This document shows positions 1 to 64,000 of a stretch of 64,000 bases of DNA, one piece after another. A program made the position numbers and the translations under genes. Where the stretch lies: contig CM121341.1 of assembly GCA_051530055.1 (NCBI GenBank), positions 8,162,784 through 8,226,783 on the forward strand, written 5' to 3'. The stretch comes from Neoechinorhynchus agilis (lineage: Eukaryota > Animalia > Acanthocephala). How positions within the stretch are numbered: the first letter of the stretch is position 1; every line of letters starts with the position of its first letter. Below the pieces are notes generated by a model. That model was not told where the DNA came from, did not search any database, and worked only from the letters and a program-made list of their open reading frames with translations.

Positions 1-2190
1 TGAACGAATTGAACAAAGCTTTTTTTCGATTAATGTAATTATAAATTAGAAAGTAGAATTTACATTCGTTAAGAAAAATAGCCTTTGATCGCTTATAATT
101 CTAAAATTGAACGAATTGAACAAAGCTTTTTTTCGACCAATCTAATTAATAATTGGAAAGTAGAATTTAAATTTGTTAAGAAAAATACTCTTTGATCGCT
201 TATAATTCTAAAATTGAACGAATTGAACAAATCTTTTTATCGACCAATTAAATTAATAATTAGAAAGTAGAATTTTAATTCATTTAGAAAAATAATCTTT
301 GATCGCTTATAATTCTAAAATTAAACGAATTGAACAAAGCTTTTTTCGACGAATGTAATTATAAATTAGAAAGTAGAATTTAAATTCGTTAAGAAAAATA
401 TCCTTTGATCGCTTATAATTCTAAAATTAAACGAATTGAACAAAGCTATTTTTCGACCAATTAAATTTTAATTAGAAAGTAGAATTTAAATTCGTTAAGA
501 AAAATACACTTTGATCGCTTATAATTCTAAAATTAAACGAATTGAACAAAGCTTTTTTAGACCAATTAAATTTTAATTAGAAAGTAGAATTTAAATTCGT
601 TAAGAAAAATACTCTTTGATCGCTTATAATTCTAAAATCGTCGAATTGAACAAACCTTTTTTTCGACCAATGTAATTATTAATTAGAAAGTAGAATTTAA
701 ATTCGTTAAGAAAAATACTCTTTGATCGCTTATAATTCTAAAATTGAACGAATTGAACAAAGCTTTTTTCGACAAATGTAATTATAAATTAGAAAGTAGA
801 ATTTAAATTCGTTAAGAAAAATACTCTTTGATCGCTTATAATTCTAAAATGTCGAATTGAACAAACCTTTTTTTCGACCAATGTAATTATAAATTAGAAA
901 GTAGAATTTACATTCGTTAAGAAAAATACCCTTTGATCGCTTATAATTCTAAAATTGAACGAATTGAACAAAGCTTTTTTTCGACCAATCTAATTAATAA
1001 TTGGAAAGTAGAATTTAAATTTGTTAAGAAAAATACTCTTTGATCGCTTATAATTCTAAAATTGAACGAATTGAACAAAGCTTTTTATCGACCAATTAAA
1101 TTAATAATTAGAAAGTAGAATTTTAATTCGTTAAGAAAAATACCCTTTGATCGCTTTTAATTCTAAAATTAAACGAATTGAACAAAGCTTTTTTTCGACC
1201 AATTAAATTTTAATAAGAAAGTAGAATTTAAATTCGTTAAGAAAAATATCCTTTGATCGCTTATAATTCTAAAATTGAACGAATTGAACAAAGCTTTTTC
1301 GACCAATGTAATTATAAATTAGAAAGTAGAATTTAAATTCGTTAACAAAAATACACTTTGATCGCTTATAATTCTAAAATTAAACGAATTGAACAAAGCT
1401 TTTTTAGACCAATTAAATTTTAATTAGAAAGTAGAATTTAAATTCGTTAAGAAAAATACTCTTTGATCGCTTATAATTCTAAAATCGTCGAATTGAACAA
1501 ACCTTTTTTTCGACCAATGTAATTATAAATTAGAAAGTAGAATTTAAATTCGTTAAGAAAAATACTCTTTGATCGCTTATAATTCTAAAATTGAACGAAT
1601 TGAACAAAGCTTTTTTCGACCAATGTAATTATAAATTAGAAAGTAGAATTTAAATTCGTTAAGAAAAATATCCTTTGATCGCTTATAATTCTAAAATTGA
1701 ACGAATTGAACAAAGCTTTTTCGACCAATGCAATTATAAATTAGAAAGTAGAATTTAAATTCGTTAAGAAAAATACCCTTTGATCGCTTATAATTCTAAA
1801 ATTGAACGAATTGAACAAAGCTTTTTTTCGACCAATGTAATTATAAATTAGAAAGTAGAATTTAAATTCGTTAAGAAAAATATCCTTTGATCGCTTATAA
1901 TTCTAAAATTGAACGAATTGAACAAAGCTTTTTCGACCAATGCAATTATAAATTAGAAAGTAGAATTTAAATTCGTTAAGAAAAATACCCTTTGATCGCT
2001 TATAATTCTAAAATTAAACGAATCGAACAAAGCTTTTTCGATTAATGTAATTATAAATTAGAAAGTAGAATTTACATTCGTTAAGAAAAATACCCTTTGA
2101 TCGCTTATAATTCTAAAATTGTCGAATTGAACAAACCTTTTTTCGACCAATGTAATTATAAATTAGAAAGTAGAATTTAAATTCGTTAAG
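1..2190. repeat. Tandem satellite, ~107 bp unit, ~20 copies (runs off the window start)
   Basis: TGAACGAATTGAACAAAGC...CTTTGATCGCTTATAATTCTAAAAT recurs at 1, 108 and onward to 2190 with only scattered variants. Confidence 0.97.
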
Positions 2191-2775
2191 TATTGAATTC
2201 GATATTTCAGAAGCACAATCTCATGATTTTATAAAGGTTGCTTGTAAGTTTTCTAGAGCTTGAATAGTACAGAACTTACAAGTAACCTTCATTGGCACAA
2301 GATTATAAGAGTTAATACGGTTTTTCATTAGGTTTTTGGATATTTCTCGTCTAAAATCACTTTCCCATCTTCATTACAACAAATCGCACCGACCTCTCTT
2401 TTTTTGTTTCTTCTTGGAACCGACCGAGTGCAGTTCACTTGCAACAATCAGAAGAATGTAAATTAGCGGAGAAGTGAAGAACATGAAGCTGCATATCCAC
2501 ATCACCGGCATATAATGTTCTCGTAAGGATGCCTACGCAAAACTAGATGCCAAGAGCTCAGCCGTCTCTTATGTTCATGTCTTTAGAGCAAAAAGTGGCA
2601 CAGATCAAATCTGTATTGGATCATGAGAGTGCCAGTCGCTATTTTAGGCTCCAATTGGTAAAGCGAATTGAAACGAAACACGAGCGCCTTGGGCGCGTTG
2701 TGAGTCTCTTTAGAAAAATGAAGCATGTAATGTGAGTTTCACGCCAGAACGAAGCGAACTGAATTACTAAATATG

Positions 2776-4340
2776 AGTTTACTTCGAGAAATCCCAATAA
2801 AAGAAGGAAAAATTTACACTTAAATTATGGGAAGGAACTTAATCTCACCACCAAAACTTCTAGAGAAAGTCTTATTGTTTAGAAGTCTTTACCCGGTAAA
2901 TAATTTTTGATTTAATTTTTATTTTAGAATTGATGGTGAACTCTAAAAGGTTTGGAGAACGTCTCTAATAAAACGTTCTCTACTCGTAAATCACCTAATC
3001 GACATGAGAATCATAGGCAAAACTTTTGTTTACTTCGAGAAATCCCGATAAAAGAAGGAAAAAACAAACTTAAATTATGTTAAATTGTTGCAGTGATTTT
3101 AAAAGAATTTTATCTCACCACCAAAAATCATATAAAAAGGCTCATTGTTTAGAAGTCTTTACCCGGTAAATAATTTTTGATTTAATTTTTATTTTAGAAC
3201 TGATGGTGAACTCTAAAAGGTTTGGAGAACGTCTCTAACAAAACGTTCTCTACTCGTAAATCACCTAATCGACATGAGAATCATAGGCAAAACTTTTGTT
3301 TACTTCGAGAAACCATAATAAAAGAAGGAAAAAAGAAGCTTAAATTATGTTAAATTGTTGCTGTGATTTTAAAAGAATTTTATCCCACCACCAAAACTTA
3401 TCAAAAAGTCTTTATCCGGTAAATAATTTTTGATTTAATTTCTATTGCAGAACTTCTCTAATAAAACGTTCTCTACTCGTAAATCACCTAATCGACATGA
3501 GAATCATAGGCAAAACTTTTGTTTACTTCGAAAAATCCCAATAAAAGAAAGAAAAAACAAGCTTAAATTATGTTAAATTGTTGCAGTAATTTTAAAAGAA
3601 TTTTATCTCACCACCAAAACTTATCAAAAAGTCTTTATCCGGTAAATAATTTTTGATTTAATTTCTATTGCAGAACTTCTCTAATAATACGTTCTCTACT
3701 CGTAAATCACCTAATCGACATGAGAATCATAGGCAAAACTTTTGTTTACTTCGAGAAACCATAATAAAAGAAGGAAAAAAGAAGCTTAAATTATGTTAAA
3801 TTGTTGCAGTGATTTTAAAAGAATTTTATCTCACCACCAAAAATCATATAAAAAGTCTCATTGTTTAGAAGTCTTTACCCGGTAAATAATTTTTGATTTA
3901 ATTTTTATTTTAGAACTGATGATGAACTCTAAAAGGTTTGGAGAACGTCTCTAACAAAACGTTCTCTATTCGTAAATCACTTAATCGACATGAGAATCAT
4001 AGGCAAAACTTTTGTTTACTTCGAGAAATCCCGATAAAAGAAGGAAAAAACAAACTTAAATTATGTTAAATTGCTGCAGTGATTTTAAAAGAATTTTATC
4101 TCACCACCAAAACCTCTAGAGAAAGTCTTTATCCGGTAAATAATTTTTGATTTAATTTCTATTGCAGAACTTCTCTAATAATACGTTCTCTACTCGTAAA
4201 TCACCTAATCGACATGAGAATCATAGGCAAAACTTTTGTTTACTTCGAAAAATCCCAATAAAAGAAAGAAAAAACAAGCTTAAATTATGTTAAATTGTTG
4301 CAGTGATTTTAAAAGAATTTTATCTCACAACCAAAACTTC
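2776..4340. repeat. Tandem repeat with long (~270 bp) and short (~223 bp) unit variants
   Basis: Anchor TTTACTTCGA at ~2778, 3029, 3299, 3522, 3745, 4015 and 4239 (spacings ~251, 270, 223, 223, 270, 224). Confidence 0.93.
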
Positions 4341-4789
4341 TAAAGATTGAGAAGTAAAAAGTTTAGCCACAAAACGAGGAAGCTTCTTAGATTCGACGGG
4401 GCGATGGAAAATCAATTAGTCCCGAAGTTTCGGATTTCTGATTTTTTTGCCCGGAATGGATCACGAACTTTAGTGAAACGCTCATCATGGCTAATTCGAT
4501 GCATCCTAACGAAAATTTAGTATTTGTTTCCTAATTTGTTAATCAAGTAAATAATTTTTTAGCTAAAGACCTTGATCTTACCTTAATCAAATCGCTGATT
4601 TTGATTAAGGTTCTAGAATGTTTTTTGTGCATTTGTTTTCTATTTGCACAGTGGGAATTAAGCGCTAATTAAATTACTATTACAACGGTCTTACAGAGAA
4701 AAACGAATCACTGCAAGCATTATTTCAGATTGGTGATAGATACAACAAATGTTACAAGTGAAAGCGTCTCATATACAAAATGTGTTCAC

Positions 4790-7700
4790 TCAATAAGACA
4801 CATTCGGATCTCCAGGATCCGGAGAACGGTCCGTCCTTCGTTGAAACTGACGGTTGGAATAATATAGAACAGGTCGGCCATTCGACCGCCGATTCGCAAC
4901 TATTGCTTCAGCCATTTCAGTTAACTCTGTAATAGCTGCAGTTATTGAATCGTCCGAATTACCCGTAACAACTACAATCTCCGGATGATTTTGATAAACA
5001 CTAAACCTTACATTGACCTTGTATTTGTGTCTAATTGCATTGACCACTCGTCCACGTACTCCAATCAGCATCGGGATCAGCTCAGGCATCACAACCATCT
5101 CTCGTGATAAAATTGGTTCTCCGAATTGAGAATCAATGCTTAATGACAAATCCTTTAGTCTCTTTTGGACTTCATCCGCCGTTCTGTAGCACATTTCAAG
5201 TGACGGGCAACGGACAACGATTCTCTCATTCGACCTATCGCCCTCTAAAGGAGGCAATCGAATTTCAAAATTGTACTGTCGACCAGCGTTAGGCACTGAA
5301 CGAACCAAATATTGCCTATTCGCGACCTCATGCGGAGAATTTGAAGCTTGTCTACTAGATGAGTTTCCTTCGACGGCCTCCTTAATCAGCTGTTCTGCTT
5401 TCTCCACCGAGACTCTTGTACCTTTGATTACTATATCGTCTCCTCGGTCCCGTGGAGGAAAAACAATATCGATAATGCCACTTTCTTGTCTTATGCGTCT
5501 AATCACCGATCCACGTCTTCCAAACACACGACCATGAAGCCGTGAAGGAATCGTAATCGTTTTCTCGAAAAAAGTGAGCGTTGTCAATATATTTAATGCT
5601 TCTGAACACTTTTCTCTATTACCGACTACATTTAAAAGCTGAATCGGATTAGAAATAAGTTCAATGTATACGTTTAAGTCTAGCTCAATCGGACGAAAGA
5701 TATTCCCAATATTCATCTTGATCTTTTGAGCGACTAAATTCGATATTACACGCTCGATTGCTACAGCATCTTTCCAATCGATCAACAATTCTAAAATTTT
5801 CGCCAATGCTGCGTCTACATTTTGCTCAGGACCGCAGACTCCAATGCGTTCTACAATATTGCGTTCTCCGATTACTGGCTCTACAAGGACATTATACATG
5901 GCACCCAAAGCTGTAACGTAAATTCGAAGACCGAATAATCGAGCAAAACTTTCCGGCTCCTTGATATCTATTACATTCACATATTTCTTGACAATAACAC
6001 CCAAACTGTCAACGACCTTTGCGATCTCGTCCACGGCCGCATCGGCATTTTCACCACCAACCAATACTCTGTCTTTATAAGCTCTATAATCAATTTGAAC
6101 TTGTAAACTATTGCGAACTCGATCGAACACGTGAGTGTTGTCATATTCCAAAATATATCGAACCATTTGATCGTTCAACATTATCTCTCTTACCTCTGGG
6201 TATACATTACCACCGTCCAATGCACTGGTAAGTGCATTCATGAAGATGTTCACATCTTCCTTGATACCAGTGAAACATATTGAATTCGATTCAATTTCTA
6301 GCTTTACCTTTACCGTATCGGGACATTTTTCAAAATGCTCGCTCCGGATACGATCATTACAGATGAATAAATCTGTTGTCAATGGCGGAATTACAAACTT
6401 TGCGTCCACAACTGAATCGATCAACTCGTCGATGGATTTTTGCGCTGCTAAGACGTTCTCCTCCTCGGTACCACGTATGACGATTTCAGTCGAATCGGAG
6501 TGGATTGGAGGGACTTGTATTATGACATTATTGTGCCGCCTTCTCAACGCGTTAATCGTTTTTCCGTTTCGTCCTACAATCAATCGATGGATGTCTTTTC
6601 TTACATCCATAACCTCCTTGAAATCTCCGGCTCCTGTAATTCCCAAAGTATCATAAATCTTTCTTATACAATCGTTAACTTGTGCACTTGATCCTCTCAC
6701 AATCACTTCTTCGTTGTATCGTTCATCAACACCTGGCACGTAAATATCTACGTGAAATTCTCGTTTTAAACCGCTGATAATTGAACCTTGTGGACCAATA
6801 AGCCGTCCGTGCAATCTTTTGCTAATTCGCAACTTCTCTATTATATCACTTTTTGTTCTCTCGATTATCAACATCAAATCTGCTCGTACAGAGTTGACGT
6901 TTGAAGACGATCCTTGAATTGTAATCTTCTTCTGGTCTCTATTATAACCGACGAGAACACTATTGGCTCTCATATACCGCTCGATGTTTTCCTTTCGAAA
7001 TCCAATAATAGCGATAACACCGGACTCGTCCACTCCTTCAATTTGCTGTTCGATAAAATCGTTGGCTAACGACATCATAAATGTATTTATATTGCCCACG
7101 ATAAAAGCAACCTGACTTCTTGGACCTTTGAACTTAACGTAGTCAGCGTCCCATTCAACTTGTAAACGTGACGGATCAATTTCGCTCATATCTTGAAGTC
7201 CGAAACTAACCTTTAAATACTCTATCATCATCGCTGGAATTTGAATGCTTTCTTCAATCGTCAAATTAGACTCTCGCTGAATAATCGTTAAAGCGTCAGA
7301 AAAACGGAAATTCTCAAATGCGATTAGTTCACAATGTTGTTGCCGACTTTGTCGATCAGGTATTCTTACAACAACTTCAGCCCCATCAAGGACTTTATGC
7401 CAGACGTAAAAATGATTGGCACGAATAACTGCTTGGATGTTTGGTGATAAATCAATGGTCATCGTGATTGGGTTCAGATTAGCGTATTTCTCATATAAAG
7501 CATTAAACAAATCCCGTGCTCGCTCACATGCATTTTGTTCACCTCTTAAGATTATTTCGTCTTCACCGAATATAACGTCTCGAAGACCAATACCAATGGT
7601 GTCCTTCAGCTCGTTAAAGTTCTTATTGAACCCACCTTTGATCCAAGGGATGTAGGATGTCCGTATTTTAACAATCACGGTACTCATTTCGGACTCTTGC

Positions 7701-8134
7701 TGCAGCAACGTCCTTATAGCTTCCAGTGCTTGTGCTTGTGTACTTGGATTGGCAAATCTAGCGAGAAACTCCGGTCTACGATGAGACGCATTGATTGCAA
7801 GTATATTACAGTCATATTTCTCCTCAATTGGAACCATTTTACAACTTATATCGCTCAGTGCTTGTGTAGGAATTGTTGAAGGAACTGGCAAACGTTCCGC
7901 GATGGTTAGACTTAACAGAAGTGCGTTTCGGGCTTTCTGTACAATTGATGGCGTACTGGATTGAACAGTTAAAACGATATTTCCTCTTTCATTTGTATGG
8001 CGATTTATCGTCACTTCATATTGGTGCTCGATTGCTTTGATTTGTGCGTTCTGCTTCTCTTGATTATTTTCAATTAGTCGATCAATTGGAATTATGATTG
8101 ACATGGTAATCGAATGCTCGCTTGTATTGCTCAT
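4790..8134 (-). CDS. HDLBP: Vigilin/HDLBP-like multi-KH RNA-binding protein, paralog A (single long ORF; likely start MSNTSEH at 8134)
   Basis: Repeated KH motifs (HGRLIGPQG, HRLIVGRNG, HGRVFGRRG, PMLIGVRG). Colinear with the + strand paralog at 17741. The track start at 8167 is a TTG; the ATG at 8134 follows a TTTTCTTCAG acceptor-like site. Confidence 0.88.
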   Translation of the reverse strand: MSNTSEHSITMSIIIPIDRLIENNQEKQNAQIKAIEHQYEVTINRHTNERGNIVLTVQSSTPSIVQKARNALLLSLTIAERLPVPSTIPTQALSDISCKMVPIEEKYDCNILAINASHRRPEFLARFANPSTQAQALEAIRTLLQQESEMSTVIVKIRTSYIPWIKGGFNKNFNELKDTIGIGLRDVIFGEDEIILRGEQNACERARDLFNALYEKYANLNPITMTIDLSPNIQAVIRANHFYVWHKVLDGAEVVVRIPDRQSRQQHCELIAFENFRFSDALTIIQRESNLTIEESIQIPAMMIEYLKVSFGLQDMSEIDPSRLQVEWDADYVKFKGPRSQVAFIVGNINTFMMSLANDFIEQQIEGVDESGVIAIIGFRKENIERYMRANSVLVGYNRDQKKITIQGSSSNVNSVRADLMLIIERTKSDIIEKLRISKRLHGRLIGPQGSIISGLKREFHVDIYVPGVDERYNEEVIVRGSSAQVNDCIRKIYDTLGITGAGDFKEVMDVRKDIHRLIVGRNGKTINALRRRHNNVIIQVPPIHSDSTEIVIRGTEEENVLAAQKSIDELIDSVVDAKFVIPPLTTDLFICNDRIRSEHFEKCPDTVKVKLEIESNSICFTGIKEDVNIFMNALTSALDGGNVYPEVREIMLNDQMVRYILEYDNTHVFDRVRNSLQVQIDYRAYKDRVLVGGENADAAVDEIAKVVDSLGVIVKKYVNVIDIKEPESFARLFGLRIYVTALGAMYNVLVEPVIGERNIVERIGVCGPEQNVDAALAKILELLIDWKDAVAIERVISNLVAQKIKMNIGNIFRPIELDLNVYIELISNPIQLLNVVGNREKCSEALNILTTLTFFEKTITIPSRLHGRVFGRRGSVIRRIRQESGIIDIVFPPRDRGDDIVIKGTRVSVEKAEQLIKEAVEGNSSSRQASNSPHEVANRQYLVRSVPNAGRQYNFEIRLPPLEGDRSNERIVVRCPSLEMCYRTADEVQKRLKDLSLSIDSQFGEPILSREMVVMPELIPMLIGVRGRVVNAIRHKYKVNVRFSVYQNHPEIVVVTGNSDDSITAAITELTEMAEAIVANRRSNGRPVLYYSNRQFQRRTDRSPDPGDPNVSY

Positions 8135-8734
8135 TATCTGAAGAAAAAGCATAAAGTCACAATACAATCAATTTAAAAGAAATAGTTTTTTATAGAGAAA
8201 AGCAAGACTTTAGTCCTCCACACCAGTGTCCATATCACGGATAAATTTGGACAATTTAAACCAATAACCACAGATGCAGAAATCAATAACACGTGGAACT
8301 ATGAAAGCAAATTCACGAGTGTTGAACACTGAACACACGCCGTCCTCAATGATTTCCCATTCGCTTACCTCAATGATTCCCAAAATACGTTCAAGAAACG
8401 AGTTTCTATTTAAATTGCTGCCAAACTATAACGTACTAAACATCGTTTCAGTGTACCATGACGACAAACGGATTTTTGTGCTAAATGTTTTGAATAGTCA
8501 AATTCTTTATTTCTTTTAACACAAACAATAAACTGTAAAAGAGCTGTCGCGTTCAAATTAAAACTGCCGTTATAAAGATTAAACTTATATTCTAGTCACT
8601 GTGTCGAATTAAAATCCTCATTTTTGTATTGGCGTATCAAATTAAAACGCACTAATAAAAATCTTTTTCGTGCCTTAAAAATATCCAAAAAAAGTTAAAA
8701 AACGGTCCAAAAATTTTAAAGCGCTTTTTAACAG

Positions 8735-9655
8735 TTTGAGCGTAAAAATGGAAACAAATGATACAAACAGAAAGGTTCAATTAATTCGAAAAATTTCCGA
8801 GAGAGAAAAGACGTAATTTTAAACTATTAAAAATCTAACAAAATCCATGAAAACGTTCCAATTTCTTCATTAAAATGTAACCAAATGATACAATGCGAAA
8901 AGCTTAATTAATTCGAAAAATTTCTGGCAAAGAAAAAGGCGTAATGTTAAACTATTAAAAGCAGAAAATCTTAGAGGAAAAAAGACGTAATTTTAAACAA
9001 TTAAAATTCTAAATAAATCGATGAAAATGTTTAAATTTCTTAACCAAATGTAGCCAAATGACACAATGAGCAATGCTCAATTAATTCGAAAAATCTCCGA
9101 AAAGGAAAAAACGTAATTTTAAAAAATAAAAAATCTAACAAAATCAATGAAAACCTTCAAATTTCTTCATTAAAATGTAACCAAATGATACAATGCGAAA
9201 AGTTTAATTAATTCGAAAAATCTCCGAGAGAGAAAACACGTAATTTTAAACTATTAAAAATCTAACAAAATCCATGAAAACGTTCCAATTTCTTCATTAA
9301 AATGTAACCAAATGATACAATGCGAAAAGTTTAATTAATTCGAAAAATTTAAGGCAAAGAAAAAGGCGTAATTTTAAACTATTAAAAGCAGAAAATCTAA
9401 AAGGAGAAAAGACGTAATTTTAAACAATAAAAAAATCTAAATAAATCGATGAATATGTTTAAATTTCTTAATAAAATGTAACCAAACGATACAATGAGCA
9501 ATGCTTAATTAATTCGAAAAATCACCGAGAGAGAAAAGACGTAATTTTAAACAATAAAAAATATAACAAAATCCACGAAAACCTTCAAATTTCGTCATAA
9601 AAATGTAACGAAATTATACAACGAGCAATGCTCAATAAATTCGACAAATCTCAAA
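8735..9655. repeat. Diverged tandem repeat with ~127 bp and ~173 bp units
   Basis: Anchor TTCGAAAAAT (last copy TTCGAC) at ~8785, 8912, 9085, 9212, 9339, 9513 and 9640. Confidence 0.88.
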
Positions 9656-9949
9656 AATTATATAGTTCTCAGATAAGATATATCGGAACGAGTGGATTAA
9701 ATAGTTTTTTTCAGGTTAATGTGGGAATTTTTCAATTATTGGGAACCGCTGCTGTGGAGCAATTGATTTTTTAACTTTTGTATGAACGTACGCAACAGCG
9801 AGAAGACGTCCTCGTCCGATTTGAAGAACATTGTCCTTCATTTCGATGAGATTTTGAAGTTCTCTGCATATTTCTTTGTTTTGGATTAGTGGTGAAAGAG
9901 TTGCGAGTTCCTCGGTAGCTTCTACGAGATGATTTTTAAACGATCGGAA

Positions 9950-12900
9950 AAAGTCGGCTCCCCATTTTTCCCGATTTAAAGAAATTTGGAATCATTACGA
10001 GACATTTCCACCAGTTTTAAAGCTGAAAAAGCTGCGATTGTTGTCGTGTACAAGACTGGGCTACGGCGAACATCCTCAAATGCGTAACGAAGATAATTTC
10101 TAAGATATTTGATCATCTAAAAACCGTTTTTTGGAATTTTGCGTAAACTTCTCAAGAAATTCGGCTTTTTTCCCCGATTTGAAGAAACTCGGACTCATTA
10201 CGAAACATTTCAAAATGTTTGATAGTTGAAAAAGCTGCGATTGTTTTTGTTGGGCACCGGAACGCGTCCTTATCAGAATGAGAATAATTTCTCGGATATT
10301 TGCACACCTCAAACGGCTTTTTCGGGAATTTTGTGTAAGTTTCTCGAGAAATTCGGCCATTTCCCCCATTTGAAGAAACTCGGAGTCATTACGCGACATT
10401 TCCACCAGTTTTGAAGCTGAAAAAGCTGTGATTGATGTCGTGTACAAGACTGGGCTACGGCGAACATCCTCAAATGCGTAACGAAGATAATTTCTAAGAT
10501 ATTTGATCATCTAAAAACCGTTTTTTGGAATTTTGCGTAAACTTCTCAAGAAATTCGGCTTTTTTCCCCGATTTGAAGAAACTCGGACTCATTACGAAAC
10601 ATTTCAAAATGTTTGACAGTTGAAAAAGCTGCGATTGTTTTTGGGCACCGGCACGCGTCCTTATCAGAATGAGAATAATTTCTCGGATATTTGCACACCT
10701 CAAACGGCTTTTTCGGGAATTTTGTGTAAGTTTCTCGAGAAATTCGGCCATTTCCCCCATTTGAAGAAACTCGGAGTCATTACGCGACATTTCCACCAGT
10801 TTTGAAGCTGAAAAAGCTGTGATTGATGTCGTGTACAAGACTGGGCTACGGCGAACATCCTCAAATGCGTAACGAAGATAATTTCTAAGATATTTGATCA
10901 TCTAAAAACCGTTTTTTGGAATTTTGCGTAAACTTCTCAAGAAATTCGGCTTTTTTCCCCGATTTGAAGAAACTCGGACTCATTACGAAACATTTCAAAA
11001 TGTTTGATAGTTGAAAAAGCTGCGATTGTTTTTGTTGGGCACCGGAACGCGTCCTTATCAGAATGAGAATAATTTCTCGGATATTTGCACACCTCAAACG
11101 GCTTTTTCGGGAATTTTGTGTAAGTTTCTCGAGAAATTCGGCCATTTCCCCCATTTGAAGAAACTCGGAGTCATTACGCGACATTTCCACCAGTTTTGAA
11201 GCTGAAAAAGCTGTGATTGATGTCGTGTACAAGACTGGGCTACGGCGAACATCCTCAAATGCGTAACGAAGATAATTTCTAAGATATTTGATCATCTAAA
11301 AACCGTTTTTGGAATTTTGCGTAAACTTCTCAAGAAATTCGGCTCTTTTTCCCCGATTTGAAGAAACTCGGACTCATTACGAAACATTTCAAAATGTTTG
11401 ACAGTTGAAAAAGCTGCGATTGTTTTTGTTGGGCACCGGCACGCGTCCTTATCAGAATGAGAATAATTTCTCGGATATTTGCACACCTCAAACGGCTTTT
11501 TCGGGAATTTTGTGTAAGTTTCTCGAGAAATTCGGCCATTTCCCCCATTTGAAGAAACTCGGAGTCATTACGCGACATTTCCACCAGTTTTGAAGCTGAA
11601 AAAGCTGTGATTGATGTCGTGTACAAGACTGGGCTACGGCGAACATCCTCAAATGCGTAACGAAGATAATTTCTAAGATATTTGATCATCTAAAAACCGC
11701 TTTTTGGAATTTTGCGTAAACTCTAAGAAATTCGGCTCTTTTTCCCCGATTTGAAGAAACTCGGACTCATTACGAAACATTTCAAAATGTTTGACAGTTG
11801 AAAAAGCTGCGATTGTTTTTGTTGGGCACCGGAACGCGTCCTTATCAGAATGAGAATAATTTCTCGGATATTTGCACACCTCAAACGGCTTTTTCGGGAA
11901 TTTTGTGTAAGTTTCTCGAGAAATTCGGCCATTTCCCCCATTTGAAGAAACTCGGAGTCATTACGCGACATTTCCACCAGTTTTGAAGCTGAAAAAGCTG
12001 TGATTGATGTCGTGTACAAGACTGGGCTACGGCGAACATCCTCAAATGCGTAACGAAGATAATTTCTAAGATATTTGATCATCTAAAAACCGTTTTTGGA
12101 ATTTTGCGTAAACTTCTCAAGAAATTCGGCTCTTTTTCCCCGATTTGAAGAAACTCGGACTCATTACGAAACATTTCAAAATGTTTGACAGTTGAAAAAG
12201 CTGCGATTGTTTTTGTTGGGCACCGGCACGCGTCCTTATCAGAATGAGAATAATTTCTCGGATATTTGCACACCTCAAACGGCTTTTTCGGGAATTTTGT
12301 GTAAGTTTCTCGAGAAATTCGGCCATTTCCCCCATTTGAAGAAACTCGGAGTCATTACGCGACATTTCCACCAGTTTTGAAGCTGAAAAAGCTGTGATTG
12401 ATGTCGTGTACAAGACTGGGCTACGGCGACATCCTCAAATGCGTAACGAAGATAATTTCTAAGATATTTGAACATCTAAAAACCGCTTTTTGGAATTTTG
12501 CGTAAACTTCTCAAGAAATTCGGCTCTTTTTCCCCGATTTGAAGAAACTCGGACTCATTACGAAACATTTCAAAATGTTTGACAGTTGAAAAAGCTGCGA
12601 TTGTTTTTGTTGGGCACCGGCACGCGTCCTTATCAGAATGAGAATAATTTCTCGGATATTTGCACACCTCAAACGGCTTTTTCGGGAATTTTGTGTAAGT
12701 TTCTCGAGAAATTCGGCCATTTCCCCCATTTGAAGAAACTCGGAGTCATTACGCGACATTTCCACCAGTTTTGAAGCTGAAAAAGCTGTGATTGATGTCG
12801 TGTACAAGACTGGGCTACGGCGAACATCCTCAAATGCGTAACGAAGATAATTTCTAAGATATTTGATCATCTAAAAACCGCTTTTTGGAATTTTGCGTAA

Positions 12901-15900
12901 ACTTCTCAAGAAATTCGGCTTTTTTCCCCGATTTGAAGAAACTCGGACTCATTACGAAACATTTCAAAATGTTTGACAGTTGAAAAAGCTGCGATTGTTT
13001 TTGTTGGGCACCGGCACGCGTCCTTATCAGAATGAGAATAATTTCTCGGATATTTGCACACCTCAAACGGCTTTTTCGGGAATTTTGTGTAAGTTTCTCG
13101 AGAAATTCGGCCATTTCCCCCATTTGAACAAACTCGGAGTCATTACGCGACATTTCCACCAGTTTTGAAGCTGAAAAAGCTGTGATTGATGTCGTGTACA
13201 AGACTGGGCTACGGCGAACATCCTCAAATGCGTAACGAAGATAATTTCTAAGATATTTGAACATCTAAAAAACGCTTTTTGGAATTTTGCGTAAACTTCT
13301 CAAGAAATTCGGCTTTTTTGATTTGAAGAAACTCGGACTCATTACGAAACATTTCAAAATGTTTGATAGTTGAAAAAGCTGCGATTGTTTTTGTTGGGCA
13401 CCGGCACGCGTCCTTATCAGAATGAGAATAATTTCTCGGATATTTGCACACCTCAAACGGCTTTTTCGGGAATTTTGTGTAAGTTTCTCGAGAAATTCGG
13501 CCATTTCCCCCATTTGAAGAAACTCGGAGTCATTACGAGACATTTCCACCAGTTTTGAAGCTGAAAAAGCTGCGATTGTTGTCGTGTACAAGACTGGGCT
13601 ACGGCGAACATCCTCAAATGCGTAACGAAGATAATTTCTAAGATATTTGATCATCTAAAAACCGCTTTTTGGAATTTTGCGTAAACTTCTCAAAAATTCG
13701 GCTCTTTTTCCCCGATTTGAAGAAACTCGGACTCATTACGAAACATTTCAAAATGTTTGATAGTTGAAAAAGCTGCGATTGTTTTTGTTGGGCACCGGAA
13801 CGCGTCCTTATCAGAATGAGAATAATTTCTCGGATATTTGCACACCTCAAACGGCTTTTTCGGGAATTTTGTGTAAGTTTCTCGAGAAATTCGGCCATTT
13901 CCCCCATTTGAAGAAACTCGGAGTCATTACGAGACATTTCCACCAGTTTTGAAGCTGAAAAAGCTGTGATTGATGTCGTGTACAAGACTGGGCTACGGCG
14001 AACATCCTCAAATGCGTAACGAAGATAATTTCTAAGATATTTGAACATCTAAAAAACCGCTTTTTGGAATTTTGCGTAAACTTCTCAAGAAATTCGGCTC
14101 TTTTTCCCGGATTTGAAGAAACTCGGACTCATTACGAAACATTTCAAAATGTTTGACAGTTGAAAAAGCTGCGATTGTTTTTGGGCAACGGCACGCGCCC
14201 TCATGAGCATAAAACGGAGACAATTTCTAAGATATTTGAACACCTAAGAAAAAACGAGTTTCTCGAGAATTTTGCGTAAGCTTATAGAAAAATTCGACTC
14301 TTTTTCGCCGATTTGAAGAAACTCGGGCCCATTACGCGACATTTCGACCAGTTTTAGAGCTGAAAAAGCTGCGATTGTTGTTTCTGGGCACCGGCACGCG
14401 TTCTCATGAGAACGAAAATAATTTCTAAGATATTTGAACACCTCAGAAAAAACGGCTATTTCGGGAATTTTGCGTAAGTCTCTCAAGAAATTCGGCTCTT
14501 TTCCCCCGATTTTAAGAAACTTCGTATCATTACGTGACATTTCGACCAGGTTTAAAGCTGAAAAAGCTGCGATTGTTGTCTTTAAGCACCGGCACGCGCC
14601 CTCATGAGCTTAAAACTGAGATAATTTCCAAGATATTTGAACACCTATGAAAAAACGGCCTTTTCGGGAATTTTGCGTGTTTCTCAAGAAATTCGGCGAT
14701 TTTTCCCGGATTTTAAGAAACTTGGACTAATTACGCGACATTTCGAACAGTTTTAAAGCTGAGAAAGCTGCGATTGTTGTAATTGGGCACCGGCACGCAT
14801 TCTCACGAGAACGAAAATTATTTCTCGGATATTTGAATACCTCAGAAAAAGCGGCTTTTTCGGGAATTTTGTGTGAGTTTCTCAGGAAATTCGGCGATTT
14901 TTTCCCAATTTTAAGAAACTTGGAGTCATTACGCGATATTTCCACCAGTTTTGAAGCTGAAAAATGCTGTGATTGTTGTTGGGCACCGGCACGCGTTCTC
15001 ATGAGAACGAAAATTATTTCTAAGATATTTGAATACCCCGGAAAAACCGCTTTTTCGGGTTTTTTGTGTAAGTTTCTCAAAAATTCGGCTCTTTTTCCCC
15101 GATTTGAAGAAACTCGGACTCATTACGCGACATTTCGACCAGTTTAAAGCTGAAAAGCTCCGATTGTTGTTGTTGGGCACCGGCACGCGTTCTCACGAGA
15201 ACGAAAATTATTTCTCGGATATTTGAACACCTCAGAAAAAGCGGCTTTTTCGGGTTTTTTGTGTAAGTTTCTCAAAAATTCGGCTATTTTTCCCCGATTT
15301 GAAGAAACTCGGACTCATTACGCGACATTTCGACCAGTTTAAGCTGAAAAAGCTCCGATTGTTGTTGGGCACCGGCACGCGTTCTCACGAGAACGAAAAT
15401 TATTTCTCGGATATTTGAACACCTCAGAAACGGCTTTTTCGGGTTTTTTGTGTAAGTTTCTCAAAAATTCGGCTCTTTTTCCCCGATTCGAAGAAACTCG
15501 GACTCATTACGCGACATTTCGACCAGTTTTAAAGCTCCGATTGTTGTTGGGCACCGGCACGCGTTCTCACGAGAACGAAAATTATTTCTCGGATATTTGA
15601 ACACCTCAGAAACGGCTTTTTCGGGTTTTTTGTGTAAGTTTCTCAAAAATTCGGCTCTTTTTCCCCGATTCGAAGAAACTCGGCTCATTACGCGACATTT
15701 CGACCAGTTTTAAAGCTCCGATTGCTGTTGGGCACCGGCACGCGTTCTCATGAGAACGAAAATTATTTCTAAGATATTTGAACACCCCGGAAAAACCGTT
15801 TTTTCGGGTTTTTTGTGTAAGTTTCTCAAAAATTCGGCTCTTTTCCCCGATTCGAAGAAACTCGGACTCATTACGCGACATTTCGACCAGTTTTAAAGCT

Positions 15901-17610
15901 CCGATTGCTGTTGGGCACCGGCACGCGTTCTTGAGAACGAAAATTATTTCTAAGATATTTGAACACCCCGGAAAAACGGCTTTTTCGGGTTTTTTGTGTA
16001 AGTTTCTCAAAAATTCGGCTCTTTTTCCCCGATTCGAAGAAACTCGGACTCATTACGCGACATTTCGACCAGTTTTAAAGCTCCGATTGCTGTTGGCACC
16101 GGCACGCGTTCTCATGAGAACGAAAATTATTTCTAAGATATTTGAACACCCCGGAAAAACCGTTTTTTCGGGTTTTTTGTGTAAGTTTCTCAAAAATTCG
16201 GCTCTTTTCCGATTCGAAGAAACTCGGACTCATTACGCGACATTTCGACCAGTTTTAAAGCTCCGATTGCTGTTGGGCACCGGCACGCGTTCTCATGAGA
16301 ACGAAAATTATTTCTAAGATATTTGAACACCCCGGAAAAACCGTTTTTCGGGTTTTTTGTGTAAGTTTCTCAAAAATTCGGCTCTTTTTCCCCGATTCGA
16401 AGAAACTCGGACTCATTACGCGACATTTCGACCAGTTTTAAAGCTCCGATTTTGTTGGGCACCGGCACGCGTTTTTCTTGAGAACGAAAATTATTTCTAA
16501 GATATTTGAACACCTCAGAAACGGCTTTTTCGGGTTTTTTGTGTAAGTTTCTCAAAAATTCGGCTCTTTTTCCCCGATTCGAAGAAACTCGGACTCATTA
16601 CGCGACATTTCGACCAGTTTTAAAGCTCCGATTGCTGTTGGGCACCGGCACGCGTTCTCATGAGAACGAAAATTATTTCTAAGATATTTGAACACCCCGG
16701 AAAAACCGTTTTTTGTGTAAGTTTCTCAAAAATTCGGCTCTTTTTCCCCGATTCGAAGAAACTCGGACTCATTACGCGACATTTCGACCAGTTTTAAAGC
16801 TCCGATTGTTGTTGGGCACCGGCACGCGTTCTCATGAGAACGAAAATTATTTCTAAGATATTTGAACACCCCGGAAAAACCGTTTTTTCGGGTTTTTTGT
16901 GTAAGTTTCTCAAAAATTCGGCTCTTTTTCCCCGATTCGAAGAAACTCGGACTCATTACGCGACATTTCGACCAGTTTTAAAGCTCCGATTGCTGTTGGG
17001 CACCGGCACGCGTTCTTCTTGAGAACGAAAATTATTTCTAAGATATTTGAACACCCCGGAAAAACCGTTTTTTCGGGTTTTTTGTGTAAGTTTCTCAAAA
17101 ATTCGGCTCTTTTTCCCCGATTCGAAGAAACTCGGACTCATTACGCGACATTTCGACCAGTTTTAAAGCTCCGATTCTTATTGTTGGGCACCGGCACGCG
17201 TTCTTCTTGAGAACGAAAATTATTTCTAAGATATTTGAACACCCCGGAAAAACCGTTTTTTCGGGTTTTTTGTGTAAGTTTCTCAAAAATTCGGCTCTTT
17301 TTCCCCGATTCGAAGAAACTCGGACTCATTACGCGACATTTCGACCAGTTTTAAAGCTCCGATTGCTGTTGGGCACCGGCACGCGTTCTCATGAGAACGA
17401 AAATTATTTCTAAGATATTTGAACACCCCAGAAACCGTTTTTTCGGGTTTTTTGTGTAAGTTTCTCAAAAATTCGGTTTTCCCCGATTCGAAGAAACTCG
17501 GACTCATTACGCGACATTTCGACCAGTTTTAAAGCTCCGATTGCAGTTGGGCACCGGCACGCGTTCCCATGAGAACGTTCGGGTATTTGAACACCTCAGA
17601 AAAACGGATG
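9950..17610. repeat. Satellite array: ~393 bp dimeric higher-order repeat (~9950-14230), diverged ~195-200 bp monomers (~14230-15350), homogenised ~187 bp monomers (~15350-17610)
   Basis: Near-identical spurious ORFs recur at 390-395 bp spacing (10510, 10901, 11295 ... 14048). Both halves of the 393 bp unit share GAAGAAACTCGGA(C/G)TCATTACG with the 187 bp unit. Confidence 0.96.
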
Positions 17611-17740
17611 AATTTCGCGTAAGTTCTTTGTGTGATTCTTCTAGATCAAAGTTAAGAAGAAGCTTCGTCCATTGCTTCTTACACACGCAAACGCGTACTC
17701 ATCAACAAAAACACGCACACACACAGGATTAATCGATATT

Positions 17741-20700
17741 ATGAGTATTATGAACGGATCAGCGATTGTTGAGGCGAAATCTGTGCTAATTCCCGCTGAG
17801 CGCATACTCGACGCTGACGAACAGAAGCAATTGTTACAACTCAGTGGAATTGAACGTCAGCATAGTGTTCAAATAGAACGTCATCAGGACGAGGCTGGTA
17901 ATCTCGCTCTTAAGATACACTCACCTTCTCAGTTGAACATTCAACGGGCGACTACGGCTGTACTGTTCAATCTCACAATGCCAGAACGGATTCCAATCCC
18001 AGTTCAAATCCCACGTCAATCCATTGGTGAACTGAACAAGCGGATGGCACCCATTGAACACAAATACTCGTGCCATATTCTAGCAATCACGGAACCGAGG
18101 AAACGACCCGAGATTGTTGTTCGATTTACCCATCCGAACAGTCAACAGAATGTTGTGGCCGAAATCAATGAAATTCTAAGACAGGAAGCTAATTTCAGCA
18201 TTGTGAAAATCCGGATTCCAGCTCTTTACCATCCATGGATTAAAGGAGGTTTTGGAAAGAAACTTAAACATGTAACTGATACTGTTGGTTATGGAGTTCG
18301 TGAGATCGTTTTTACTTACAATGAGATTATCCTCCGAGGTGAATCTGAAGCCTGTGAGGCTGCTAAAGAAATGATTGAACGTATTTATCAAAAATATGCC
18401 GTCCTCGAGAAGTCCACAATGACGGTTGATTTTAGCCGTAACATCCAAGCCGCCATTCGTGCGAACAACTCATTTGTGTGGAATAAGATTCTTGAACAAA
18501 CGGATGTTGTGATTGAGATGCCATCTCCGAATGCAAGGACATTCCGATGCGACTTATGTGCTTTTGAGAACTATAGACTCACTGAAGCACTCACGATGAT
18601 TCAACGAGAATGTAATACGACCATTGAGGACAAAGTGGATGTTCCTTTGGAGTACATGGAATACCTGAAAGCTCGAACTCAATCACCTAATTCAGGAATT
18701 CGGTCGAATTCCGTGAGTCTTCAATGGGATTCAGAGTTCGTTAAAATCAAAGGAAACCGATCGGACGTATCTGGAACAGTTTCAGCCATCCAGAATCTAT
18801 TGACATCTTTACGGAATACTTATATGGACTATAAGATACGAGAAATGGACGAAGCATGTGGAATTGCTGCCGTCGGATATCACAATGAACACGCCGATCG
18901 GTATATGCGCCTCAAAAACGTTCTCGTTACTTACGATAAAGACGAGCAAGAAGTTAAAGTTCAAGGTCCTCGGACTAATGTCGATGTGGTACTTAACGAT
19001 CTACAACCACGATTAGAAAGAGTGAAAAATGAAGTGGTTGAAAAGTTAAAGATTAATTGGACATTTCATCGGATACTCATAGGGCCACATGGATCCGTCA
19101 TTAATGGTTTGAGACGTGAGTTCCGTGTAGAAATTAAGGTACCTGATATTAGGGATAGACGAAGTGAAGACGTTACGATTAGAGGCGATAAAGTACAAGT
19201 TGAACAATGTATAAAACGAATCAATCAAATCATAGATGAAGTAAACAAAGAAGATTTCGAAACAATTATCCACGTTAAAAAGGATCTACATCGGATTATT
19301 ATAGGCCGAAATGGGTCTACCATATCGGATTTGAGACGAAAACACAACAATGTCGGAATCGATGTGCCGTCTGTTGATTCCGTTTCTACTGAAATACGTA
19401 TAAGCGGAATGGAGGCTGATGTGTTGGACGCTAAAAAATCTATAGAGACTCTGATTGAGTCGGTCAAAGAGGTTGAAGTTCCGATTCCTCCTCTACTAAT
19501 GGACGATTTTCTTTTTAATAAGCGTCTAAGACCCGAATATTTGTCAACTTGTCCTGAAACTGTAAGAGTTACTGTAACGGACTCGAATTCCTTTCGTCTA
19601 ATTGGACCATCTGATGATGTGAACCGGTTTAAGGAATTTTTGTTAAGTAAGGCAGATAGTTCAGAAGCTCATGAGGCAAGGGAAATGCGAATCAGTGGAC
19701 GAATGGTTCAATATATGCTTTCATATGATGACACTTACGTCTTTGATAAAGTACGGAGGCAATTGAACACTCGTGTAGACTATAAAAGTCATAATGATCG
19801 AATCATTCTTTATGGAGCTGATGAAGATGCGGATGCAGCAGTTGCTGAGATTAAGAAGGTCGTTGATGGAATGGGTGTTTTGGTTGAAAAGGAAGTGGAT
19901 GTATCAGAAATAAAAGAAGCGTCAAGTTTCGCTCGCCTTTTTGGAATGCGACGATATTTGCTTACTTTGGGTGGTCAATTCGGTGTTCTCATAGATCCAC
20001 TGATTTCCGACGGAGAACACATTGAGAAGATTTTTGTCTGTGGTAAGGAAAGTGACGTTAAAGAAGCTTTGGTTAAGGTCAATGAGATTGTCAGCGATTG
20101 GAAGGAAGCTGAAAAGTTCGAAGTTGATTTTCCTTTGGAACTTATACAGTCCATTAGATCAAACGCTAGACATTTTCTACGTCCTCTGGAAATTCGCTTA
20201 AATGTGTACGTCCTATTTCCTTCGGACGCAAATGAGCGTCTTACTGTAGTTGGACGGAAGGACAAATGCGACGAAGCTATCAATGATCTTAAAGATTCTG
20301 CAACGATAGAGAAGATAATTTCGATTCCATCGCGTTTCCATAGCCGGTTACTTGGCCGTCGTGGAGGTGAAGTGAACAGAATAAAGGAACAAAGTGGCAT
20401 TATAGAAATAAAGTTTCCGCCTAAAGATCAAGGTGACGATGTTATCCTTAAAGGAACAAAATCATCGATTGAAGAAGCTGAACGTATAATGGCTGAGGTG
20501 GTTGAACGGAAATCACCTGAACCGAAAGGAGGTCGCACTGGTTCGCGATTCGAGCACCAAGCTGTGATAAACGTTCCAAAGGCGCAGCATCCGATAATAA
20601 TTGGTAGAGGAGGAAGGACAATCAACGATTTAAGACGAACGTATGACGTCGAGATCCGTGTTCCTCAACCAGAGGATGATGCATCAAATGAGACGGTTGT

Positions 20701-21169
20701 TATCCGAGGTTCAACGGTTGAACGTTGTGAAATGGTTGCAGGAGAGATACAGCGTATGCTTAATGGTGAATCGGATAGACCACGGAGATCTTCACCCTTC
20801 AATGCTGCGCTAAGCGTTGGCGCTCCATTCTCCAAACAAGTGATCATATCGACTAGAGCTATTCCTTTATTGATCGGCACTCGAGGTCGCGCAATCAATG
20901 CATTTAGAAAAGAACATAATGTGAATGTGAAGTTTAACGCATTCGACGAACATCCTGATGTTGTTGTAGTGAGCGGGGCGACCGAGAGTGCCATCGATGA
21001 GGCCATTGATGAACTGTGCCGTTTAGCTGAACGAGCCGTGGCTAATTTGCCCGATAATGCGTCGTCCTCTTCACCTCCTTTCGCTGCTCCCAATTCGCAG
21101 CAGTCAAGGCAAACCAGAGCGCCTGACTTTGATGACCTAAACGAGTTTCCAGCTTTTCAGGGGAATTGA
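17741..21169 (+). CDS. HDLBP: Vigilin/HDLBP-like multi-KH RNA-binding protein, paralog B (likely start MSIMNGS at 17741)
   Basis: KH motifs HPWIKGG, HRILIGPHG, HRIIIGRNG, HSRLLGRRG, HPIIIGRGG and IPLLIGTRG. The C-terminal APDFDDLNEFPAF resembles the vigilin tail APDxxSxEEFPSF. The track start at 17672 is a TTG. Confidence 0.92.
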   Translation: MSIMNGSAIVEAKSVLIPAERILDADEQKQLLQLSGIERQHSVQIERHQDEAGNLALKIHSPSQLNIQRATTAVLFNLTMPERIPIPVQIPRQSIGELNKRMAPIEHKYSCHILAITEPRKRPEIVVRFTHPNSQQNVVAEINEILRQEANFSIVKIRIPALYHPWIKGGFGKKLKHVTDTVGYGVREIVFTYNEIILRGESEACEAAKEMIERIYQKYAVLEKSTMTVDFSRNIQAAIRANNSFVWNKILEQTDVVIEMPSPNARTFRCDLCAFENYRLTEALTMIQRECNTTIEDKVDVPLEYMEYLKARTQSPNSGIRSNSVSLQWDSEFVKIKGNRSDVSGTVSAIQNLLTSLRNTYMDYKIREMDEACGIAAVGYHNEHADRYMRLKNVLVTYDKDEQEVKVQGPRTNVDVVLNDLQPRLERVKNEVVEKLKINWTFHRILIGPHGSVINGLRREFRVEIKVPDIRDRRSEDVTIRGDKVQVEQCIKRINQIIDEVNKEDFETIIHVKKDLHRIIIGRNGSTISDLRRKHNNVGIDVPSVDSVSTEIRISGMEADVLDAKKSIETLIESVKEVEVPIPPLLMDDFLFNKRLRPEYLSTCPETVRVTVTDSNSFRLIGPSDDVNRFKEFLLSKADSSEAHEAREMRISGRMVQYMLSYDDTYVFDKVRRQLNTRVDYKSHNDRIILYGADEDADAAVAEIKKVVDGMGVLVEKEVDVSEIKEASSFARLFGMRRYLLTLGGQFGVLIDPLISDGEHIEKIFVCGKESDVKEALVKVNEIVSDWKEAEKFEVDFPLELIQSIRSNARHFLRPLEIRLNVYVLFPSDANERLTVVGRKDKCDEAINDLKDSATIEKIISIPSRFHSRLLGRRGGEVNRIKEQSGIIEIKFPPKDQGDDVILKGTKSSIEEAERIMAEVVERKSPEPKGGRTGSRFEHQAVINVPKAQHPIIIGRGGRTINDLRRTYDVEIRVPQPEDDASNETVVIRGSTVERCEMVAGEIQRMLNGESDRPRRSSPFNAALSVGAPFSKQVIISTRAIPLLIGTRGRAINAFRKEHNVNVKFNAFDEHPDVVVVSGATESAIDEAIDELCRLAERAVANLPDNASSSSPPFAAPNSQQSRQTRAPDFDDLNEFPAFQGN

Positions 21170-21367
21170 GGAGATTGGTGTTACTGATATGAAACATCAC
21201 TAAAATCGGAGGAGAGTAGATAGTGATTGTATTTGAACAAGTCGCATGGCACACTCGTCTTGTTTCCACCATTTCGCTCAAATGTATTTGACTTATCGTA
21301 ATAAATCGTTAGAGCGATTCTTTTTCCCATAGAGTGCTTTTCACTTCTTATTTTTAAAAGTATATCC

Positions 21368-24300
21368 AGTGGCGTTTCTCTAAATCTTAGTTTTGATATC
21401 TTGTGTTTCTGCAATTAAATCGACTTGATTTTCGCGTCAAAATCGTGCAAATTTATACTCAAAAAAAGAAGTTCTAGTGAATAAGAAGACTTATCAATAA
21501 AATGTTAAAGAAACGATTTTTATACGTACAACAAACAATCAGTTTACTCAGAAAGTCTTTTCACGTGATTTAAAAAAATTGAGAGGCGTTTCTCAAGATC
21601 TTCCTTAATTTCTTGTGTTTCTGCAGTTAAATCGACTTGATTTTCGCGTCAAAACAAAATCGAACAAAGTTCAATCTATACTCAAAAAAAGTTCTAGTGA
21701 ATTAGAAGACTTATCAATAAAATGTTGAAGAAACGATTTTTATACGTACAACAAACAATCAGTTTACTCAGAAAGTTTTTCACGTGATTTAAAAAAATTG
21801 AGGGCGTTTCTCAAATTTCCTTAATTCTGTGTTTCTGCATTAAATCGACTTGATTTTCGCGTCAAAACAAAATCGACAAAGTTCAAATCTATACTCAAAA
21901 AAAGTTCTAGTGAATTAGAAGACTTCTCATCAATAAAATGTTGAAGAAACGATTTTTATACGTACAAAAACAATCAGTTTACTCAGAAAGTTTTTTCACT
22001 GATTAAAAAATTGAGTGCGTTTCTCAAATCTTTTATTCTTGTGTTTCTGCAATTAAATCGATTGATTTTCGCGTCAAAACAAAATCGCAAAGTTCAAATC
22101 TATACTCAAAAAAAGAAGTTCTAGTGAATTAGAAGACTTTCATCAATAAAATGTTGAAGAAACGATTTTTATACGTACAACAAACAATCAGTTTACTCAG
22201 AAAGTTTTTCACGTGATTAAAAAATTGAGTGGTTCTCAAAATTCTTAATTTCTTGTGTTTCTGCAATTAAATCGATTGATTTTCGCGTCAAAACAAAATC
22301 GCAAAGTTCAAATCTATACTCAAAAAAAGAAGTTCTAGTGAATTAGAAGACTTCTCATCAATAAAATGTTGAAGAAACGATTTTTATACGTACAACAAAC
22401 AATCAGTTTACTCAGAAAGTTTTTCACGATTTAAAAATTGAGTCGCGTTTCTCAAATTTTAATTTCTTGTGTTTCTGCAATTAAATCGACTTGATTTTCG
22501 CGTCAAAACAAAATCGACAAAGTTCAAATCTATACTCAAAAAAAGAAGTTCTAGTGAATTAGAAGACTTCTCATCAATAAAATGTTGAAGAAACGATTTT
22601 TATACGTACAACAAACAATCAGTTTACTCAGAAAGTTTTTTCACGTGATTTAAAAAAATTGAGTCGCGTTTCTCAAAATCTTCCTTAATTTCTTGTGTTT
22701 CTGCAATTAAATCGACTTGATTTTCGCGTCAAAACAAAATCGACAAAGTTCAAATCTATACTCAAAAAAAGAAGTTCTAGTGAATTAGAAGACTTCTCAT
22801 CAATAAAATGTTGAAGAAACGATTTTTATACGTACAAGAAACAATCAGTTTACTCAGAAAGTTTTTTCACGTGATTTAAAAAAATTGAGTCGCGTTTCTC
22901 AAAATCTTCCTTAATTTCTTGTGTTTCTGCAATTAAATCGATTTGATTTTCGCGTCAAAACAAAATCGTGCAAAGTTCAAATCTATACTCAAAAAAAGAA
23001 GTTCTAGTGAATTAGAAGACTTCTCATCAATAAAATGTTGAAGAAACGATTTTTATACGTACAAGAAACAATCAGTTTACTCAGAAAGTTTTTTCACGTG
23101 ATTAAAAAATTGAGCGTTTCTCAAAATCTTTTATTCTTGTGTTTCTGCAATTAAATCGATTGATTTTCGCGTCAAAATCGTCAAATTATACTCAAAAAAG
23201 AAGTTCTAGTGAATAGAAGACTTATCAATAAAATGTTAAAAACGATTTTAACACAACAACAACACCAAAAGTTTTTCACGTGATTTAAAAAAATTGAGAG
23301 GCGTTTCTCAAAATCTTCCTTAATTTCTTGTGTTTCTGCAGTTAAATCGACTTGATTTTCGCGTCAAAACAAAATCGAACAAAGTTCAAATCTATACTCA
23401 AAAAAAGAAGTTCTAGTGAATTAGAAGACTTCTCATCAATAAAATGTTGAAGAAACGATTTTTATACGTACAACAAACAATCAGTTTACTCAGAAAGTTT
23501 TTTCACGTGATTTAAAAAATTGAGTGGCGTTTCTCAAAATGTTCCTTAATTTCTTGTGTTTCTGCAATTAAATCGACTTGATTTTCGCGTCAAAACAAAA
23601 TCGAACAAAGTTCAAATCTATACTCAAAAAAAGAAGTTCTAGTGAATTAGAAGACTTTCATCAATAAAATGTTGAAGAAACGATTTTTATACGTACAAGA
23701 AACAATCAGTTTACTCAGAAAGTTTTTTCACGTGATTAAAAAATTGAGTCGCGTTTCTCAAAATCTTCCTTAATTTCTTGTGTTTCTGCAATTAAATCGA
23801 TTTGATTTTCGCGTCAAAACAAAATCGTACAAAGTTCAAATCTATACTCAAAAAAAGAAGTTCTAGTGAATTAGAAGACTTCTCATCAATAAAATGTTGA
23901 AGAAACGATTTTTATACGTACAAGAAACAATCAGTTTACTCAGAAAGTTTTTTCACGTGATTTAAAAAATTGAGTCGCGTTTCTCAAAATCTTCCTTAAT
24001 TTCTTGTGTTTCTGCAATTAAATCGATTTGATTTTCGCGTCAAAACAAAATCGAACAAAGTTCAAATCTATACTCAAAAAAAGAAGTTCTAGTGAATTAG
24101 AAGACTTCTCATCAATAAAATGTTGAAGAAACGATTTTTATACGTACAACAAACAATCAGTTTACTCAGAAAGTTTTTTCACGTGATTAAAAATTGAGTG
24201 GCGTTTCTCAAAATCTTCCTTAATTTCTTGTGTTTCTGCAATTAAATCGACTTGATTTTCGCGTCAAAACAAAATCGTGCAAAGTTCAAATCTATACTCA

Positions 24301-25051
24301 AAAAGAAGTTCTAGTGAATTAGAAGACTTCTCATCAATAAAATGTTGAAGAAACGATTTTTATACACAACAAACAATCAGTTTACTCAGAAAGTTTTTTC
24401 ACGTGATTTAAAAAAATGCGTTTCTCAAAATCTTCCTTAATTTCTTGTGTTTCTAATTAAATCGATTTGATTTTCGCGTCAAAACAAAATCGTGTAAAGT
24501 TCAAATCTATACTCAAAAAAAGAAGTTCTAGTGAATTAGAAGACTTCTCATCAATAAAATGTTGAAGAAACGATTTTTATACGTACAACAAACAATCAGT
24601 TTACTCAGAAAGTTTTTTCACGTGATTTAAAAAAATTGAGTCGCGTTTCTCAAAATCTTCCTTAATTTCTTGTGTTTCTGCAATTAAATCGATTTGATTT
24701 TCGCGTCAAAACAAAATCGTGCAAAGTTCAAATCTATACTCAAAAAAAGAAGTTCTAGTGAATTAGAAGACTTCTCATCAATAAAATGTTGAAGAAACGA
24801 TTTTTATACGTACAAGAAACAATCAGTTTACTCAGAAAGTTTTTTCACGTGATTAAAAAATTGAGTGGCGTTTCTCAAAATCTTCCTTAATTTCTTGTGT
24901 TTCTGCAATTAAATCGATTTGATTTTCGCGTCAAAACAAAATCGTGCAAAGTTCAAATCTATACACAAAAAAAGAAGTTCTAGTGAATTAGAAGACTTCT
25001 CATCAATAAAATGTTGAAGAAACGATTTTTATACGTACAAGAAACAATCAG
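21368..25051. repeat. Tandem satellite, ~225 bp unit, ~16-17 copies, between the convergent vigilin B and UTP15 genes
   Basis: TGTGTTTCTGCAATTAAATCG recurs with 212-226 bp spacing (one gap ~191 bp). The last copy ends at the UTP15 stop codon. Confidence 0.96.
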
Positions 25052-26595
25052 AGACCTTCCTTTTGTCCATAGAGAATTTTATCACATGTCCTTGCCAGTT
25101 TATTTGCTTCTTTTCCTATTTCCAGTTCGCACTCAACATTCTTTGCAAGACGAGCCAACATTTCTTCCACTCCCAACCTTTCGTCTTTATTTTCACAATT
25201 GCTCAAGGCCAATACATCGTCTTTGCTTAAATTCATCAATGTATCCACAAGGCACAGTCCAACATCCAACAATACATCAGCGTATCTTGGACTATGACAA
25301 TGATTTGATATAAAATTCGCCAGTGGTCCAAGGCTAGCCAAATCACATCTTCCAGCTAAAGCTCTCTTCAGTAAACCGTGCTTCCACATTTCTCTCATCA
25401 AGGCCACAACATCTTCAGCGTTTGTGTTCGATCTGCTGTACTGCTCCAAAGCGAGATCAAGACTTTCAGCGAGACAATGCCGTTTAAATAGAATGAAATA
25501 TAATGGGTTCCGAATTGGCTCATGTGTTTTTGGGGTTCGTGTATTCGCTAACGAAGAAGCACCCTTTAATTTGGCAATGTTGTATCTGAGCGAAATTCTA
25601 CCATCCACACACCCAACGGCAAGAAGACCGGACTGGTAACGCATAGAAGCAATTGGCGACTTGAAAGCGAGAGAGTGAAGAACCGGACATTCGAGTGTCT
25701 TAAGATTATAGATTTTGACGTGTCCATCGAGCCCTCCAGCAAATGCAGTTTGAGCTAATTCGTCGGTCTGTACACTCATTACTGTTTTGTGGTGAGCTGT
25801 AAGGCGTGCCAATTTTGTTGAAGTGTTTCGGCAATCCCACACATCAACTCCGCACCCACTTCCGGCCAAAATGTAATTCTGACTTGAGAACACACTCATT
25901 ACTGGATCGTTGGAATAGAGTCGATCGATTACTTGATCAGATTTGAGATCTATAATCATTACCGATCGGTCTAATGAGCCCGTTATAAGTCTTGAAAAAT
26001 CAGAACTTAAATTCAATGATTGCACGATATCGTCATGTTTTGTAGAAAATACACGTCCTCGGTCTTTATCTTCTGTTAAATTAAATTTTATTACTTCACC
26101 GAGGTCATTTCCGGCAATCACATGATTTGTGGTAAGAGCAAACAAACATGATTTAAAGGTACTCCTTGATTTTGTCTTATTTTGTCCAAACAGTCGAAGA
26201 CAAGTTCCTGTGGCAGACCGAAATACTCGGACGTACCCGTCACTCGTTGCAACACAGATGAGTTGTTGCTCGCTTTCAATGTCTGATCGAAACTTTGCAC
26301 AGTTTATAGGCGGAGTGCCCATTTGTTTAAGACCTCTCAAGTGCAAAAGCTCATTTTGCCGCAATGAATTCATTCCGTACAAGTGGACCGAGTTCTGCAA
26401 ACCTGCCAAAATAGTGGATGATTCGAATTTAGGCGATATCGCGATATCCAACGATCCAAGAGCGTCATGCGATTTGTATATTTGAGAATGTTTGAACTGA
26501 TCTTCCCAAAATGGATCCTTTACAAGGCGGGCATAGTCGGAAATTAGCGATACGGGCCCCTTTGGACGTTGGATAAAATGATTTCGTTCGATCAT
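25048..26595 (-). CDS. UTP15: U3 snoRNP/SSU processome WD40 protein UTP15
   Basis: WD40 repeats (ITGSLDRSV, VDVWD, AHHKTVMSV, GGLDGHVKIY) followed by a UTP15 C-terminal-domain-like LKRALAGR...HSPRYADVLLDV. 515 aa, single ORF. Confidence 0.88.
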   Translation of the reverse strand: MIERNHFIQRPKGPVSLISDYARLVKDPFWEDQFKHSQIYKSHDALGSLDIAISPKFESSTILAGLQNSVHLYGMNSLRQNELLHLRGLKQMGTPPINCAKFRSDIESEQQLICVATSDGYVRVFRSATGTCLRLFGQNKTKSRSTFKSCLFALTTNHVIAGNDLGEVIKFNLTEDKDRGRVFSTKHDDIVQSLNLSSDFSRLITGSLDRSVMIIDLKSDQVIDRLYSNDPVMSVFSSQNYILAGSGCGVDVWDCRNTSTKLARLTAHHKTVMSVQTDELAQTAFAGGLDGHVKIYNLKTLECPVLHSLAFKSPIASMRYQSGLLAVGCVDGRISLRYNIAKLKGASSLANTRTPKTHEPIRNPLYFILFKRHCLAESLDLALEQYSRSNTNAEDVVALMREMWKHGLLKRALAGRCDLASLGPLANFISNHCHSPRYADVLLDVGLCLVDTLMNLSKDDVLALSNCENKDERLGVEEMLARLAKNVECELEIGKEANKLARTCDKILYGQKEGL

Positions 26596-27118
26596 TTTCT
26601 ACGTGTGTTTGCAATTCTGAAAAAAAGAGGAATACTTTATGAACAAAGTGAAAGGGCGAAGAAAAAAAGCTTCACATATTCAAATTTTAGAAAGTTCGTT
26701 GTTTCGTTACAATGAGCAGTCGGGATTAAATGGCAATCTCTTAAGAATTATTTTACTCGGTTTTTAGCGGGTTCCCTATGCTTTTTCGCAAGACGGCCGA
26801 ACCGAATTTTTATGAAGAAAAAACGAGAGTATTTTATTTCCTCTTCATAAAACATTTTTATCAAAAATATGGTTTTATTTACTTTAGAATTATTAAATTA
26901 AAAAATGACTGACTCTCTTTTAGGCTTTTTTTCGTCTCTTAAAAACATAATTTATTAAAATTTACAAGTTTTGGAAGATAATGTTTTGTGGATCCGCGGT
27001 TTTCCTCACGCTTTCTCAGCATTCCCTCGTTGTACTGCGAGGGAGAAGTTTATGGAATGCTGTCAGGATATAGAGAAGAAATAGAAGGACCCATGTACCT
27101 TTGGGTCCTCGTTTTGAA

Positions 27119-28436
27119 ATCTGATAAAGGATGGTTTTCTGGCACGAAGAAATTAAAAGATGAATTTATTTTAAAATCCAATATTTCGGCACAATTTTGT
27201 ACGCCTTTGTCAAGGTTTCTTGTACGTTTTCTATAATTTAAGCTCGGGTCCGAAATCAGTCGGATTTTAAAATCATCATTTTAATTTCTGCGCCAAAAAA
27301 CAACCCGTATGAACAGTTCAATCTTTAAACAGATTCTATTTAAAAAACAATAAGCATATGATCTTCATAAAGTCTAGAGGAAAATAAAACAACAGTAAAT
27401 GATGAACTATTGAAGCAATTTATACAAATCGCACAAAACATGAAGTAGAGAAGGATTTATGGAAAAAAACCTTAGCAACTACTCGCTCTCCTTCTTGAGC
27501 GAGGGATGTGCTTCTGGGACCCAGGAACTTCACTTTTTCAATTGAAAACAACATGAAATGGAAGGATCCAAGCATCTGATAAAGGATGGTTTTCTGGCAC
27601 GAAGAAATTAAAAGATGAATTTATTTTAAAATCCAATATTTCGGCACAATTTTGTACGCCTTTGTCAAGGTTTCTTGTACGTTTTCTATAATTTAAGCTC
27701 GGGTCCGAAATCAGTCGGATTTTAAAATCATCATTTTAATTTCTGCGCCAAAAAACAACCCGTATGAACAGTTCAATCTTTAAACAGATTCTATTTAAAA
27801 AACAATAAGCATATGATCTTCATAAAGTCTAGAGGAAAATAAAACAACAGTAAATGATGAACTATTGAAGCAATTTATACAAATCGCACAAAACATGAAG
27901 TAGAGAAGGATTTATGGAAAAAAACCTTAGCAACTACTCGCTCTCCTTCTTGAGCGAGGGATGTGCTTCTGGGACCCAGGAACTTCACTTTTTCAATTGA
28001 AAACAACATGAAATGGAAGGATCCAAGCATCTGATAAAGGATGGTTTTCTGGCACGAAGAAATTAAAAGATGAATTTATTTTAAAATCCAATATTTCGGC
28101 ACAATTTTGTACGCCTTTGTCAAGGTTTCTTGTACGTTTTCTATAATTTAAGCTCGGGTCCGAAATCAGACGGATTTTAAAATCATCATTTTAATTTCTG
28201 CGCCAAAAAACAACCCGTATGAACAGTTCAATCTTTAAACAGATTCTATTTAAAAAACAATAAACATATGATCTTCATAAAGTCTAGAGGAAAATAAAAC
28301 AACAGTAAATGATGAACTATTGAAGCAATTTATACAAATCGCACAAAACATGAAGTAGAGAAGGATTTACGGAAAAAAACCTTAGCAACTACTCGCTCTC
28401 CTTCTTGAGCGAGGGATGTGCTTTCTGGGACCCAGG
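27119..28436. repeat. Near-perfect tandem triplication, 455 bp unit (~2.9 copies)
   Basis: ATCTGATAAAGGATGGTTTTCTGGCACG at 27119, 27574 and 28029. Confidence 0.95.
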
Positions 28437-28722
28437 TCCAATAAAATCATAATTTCATTTATCTTCTCCTATCGACAAATAACAATGGATTATCTTTTCA
28501 AAATGAAATTAAGATTTTATTGGATATTTCGATCCACTATCTCGGCTCTTCTTCAGCGATTCAATTCACGCGGATCCGAGATAGTGGATCGAAATATCCA
28601 ATAAAATCATAATTTCATTTATCTTCTCCTATCGACAAATAACAATGGATTATCTTTTCAAAATGAAATTAAGATTTTATTGGATATTTCGATCCACTAT
28701 CTCGGCTCTTCTTCAGCGATTG
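28437..28722. repeat. 160 bp tandem duplication with a central inverted repeat; carries two partly degenerate minus-strand hammerhead cores
   Basis: TCCAATAAAATCATAATTTC at 28437 and 28597. TTTTATTGGATATTTCGATCCACTATCTCGG and its reverse complement flank 28546-28575. The minus strand reads CTGAAGA-A-GAGCC...GGATC-GAAA-TA-TC at ~28518-28560 and ~28678-28720. Confidence 0.75.
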
Positions 28723-29249
28723 CTTATAAGTTTTTAAATATTCGAGTTCTTCGTTCGAGTAACTTTTATGCCGCTTGAAGAGTTTTAAGCAATATTTCGC
28801 CACGATTAGCTAATCAACGCAATCATCGTCATTAACACACAACAAACGAAAGAAGTGACTGGAAACGAAATGCAGTTACGTAAGCAATGTTGGTGATTCA
28901 GAAATTAAAAAAAGGATTTGATGTTATCTTCTTGTGGTAAAAGAATTGGGGCCGTTCTCTTTGGAAATCCACGATAAACAGCTTAGCGAATGAAAACTAA
29001 AATCTAAAAATAGGACGTTCTGATTTCGAAATATTAAATAAGAACTTCCTGATTTAATCCACTGCGTGAGTTCTCATCAGCCTGGAGCTAGAAAAAGGTT
29101 TTTTTCTTTATTTTAGGTCTTGACGCTACGCTGCCAAACTTTTACTCCGTAGTCGGTCACTTGCCTTATTTTTTAGACACTTTTTTAATTGATAAAGAAA
29201 AATTTTCATGCACTCATAATTTTATCTTTAGACGACTGTTACAGCAATT

Positions 29250-30170
29250 TTAGTCCTCCAACATCTTAAGAAATTACTTCAAAATTCTTCCCCCTTAATC
29301 CCAAGCTGGGCTCTTCGCTGCGTCATTCCAAAACTCATAGGCCCTCTTCAAATCTCGCATTCTTCCACTTCTCAACGACGAATTCGCGCCTCTACAATTC
29401 GGCTTCTGATCCAAATTTTCTCCAACCGATGTCCTAATTTGCATTTATGGCAAGCTTTTAAGCAACTTCGAGAAGGATCCCTTCCACGTAAACTGTCTCA
29501 TTCAACTGGATTTGTTGAAAGCATTCAACTCCGTAGACCATTTACTCCTTCTCCGGGTCTGATCCGCTTCCTCAAATCTTATCTTCACAATCGCCAACAA
29601 TACATTCACTGCCTATCTACCTAATCGATGAATCTCAAGGTCCTGTTCTCTTACCATTTCTTTTTAATATTTTCCTAAACCACCTTAAACCGCGCTTCTC
29701 TCACCCTAAACTTTTCTTATATGTCGACGATCTCATCACTTTATCACCACCCCACCCTCTCCTTAACCTCTAACGAAATCACACACGTAAAAGATTTCTG
29801 CATCAAGTACACCTGAACTTCTATAAATGCTTCGAAATGATCCCCTAATTCCCCCACAACCCAATATCCTACAGCAATCTTCCAATAGAACTCGCACACA
29901 TCACTTTCCCTCAAACGCAAGTCGCTTAGCCCGGTCTCTCCAAAATTTATTTCATCTTGATTTTACCCTCCCTCACCCCCATCTTTTGCAACCTTTCCCA
30001 ACCACAAACCCGTCGCCTTGAAATGTTTCATAGAAGAGCTTCTAAAATTTGCACCGTTCATTTCCCCCTCACCGAATGCCCTTGTAAGATTTTTGTCAAT
30101 TTTTACCACATTTTATTTCCCTTTTCACATGAGCACAACACTTGCAATCCCACTTCCTTTAATCCTCCAT
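29250..30170 (+). mobile_element. Decayed CR1/L2-like LINE reverse transcriptase fragment
   Basis: Translation gives LQFGF*SKFSPTDVLICIYGKLL...DLLKAFNSVDH, then QGPVL..FLFNIF and YVDDL. Homologous to the minus-strand copy at 47.6-49.2 kb. Confidence 0.85.
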
Positions 30171-30174
30171 CGGT

Positions 30175-30600
30175 TGAAACGATAAGTCTCAAAAGTTCGC
30201 AGTTTTGTGGCTACAATGTACGACACGTTTACCGAGAATTTAGTCGTCTGCAAATGAGGGAGATATTAAACACGGCTGTCAACTATGCGGGTCAATTCTT
30301 TTTCTAAGTAGACACTGAGCTCAAGTGATAAAGTCGCCGCTGGCGGATAAATCTTCGAGAAGAAACGTAATTCCCGCGTATCTGACATTTGTAATAAATC
30401 CAGACCGCCTAGTGCGCATTAGTGTTGTTGCTCCTAGGTAGGCTTCCGACTTGGAGACGTTCAGTCGTAATCCTGCGGACGAAGCTTCGCACCATCGGCC
30501 TCTCGACCGAGTGCATGTACCTGATGTCCAAACCTGCGGTTCCTCTCGTACTTAGCAAGATTGCTATCACAACAACCAGCTCAACAGTAGGGTAAAACTA

Positions 30601-30635
<35 letters not shown>

Positions 30636-30681
30636 TCCTATTAATGGGTGAACAATCCAACGCTATGGGACTTTTGCATCC

Positions 30682-30719
<38 letters not shown>

Positions 30720-31175
30720 GACGTCGCTGTGGACGCTTGGCCGCCACAACCCAGTTATCCCTGTAGTTACTTTTCTGACACCTCTTGCTTAAAACTCGTA
30801 AAATTCAAAAGGATCGACAAGCCAAACTTTCATTGTCTTTATTCGTACTGAAAATCAGGATCAAGCAATCTTTTGCCCTTTCGCTCTATGCGAGGTTTCT
30901 GTCCACGCTGAGATTGCCTTAGGACACCTGTGTTAGGTTTTAACGGATGTACCGCCCCAGTCGAACTCCCAATCAGTCTGTGTTCTCAGACCAGACACTC
31001 CTTCGACACTAAAGAAAGGATTATATATCGCAATTAGCGAATTAACGCTACCTGATTCACTGAATAAGTAAAGAAACAATGATGGTAGTGGTATTTCACC
31101 GACGCTCATAATGTTTCTTCACAAAGAATGACTAGAGTCACGCTCCATAGGGTCTTCTTTCCCCGCTGTTACTCC

Positions 31176-31208
<33 letters not shown>

Positions 31209-31284
31209 GCTGCAGACAGAGACAGTAGGAATCTCAATAATCCATTCATGATCGTCACTAATTAGATTACGAGGCAATTGGCTA
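30175..31284 (-). rRNA. 28S rRNA: 3' portion of a 28S rRNA gene (from the R2 site to near the 3' end), probably a dispersed pseudogene
   Basis: Reverse complement of conserved LSU blocks: GTAGGGTAAAACTAACCTGTCT, GATAGGAAGAGCCGACATCGAAGGATCAAAAAG, GGGTCTTCTTTCCCCGCTG. There are substitutions in normally invariant positions near 31250-31280 and an apparent deletion at ~31107. No 5' 28S, 5.8S or 18S is nearby. Confidence 0.93.
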
Positions 31285-32450
31285 GGGCTGCAATTTATTA
31301 AGTAGATATCAAACACGTTACAGGTCATACAGTTTCCAGTTAACTTTCTCTTGTGCTGTTGTCAATATTTAGGTTCTTTCACCGAGATGTTTGCGCTATC
31401 GCTGTACGGAACCATATTTATTGCTCTCTTAGAGCCCTTCGTTTGCCAATAAATACACGATAGACCGCCAACGACTGTTCAGCCGCTGTTTTTGCCATGT
31501 TCAGCGCCGTTTTATTCCCTAAAGAGGGAAGCTTCAGGCGGCGGAGCATTGTGAGACCAATAGTGGCAACCTTATGTCGTTCAACTTTAAAGTGTGCAGT
31601 CACTACCGGAACAATTTGAGCGTACTTATCTTCCTTGCCTTTCATTACGGCTTTCCCTCGGTCTCTGCCAGTCTCATAGTAGACAGCAACGTCTGCTATG
31701 AGCACTGCCGGCTTCGTCATGAAATTGGTTCTGCTCCCAAACTTCAAATTTTACTTCAGGCCGCTTCGCCAACGTCCATATAAGGCGCGATTGCACCCTG
31801 ACATGGCGCCGGGTTCTTGTGGCTGAGGTCCACCCACATCTTAAGAATTGAACCAACCTCTAAGGGCTGAAGCCGAAGCTTTACATGTTCTACTAAGAGC
31901 TGTGCTGACCTTGTCTAGAAGCTTTACATGTTCTACTAAGAGCTGTGCTGACCTTGTCTATACCGAAACGATAAAAGACTTCGGTCAAGAAGCCCTCATG
32001 ACCAAGCCCTTGCGTCGTCGCATCTTTGTGTTTGAAATAATCTCCGTGGATTGACTTGACTCAGCTCGTGTTGGTCACTTAGCTTTTTGCGGTAGTCCGT
32101 TAGCGAACCTATCTCTTTGCGGAGATCAATGACATTTCTAAATTTATCCAAAACCGCTCTCAAAGCATTGAGCCGTTCGTGCTCTAGGCTTCTAAGATTC
32201 TAGACCACCTACCGAGAGCGGCAGATAAAACACGCCATCGCTGAGATTCCTCAGAAGCTTGAGGAGGTTCTTCAATTTATATCTCCACACCTTGTCGATA
32301 CGTCTCAGGTTCGTTGACGATATATCCCATGAGGCTCCGAGCTTAGCCAACAGGGACGGCATCTCGTAATCATTCAATAGGTGCGCTGCTTGTGTGGGCG
32401 ACACAAAGGCGCTATCAACAACTTCAAAAAGGTTCTCTTTGTACATTTAA
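31285..32450 (-). mobile_element. 5'-truncated, frameshifted R2-type (RLE) non-LTR retrotransposon
   Basis: RT-thumb-like LRRIDKVWRYKLK...DGVFYLPLSVGGL, then RRH.RV and RLE-like LIADVAVYYE...KEDKY. The 3' end abuts TAGCCAATTGCCTCG on the minus strand, the canonical AAGG^TAGCC R2 target. Internal 43 bp tandem duplication at ~31876-31960. Confidence 0.85.
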
Positions 32451-32690
32451 CTAATAAAATGCTTTATTATTATTTTATTGTTTTACTGTGAATTTAGATC
32501 CTGTGGCAACAAAAAGCGCTAAAATCTTTAAAGAGTTTTCGCTGATTGTTGTTTATCGATAGAAATGTTACGATGTTAACTATCACAAATGCCAAATTTC
32601 AAACTCTAAAGCTTATTCAAATTAATGGACAAACTATATTCCTGTGCAACTTAAGCACATCGAGAGGCACTAAATTATTTTGGACACATA

Positions 32691-33011
32691 TCATCCACGG
32701 TAGTTTTCATTTTGCAGAAGTCCCGGGTTATGCTTCAGTATTCTGAGCAACAATCCTGAGGTGTAATCTTCCATTAGCTTGATTCTCCTGTCCTTTTCTT
32801 GAAGTGTTTTCTGTAGAGAATCAATCATATTTAGAAGATAACGTTCCCTCTCGATTGCAACGTCGTTTTCAGCTTTTTCTGTGAAGGCCACGCGTTCAAT
32901 CACACTCATTTGTATGCTTTTATCGTCTTCCTCGCAAACTTCGATGTTTTCTTCAATCTTCGATTCGCATATCGCAGCAGATTTGCAGTAAAAACTACGA
33001 GCTGTAAGTCT
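32691..33011 (-). CDS. ORF or terminal exon encoding a Rab11-FIP-type Rab-binding domain (FIP-RBD)
   Basis: LQEKDRRIKLMEDYTSGLLLRILKHNPGLLQ resembles the FIP-RBD consensus (..RELEDYIDNLLVRVMEETPxIL). The frame is open from 33011 and the first ATG is at 32909. Confidence 0.65.
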   Translation of the reverse strand, partial: RLTARSFYCKSAAICESKIEENIEVCEEDDKSIQMSVIERVAFTEKAENDVAIERERYLLNMIDSLQKTLQEKDRRIKLMEDYTSGLLLRILKHNPGLLQNENYRG

Positions 33012-33213
33012 CTACCTTCGACCACAGACTTTTTAAAGCAAGTTTTCTTGCGATATATAATTAAAAACAATACTAGCAACTTTTGGTCCGCTCAAATTCG
33101 ATTCGGTGATTTATGTTTATCAACTAATGGATGTAAAGGTGCAAAGTTAGCAATGCATTTGGTATTATTAGCAGAAAAAAACAGTTTAAGAGCCGTAAAA
33201 TATCATAAAGTAT

Positions 33214-33497
33214 TTTATTCCAGATTTATTATCGAACGGAAAATGGGTGTTTTATTTGCTTATTGCTTCAAATTTTCGACGCCTTGCGTCTTCGTCAGGA
33301 AGCTTTTCTTCGGTTGTCTGAAAAGGAATCAGAGGAGGGCAACGCTGTCCGTCAGCTCATCCCTCTTATTGAGCATCCCCTAGACCTTTTCAGACAACCG
33401 AAGAAAAGCTTCCTGACGAAGACGCAAGGCGTCGAAAATTTGAAGCAATAAGCAAATAAAACACCCATTTTCCGTTCGATAATAAATCTGGAATAAA
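33214..33497. repeat. Perfect inverted repeat (113 bp arms 33214-33326 and 33385-33497, 58 nt spacer)
   Basis: The arms are exact reverse complements. Near-identical 19 nt direct repeats AATAT(C/T)ATAAAGTATTTTA flank the structure at 33199-33217 and 33529-33547. Confidence 0.95.
33408..33446 (+). ncRNA. Minimal type I hammerhead ribozyme motif (mirror copy on the minus strand at 33265-33303)
   Basis: GCTTC-CTGACGA-A-GACGC-AAG-GCGTC-GAAA-AT-TT-GAAGC: 5 bp stem I, conserved core, 5 bp stem II, palindromic AATT in place of stem III. Confidence 0.8.
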
Positions 33498-33625
33498 CAT
33501 GAGGGTGTTGGGAAAAGAGGCTTTCCATAATATTATAAAGTATTTTAAATAGGAAAATTTAATTAAACAGTGTCACTTGTTATCTTAGAGTCCAATTAAA
33601 CTGTTGAAAATAAAATCCATATATT

Positions 33626-33781
33626 TGAGATATGGGAATTTGAAGTAAAAATTAATTTATTGAATTGAATATTTCGATCCAAACTAGGATCTTCTTCAGA
33701 CAAATTGCTGAAGAAGATCCTAGTTTGGATCGAAATATTCAATTCAATAAATTAATTTTTACTTCAAATTCCCATATCTCA
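33626..33781. repeat. Perfect palindrome (74 bp arms, 8 nt loop) containing a minimal hammerhead at 33703-33744 (+)
   Basis: Arms are 33626-33699 and 33708-33781. The hammerhead reads AATTG-CTGAAGA-A-GATCC-TAGTTT-GGATC-GAAA-TA-TT-CAATT. 14 bp direct repeats TCCAATTAAACTGT lie at 33591 and 33782. Confidence 0.85.
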
Positions 33782-34111
33782 TCCAATTAAACTGTCCAAT
33801 AAACTGCCCTTTCAAATAACTAAAAATGAAACCATTCAAATACTCGGATAAATATAGATTAATTCGCTATTACCCTTATAGATTCAAGCGATAGGTTGGC
33901 ATTTGGAATGCCAAAAGTTTCTTACATTTACTAGATTGATGAGAGTCGGCGACCGAATTTTCATCGATTCTCCTAAAAGCTTACATTGTTTAGTTTTTTA
34001 AGATCAAAATATAAAAAAAACTAATTAAAGTTAAGATTTTTCTAAAATGAGCGATTGACCGGACGACAAGGTTTGTCGACTACCATTCATAAATGCGGTC
34101 AATTTATCCGG

Positions 34112-34777
34112 CTAACGACGACTGCAAAACTGCTGACAAACAAGGCATCCTCGTTTCAAGGCTTCACAGTCTATTTCCGAGAGATCAAAAGATTGAGTGC
34201 TTACTTCGTCAAGCTCAAAATGTCTCTCTATACGTGGCACCACAGGATCTTTGAAAGGTTTGCGGCTGAACGAATTTCGGATCATATCGTATTGATCATC
34301 GTCATCATCTTGTTCAATAGTATCATCCTCCTCACTCATCTTATCGTCTGTTATACTATCGCTATGGATATCCTTTTCCATTTTGGCGGTCTTCTCCTGA
34401 CTAAATACATCTTTTTCATCATAATCCATTTCCTTTGGATCCTCAGCCTTGACTTTCTTTTCTTCGTAGTTGCACAAAAAGTCGTCGACTATTATGTGCT
34501 TGTCATTATGAATGTTAAGGAGAGATATCACATGCAAACCGTTGACTTCTTTTTGGTTGTGATATTCTGTAAAGTCCCAGCTTTCTCGTAGTGCGGACAA
34601 ACTCAATTTTATCTTATAGAAACATATGACTTTGATATAAAAGATATCGCTTACCTCCTTCATAGGTGAAACCGAGTAAGTGTTCGCATTTACGGTAACT
34701 TTTTCTGCATGTGAGTTTGAAGGACGTGATACCGAGTTCGTTATTAACTCTAAGTCTTTGATTAGTGGCATGCTCAT
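34112..34777 (-). CDS. Hypothetical acidic protein (possible 42 nt GTAAGC...TATAAG intron; structure uncertain)
   Basis: 221 codons open in AT-rich DNA, with an Asp/Glu-rich tract and a C-terminal CLVCQQFC. No family recognised. Confidence 0.4.
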   Translation of the reverse strand: MSMPLIKDLELITNSVSRPSNSHAEKVTVNANTYSVSPMKEVSDIFYIKVICFYKIKLSLSALRESWDFTEYHNQKEVNGLHVISLLNIHNDKHIIVDDFLCNYEEKKVKAEDPKEMDYDEKDVFSQEKTAKMEKDIHSDSITDDKMSEEDDTIEQDDDDDQYDMIRNSFSRKPFKDPVVPRIERHFELDEVSTQSFDLSEIDCEALKRGCLVCQQFCSRR

Positions 34778-36422
34778 AAAACGAAAACGAACTTAAATAC
34801 TTTTTGATCTTCATTTTTTCCTGTTTTTTCGATCGATCGCTTTCCGCCTTGTTGACGTGGTTTCTCATAAATGTGTATTGGTTAGCACTCATTGGTTGTG
34901 TTTGCCAAACAATAACAAATTCGTCTTGTTATCGAGGAAAATGAGTTTTACTCTACGTTTACCAACGCACTCAAAATATACTCGGATTAGTCAGAATCCT
35001 TTACGGATCAAAGAAGTTCTTTGTGTACATATTTTTGCAAAGTCAGCAGATTCCGTTTGGGATGAAATCATGTGGAATTTTGTCAAACAAGGAGCATCGT
35101 TAGCTTTTCATTTGCTACGCATCAATATTCGCACTCTGCCTTTTACCTCGAGAGATGTAATGATTATCCGTATCTTTTTGATATGTTATGAGATTTTGAG
35201 TGACTAAAAACCCACGGAAACAATTCTTTGAGCAAATATTAGTTTTAGTCGATGTTTATTGCGGAAAGGACTGTCAAAATCTCTATGTGTTTTTTTATTT
35301 TTTTAAGTGATTTCAGTTGAGAAGCGTAACTTAAAGAGTACGTGAACGTTTTTTTATCAATATCTAACAATATTGGTTTCTGCTATAAAACGTAGTGATC
35401 GGTAAGATTCTCTTTGTTATTGATATCTTAGAAACCAGAAAAATATGGAAATGAGGATACAGGTCTTTTATTGTTACCCCCCTAAAATTTGCCTAAACAT
35501 CACAGAAATTACAAAATTAATCATTCCGTTTACTAGAACTAAGATTTTAAAGATAAAATGGTGCTTTAAAATGCATCGGCAATCCAATTATTTAGGCTGC
35601 GCTTCTTTTTACTCTATCGCTTTTGAAAATGCGTCCATAAAAGTTCGAAATGCGTAAGTTTATTGATTAGCACTCTCCTTCTGCGGACGGTCAAGTAGAT
35701 TTACGATTGAAATTGATGCTCCATTTAAATAATTTGACATCTAATGCTACGAGTAGTTCATTCAACCTCAATAAAGTTTATTAAACACAATTTAAATCTA
35801 AAAACTTCATTAAAGCTTTGGATTTTTTTTGAATATCATATTGGATTAAAATGAAGGCAGTTTCACTCCTCCTTTATTTCGCATTTTTATTACCGAAAAC
35901 TCATTCCTACAAAGATAATATTTTTGAAAGCCTTCATGAAATGCAGCGATAAGAACCATTTAATCGTGAAACGTGGATTCATGGCTCGATTCTACTAGAC
36001 CATCTCTAAACAAATACAGAATGTACAAACTCATCCAGTTTTTAGACCCCTGGGGCTGATTTTTTATGGTCCAGGGTAGTGATTGTATCACTTAGACTGT
36101 TAAACATAAGATCACGAGTTTTGTACATCTCTCTGGATCCTCAGAACTTCCTCGCACGGAGCCGGTACTCATTAGTGATCGGTGGTGGATTTTGAACTCT
36201 TTGACCCACTTAAACGTGGATTCATGGCTCGATTCTACTAGATCACCTCGACATAGCCCCGAACTACACTAGGTCTTTGAAATGATTAATAGTTTTAAAA
36301 TGAAGAAGAGAGCAAATTCATCACACTGGGAAGTGTCAGTATGACTTGTTTGAGACTCCATGCGTAACTTGTACATGAGTCAAATGACTTAAGTTCGGCG
36401 CCTCTTTTTTTGGTAAGTTTCG

Positions 36423-36938
36423 ATGGAAAGCGCCAATGAGTCTACGGCAAACAAACTGGAACAAGATCACGGATCGCATTTCAAGAAAATCGATAGAAAT
36501 CTAAGTGATTTTATGCGTCGTCATGGTAAGCATCGCCATTCGCATCCGGATATTAAGTTGAATGAGAAGCTTTTAAACAATGAAGAGCCTAAGGATTACA
36601 GCCGTGAGTACTTGCAAGAACTTATAGACGCAGAACAAGAGGCTCGATTAAAGATCACGGAAGCTAGAAAGCGATATATCAATAGACTCAAAGAAGCCGA
36701 TATGGACGCAGACGAAGAACTAAAGAAATTTGAAATGGATCTGCAGAATAAGACTAATGCATGGAGAATCGAGAATGAAAAACATTTGGAACAATGTAAG
36801 GTTGAATTGGAGAGGCAAGGGAAAATTGATATGGAGGAGGTGAAACACTGCTTTCAGAAACGCAAACGTATTGCTGTTCATCTCTTATTTAGCAACATTA
36901 CCGGCCATCAATTCGATGACCAAAGCAGCGTTCTGTGA
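36423..36938 (+). CDS. ATP6V1G: Divergent V-type ATPase subunit G-like protein with an N-terminal extension
   Basis: LQELIDAEQEARLKITEARKRYINRLKEADMDADEELKKF aligns by eye to the subunit G signature IQQLLQAEKRAAEKVSEARKRKxRRLKQAKEEAxAEIExY. Confidence 0.7.
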   Translation: MESANESTANKLEQDHGSHFKKIDRNLSDFMRRHGKHRHSHPDIKLNEKLLNNEEPKDYSREYLQELIDAEQEARLKITEARKRYINRLKEADMDADEELKKFEMDLQNKTNAWRIENEKHLEQCKVELERQGKIDMEEVKHCFQKRKRIAVHLLFSNITGHQFDDQSSVL

Positions 36939-37611
36939 TTGAATGAAACATTCTGAAATAACCTTTAGTCCAAGATTCGATCGGATTTTAAATGTGATTT
37001 CATGAGTTTTTTTTGCTTTATTAAGATCGTACATCGACTCATAATCTGCGCAGACTTAAATATACGCTTGCTTAAAATAGAATCTAAGCTGATTGAAGGC
37101 CTCTTTATTGTGTATCCTCATGTATATGGTTTTTGATTTTTTGGACGTTGAGGGACACACACACAATCTTTTATCTCGTTCGAAACACATCTCCGAAGAA
37201 ATATAACCTTTTGTTTACTTCCCTTCAGATGCTCCAGAGTAGCAAGAAGTTTCATAGAGGTCTTGAATATGGGTCCGTCAAACCCTGAGAATTTAAAAAA
37301 AAACTAAAATAGAATCAACTGGTAAGAGAAACGTTTTACATTTGTAAATTCAAATGAATAAACTTTAAAATTGTATAAAAATTAAATATTTGTCCATAGG
37401 GAATGTTCTAAAAACCTTAAAGATTGTTAATGGCATTTCACTAATGTTGAGGACGTGGCAACATTCAGAACACAAAAAAAGAGTCGATTTTTTCATCAAA
37501 ATGCGTTGTAACAACGCAGAATACAACTTTCAAAATCCTGTGAAATTCTTTGATCAATGTCGATATGCGAGGTACCGGGGAATGTGATTACAGGCGGTAA
37601 ATGATTATTTC

Positions 37612-37730
37612 GATTAAAGACGTTCTGCGCACCTCGTTGAGTTCAACATCAGTTTGTTTGTTTGTTAACGTCTATTACTAACAAACAAACTGATAATGAA
37701 CCCGACGATGTTCGCAGAACGTCTTTAATC
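37612..37730. repeat. Imperfect ~120 nt hairpin
   Basis: GATTAAAGACGTTCTGCG pairs with CGCAGAACGTCTTTAATC, and ATCAGTTTGTTTGTT pairs with AACAAACAAACTGAT. Confidence 0.8.
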
Positions 37731-37796
37731 AAGTTTTAGGTTTTTAAACAGACACTTGGGAGAGAGCTATTGTAATGACAAATAGAAAATCTATAT

Positions 37797-37833
37797 TTTC
37801 GAGCTTTCGCCATCCTACGGCTTCTTCAGGAAA
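37797..37833 (-). ncRNA. Minimal type I hammerhead ribozyme motif
   Basis: The minus strand reads TTTC-CTGAAGA-A-GCC-GTAGGAT-GGC-GAAA-GC-TC-GAAA: 4 bp stem I, intact core, palindromic AGCT, cleavage triplet ending in C. Confidence 0.8.
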
Positions 37834-40069
37834 GCACACACAAACACTTAAATCAACAAGTTTTGATACGAACGAATATTTGTGGGTACACCGGCAAACG
37901 TTAAAGAATCTTCAACGTTAAAGATTGCGGTTGTCTGATGGAATTTTTTAATTTTTATATCCTTTTTCTCTCGCAAAAGTACACTCGAACGCTTCCTGAA
38001 TTTTTGGAAGCCAATCGTTTGCTGAAATCCTAAAAATTAGTATATTATCCAGGTACTTTTAATCATAAAACCTCAGCCGTTTATTTTCTTTAAAAAGTGA
38101 CCGCGTTAAAATATCCCATTAAATCATTGATTTAACTGAGATTTACGTCGAAATAATATCAAGCCACTGTATTATTTGGAGATCAAATGGTTTTTTTGTT
38201 TCGACCCATCGCGCCAACTAAACAGCTTCATGAATACGATTGAAAATTGTAATCTGGCTTGGTCTTCTATAAAAGTATTTAGAAGAAGTTAAAAGTAGAT
38301 TGCTTTAGATTTATTACAGTCGTAACTTTTTACTTAAAAAACCGACTGATTTGGGTTTTTTTAATGTGCAATGCAAAGTTCCGATCAGACAAAATGGCAA
38401 AAAGATAAAAACCGAAATATCCTTAAAATTAATATCTCCCTGTTATGACTAGTCGTGATTTAACTTTAGAAAATTAATTTGACATTATAAAAGACCTCAA
38501 AAAGCCAGCGTTTCTTGTATAACAGAAAAATGAATTAAACTTGTTGAATCCGATATTTCGGCATTGAAGCTTATATATTAATAAAGCAACCTTGATAAAT
38601 TCAATGCCACTTCAATTTTTTCTTGTCTTACCAAAAAAGATTAACAATTCAATTTTCAAACAAAACATAATGTTCACACTACGTACTACAGATTAATTTT
38701 ATAGGCAATCATTAATTGTTTTAATAAGAAAATAACAATTGCATAATGAGCTAAGCGTAAAAATAAAAACTTACAGCCAATCAGATGTTGAGATTTCGAA
38801 ACACGTGCGTTACTGATCAAACATTGGCGCAAAGCTAATAAGGGCAGCAAACTAAAACATGTTGGTGCGTCTTAACATCCTAACTGCTATGAAGGACTAG
38901 TATTTTTTCTAATATCGCTTGCATGATCCGAAAATAAACACAAAAGAGTCAAGTCTATGTAATATCGCTAGTTCTTAAATTACAGAGGCCATAAATCTGC
39001 CAAACGTCATCGCAAATCATTTTTTCTAATATTTTTTTACAGCCTCGTTGAAATATTAACGGACTCAATTTGACCTTTGGATGCCGGTGGCCATTAAGAA
39101 ATCACATAATGACCAAAGTATAAAACTGTTCCATAACCGTGAAATTATCCGATTCGGTTCTGGAATCGTTTTCAGCGCAGTCTTTTTCCACATAATTAAT
39201 TTCATGGTTTATATGAAGGGTACTCGTAATGACGCGAAAGGAGCAAATATCACAATTTGAATAAGGGCATAGATTGTATCTCGTACATTGAGATATTTAT
39301 CTTACAATTACGCCTAATTTTCTCACATTATAGAATCATAAATTTGCTCTTATCGTTTGAAAATACCCTTAATTTTTTTACTTTAACAAGTAAATATAAA
39401 CCCTTTTATTCATAGAGAAAATCCTTCACTATGCACACTAATTCTCCCCCCCCCAACATGTATAAATCTTTTTAAGTGGTTTTCCTGACAGGGAATTTTT
39501 AGAACATTCCTTCCTCTGCTTTATAGTCTTGCCATGAAGCCACACTGATTTCTTACATCAGAGAAGTGATTGAATCACTTAGACTGCCAAAAGGAAAACT
39601 AAAAGGCCGAGGGAGAGATTGCGAAAAAACAACAATTCAACCCCGTTCTTTAGGTTCCCTATAAACACCCGAGAGAGATCGCGTTAAAGAAGAATAAGTA
39701 AAAATTGATAATATATACATTCTTCTTCAATAATCTCCTTTCAAATTGGTTGTTTGGCTTACATAGGATTTATTGCATTCGCTACAACGAACGGATTTAC
39801 CGAAATTCTACGCCATAGTTTCTTCACGCGAACCTTTGTTTATTAATTACGTCATAGACACGGAAGAAAGGTACAACTCAAATGACACGGAAGAATCTAA
39901 TTCATTCGATTCTAAGTTCCTAATATTTCATATTGATTTTGTGTGTGTGTGTCCCATTTTCCGGGTCGTGTGAATGATTTTTGCATTCCATTCGTTTCTT
40001 CCGCCACACCGTTTCGCTAAAAAACATAGGCGTTTAAACATCCTAATTCCTCCCCCCCCGATTTCAGGA

Positions 40070-43000
40070 ATGTCCGGACGTAACACTCGGTCACTGTCGT
40101 TTCAGTCACTTGCTAAAAATGTATTACCCGGCTGGATGACCAGTATGGTTTCCAATAATCAAGATTCTGGTTCAAAAGACAACAATAAGTCGAATCTCCC
40201 TCCGATTACTCCTCCAATGGCTAATAAATTCAAAGTGGATATGGTTGAGATTATTCGGAACCGGAAGAGACGAACGATTGAACCGTTCTTCAAGTGTGAA
40301 GAAATAACTGAACAATCTTCATCGGGCAATTGTAGTAGTGCTAGAAGACCTAACCATCATCAATCTTTGACGAACAACAACTCACTGTTCTATCAACAGT
40401 CTCAACCAAGGAAACGGCTCATGTTCCACGATACTAGTTCATTACATGCTCCAATAACAAATCCTATAATCCTTAAGAAAGCTCGTTACGACGAAGTAAA
40501 ACAGTATGCCCGTGAGTTCGAAGATGCTACAAGACCGATAGTACCCATACCTCGTCGTCCTCGTCGATTCCATTTCTCACCAGTAGATAATCTTTGCTCT
40601 TGTCCCGATCCTAAAGATACATCGATAAAACCGCTTGGATTTCAAGAACGATATCTAGACCTTCTTCGTTATATAGCGAAAAGAGACGCTGATGAAGCAG
40701 CCGCTCACCCACCACGAACAAGCTTCCGACAACCTCCGTCTTCGGTCGTCGAAGCAGCATTGGCTGTGAAACGCAATAACGATGAACTTATCCAAGAAAT
40801 CGATAAAATCGTCACAAAACGATTTGAAGAGCAACGATCAGGGACATGGACGTGCCATAATTGCCATACGTTCGTCGTGAACTCGTTCCTTTGTCAAAAC
40901 TGCGGAATCAGCCGAATCGAGTCTCGTCAAATGCCCTATGAAATCGGCGGTGCTGTTCGAAGAAGCCGCACAATCAGTGTTTCAACTAGAGATGAACCTC
41001 AAAGTAGTGTTCCAGTGACGTCGTCCGTATCTATCAGTGAACCGGTTCTTATAAGTGAACCTGAGCAAACATCCGCCATCAATCAACAGCCTGACAAGTT
41101 GGCAAAATTGCCTTTTTCTATTGGATCCACTGAAGCTCAGAAAAAGACTGAAGCATCAACAAATGTTTCAAAACCAGCGGTCACTGAATCAGCGGTGAAA
41201 TCGTTTAATTTTGGTGCATTCGGCAACTTAGACACAACCCAATCTGCATCGATGGAACCAGTAAAATCCGACGATAATCAAGGTTTCTTTGGATCAACCA
41301 ATGTGATAACGACTTCAAGTGCTCCTATTCTTCTGAACGCGTTCACGAATCGTACAACCACCGCACCGGTCACTTTTACAACCACTACAGCAACTTCACC
41401 AAGTTTCTTTACTTTCGGAACTAAAACTACTGCACCAGTAACGAGTGCTTCAAGTGTATTTGCGTCTTGTCAAGCAAATTCATCCGAAGGCGTACCACCA
41501 TCTACTGAATTAACAACGAAAGCTGGATTCGAAAATCTTTTTACTAAGACTGCCGGTGCTTTTGGGAATCCTACAACGTGTGCCACAGTGCCATCGACTA
41601 ACTTGTTCACTGGATTTGGAGCTACTACAAGCAATCCATTCGGTGGAATCGGTTCGTCCTTAAAAGCTTTTAACGCGACTACCACTCCAGTAACAACGAC
41701 CACTACTGCGCCAAGTTTATTTAGCGGATTCGGAGCAAACACCGCTGTTACCATAACAACAACAGAGTCCGGAATTTTCGGCGGTATGGCGCAGTCAGCT
41801 GCATCGACAAGTACATTAGCTGGATTCGGAATCTCGACCAGTGCAATCGCAACAACGACGACTTCAGGTCTCTTTGGATCATTTTCTGCAATGACCACTG
41901 CTTCAAATACTCCATTTGGTGGATTTGGAAGTTCAACCGCAGCCGCAACAACAACTGCATCTAGTCTGTTCGGTGCATTCTCAAGTACGGCTAACTCTAC
42001 CACTGCCTCAAATATGTTCGGATCTTTCAGTGCTACAAACGCTTCCATGCCATTTGGTACTGCGATCACCACCACCACCGCCGCCGCCGCTACTCCAAAC
42101 CTATTCGGTGGATTATCGGCGAATTTGACAACCCAAAGTGGATTCAGTGGATTCGGTAGTACCGCAACTACCGCCGCCGCCGCTCCAAGCCTATTTGGTG
42201 GATTATCGGCGAACCAAACGACTCAAAGTGGATTCGGTGTCGCTTCAACTACAGCTCCAAGTCTATTCGGAGGATTTTCGACAACCGTTTCAACCACTCA
42301 GAGCCCATTCAGTGGATTTGGTAGTGCTATCACCACCACCGCCGCCGCAGCCGCTGCTGCTCCAAGCCTATTCGGTGGATTATCGGCGAATTTAACAACC
42401 CAAAGTGGATTCGGTAGTACCGCGACTTCGACCACCACCGCCGCCGCTCCAAGCCTATTTGGTGGATTATCGGCGAACCCAACGACTCAAAGTGGATTCG
42501 GTGTTGCATCAACTACAGCTCCAAGTCTATTCGGAGGATTTTCGACAACCGTTTCAACCACTCAGAGCCCATTTAGTGGATTTGGTAGTGCGATCACCAC
42601 CACCGCATCCAGCCTATTCGGTGGATTGGCGGAAACTACAAAGATAAGCAGTGGATTCGGAACCGCCGGTACGCCCTCGTCGTTCATGGGATTCACAAGA
42701 TCGGTAACATCTGAAGCTCTACCTTCTGGATTTGCTGGATTCGGCAAACTTAGCGTACCGTCCACTACAACCTCCACATCAATAACACCTTTCGGGCAAA
42801 AGTCCTCAATGTTCGGCACCGAACCAGCCAAATCCTTGTTTACCTTTGGATCACAACCAGAACAACAGCAGTCTGCTACAGGAATGACATTTTTCGGATC
42901 AGCTCAACAACAATCTTCATTTATGACGGCTCCGCCTACAGCTCCAATGGTATTCGGCAGTACATCGGGTGACACTTCGACCTTAAAGACGGCGTTTGTC

Positions 43001-43291
43001 TTTGGAGATGTTAAGAATCCGGACGTCGTGAAAGCACCTGAACTGTCATCGAATCCACAAACAATGCAATTCTCAGAGAGTCCATTTTTGCATATGCGGG
43101 AATCACAAACAACAACATCTACAACTGCATTTCCCAGTTTCACGGTCTCTCTTGCACCACCACCGCCGCCACCACCACAGCCTCCAAGTGAGAGCGGTAG
43201 CACAGAGACCAATCCATTTAACTTCGAAATTGATAATCCTGAAACCATTAGTCAGAGGAAAATTCGTCATGCCAGAAGGCAAAAGAAGTGA
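40070..43291 (+). CDS. NUP153: Nup153-like FG-repeat nucleoporin (likely start MSGRNT at 40070)
   Basis: One RanBP2-type zinc finger (WTCHNCHTFVVNSFLCQNCG), a long Ser/Thr-rich SLFG/FG region and a basic C-terminal RKIRHARRQKK like the Nup153/Nup1 tail. The ATG follows ATTTCAG-GA. Confidence 0.72.
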   Translation: MSGRNTRSLSFQSLAKNVLPGWMTSMVSNNQDSGSKDNNKSNLPPITPPMANKFKVDMVEIIRNRKRRTIEPFFKCEEITEQSSSGNCSSARRPNHHQSLTNNNSLFYQQSQPRKRLMFHDTSSLHAPITNPIILKKARYDEVKQYAREFEDATRPIVPIPRRPRRFHFSPVDNLCSCPDPKDTSIKPLGFQERYLDLLRYIAKRDADEAAAHPPRTSFRQPPSSVVEAALAVKRNNDELIQEIDKIVTKRFEEQRSGTWTCHNCHTFVVNSFLCQNCGISRIESRQMPYEIGGAVRRSRTISVSTRDEPQSSVPVTSSVSISEPVLISEPEQTSAINQQPDKLAKLPFSIGSTEAQKKTEASTNVSKPAVTESAVKSFNFGAFGNLDTTQSASMEPVKSDDNQGFFGSTNVITTSSAPILLNAFTNRTTTAPVTFTTTTATSPSFFTFGTKTTAPVTSASSVFASCQANSSEGVPPSTELTTKAGFENLFTKTAGAFGNPTTCATVPSTNLFTGFGATTSNPFGGIGSSLKAFNATTTPVTTTTTAPSLFSGFGANTAVTITTTESGIFGGMAQSAASTSTLAGFGISTSAIATTTTSGLFGSFSAMTTASNTPFGGFGSSTAAATTTASSLFGAFSSTANSTTASNMFGSFSATNASMPFGTAITTTTAAAATPNLFGGLSANLTTQSGFSGFGSTATTAAAAPSLFGGLSANQTTQSGFGVASTTAPSLFGGFSTTVSTTQSPFSGFGSAITTTAAAAAAAPSLFGGLSANLTTQSGFGSTATSTTTAAAPSLFGGLSANPTTQSGFGVASTTAPSLFGGFSTTVSTTQSPFSGFGSAITTTASSLFGGLAETTKISSGFGTAGTPSSFMGFTRSVTSEALPSGFAGFGKLSVPSTTTSTSITPFGQKSSMFGTEPAKSLFTFGSQPEQQQSATGMTFFGSAQQQSSFMTAPPTAPMVFGSTSGDTSTLKTAFVFGDVKNPDVVKAPELSSNPQTMQFSESPFLHMRESQTTTSTTAFPSFTVSLAPPPPPPPQPPSESGSTETNPFNFEIDNPETISQRKIRHARRQKK

Positions 43292-44053
43292 ATTACTTTT
43301 TCGGACCGGTGCATAACTCTAAGCACCTCGAAAAAAAATAAAAAAAATAATAATTTTGTATTTTAAAAGGAGAGGGATGTCGTGCTGATTGCGTTCTTTT
43401 TTTTGATTCGATGCAAGTTTCAGGATGTTTTGAAGGGCAGATAACGTCTGAATTGTAATGTTTTAGTAGAAAATTTCATTAGTGAACTTTCTTAAAAACG
43501 AGCGTTGTTTCATAAGTCTTACGATTCGGTCATTTGCAACTTACAAAAATTTAATTCTACTGGCAGCGTTTTTAATTGTAGTTTTGGAATCCGGGAAAGG
43601 CTGGAAATGATCGCTTGTCAACAATGAAAAACATCTCCGAGATGAAACTCCAGAAGAGCTTCATCACTGAAATGTTTTTTCCATTCTCAAGGCCATCCGC
43701 GAATTTACTCTCTTCCCGAGTGTGCTTCATCTTTTGGTGGAAGGTTTTAAAAATTGTAGAAGCGCGACAAAAGGATTCAAGACTCCGACGACGGCAAATG
43801 TTTGAATCCTAAAGAAAAGCTTTTGAAAAACCCATGTATGTGACTATTTCCTTTGTTATTCCAATTGGCATTGCCGTTAAATTAAATCGTCCTTTTTTCA
43901 TAATATCATCCAATCATAATTTTTGTTGGTATTTTTTTAATCCTTTTATCTAAGCGGCAATTGTTTGTTTATTTAAATTCATACACATTAAAATACCCAT
44001 GCATTGTTGTTTTTATCGAAGGCGGCTCTTGTTTTTGTGTACTCATTAGTTTA

Positions 44054-44295
44054 CATTAATAATTATTCGACGGACGGTTGCAAACTTTCGCCCGTTATCT
44101 GGGAAGCTCAGAGAGCAACTTTGTTCTTTTAATAAAACAAAATCCACTCTCAAACCTCCCGATACGACCGAGCACATTAATAATTATTCGACGGACGGTT
44201 GCAAACTTTCGCCCGTTATCTGGGAAGCTCAGAGAGCAACTTTGTTCTTTTAATAAAACAAAATCCACTCTCAAGCCTCCCGATACGACCGAGCA
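44054..44295. repeat. 121 bp tandem duplication
   Basis: CATTAATAATTATTCGACGGACGG at 44054 and 44175. Confidence 0.93.
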
Positions 44296-45276
44296 AAAGT
44301 TGCTCTAGAATATATGGAAATCGATGTCAACAATCCGAACAAGGTGATGCTAATTGTTTTTTTCCAAGTTCAAAAGAAGCGTTTGTTTTGTGCTCGAATC
44401 AAATTCGTCGTTTTGTTGGATCATTGTTACTTTCCATAAAGGACGACATTGACCGCATCTCCTCGATATCATATTTTGCTGGAACCTTTTTGAAATCCAT
44501 TTCGTGCACAAAATTTATCTGTTTACAATTTCAAAAATTCATCATGTGCTTCTTTGATAAAACAACCGTAAAACTCGGTGATTAGAGTTACTACTTGACC
44601 TTCCTGGTCTCTAACTTCTCCCGATAAAGTGGCTTTCGAGCGACAAATCAATCCTACGAGCCGTCATAAAAGCTTCGGCAGGTATTCTCTTGTCTCCACA
44701 ATCGATAGAAATTAGTTTCTCTAGGACAATTATCATTTTCCTGAACCTTAATATGGTGGAGGGCTTTGAATCTCGTTTAACGAAGCATCGCAATGTTCTC
44801 ATGACTAAACGTTGTGGTCAACCAGAAGAAAATGTCCAATCTAAACGACCACGGACGTCCATATGGATATTGAAGACGAGTATACTAATGGGGGAGTTCG
44901 TCCGAACAACTCTCTTTTGCTATTTTTAGTCCTTATTTCTAGAATGAAGTGTATTCTATGTAGTTTCTATATCAGACCCAAGAGGACACGAGATTGTGGC
45001 TCCGAAATATCGGATTTAATAAATTCCTTTTCAATCTTCAAACGGTGCTTCAAAGGGAATTCATGTGACACAATAACTTTGCAGGCGGTTTTAACAAAAA
45101 ATAACCGAATTTTTTAAAAAGTTTTATAGTATTAAGAACCGAATAAGTATCTCGGATGTCTGTTGCACTTTTTAAAGAAGCAGGTGATGATGACTGCAAT
45201 CACTGATTAATTCCTTTTGATTCAATGATCAATGTCATCTATTTTACAAAAACTTCAAATCGATGCTAATTTGTAG

Positions 45277-46047
45277 ATGGGCAGTATTTCAAAACAAGCA
45301 TTGCTTCAGGCTTTACAATCAATTATCGATCATGTTCAATTGATTATCAGTGTAGTTCAGAATGAAAATAATCCAAAGAAAACAAACGGTTTATCGTTGG
45401 CCCGTAAGGCATTTCAAACGAATTTAGCGAAATCACGAGACGATTGTGACGAAGACGAAATCCGATTGAACCTTCTGTACTTGCGGACGTTTGGTGATTA
45501 CATTTTTAAAGAGGATTTAGTCAAGCAAAAAGACACACCAACGGAGCTTGAACCGAAAGCCGACATTAACAAGAAACGCTCGGATGACTCTTCACGGGAT
45601 GCAAATGATATATTTCAACCAAAGATATCCATTTATCTATTGAATGAATCGAGCCTTGACGAAATGAAGAGGAAATATGCGATCGAGACTAGAAGAGTTA
45701 ACGCGACGGGAAATTATGAGATTGTTGAGGAGAACCAAGATAAGAATATAATAATTCCCGGTAAAAAACGAAAGCTTATCCCAATCGATAAGGATATGTC
45801 ATTCTTTTCTTTCTGTAAACGAAATAAAAGATTCTCAGCCAAAATTCATTCTACTCAGCTAGAAAAGACAGGGAGGTGCCACAGGACTTTAATTGATTCA
45901 CTCAGAGATAATGGCGATCATCCATCACGTCGAAGACAAAATTTTAGCGAAGACAAGAAGCGCGATGAGCAAGTGCAATTGACCATGCCAAAAGAGAGTG
46001 CTCGCAAAAGTGGATTGGTGCGTATCACGAAACGACTCTTTCCTTGA
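45277..46047 (+). CDS. Orphan 256 aa basic/charged protein with a possible NLS (PGKKRKL)
   Basis: Long ORF in AT-rich context. The ATG directly follows CTAAT-TTGTAG (branch plus acceptor-like). No family recognised. Confidence 0.55.
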   Translation: MGSISKQALLQALQSIIDHVQLIISVVQNENNPKKTNGLSLARKAFQTNLAKSRDDCDEDEIRLNLLYLRTFGDYIFKEDLVKQKDTPTELEPKADINKKRSDDSSRDANDIFQPKISIYLLNESSLDEMKRKYAIETRRVNATGNYEIVEENQDKNIIIPGKKRKLIPIDKDMSFFSFCKRNKRFSAKIHSTQLEKTGRCHRTLIDSLRDNGDHPSRRRQNFSEDKKRDEQVQLTMPKESARKSGLVRITKRLFP

Positions 46048-46269
46048 ACAAAGACCAGAGGAGTGGGAAGAGGATTCAATTGCAAGTTCATTGGGTCTGC
46101 CTAACCGTACACAAATATTTTTAACCTCAGAAGGCGATGAATGTATCGAATCTGAATGATGATAACAATGTAAATAATGTATTCCTTTTATTTGGTGGTA
46201 TGTTTAGAACTTGAAGCACGGCGATTTAAGCAGCCGTTCTCAATCTTATTTGTCTTAAACAAATAAATA

Positions 46270-46423
46270 ATTTTGGTCTTCGGTGAGCTGTCACTACCCC
46301 GAGAATTAAACATTAATTATTGAATTAAATATTTCGGGAAGAGGAAACTTAGGTCCCGAAATATTTAATTTAACAATTAATGTTTAATTCTCGAGGTGGT
46401 GGCAGCTCACCGAAGACCAAAAT
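46270..46423. repeat. Imperfect palindrome (~70 bp arms) centred on a hammerhead stem II-like hairpin
   Basis: ATTTTGGTCTTCGGTGAGCTG...AAATATTTCGGGA pairs with TCCCGAAATATTT...CAGCTCACCGAAGACCAAAAT. It shares TTATTGAATT(A/G)AATATTTCG with the 33626 palindrome. Confidence 0.8.
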
Positions 46424-46619
46424 GAGATTCCTCCCGAATGTAATTCTCAAAGAAATAAATAATAATGTTGAATGTTTGATCAGAATAATTGATCAATATA
46501 TTTGTGTTGTTTGCTCATTGAAAACAAATTAGCCGAGTAAAGATATTTACACTCTTTGTTGGGATTTTACAGTCAAATCAATTTAGGGAGAATAAGGAAA
46601 TATATAAGAGGGCGAGAAA

Positions 46620-47215
46620 AAGAACTAAAGCGACGAAGATCAGAAGACAAGAATGGGAACATTTTGAGTGAAGGAAAAAAAGTTAAAGAAAGGTGAAGAA
46701 AATACTTCGATCAACTGTTGAACAGTAAGAATGGAGCAGAAAGAGTGCAGGAACCTAACGAAGGATTAGTCAACGCAATATCAGAGGTGGGCCCAGACGA
46801 AATATCCATAGAGGTCTGGAAAGTGCTTTAAGTTGATGCGGTTCCACTATTAATAAATCTCTTCCAACGAATACTTACTACTGAAAAGATGCCAGACGAA
46901 TGGGGCAGAGCACACTGGTACCGATATACAAACAGAGACGAGATGTCAGAGTTTGTTCAAACTACCGAGGAATCAAATTGTTGAGCTCCACGATGAAGCT
47001 ATACAAAAGGATCGCCTGCGGAGTGAAATGTCCATATCAGAGGAGCAGTGCCCGGCAGAAGTAGTACCGAAGCTGTATTCGCGTTTCGTCAGTTATATGA
47101 GAAATTTTATGAAAAACGAAGGAAAATACATAGCGTGTTCATCGACCTCGAAAAAGCCAATGAAACTGTCCTTAGAAAACTAGTATGGAACTGCCTAAGA
47201 AGAGAACTCGGCCCT
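46620..47215 (+). mobile_element. RTE-clade LINE RT fragment (frameshifted)
   Basis: GPDEISIEVWK, KMPDEW, NYRGIKLLS, MPGRSSTEAVFAFRQLYEKF and VFIDLEKA motifs. Confidence 0.88.
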
Positions 47216-47599
47216 AAAAGACTTATATCACAACGATTTAGGGCATGTACAGCCGGAGCAAAGTGGAATCCGTTTTTGCGTCGTAAGCAGCACAATGAAC
47301 TACGCACACAAGAGCTATAAAAAAATATAAGCAGCTCGAAATACTCATCGTATCAGACAACAAGGAACACAAGTATAAACAAGTGTTAGTTAATAATAAA
47401 AACGTGAAAATATACAAAACATAAATAAAAAAAAGTGCTAATGACCAGCGGAATTGATTTCTTAAATGTGTATTTTAGTGCGTATAAACAGACAAATACA
47501 ATATTATATCTTGAAACGACTACAAGTACTTAAGACACAAAGAAGCGAATATATCGTCAAGAATTCTAGCAAAAACAAGTTTCATCTTTGTAATTGAAC

Positions 47600-49205
47600 A
47601 AAGGGCAAGAACAATGCACCTTTAAGTTCTCATGAACCATCGAGTTCGAATACGAAAAATGAATGTGGCCGTTGATTTTGGGGTGTAGATTACGAGTCAG
47701 GGCGAATAGGAAGTCGGCTCGGGTGAGAACGCATGGTTATTTCCTCCAATAGAGCTTGTGAGGTCGTGTCTTAACCCAGATTCATTTTGCTTCATGATAT
47801 CCAAGAATATTTGGCAATAAGGAAAAAAGAAGCAGAGGTCGAGAGAGGTGTGAGGTAAAGGAGGATGAAACGAATCAGGATTACGATTGTTGTGCTCATG
47901 AGAAAAATGATCGATATGTGGTCGAAATTGTGTTTCAAGGGTTGAGAGGCGTTTTGATTGTTTAATGAAAATAACATCAATGCATTCGGTGGGGGGAAAG
48001 TCAGCTGTGCAAATTTTAGATGCTCTTTTACGAAGAATTTCAAGACGAAAGATTTGAGTTTTGGAAAGGTTGCAGAAGACGGGATAATCTTAAGTGATGG
48101 AGAGAAAAATAAAGGTGAAGTAAAATTTGAAGAGATCAGGTAAAGGGATTCCTAAATGTCGGAGGCGTCTGAGGAGACAAATTTTAAAGGTATTGCGCTT
48201 GAGGGAGAGAATGATGCGCGAAACCTATTTTAGGTTTGATTGAAATTGGAGACCCAGAATTCTGAGGGAGGTGACTCGTTGGATGTCAATTGGAAGCTCG
48301 GAGGGAGAATATAGGGTTTCGAGAGAATGAAGGGATCATTTCGAAGCATTTAGAGAAATTCAGGTGGAATTTTTGATTGGTGCAGAAATCTTTTATGTTT
48401 ATGATTTCATAAGAGGTTGAGGAGAGGGAAATGTGGGATGGTGAGTGGGCGAGATCGTCGGCATATAAGAAAAGTTTAGGGTGAGAGAAGAGAGGTTCGA
48501 GGTCGTTTAGGAAAACTTTATATGAGGTACGCCTTTGGTGAAGGTGATCACCGAGGAGGTAGCCTGGCAGTGAATGTACTGTTTACCACTGTGAAGATAC
48601 GATCCGAGCCAGCAGATCTGTCACGGGTTGGAGACGACCCGAAGAAGGAGTGAATTGTCAACGGCGTGGAATGTCTTCGGCAAATCCTATTGAATGAGAC
48701 GGGTGACGTGGAAGGGATCCTTCTCGAAGTTGCTTAAAAGCTTGCCATAAATGCAAAGTAGGACATCGGTTGCAGAAAATTTGGATCAGAAGCCGAATTG
48801 TAGAGGCGTTAATTCGTCGTTGAGAAGTGGAAGAAGGCGGGATTGAAAACATTTTTGGATGATTTTTGAAAGAGCGCTCAGAATGGATATTGGACGGATT
48901 GATTCGGTGGAAATCGTATGTCCTTTTATGGAACAAGTACAACTTTAGCAGTTTTAAGGCATGGGGGATAGATGCCATATAAAAAGCTGAGGTTTACATT
49001 GTGGTTAAAAGAGTCGATAAGTTCGGGGATGATGCAGCGAAGAGCCCAATTTGGGATTGAGAGGATGAATTTCGAGGTAATTTCTTAAGATGCTGTTGTA
49101 CTTCGTCTTGCTGTCTGATGTGGAGCAATGAATATTATTTGAGTCAAAGCAGAGGTTCTGATTGATGGAGTCAAGAACCTGTTTTAATTCAGAAGGGGTC
49201 AAATT
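47600..49205 (-). mobile_element. Decayed CR1/L2-like LINE (RT and 3' region), same family as 29250-30170
   Basis: LQFGF*SKFSATDVLLCIYGKLL and LFLYADDL. Nucleotide similarity to the 29 kb copy, e.g. CATCTTAAGAAATTAC and CATGAGCACAACA. The 3' boundary is approximate. Confidence 0.82.
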
Positions 49206-49299
49206 AGGGAAGGTGTTAAATCCTCTGATTTAACTTCCTCTATTTCTTTATTTTCTAAAAAAACAAAACGAACAACCAAAACCCACTTTACGCACAACA

Positions 49300-52200
49300 A
49301 GATTTATTCATCATTTAAACATATAAAGATGTTTTTAGACAGCAATCATATAGACAACCAGCTCTTTAAGCGATTGGAACAGAAAGTCTTCAGCTCTCCG
49401 GCCCAGGGAAACGGCAGAGACTCGAGGTGTTTGAAAAACGACTGAACAAAGGCAGTCTTGAGTTCAGGGGCGACCCCTTGAGAAGAAAATTAGGCCGGGA
49501 ATACCCCAGGTTTTCCATATGGCTTGAGCTTGGGACGCATTTAAGCCTGGTTTCATGTCTCGTCTAGCCATTTTATTGCCTATTTTAAGAAGCTTTTTCA
49601 TTTTATTAATATTTGTCCTAGGTGAAAGGTTCACAGTAAAGGTGTACCCTAGAACGCGTAATTTCAAGAGCACATTGTCCATTTTTGAATTATTCGAGGG
49701 ATTCAATAAATTGTTAACGCTGTCCGTCAGCTTCCTCTGATTCCTTTTCAGACAACCGAAGAAAAGCTTCCTGACGAAGACGCAAGGCGTCGAAAATTTG
49801 AAGCAATAAACAAATAAAGCACCTATTTTCCGTTCGATAATAAATCTGGAATAAACATGAGGGTGTTGGGAAAAGAGGCTTTCCATAATATCACAAATTT
49901 TGAAGTTTTTAACTATATATTGAGAAGCCAGTAAGAAGAGAATTGGGGAAAGCGGAGACCCTTGACGTACACCGTTGATCGGATAAAAAATAGTTTTTGA
50001 GATATCATTTTCGTAATAGAAAGATTTGGTGATCAAATTATGTAGAACACTAAAAAATTCCAGCATTCCAATTATAAAATAGAGAGAAATCTTGTCGAAG
50101 GCCTGTGAAATATCCACTACCAGAAGGGCTTTCATAGGCAGATTGGAGTTCTTAAAACTATCGTAGATACTAGTAAGGAGCGGAATGTACTGAATTTCCT
50201 TTTCGAAATCCATGGCAATTGGCCGAGATACAGTTGTGCTCCGATAAAAAATGAAAATAAACGACGCGCCAGCGCTCTCGTAAATTGTGACAAAAGGATT
50301 CTGTAAGGAAATGGGCGAAGGTCCTTTGGCTGTGAAATTGATTTTTTCCATTTTTGATAATGAAAATACGCCGTGAGACATTAATCTCTCGCCAAGCGTA
50401 ACGAGAGCAGTTTAGTATCGTTCGGGCCAAGTGAACGATACTATCATGGGCTAGTGAATTAAAAATTTTGTTACCAGAACTGGAATTCGAAGACGCCAAT
50501 TTTGGGTTATTTGACCAAACCTCAAGAATATCATCCGGAGTCAAATCCACTCTGTTTGCGATTTTTTCCGAAAAATTATTGTTGGAGGGATATCTTTGAG
50601 GGAACCCGAAGAGTGAAATTCGAAAATAGAATTTAATATATCTTCAAATGTCGAAACCTTAAGCCAGCCTGTTATTTTAGATTTGTAAGGTAGATTGCTC
50701 TTCGCTCGAGGAAAACGGTTTCAAGACGGCAAGTAAATTAGTTCTCTGATGTAACTGCTGTCGACAGTGAGCAGCCCAGAAATGACTGGTTAATGATTTG
50801 ACAAGAGGGACATCACCGGACCTCTTTGCCAAAAAGAGTTGGCGTCCAAGATAGGTCGAGAGAAAGTCCTCACCGTACGAAATAGAAAAATATTAGCTAA
50901 CTCGTTAAGAGCATTATTAACGAAAGGTACGAGATAAAAGGGCTTATTTTGATTAAGTGCTAGAGAGATAAGATTTTGACTAACTAGGCGGAAAAAGGCA
51001 ACGTTGAGTGGGGATATGTGGTAGGTTTTTCGTAGTGTAGAGTTAGGACCAAAGGACCAAATTAGGATATCATGCCCTAACAGGTCTAAAAGAGACACCT
51101 GACGATCGAATTGAATCAAGAAATTGAGGTGTCTCTTATAAATGATCAGATCTAAGAACGAGTGCGTATTATAAGCGAGATTATGAAAAGAGGGAGTAGA
51201 GGGATAGGTTAAAGAGTAAAAAGGTTGAACTGCGTTGACATTGGCCTTAGACCATTTTAAAGATGGATCATTGAAGTCTCCCACTATGAAGTCAATATTG
51301 GCTCTGAGAAGCCATTTGATTCTGCTTTCAATGTATGCTCGGTGGGTAAAACCTGGTTTAATGTATAAATTGATAAAGGTGAGAAATTTCTTATTTACAA
51401 GGATTTTGAAAAGGGGGTGAAGTAAAAGAAGACAATAGAGAGGATTAAGCGAAGAGTGAAAAATTGAAATAAGACCCTGGGAGGCGGGACTAAAATGAGC
51501 AGTGATAAAAAAGAGGAATTGAGGCAGATAGCTATAAAGTTGATCCAGGTATAAACACTTTCCGTTTCCTGCAGGAAAATGATTGAGACCCATGGTAAGA
51601 AACGAGCTAGCCTGTTAAGGTTGGTCGCCCCACCACAGTTCCACTGTGACACCCGAAAATCCCAAACCATTACCTGGGCCTTTGAGCTATCAGAGTTTTC
51701 TGGTGGCTGCATCTGGAATAAAAGCCGCAGTCCCATTATTAATAAGCGCGGTTTGAGCGTTGATGATTGTAGTAACGAAGTCAGAATCAGTTTCATCCAA
51801 TTCCAATATTGAATCATCACTATCAGATCGAGTCACATTGGAGGTTATATTGGATTTTTTGGCCGATCGAGGGTTCGTATCGGGCGAATTGAGTCTCTTT
51901 TGTTTCAAATCTCTTGGAAATTGGAAGCTGGAAGAGATTATATCTGGGAGATTGCCAAGATTGCCGATCTCAAAAGTAGTGATAGCTTCGGTAAAAAGTG
52001 CTTGCATAACCGTCAGTAGCTTGTTACAGACCTCCTCCAGACGACATTCTAGATGTTCCATCGTTACTAGCTGCGATGAGACCGTACTTTGAGATACATT
52101 AATGCCCGAACTTCTTGAGGTAGTCCACTAAAGGAGAAGATACCTGATGCATAGAATTGGAAACAGGAATCGCCGAGATCATTGGTTCACGCATAAATCG

Positions 52201-53000
52201 AGAGCGTGAGCTATTATTGAATTGTCCTTTTTGAGAGCAGGACCAACAGTTTTTGAAGGCTGAACAACCTTTATAGAAAACCGAATGTTGACCTCCGCAG
52301 TTTGCACAACGTTTAATTGATTTGTTTGGACAATTCTGAGAGGAGTGTTCTGTCTCCGCGCAGAAACGACATTTAGGAGTGTTCGAGATACATTGTTGGG
52401 TCCAATGGCCCCAGCCATGACAAATATTGCACTTTAGAAAAATATAGTCATCCTGAGGACTGCTAGATTTTTTGTGAAACGTATTTCAAAGCAGTTGAAA
52501 GCACTGTGCGTATTTTCGCATAATTCATTCCTAAATTATCTAGAGCCTTCGACCATGGCTAACGAGATCGGCTTGCCTGATCTGCGTGAATTGAGAAAAA
52601 AATTTAATTTTGACCTTGAAAAGCTTTTCAAATTCCGCTTTTTCTTCACAATTTAAATTTGGTTGCAGTCCATTCGCAAGGAATTGTACTTTTTGAGTGA
52701 CCGATTCAACTGAGTAGACATCACGCGGAAGATTGGAGCTTGCAAAGTCCTTTAGACTGGCTAGCCAGGCATTATTAATCAAGTAGACTCTTAAGATTCC
52801 ACCGAAATAGGTAACACGATCGATTCGTTTAATACCGTCGTTTTGAAACGAGCGTGCCCAGGGGGCAACGCTGTGATTATAAATTACTTCTTTAGGCATT
52901 ATCGGGTTTGATTTGATATTGAGGATGAAAGGCCATCGTTTGATTGGATAAACTAAGTATCCATGAGTATTGATTGCATATGTCGACTGTTCAGGGTTTT
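49300..53000 (-). mobile_element. Decayed two-ORF APE-type LINE: ORF1 with three zinc knuckles, then endonuclease, then RT
   Basis: ORF1 contains CNICHGWGHWTQQC, CRFCAETEHSSQNC and CANCGGQHSVFYKGC (~52260-52435). EN motifs are QWNCGG, IIFLQET, IVGDFND and FLDLII. RT motifs are PISLQN, VDISQAFDKI, GVRQGSPLSP and VLGY. The 3' end is AATAAATCTTGTTG at ~49300-49312. Confidence 0.88.
49766..49804 (+). ncRNA. Minimal hammerhead motif identical to that at 33408, antisense within the LINE RT ORF
   Basis: GCTTC-CTGACGA-A-GACGC-AAG-GCGTC-GAAA-AT-TT-GAAGC, inside a ~178 bp segment (49716-49893) shared with 33340-33535. Confidence 0.8.
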
Positions 53001-53199
53001 TTGAATCTGAGACCCCTCCAACAGGAGCTGAGAAGAGGGATCCGATCCCGAATAGGTGACTAATTGCTGTTGAGACTCCGAGGTTAAAGAAAACCTCTAA
53101 GCATTAGGTGGTCTTTTGCCACCAACCGCAACAAGTTTCGAAAACATGTTGCTGACCGTGCTTTTGCTATGTTGTTGCCCCATGTCCACTATCGGGCTT

Positions 53200-53720
53200 G
53201 CTTGATCGATCACGCAACCGGTGATGTCGTCGGTTATTTGATAAAAGAATTTGTCTACAATTTCGGCTAGTGCGGTCAGATCGAGAGTATCCTGGGAGGT
53301 GACCAGTTCACGGGCCTTTGTCGGCAGCTTGTTGATAAAGTGGTATCGAAACAGGGGATCAGCGGCCGGGTACGAGTTCAAAAAGTAGGCGTGAGGGTGT
53401 GTCTTCCTTGATTGCTAGCTCCACGATCATCTGCATCCGCTGGAATTCGGGAACGCTGAAGATATGTGTCAGGCGGCTTTTCAGCGCGTTGTACCGATCG
53501 CCGGGCGGTTGGCGACGAAACTCCTAAGTCGGCCCAGGGTCTCGGCATCCAGAGTCGTAAAAACGTAGTTGTACTTGGTTTGGTCCTGGGTGATCTTCCG
53601 GAGGTTGAATGTGGCCTCGACCTACGAGAACCACATCGCGACGTCCTTCGGTGTGAAAGTTGGTAGTCGCACCGAGACCGTGCTGATATGGGCAAGGTTT
53701 GCCGGTCAGATGTTGACGTC
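53200..53720 (-). mobile_element. Ty3/Gypsy gag N-terminal remnant (DUF7041-like), with stops and frameshifts
   Basis: Translation gives VSVRLPTFTPKDVAMWFS*VEATFNLRKITQDQTKYNYV, then DPLFRYHFINKLPTKARELV...LTALAEIVDKF. Confidence 0.82.
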
Positions 53721-54179
53721 TCATGGTTGCTGTTACCAATATAGCGGCGGCACGCAATCAAGAAGTATTTACTATTGTACTCTACAGTGGCCAAATGTGT
53801 TGCCTTTCCGTCCGTCCGCCGACACAAGACCTCCTACGGTCGTACGCCGGGCATTTGGATCTTCTGTCCTTATGGGGCGAAGAGTATACCCATTTGAAAC
53901 CTTATTTTTCATAACTTCATCAGTAACTGGAAACAAGGAAACTCCTTGGGCGATCTCATTACCCTTAACATTATATACAGCAACATCGGTAGGCGTTCTT
54001 TTGCCGCCTGTATCACACTCACGCAAACAAACCTTATCGATCTACATCATCTCTAAGTCACTCACACCACCGCCATCAGGCGGCTCGGAGCATCTCGTAT
54101 GAACAATTTTATCACACGCGACGCGAAAACCGAAATTAGCGTGCATAACTATCGTAATTTATTTGCCAAAAACAAACAA

Positions 54180-54262
54180 AACGCAACAACAACAACAAGA
54201 TTTATCGTATATTTAGGCAGTGTCAAACAACGCTACAACAACAACAAGATTTATTCGTCAAG
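54180..54262 (-). mobile_element. Two tandem LINE 3'-end-like tails (A(A/T)TAAATC-(TTG)n)
   Basis: The + strand has ACAACAACAACAAGATTTAT twice, matching the tail of the 49.3 kb LINE (ACAACAAGATTTATTC). Confidence 0.5.
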
Positions 54263-54384
54263 AGTCCATTTTTAGAAACAACGCAACGGCGTACACTAAT
54301 ATATATAACAGAACAAAATATCGATCAGTTAAATGTACGCACGTTGAACTCATCGATATTTACACACCTAGTTAATATCACCCA

Positions 54385-57300
54385 ACCCCCTCCTGGACCT
54401 CATCGTGGTATGGAAGGAAGAGTACCCGGGAAGGATGGCTGAATCGCTGTTGAAGATGGTAAGCCACGTTTCTGTTAAGATGACTACGTCGGCTTTTGAG
54501 GTAGATGAATTGAGTGAAATTTTACCTAGTTTAGGGAGGAGGTTACGATTACTGGAGTAGTCCTAGGAGACACAATTTGATCATAGATGACCAGTTAATC
54601 ACTTGTGGTGTTTATGAGCTCCATCTTGGAGTCAATTTGGAGCAAGGAGAACTCAAGTCGAGAGGTCGGAGGGCGATAGACGCCAGCAATGGTGAATTCT
54701 CTGAGGTAGATTCTCAGAGGAGCTATGAAATGGACTGCGATGAATTCTATATCGAAGTTTTGAAGAGAGCCTGTGATAGATAAAGAGTAAGGTAACGATT
54801 GCCGTAAGTAAACTGAGACCCCCCTCCTGGACCGTCATCGTGGTATGGAAGGAAGAGTACCCGGGAAGGATGGCTGAATCGCTGTTGAAGATGGTAAGCC
54901 ACGTTTCTGTTCAGATGACTACGTCGGCTTTGAGGTAGATGAATTGAGTGAAATTTTATCTAGTTTAGGAAGGAGGTTAAAGGAGTTCGGAGTAGACCAA
55001 GGAGACACAATTTGATCATAGATGACCAGTTAATCACTTGTGGTGCTTTTATGAGCTTCATCATAGAGTCAATTTGAAGCGAGGAGGACTCAGGTCGAGA
55101 TGCTGGAGGGTGATAGACGCCAGCAATGGTGAATTCCCTAAGGCCGTTTCTCAGAGGAGCTATGAAATGGACTGCGATAAATTCTAAATCGGGGTTTCGC
55201 AGAGAGCCTGTGAGAGATAAAGAGTAAGGTAGCGATTGCCGTACGTAAATTGAGACCCCCTCCTGGACGGTCATCACGGTAGGGAAGGAAGAGTACCCGG
55301 GAAGGATGGCTGACTCGCTGTTGAAGGGGGAAAGCCACGTTTCTGTTAAGATGACTACGTCGGCTTTTGAGGTAGATGAATTAAGTGAAATTTTATCTAG
55401 TTTAGGAAGGAGGTTACGAGTACTGGAGTAGTCCAACGAGACACAATTTGATCATAGATGACCAGTTAATCACTTGTGGTGTTTATGAGCTTCATCACGG
55501 AGTCAATTTGGAGCAAGGAGGACTCAAGTCGAGAGGTCGGAGGTGGCGATAGACGCCAGCAATGGCAGAATTCTGGAGGTAGATTCTCAGAGAGCTATGA
55601 AATGGACTGCGATGAATTATATCGAAGTTTTGAAGAGAGCCTGTGATAGATAAAGAGTAAGGTAACGATTGCCGTACGTAAACTGAGACCTCCTCCCGAC
55701 GGTCATCGGTATGGAAGGAAGAGCGGGTCGGGAAGGATGGCTGAATCGCTGTTGAAGATGGTAAGCCACGTTTCTATTAAGAATATCATTTGCCTTTTGA
55801 GGTAGATGAATTGAGTGAAATTTTATCTAGTTTAGGAAGGAGGTTGCGATTACTGAGAACTAAGGAGACACAATTTGATCATACATGACCAGTTAATCAC
55901 TGTGGTGCTTATGAGCTCCATCATGGAGTCAATTTTGAGGCAAGGAGGACTCAAGTCTAGAGGTTTGAGGCGATAGACGCCAATGGTGAATTCTCTAAGG
56001 CCGTTTCTCAGAGGAGCTATGAAATGGACTGCGATGAATTCTAAATCGGGGTTTTGAAGAGAGCCTGTGAAGGATAAAGGTAACGATTGCCGTACGTAAA
56101 TTGAGATCCCACTCCTGGGCGGTTATCGCGGTATGGAAGGAAGAGTAACCGGGAAGGATGGCTGAATCGCTGTTGAAGGGGGCATGCCACGTTTCTGTTG
56201 AGATGACTACGTCGGCTTTTGAGGTAGATGAAATGAGTGAAATTTCATCTAGTTTAGGAAGGAGGTTGCGATTACTGGAGTAGTCCAAGGAGACACAATT
56301 TGATCATACATGACCAGTTAATCACTTGTGGTAACAAGAGCTCCATCATGGAGTCAATTTGGAGCAAGGAGGACTCAAGTCTAGAGGTCAGAGGGCGATA
56401 GACGCCAGCAATGGTGAATTCCTCGAGGTCGTTTCTCAGAGGAGCTATGAAATGGACTTGACGAATCGTATATCGAAGTTTTGAAGAGAGCTCGTGATAG
56501 ATAAAGAGTAAGGTAACGATTGCCGTACGTAAACTGAGACCCCCTCCTGGACGGTCATCGTGGTATGGGCGAAGAGTACCTTGGAAGGATGGCTGAATCG
56601 CCGCTGAAGGGGTAAGCCACGTTTCTATTAAGATGACTACGTCGGCTTTTAAGGTAGATGAATTGAGTGAAATTTATCTAGTTTAGGAAGGAGGTTGCGA
56701 TTACTGGAGTAGTCCAAGGAGACACAATTTGATCATACATAAATGGTGCAAATTTGTGGAGTTTATGAGCTCCATCATCGAGTCAATTTGAAGCGAGGAG
56801 GACTCAGGTCGAGATGCTGGAGGGTGATAGACGCCAGCAATGGTGAATTCCCTAAGGCCGTTTCTCAGAGGAGCTATGAAATGGACTGCGATAAATTCTA
56901 AATCGGGGTTTCGCAGAGAGCCTGCGGATAGATAAAGAGTAAGGTAACGATTGCCGTACGTAAACTGAGACCCCCTTCCTGGACGGTTATCGTGGTATGG
57001 AAGGAAGAGTACCCGGGAAGGATGGCTGAATCGCTGTTGAAGATGGTAAGCCACGTTTCTATTAAGATGACTACGTCGGCTTTGAGGTAGATGAATTGAG
57101 TGAAATTTTATCTAGTTTAGGAAGGAGGTTGCGATTACTGGAGTAGTCCAACGAGACACAATTTGATCATACATGACCAGTTAATCACTTGTGGTGTTTA
57201 TGAGCTCCATCATGGAGTCAATTTGGAGCAAGGAGGACTCAAGTCGAGAGGTCGGAGTGCGATAGACGCCAGCAATGGTGAATTCTTTGAGGTCGTTTCT

Positions 57301-60300
57301 CAGAGGAGCTATGAAATGGACTGCGATGAATTCTATATCGAAGTTTTGAAGAGCGCCTGTGATAGATAAAGAGTAAGGTAACGATTGCCGTACGTAAACT
57401 GAGACCCCCCTCCTTGACGGTCATCGTGGTATGGAAGGAAGAGTACCCGGGAAGGATGGCTGAATCGCTGTTGAAGGGGTAAGCCACGTTTCTATTAAGA
57501 TGACTACGTCGGCTTTTGAGGTAGATGAATTGAGTGAACTTTTATCTAGTTTAGGAAGGAGGTTACGAATACTGGAGTGGTCCTGGGAGACACAATTTGA
57601 TCATAGATGACCAGTTAATCACTTGTAGAGTTTATGAGCTCCATCATGGAGTTAATTTGGAGCAAGGAGGACTCAAGTCGAGAGGTCGGTAGGCGATAGA
57701 CGCCAGCAATGGTGAATTCTCTAAGGAAATCGACTGCGATGAATTTTAAGTTGGGCTCTTGAAGCGAGCCTGTGAGAGATAAAGAATAAGGTAGCGATTG
57801 CTGTAAGTAAATTGAGACCATCATCCTGGGCGGTCATCGCGGTATGTATGGAAGGAAGAGTACCCGGGGAGGATGGCTGAATCGCTGTTGAAGGGGGTAA
57901 GCCAATTTTCTGTTAAGATTATCACGTCGGCTTTTGAGGTAGATCAAATGAGTGAAATTTCATCTAGTTTAGAAAGGAGGTTACGATTAAGTAGTCCTGG
58001 GAGACACAATTTGGATCATAGATGACCAGTTAATCACTTGTGGTGTTTATGAGCTCCATCATGGAGTCAATTTGGAGCAAGGAGGACTCACGTCGAGAGG
58101 TCGGAGGGCGATAGACGCCAGCAATGGTGAATTCTCTGAGGTAGATTCTCAGAGGAGCTATGAAATGGACTGCGATGAATTCTATATCGAAGTTTTGAAG
58201 GGAGCCTGTGATAGATAAAGAGTAAGGTAACGATTGCCGTACGTAAATTGAGACCCCCCTCCTGGACCGTCATCGTGGTATGGAAGGAAGAGTACCCGGG
58301 AAGGATGGCTGAATCGCTGTTGAAGATGGTAAGCCACGTTTCTGTTAAGATGACTACGTCGGCTTTTGAGGTAGATGAATTGAGTGAAATTTTGTCTAGT
58401 TTAGGGAGGAGGTTACGAGTACTGGAGTAGTCCTGGGAGACACAATTTGATCATACATGACCAGTTAATCACTTGTGGTGTTTATGAGCTCCATCTTGGA
58501 GTCAATTTGGAACAAGGAGGACTCAAGGCGAGAGGTCGGAGGGCGATAGACGCCAGCAATGGTGAATTCTCTGAGGTCGATTCTCAGAGGAGCTATGAAA
58601 TGGACTGCGATGAATTCTATATCGAAGTTTTGAAGAGAGCCTGTGATAGATAAAGAGTAAGGTAACGATTGCCGTACGTAAACTGAGACCCCCCTCCTTG
58701 ACGGTTATCGTGGTATGGAAGGAAGAGTACCCGGGAAGGATGTCTGAATCGCTGTTGAAGATGGTAAGCCACGTTTCTATTAAGATGACTACGTCGGCTT
58801 TTGAGGTAGATGAATTGAGTGAAATTTTATCTAGTTTAGGGAAGGAGGCTACGAGTACCGAGTAGTCCAAGGAGACACAATTTGATCATACATGACCATA
58901 ATCACTTGTGGTGTTTATGAGCTCCATCATGGAGCTCATTTGGAGCAAGGAGGAGACTCAAGTCGAGAGGTCGGAGGACGATATCAGCAATGGTGAATTC
59001 TCTGAGGTCGTTTCTCAGAAGAGCTAGAAAATGGACTGCGATGAATTCCATATCGAAGTTTTGAAGAGAGCCTGTGATAGATAAAGAGTAAGGTAACGAT
59101 TGCCGTACGTAAATTGAGACCCCCCCTCCAGGACGGTTATCGTTGTATGGAAGGAAGAGTACCCGGGAAGGATGGCTGAATCGCTGTTGAAGATGGTAAG
59201 CCACGTTTCTATTAAGATGACTACGTCGGCTTTTTAGGTAGATGAATTGAGTGAAATTTTATCTAGTTTAGGAAGGAGGTTACGAGTACTGGAGTAGTCC
59301 AAGGAGACACAATTTGATGATAGATGACGAGTTAATCACTTGTGGTGTTTATGAGCTTCATCACGGAGTCAATTTGGAGCAAGGAGGACTCACGTCGAGA
59401 GGTCGGAGGGCGATAGACGCCAGCAATGGTGAATTCTCTGAGGTAGATTCTCAGAGGAGCTATGAAATGGACTGCGATGAATTCTATATCGAAGTTTTGA
59501 AGAGAGCCTGTGATAGATAAAGAGTAAGGAAACGATTGCCGTAAGTAAACTGAGACCCCCCTCCTGGACCGTCATCGTGGTATGGAAGGAAGAGTACCCG
59601 GGAAGGATGGCTGAATCGCTGTTGAAGATGGTAAGCCACGTTTCTGTTAAGATGACTACGTCGCTTTTGAGGTAGATGAATTGAGGAATTTATCTAGTTT
59701 AGGAAGGAGGTTGCGATTAGTCGGAGTAGTCCAAGGAGACACAATTTGATCATACATGACCAGTTAATCACTTGTGGTGTTTATGAGCTCCATCATGGAG
59801 TCAATTTGGAGCAAGGAGGACTCAAGTCTAGAGGTCGGAGGGCGATAGACGCCAGCAATGGTGAATTCTCTGAGGTCGTTTCTCAGAGGAGCTATGAAAT
59901 GGACTGCGATGAATTCCATATCGAAGTTTTGAAGAGAGCCTGTGATAGATAAAGAGTAAGGTAACGATTGCCGTACGTAAACTGAGACCCCAATCCTGGA
60001 CGGTCATCGTGGTATGGAAGGAAGAGTACCCGGGAAGGATGGCTGAATCGCTGTTGAAGGGGGTAAGCCACGTTTCTATTAAGATGACTACGTCGGCTTT
60101 TGAGGTGATGAATTGAGTGAAATTTTATCTTGTTTAGGAAGGAGGTTGCGATTACTGGAGTAGTCCAAGGAGACACAATTTGATCATACATGACCAGTTA
60201 ATCACTTGTGGTGTTTATGAGCTCCATCATGGAGTCAATTTGGAGCAAGGAGGACTCAAGTCTAGAGGTCGGAGGGCGATAGACGCCAGCAATGGTGAAT

Positions 60301-63300
60301 TCTCTGAGGTCGATTCTCAGAGGAGCCATGAAACGGACTGCGATGAATTCTATATCGATGTTTTGAAGAGAGCCTGTGATAGATAAAGAGTAAGGTAACG
60401 ATTGCCGTACGTAAACTGAGACCCCCCCTCCTGGACGGTCATCGTGGTATGGAAGGAAGAGTACCCGGGAAGGATGGCTGTATCGCCGTTGAAGGGGGTA
60501 AGCCACGTTTCTATTAAGATGACTACGTCGGCTTTTAAGGTAGATGAATTGAGTGAAATTTTATCTAGTTTAGGAAGGAGGTTACGAGTACTGGAGTAGT
60601 CCAAGGAGACACAATTTGATCATACATGACCAGTTGTGAATTTGTGGAGTTTATGAGCTCCATCATAAAATCAATTCGGAGCAAGATGGACTCAGGACGG
60701 GAGGCCGGAGAGTGATAGACGCCAGCAATGGTGAATTCTCTAAGGCCGTTTCTCAAAGGAGCTATGAAATGTACTGCGATGAATTCTAAATCGGCGTTTT
60801 GAAGAGCGCCTGTGATAGATAAAGAGTAAGGTAACGATTGCCGTACGTAAACTGAGACTCCCCCTCCTGGACGGTTATCGTGGTATGGAAGGAAGAGTAC
60901 CCGGAAGGATGGCTGAATCGCTGTTGAAGATGGTAAGCCACGTTTCTATTAAGATGACTACGTCGGCTTTTGAGGTAGATGAATTGAGTGAAATTTTATC
61001 TAGTTTAGGAAGGAGGTTACGAGTACTGGAGTAGTCCTGGGAGACACAATTTGATCATACATGACCAGTTAATCACTTGTGGTGTTTATGAGCTCCATCA
61101 TGGAGTCAATTTGGAGCAAGGAGGACTCAAGTCGAGAGGTCGGAGGACGATAGACGCCAGCAATGGTGAATTCTCTGAGGTCGATTCTCAGAGGAGCTAT
61201 GAAATGGACTGCGATGAATTCTATATCGAAGTTTTGAAGAGCGCCTGTGATAGATAAAGAGTAAGGTAACGATTGCCGTACGTAAACTGAGACCCCCCTC
61301 CTTGACGGTCATCGTGGTATGGAAGGAAGAGTACCCGGGAAGGATGGCTGAATCGCTGTTGAAGATGGTAAGCCACGTTTCTATTAAGATGACTACGTCG
61401 GCTTTTGAGGTAGATGAATTGAGTGAAATTTTATGTAGTTTAGGAAGGAGGTTGCGATTACTGGAGTAGTCCAAGGAGACACAATTTGATCATACATGAC
61501 CAGTTAATCACTTGTGGTGTTTATGAGCTTCATCATGGAGTCAATTTGGAGCAAGGAGGACTCACGTCGAGAGGTCGGAGGGCGATAGACGCCAGCACGG
61601 TGAATTCTCTGAGGTAGATTCTCAGAGGAGCTATGAAATGGACTGCGATGAATTCTATATCGAAGTTGTAGAGAGCCTCTGAGATATAAAGAGTAAAGTA
61701 ACGATTGCCGTACGTAAACTGAGACCCCCTCCTTGACGGTCATCGTGGTATGGAAGGAAGAGTACTCCGGGAAGGATGGCTGGAATGTTGTTGAAGGAGG
61801 TAAGCCACGTTTCAGTTAAGATGACTACGTCGGCTTTTGAGGTAGATGAATTGAGTGAAATTTTATCAAGTTTAGGGAGGAGGTTGCGATTACTGGAGTA
61901 GTCCAAGGAGACACAATTTGATCATACATGACCAGTTAATCACTTGTGGTGTTTATGAGCTCCATCATGGAGTTAATTTGGAGCAAGGAGGACTCAAGTC
62001 GAGAGGTCGGAGGGCGATAGACGCCAGCAATGGTGAATTCTCTGAGGTAGATTCTCAGAGGAGCTATGAAATGGACTGCGATGAATTCTATATCGAAGTT
62101 TTGAAGAGAGCCTGTGATAGATAAAGAGTAAGGTAACGATTGCCGTACGTAAACTGGGACCCCCCTACTGGACCGTCATCGTGGTATGGAAGGAAGAGTA
62201 CCCGGGAAGGATGGCTGAATCGCTGTTGAAGATGGTAAGCCACGTTTCTGTTAAGATGACTATGTCGGCTTTTGAGGTAGATGAATTGAGTGAAATTTTA
62301 TCTAGTTTAGGGAGGAGGTTGCGATTACTGGAGTAGTCCAAGGAGACACAATTTGATCATACATGATTAGTTAATCACTTGTGGTGTTTATGAGCTCCAT
62401 CATGGAGTCAATTTGGAGCAAGGAGGACTCAAGTCGAGAGGTCGGAGGTTATAGACGCCAGCAATGGTGAATTCTCTGGAGGTCGATTCTCAGAGGAGCG
62501 AAATGGACTGCGATGAATTCTATATCGAAGTTTTGAAGAGAGCCTGTGATAGATAAAGAGTAAGGTGCACGATTGCCTACAAACTGAGACCCTCCTGGAC
62601 GGTCATCGTGGTATGGAAGGAAGAGTACCCGGGAAGGGATGGCTGAATCGCCGTTGAAGGGGGTAAGCCACGTTTCTATTAAGATGACTATGTAAGGAAG
62701 AGTACCCGGGAAGGATGGCTGAATCGCCGTTGAAGGGGGTAAGCCACGTTTCTGTTAAGATGACTACGTCTGCTTTTGAGGTAGATGAAGAATTGAGTGA
62801 AATTTTATCTAGTTTAGGAAGGAGGTTACGAGTACTGGAGTAGTCCAAGGAGACACAATTTGATCATAGATGACCAGTTAATCACTTGTGGTGTTTATGA
62901 GCTCCATCATGGAGTCAATTTGGAGCAAGGAGTACTCACGTCGAGAGGTCGGAGGGCGATAGACGCCAGCAATGGTGAATTCTCTGAGGTCGTTTCTCAG
63001 AGGAGCTATGAAATTGACTGCGATGAATTCTATATCGAAGTTTTGAAGAGAGCCTGTGATAGATAAAGAGTAAGGTAACGATTGCCGTACGTAAACTGAG
63101 ACTCCCCCTCCTGGACGGTTATCGTGGTATGGAAGGAAGAGTACCCGGGAAGGATGGCTGAATCGCTGATGAAGATGGTAAGCCACGTTTCTATTAAGAT
63201 GACTACGTCGGCTTTTGAGGTAGATGAATTGAGTGAAATTTTATCTAGTTTAGGATGGAGGTTACGAGTACTGGAGTAGTCCAACGAGACACAATTTGAT

Positions 63301-64000
63301 CATAGATGACCAGTTAATCACTTGTGGTGTTTATGAGCTTCATCACGGAGTCAATTTGGAGCAAGGAGGACTCAAGTCGAGAGGTCGGAGGGCGATAGAC
63401 GCCAGCAATGGTGAATTCTCTGAGGTCGATTCTCAGAGGAGCTATGAAATGGACTGCGATGAATTCTATATCGAAGTTTTGAAGAGAGCCTGTGATAGAT
63501 AAAGAGTAAGGTAACGATTGCCGTACGTAAATTGAGACCCCCCTCCTTGACGGTCATCGTGGTATGGAAGGAAGAGTACCCGGGAAGGATGGCTGAATCG
63601 CTGTTGAAGGGGGTAAGCCACGTTTCTATTAAGATGACTACGTCGGCTTTTGAGGTAGATGAATTGAGTGAAATTTTATCTAGTTTAGGAAGGAGGTTAC
63701 GAGTACTGGAGTAGTCCAAGGAGACACAATTTGATCATAGATGACCAGTTAATCACTTGTGGTGTTTATGAGCTCCATCATGGAGTCAATTTGGAGCAAG
63801 GAGGACTCAAGTCGAGAGGTCGGAGGGCGATAGACGCCAGCAATGGTGAATTCTCTGAGGTCGATTCTCAGAGGAGCTAGGAAATGGACTGCGATGAATT
63901 CTATATCGAAGTTTTGAAGAGAGCCCGTGATAGATAAAGAGTAAGGTAACGATTGCCGTACGTAAACTGAGACCCCCCTCCTTGACGGTCATCGTGGTAT
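54385..64000 (-). repeat. Satellite of ~435 bp units (~22 copies, continues beyond the window) derived from the N-terminal half of a CR1/L2-type LINE APE endonuclease
   Basis: Each unit translates, with varying frameshifts, to YSSTRNLLPKLDKIS..ADVVILTETWL..LPGY..GGGVSIYVRQ..EFIAV..GVYRPP. Spacing of the recurrent + strand ORF is ~432-437 bp. Confidence 0.93.

Follow-up and report, generated by a model that had tools for sequence, protein, structure and literature searches.

The right-hand end of the analysed window, a 64,000-nucleotide stretch of contig CM121341.1 of the acanthocephalan Neoechinorhynchus agilis, is occupied by a tandem array that is in all likelihood a non-coding satellite. 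Its 435-bp monomer would be a defunct piece from within a LINE ORF2, namely the first ~60% of the apurinic/apyrimidinic-type (APE) endonuclease domain, and would have no sequence-specific function.

Structure of the array and variation among its units

The array covers positions 54386-64000 of the window, and the LINE ORF from which it descends reads along the minus strand. Tandem repeat detection, the unit table and the consensus describe it as a head-to-tail series of 435-bp units of at least 9.6 kb, continuing past the right end of the window; this multi-kilobase head-to-tail arrangement of monomers is the one that characterizes satellite DNA. Tandem Repeats Finder (TRF) reports the 435-bp period at 54386-62690 (19.2 copies, 89% matches) and at 62689-64000 (3.0 copies, 96% matches), in agreement with the ~22 head-to-tail units of ~435 bp that the initial annotation had placed at 54385-64000; this unit number, and perhaps some indels in the G-run, may be imprecise because the assembly is a hybrid one made from pooled worms (PMC12690905). 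The spacing of the anchor motif along the array is 417-439 bp. Unit 20 reaches 515 bp through a 76-bp internal duplication at 62612-62766 on the minus strand (TRF period 76, 2.0 copies, 96% matches). An Rfam scan of the array, for example for satellite ribozymes, gave no match, and no tRNAs were found. The host genome measures 46 Mb and ranks among the most reduced known in animals. Its assembly combines ONT R9.4 and Illumina reads through MaSuRCA/Flye (PMC12690905), and the N. agilis genome paper reports no satellite analysis.

Successive units are connected by a 17-nt junction, one example of which lies at 63735-63751 on the minus strand. At this junction, one APE fragment runs from its GD-proximal end (...ELINTTSD*LVMYD) into the start of the next (SNCVSLDYSS...). 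The consensus frames and a tblastn search with the two half-peptides along the array reveal the identical junction and spacing in nearly all units. Because one junction is common to the units, the array appears to go back to a single founding duplication. The left boundary, placed at 54385-54386 by comparison of the flank with internal units, is sharp: read in the LINE sense, the boundary unit is cut short within the G-run that belongs to the RPGGG|V codons, and the sequence beyond it is unrelated. The same comparison found no GDFN, RT or poly(A) at this boundary, and neither the C-terminal half of the APE domain nor the RT of the array's LINE family was found in 52061-54385.

Pairwise identity among units ranges from 85 to 98%. 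The identity matrix displays a gradient from the edge to the interior of the array, with edge units at 85-92% and interior units 94-98% alike, and a minor allele is common to at least three units at 43 alignment columns. The strings GGCCGTTTCTC (at 55142, 55999, 56856 and 60744) and CTAAATCGG (at 55184, 56041, 56898 and 60786) fall in units 2, 4, 6 and 15. The non-adjacent sub-variants that had been described at ~55140, ~55995, ~56855 and ~60740 are thus located where they were expected, and they fit unequal exchange or gene conversion. According to the identity matrix, the marker positions and the informative-site matrix, the edge zone (units 2-8, 54820-57822, minus strand) consists of B-type units (2, 4, 6 and partly 8) alternating with A-type units (3, 5 and 7). 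The marker strings in this zone are spaced exactly 857 bp apart, which corresponds to a local dimer in units 2-7. In the interior, unit 15 (60424-60858, minus strand) bears a B-type patch (RNG/ADLE) among A-type neighbours, as indicated by the marker positions and the half-peptide tblastn; this patch looks like a footprint of gene conversion or unequal exchange. Across the array as a whole, no higher-order periodicity was detected: mean identity is flat, at 92-94%, over lags 1-11, without the peak at a multi-monomer lag that distinguishes higher-order-repeat satellites. The B-type variant of the edge units (AACGGC, CCCGA) is also found in a dispersed fragment on another chromosome. Because the edge units and this fragment have it in common, the B type is probably ancestral and the majority A type derived.

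Homology to LINE endonucleases and coding state

On the minus strand, each unit matches roughly the N-terminal 60% of the APE endonuclease domain of a LINE. Alignment with LINE ORF2 proteins shows that the unit begins a few codons before NxRSL, continues through ETW, PGY, RPGGGV and YRPP, and ends at or just before GDxN. The motifs visible in the array are I(L/I)ETWL, PGYSSF, RPGGG|VSVYV and VYRPP; this ETW/GGGV/YRPP style is one that we take to be typical of CR1/L2/jockey-like LINEs. The position of the Asn in NxRSL reads S/T in the unit. The alignment with one of the related proteins (P0007) stops at residue 188, and the GDMN of that protein begins at 189. The catalytic Asp and His that would follow GDxN are thus missing from the unit, which does not amount to a complete, functional APE-type (Exo_endo_phos) domain equipped with the full catalytic set (N, E, D/N of GDxN, later D, H).

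The only ORF that reads both halves of the APE fragment in frame is found in unit 2 (158 aa, 54960-55436, minus strand; motifs ILTETWL...PGYSSF...GVSIYVRQ...EFIAVHF...IAGVYHPP). As the query of an exhaustive phmmer search against 1.84 billion representatives, it obtained 113 matches at E<=1e-3 (best E=2e-8), which span query residues ~5-125 at 30-40% identity. A Pfam scan of nine more distant matches identified Exo_endo_phos in seven and RVT_1 in six, and in these relatives the matched stretch falls within the N-terminal portion of the nuclease domain; a tenth scanned protein, P0001, has no Pfam family. For the unit itself, Exo_endo_phos is the only Pfam family match, and against the curated cut-off of 24.5 bits the raw ORF scores 18.2 bits (E=0.0022, profile positions 29-116 of 225) and the frameshift-corrected peptides score 21.1 and 25.9 bits. 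Querying proteins with the consensus peptide by word-indexed search returned nothing; the similarity emerged in the exhaustive phmmer search. Judged by these comparisons, the similarity of the unit to LINE ORF2 proteins is significant but remote. The phmmer matches, the corrected-peptide Pfam scores and the alignment ends all agree with the initial annotation, which had recognized in the monomer the N-terminal part of a LINE APE domain without its downstream catalytic residues. The Exo_endo_phos homology on which that reading depended is present, at the 25.9 bits reached after frameshift correction, and so are the proposed ETW, GY, GGGV and YRPP motifs, with the refinement that their sense is that of the minus strand and that they are spread over three reading frames.

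The consensus contains two 1-bp frameshifts and two stops. Its motifs consequently do not share one reading frame, and GGGV is visible only when frameshifts are allowed for. A through-ORF exists in one of the 22 units, and additional stops or indels interrupt many units; an uninterrupted reading frame for an APE-type endonuclease is not retained. The dN/dS-type constraint among units that the initial annotation had considered is not seen by codon position either: in ~22 units the substitutions number 83/65/55 and 55/75/53, with no excess at third positions and no sign of purifying selection. The array is therefore like other satellites in having neither coding capacity nor constraint, and it is predicted to be non-coding. 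From the absence of constraint among the 22 units, we infer that no protein is made and that no sequence-specific function is exerted.

Searches with tblastn and blastn revealed neither the parent LINE nor other copies in window positions 1-54384, and no longer or intact parent LINE was found in the window or in protein collections. Two ORFs of the array had no exact record in a gene-position index, and the clusters of the top LINE matches gave a metagenome (MAG) label as their one, uninformative name. The neighbouring LINE at ~47982-52061 (minus strand) belongs to a different family (IFLQETE...GDFND). As dispersed relatives, CM121342.1, a chromosome of which 21 kb was read, has two stand-alone fragments (190 and 137 bp) that are ~90% identical. 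One dispersed fragment is included in an RNA-seq-guided gene model on another chromosome than that of the array, and apart from that gene model the best proteins are only 30-40% identical to the unit.

Origin of the array and competing explanations

The most probable origin begins with a LINE copy that was already decaying and would have undergone a tandem duplication, with one breakpoint a few codons upstream of NxRSL and the other at GDxN. The resulting dimer would have expanded by unequal exchange between sister chromatids or homologues, replication slippage and gene conversion, and the array would persist as neutral or selfish tandem DNA. Any nucleation of heterochromatin or supply of small RNAs would stem from the repetitiveness of the array and not from its endonuclease sequence.

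It is hardly credible that the units were laid down singly by the LINE machinery (target-primed or double insertion), or that they still code for a nuclease-like protein, either repeated or domesticated. Double insertions of transposable elements (TEs) do seed satellites in Drosophila (PMC5932611), 435 bp is a multiple of three, and the half-peptides are each open in many interior units. However, of the features expected of a LINE tandem built by retrotransposition (a 3' end or poly(A), RT or target-site duplications at the units), RT, 3' end and poly(A) are missing from the units and from the left flank, and one internal junction recurs throughout. To our knowledge, retrotransposition always carries the 3' end of the element. 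The lack of a 3' end, of RT and of poly(A) in the units indicates that they were not made by retrotransposition. Continued coding is contradicted by the two frameshifts, the two stops, the lack of codon-position bias and the lack of catalytic residues after GD, and both the retrotransposition-built tandem and the coding repeat protein were rejected on unit anatomy. An assembly artefact, in which the hybrid assembler over-expanded or mis-joined a short tandem or a single copy, is very improbable, although tandem arrays are error-prone in builds from pooled individuals, ONT R9.4 reads and MaSuRCA/Flye (PMC12690905). The differences among units are structured, as the 43 columns with a recurrent minor allele demonstrate. 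The A/B variants, the 76-bp duplication confined to one unit and the edge-to-centre gradient are not products of random read error or artificial duplication, and many units are spanned by ONT reads of at least 5 kb.

The remaining explanations assign the array a biological role. It is unlikely to be (part of) a centromeric or pericentromeric satellite whose repetitive structure is used for kinetochore or heterochromatin assembly. Its location ~8.22 Mb along a 19.4-Mb chromosome and its extension past the window are consistent with such a role, as is the abundance of unrelated tandem arrays, which make up about 43% of the 64-kb window, compared with almost none in a 21-kb sample of another chromosome. 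Moreover, acanthocephalan chromosomes are monocentric, and FISH has located satellites of Acanthocephalus at centromeric and at pericentromeric positions (PMC11758010). Nevertheless, apparently intact genes (KH/vigilin-like, WD40, V-ATPase G and FG-nucleoporin) lie between the arrays, none of the seven different arrays that share the region is singled out, and the monomer has no conserved box, dyad or fold signal (conserved or hypervariable 30-bp box, not significant at P=0.31 and 0.17; single-strand DNA folding of one unit, z=0.36). A piRNA or siRNA source locus, with transcripts that silence a related LINE family as an antisense trap or decoy, is distinctly unlikely. The single orientation of all units and the dispersed fragments would suit such a locus, the fragment in the RNA-seq-guided gene model hints at transcription of family members, and N. 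agilis small-RNA data sets exist (PMC12256650). However, no active or intact target LINE was detected, so that perhaps nothing is left to silence, and the array spans just one short segment of the element.

Comparison with known satellites and biological meaning

LINE ORF2-derived satellites are already on record, including chicken HinfI/CR1, Phodopus PROsat and Phoca Pvc20 (review PMC9659126). To call a satellite made of endonuclease-coding sequence unusual was therefore an overstatement, and the homology of the N. agilis monomer to internal LINE sequence makes the array a real but fairly ordinary transposon-derived satellite. Chicken HinfI (SCR1), whose parent is the CR1 LINE, resembles it in that the monomer contains part of LINE ORF2; however, the HinfI repeat holds the CR1 3' UTR and the adjacent end of ORF2 (PMC9659126), whereas the monomer in the acanthocephalan host is the 5' endonuclease part without a 3' end. 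PROsat of Phodopus roborovskii, Pvc20 of Phoca vitulina and the L1-related common cetacean satellite likewise consist of units that match a LINE segment, internal or terminal; they do not code, and unequal exchange is regarded as the means of their growth (PMC9659126). These mammalian satellites derive from the L1 clade and from another segment than the N. agilis unit, and the L1-like part of the PROsat unit is no more than a small region (PMC9659126), whereas essentially the whole 435-bp unit is one continuous APE fragment plus the 17-nt junction.

The tandems produced by TE double insertion in Drosophila (McGurk & Barbash 2018, PMC5932611) share with the N. agilis array the course from transposable element to tandem array to amplification by recombination. 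Their units are bounded by element termini (PMC5932611). The N. agilis unit, by contrast, has both of its breakpoints inside the element and includes no terminus, so that a duplication that arose within a single copy, by illegitimate recombination or slippage, fits better than double insertion. Within the phylum, the first acanthocephalan satellitome, that of Acanthocephalus, also consists of clustered tandem repeats, with sites described as centromeric, pericentromeric, interstitial or subtelomeric, and the portion of the report used here makes no mention of a TE-derived monomer (PMC11758010). The two hosts differ in genus and in class, Acanthocephalus belonging to Palaeacanthocephala and Neoechinorhynchus to Eoacanthocephala.

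Current ideas on satellites or LINEs are not changed by the array. If the largest chromosome of N. agilis had it as a centromere-associated satellite, or if it were a dedicated small-RNA source, both of which are unlikely, a dead endonuclease fragment would have been put to use as functional chromosomal DNA. The array provides a clean, datable case of transposon coding sequence becoming satellite DNA, in a host genome that is very small and newly assembled. It has a single junction, a gradient of homogenization from edge to centre, and putatively ancestral variants at the edge and in dispersed copies. In cytogenetic work on N. agilis the 435-bp unit may be of use as a chromosome marker, and it may also offer a test case for the turnover of satellites.

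Structure of the array

The 435-bp period was recovered by Tandem Repeats Finder in two adjoining segments, at 54386-62690 (19.2 copies, 89% matches) and at 62689-64000 (3.0 copies, 96% matches), which confirms the roughly 22 head-to-tail units described in the initial annotation. The array begins abruptly at 54385/54386 and extends to the window end. A WD40 protein encoded in the window anchors it to the 19.4-Mb chromosome CM121341.1 of assembly GCA_051530055.1, where the array corresponds to roughly 8.217-8.227+ Mb. Its plus strand shows a strong G-over-C skew (~+0.29). Copies of an anchor motif are spaced 417-439 bp apart, except for one additional occurrence 76 bp after its predecessor, which arises because unit 20 contains an internal duplication of 76 bp.

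The 17-nt junction between the GD-proximal end of one unit and the N-terminal start of the following one is common to all units, which points to a single founding duplication. Mean unit-to-unit identity stays level at 92-94% over lags of 1 to 11 units; consequently, no array-wide higher-order repeat is present by this measure. Identity is 94-98% among interior units and 85-92% among units 2-9, beside the left edge. In units 2-7, the minority B-type and majority A-type variants alternate at an exact 857-bp spacing, forming a local dimer. The recurring sub-variants reported earlier were found again, marking units 2, 4, 6 and 15, the last of which occupies an interior position yet carries a B-type patch.

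Endonuclease homology and coding state

Translation of the consensus unit on the minus strand, the sense of the ancestral LINE, gives ...SNCVSLDYSSNRNLLPKLDKISLNSSTSKADVVILIETWLTIFNSDSAILPGYSSF / YHDDRPGGG / VSVYVRQSLPYSLSITGSLQNFDIEFIAVHFIAPLRIDLREFTIAGVYRPPTSRLESSLLQIDSMMELINTTSD*LVMYD, the three peptide parts lying in three different frames. The only through-ORF of the array belongs to unit 2 (54960-55436, minus strand, 158 aa). Its sole Pfam match is Exo_endo_phos (E=0.0022, profile positions 29-116 of 225), and at 18.2 bits the raw ORF falls short of the curated cut-off of 24.5 bits. The majority consensus with both frameshifts mended scores 21.1 bits against this cut-off, which is exceeded (25.9 bits, E=9.6e-6) by a conceptual peptide combining unit 2 with the consensus middle segment and tail, frameshifts corrected. 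An exhaustive phmmer search of 1.84 billion representative proteins with the unit-2 peptide returned 113 matches at E<=1e-3 (best 2e-8), spanning residues ~5-125 at 30-40% identity. Among ten matches scanned with Pfam, seven contain Exo_endo_phos and six RVT_1; nine are LINE ORF2 proteins or fragments, and the tenth, P0001 (KAL7672677.1), has no Pfam family. The proposed endonuclease homology therefore holds.

In the scanned LINE proteins, the matched stretch lies within the N-terminal portion of the nuclease domain. In a multiple alignment with LINE proteins, the unit starts ~8 residues ahead of the NxRSL motif and ends at, or just short of, the GD of GDxN; the BLAST alignment to P0007, another matched protein, ends at residue 188, and its GDMN begins at 189. 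The unit consequently lacks the catalytic Asp and His that come later in the domain, as the initial annotation had stated.

The consensus contains two 1-bp frameshifts, in the PGYSSF/YHDDR interval and in the G-run ahead of VSVYV, and, where the units join, two stop codons; many units carry additional stops or indels, leaving a through-ORF in 1 of 22. Substitutions among units are spread evenly over codon positions, with no bias (83/65/55 in one half, 55/75/53 in the other), so that the purifying selection raised earlier was not seen. No significantly conserved or hypervariable 30-bp segment was found in the unit (P=0.31 and 0.17), the single-stranded DNA fold of a unit is no better than that of shuffled sequence (z=0.36), and the array has no Rfam match. 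The array is non-coding DNA in which sequence constraint is not detectable.

Relatives and chromosomal setting

Neither a longer copy nor an intact parent LINE was found within the window, and protein collections yielded neither, the next-best identity after P0001 being ~36-40%. Chromosome CM121342.1 carries the gene model of P0001, the best phmmer match. A ~21-kb sample of that chromosome holds two dispersed fragments of the family, at sample positions 10757-10944 (+) and 16727-16863 (-), each ~90% identical to the consensus in unrelated surroundings. The former shares the B-type states AACGGC and CCCGA with the array edge units and keeps one frame throughout QEGGSVYVR, a point at which the satellite consensus changes frame. 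The B-type units thus appear to be the ancestral form, and the homogenised majority to be derived. The P0001 model (10001-11060, +), annotated as a hypothetical protein, covers this 190-bp fragment of the APE-derived family with its terminal exon, which keeps the fragment's original frame, reflecting either exonisation or faulty annotation. The same sample contains a head-to-head pair of intron-less TUDOR-domain paralogues, each 402 aa long and both from one 90% cluster (5112-6320, -, and 7232-8440, +), ~900 bp apart in a layout resembling the inverted KH pair of the window.

That pair consists of divergent, intron-less multi-KH (vigilin-like) paralogues of 1125 and 1165 aa (4790-8167, -, and 17672-21169, +), with an array of 394-bp units placed exactly between them (9965-17577, ~19 units, sub-periods 203/182 bp); every unit has an ORF of 119-136 aa for which Pfam gives no match. 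Five further arrays lie at 1-2190 (105/317 bp, AT-rich, extending off the left window end), 2835-4339 (223/270 bp), 8980-9650 (127 bp), 21448-25051 (226 bp x16) and 27119-28436 (455 bp x2.9, 99% identity). Altogether, mutually unrelated tandem arrays cover ~27.4 kb (~43%) of the window, which is unusually high; a 21-kb stretch from a different chromosome, by comparison, holds only a 90-bp repeat. Genes between the arrays are apparently intact and mostly intron-less. According to the genome paper (PMC12690905), the 46.2-Mb assembly with three major scaffolds is a MaSuRCA hybrid of ONT and Illumina reads from pooled worms with Hi-C scaffolding, and term searches of its text encountered no reference to satellite DNA.

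A little to the left of the array, at ~47982-52061 (-), is a degenerate LINE from another family, whose APE reads IFLQETE...GDFND and which matches RVT_1 (E=8e-12). Its 3' part is present in a further partial copy at 29259-30079 (+), which aligns in three pieces at 74-83% identity, the longest being 570 bp at 77%. This copy adjoins an orphan piece of 28S rRNA (30163-31173, -) that corresponds to the 1 kb at the 3' end (723 bits against Rfam LSU_rRNA_eukarya, positions 2390-3399) and has no complete rDNA unit of the window nearby. A small element made of inverted halves, which may be a MITE-like insertion, occurs in ~97% identical copies at 33214-33539 (intergenic) and 49733-49897 (inside the neighbouring LINE's RT region). 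An intron-less FG-repeat nucleoporin-like ORF of 1105 aa (39974-43291, +) includes a 264-bp in-frame coding tandem duplication (42052-42606) and a cysteine-rich CxxC...CxxC segment that resembles a zinc finger by eye, with no domain match.

Origin, novelty and possible function

The array consists of a single internal LINE segment repeated head-to-tail with a single junction type and lost coding capacity; its edge is diverged and its interior homogenised, with a gradient between them, and variants are patchily common to different units. Retrotransposition as its builder was rejected because the units lack a 3' end, RT and poly(A). Instead, one decaying LINE copy probably underwent an internal tandem duplication, with breakpoints near NxRSL and GDxN, through slippage or illegitimate recombination, and unequal exchange and gene conversion would then have amplified and homogenised the units.

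TE-derived satellites, including those from LINE ORF2, are already well documented: chicken HinfI/CR1, Phodopus PROsat and Phoca Pvc20 derive from ORF2, the common cetacean satellite from the L1 3' part (PMC9659126), and TE tandems are known satellite seeds in Drosophila (PMC5932611). The unusualness claimed initially is consequently reduced to one feature that is somewhat less common: the unit stems in its entirety from the endonuclease segment at the 5' end of ORF2. Judged by the literature searched, the array is new for the phylum, in which a first satellitome has been described for Acanthocephalus (PMC11758010); a term search of that text came upon no TE-derived monomer. A sequence-specific function is unlikely; a repeat-dependent role in heterochromatin, centromere or small-RNA production is possible.
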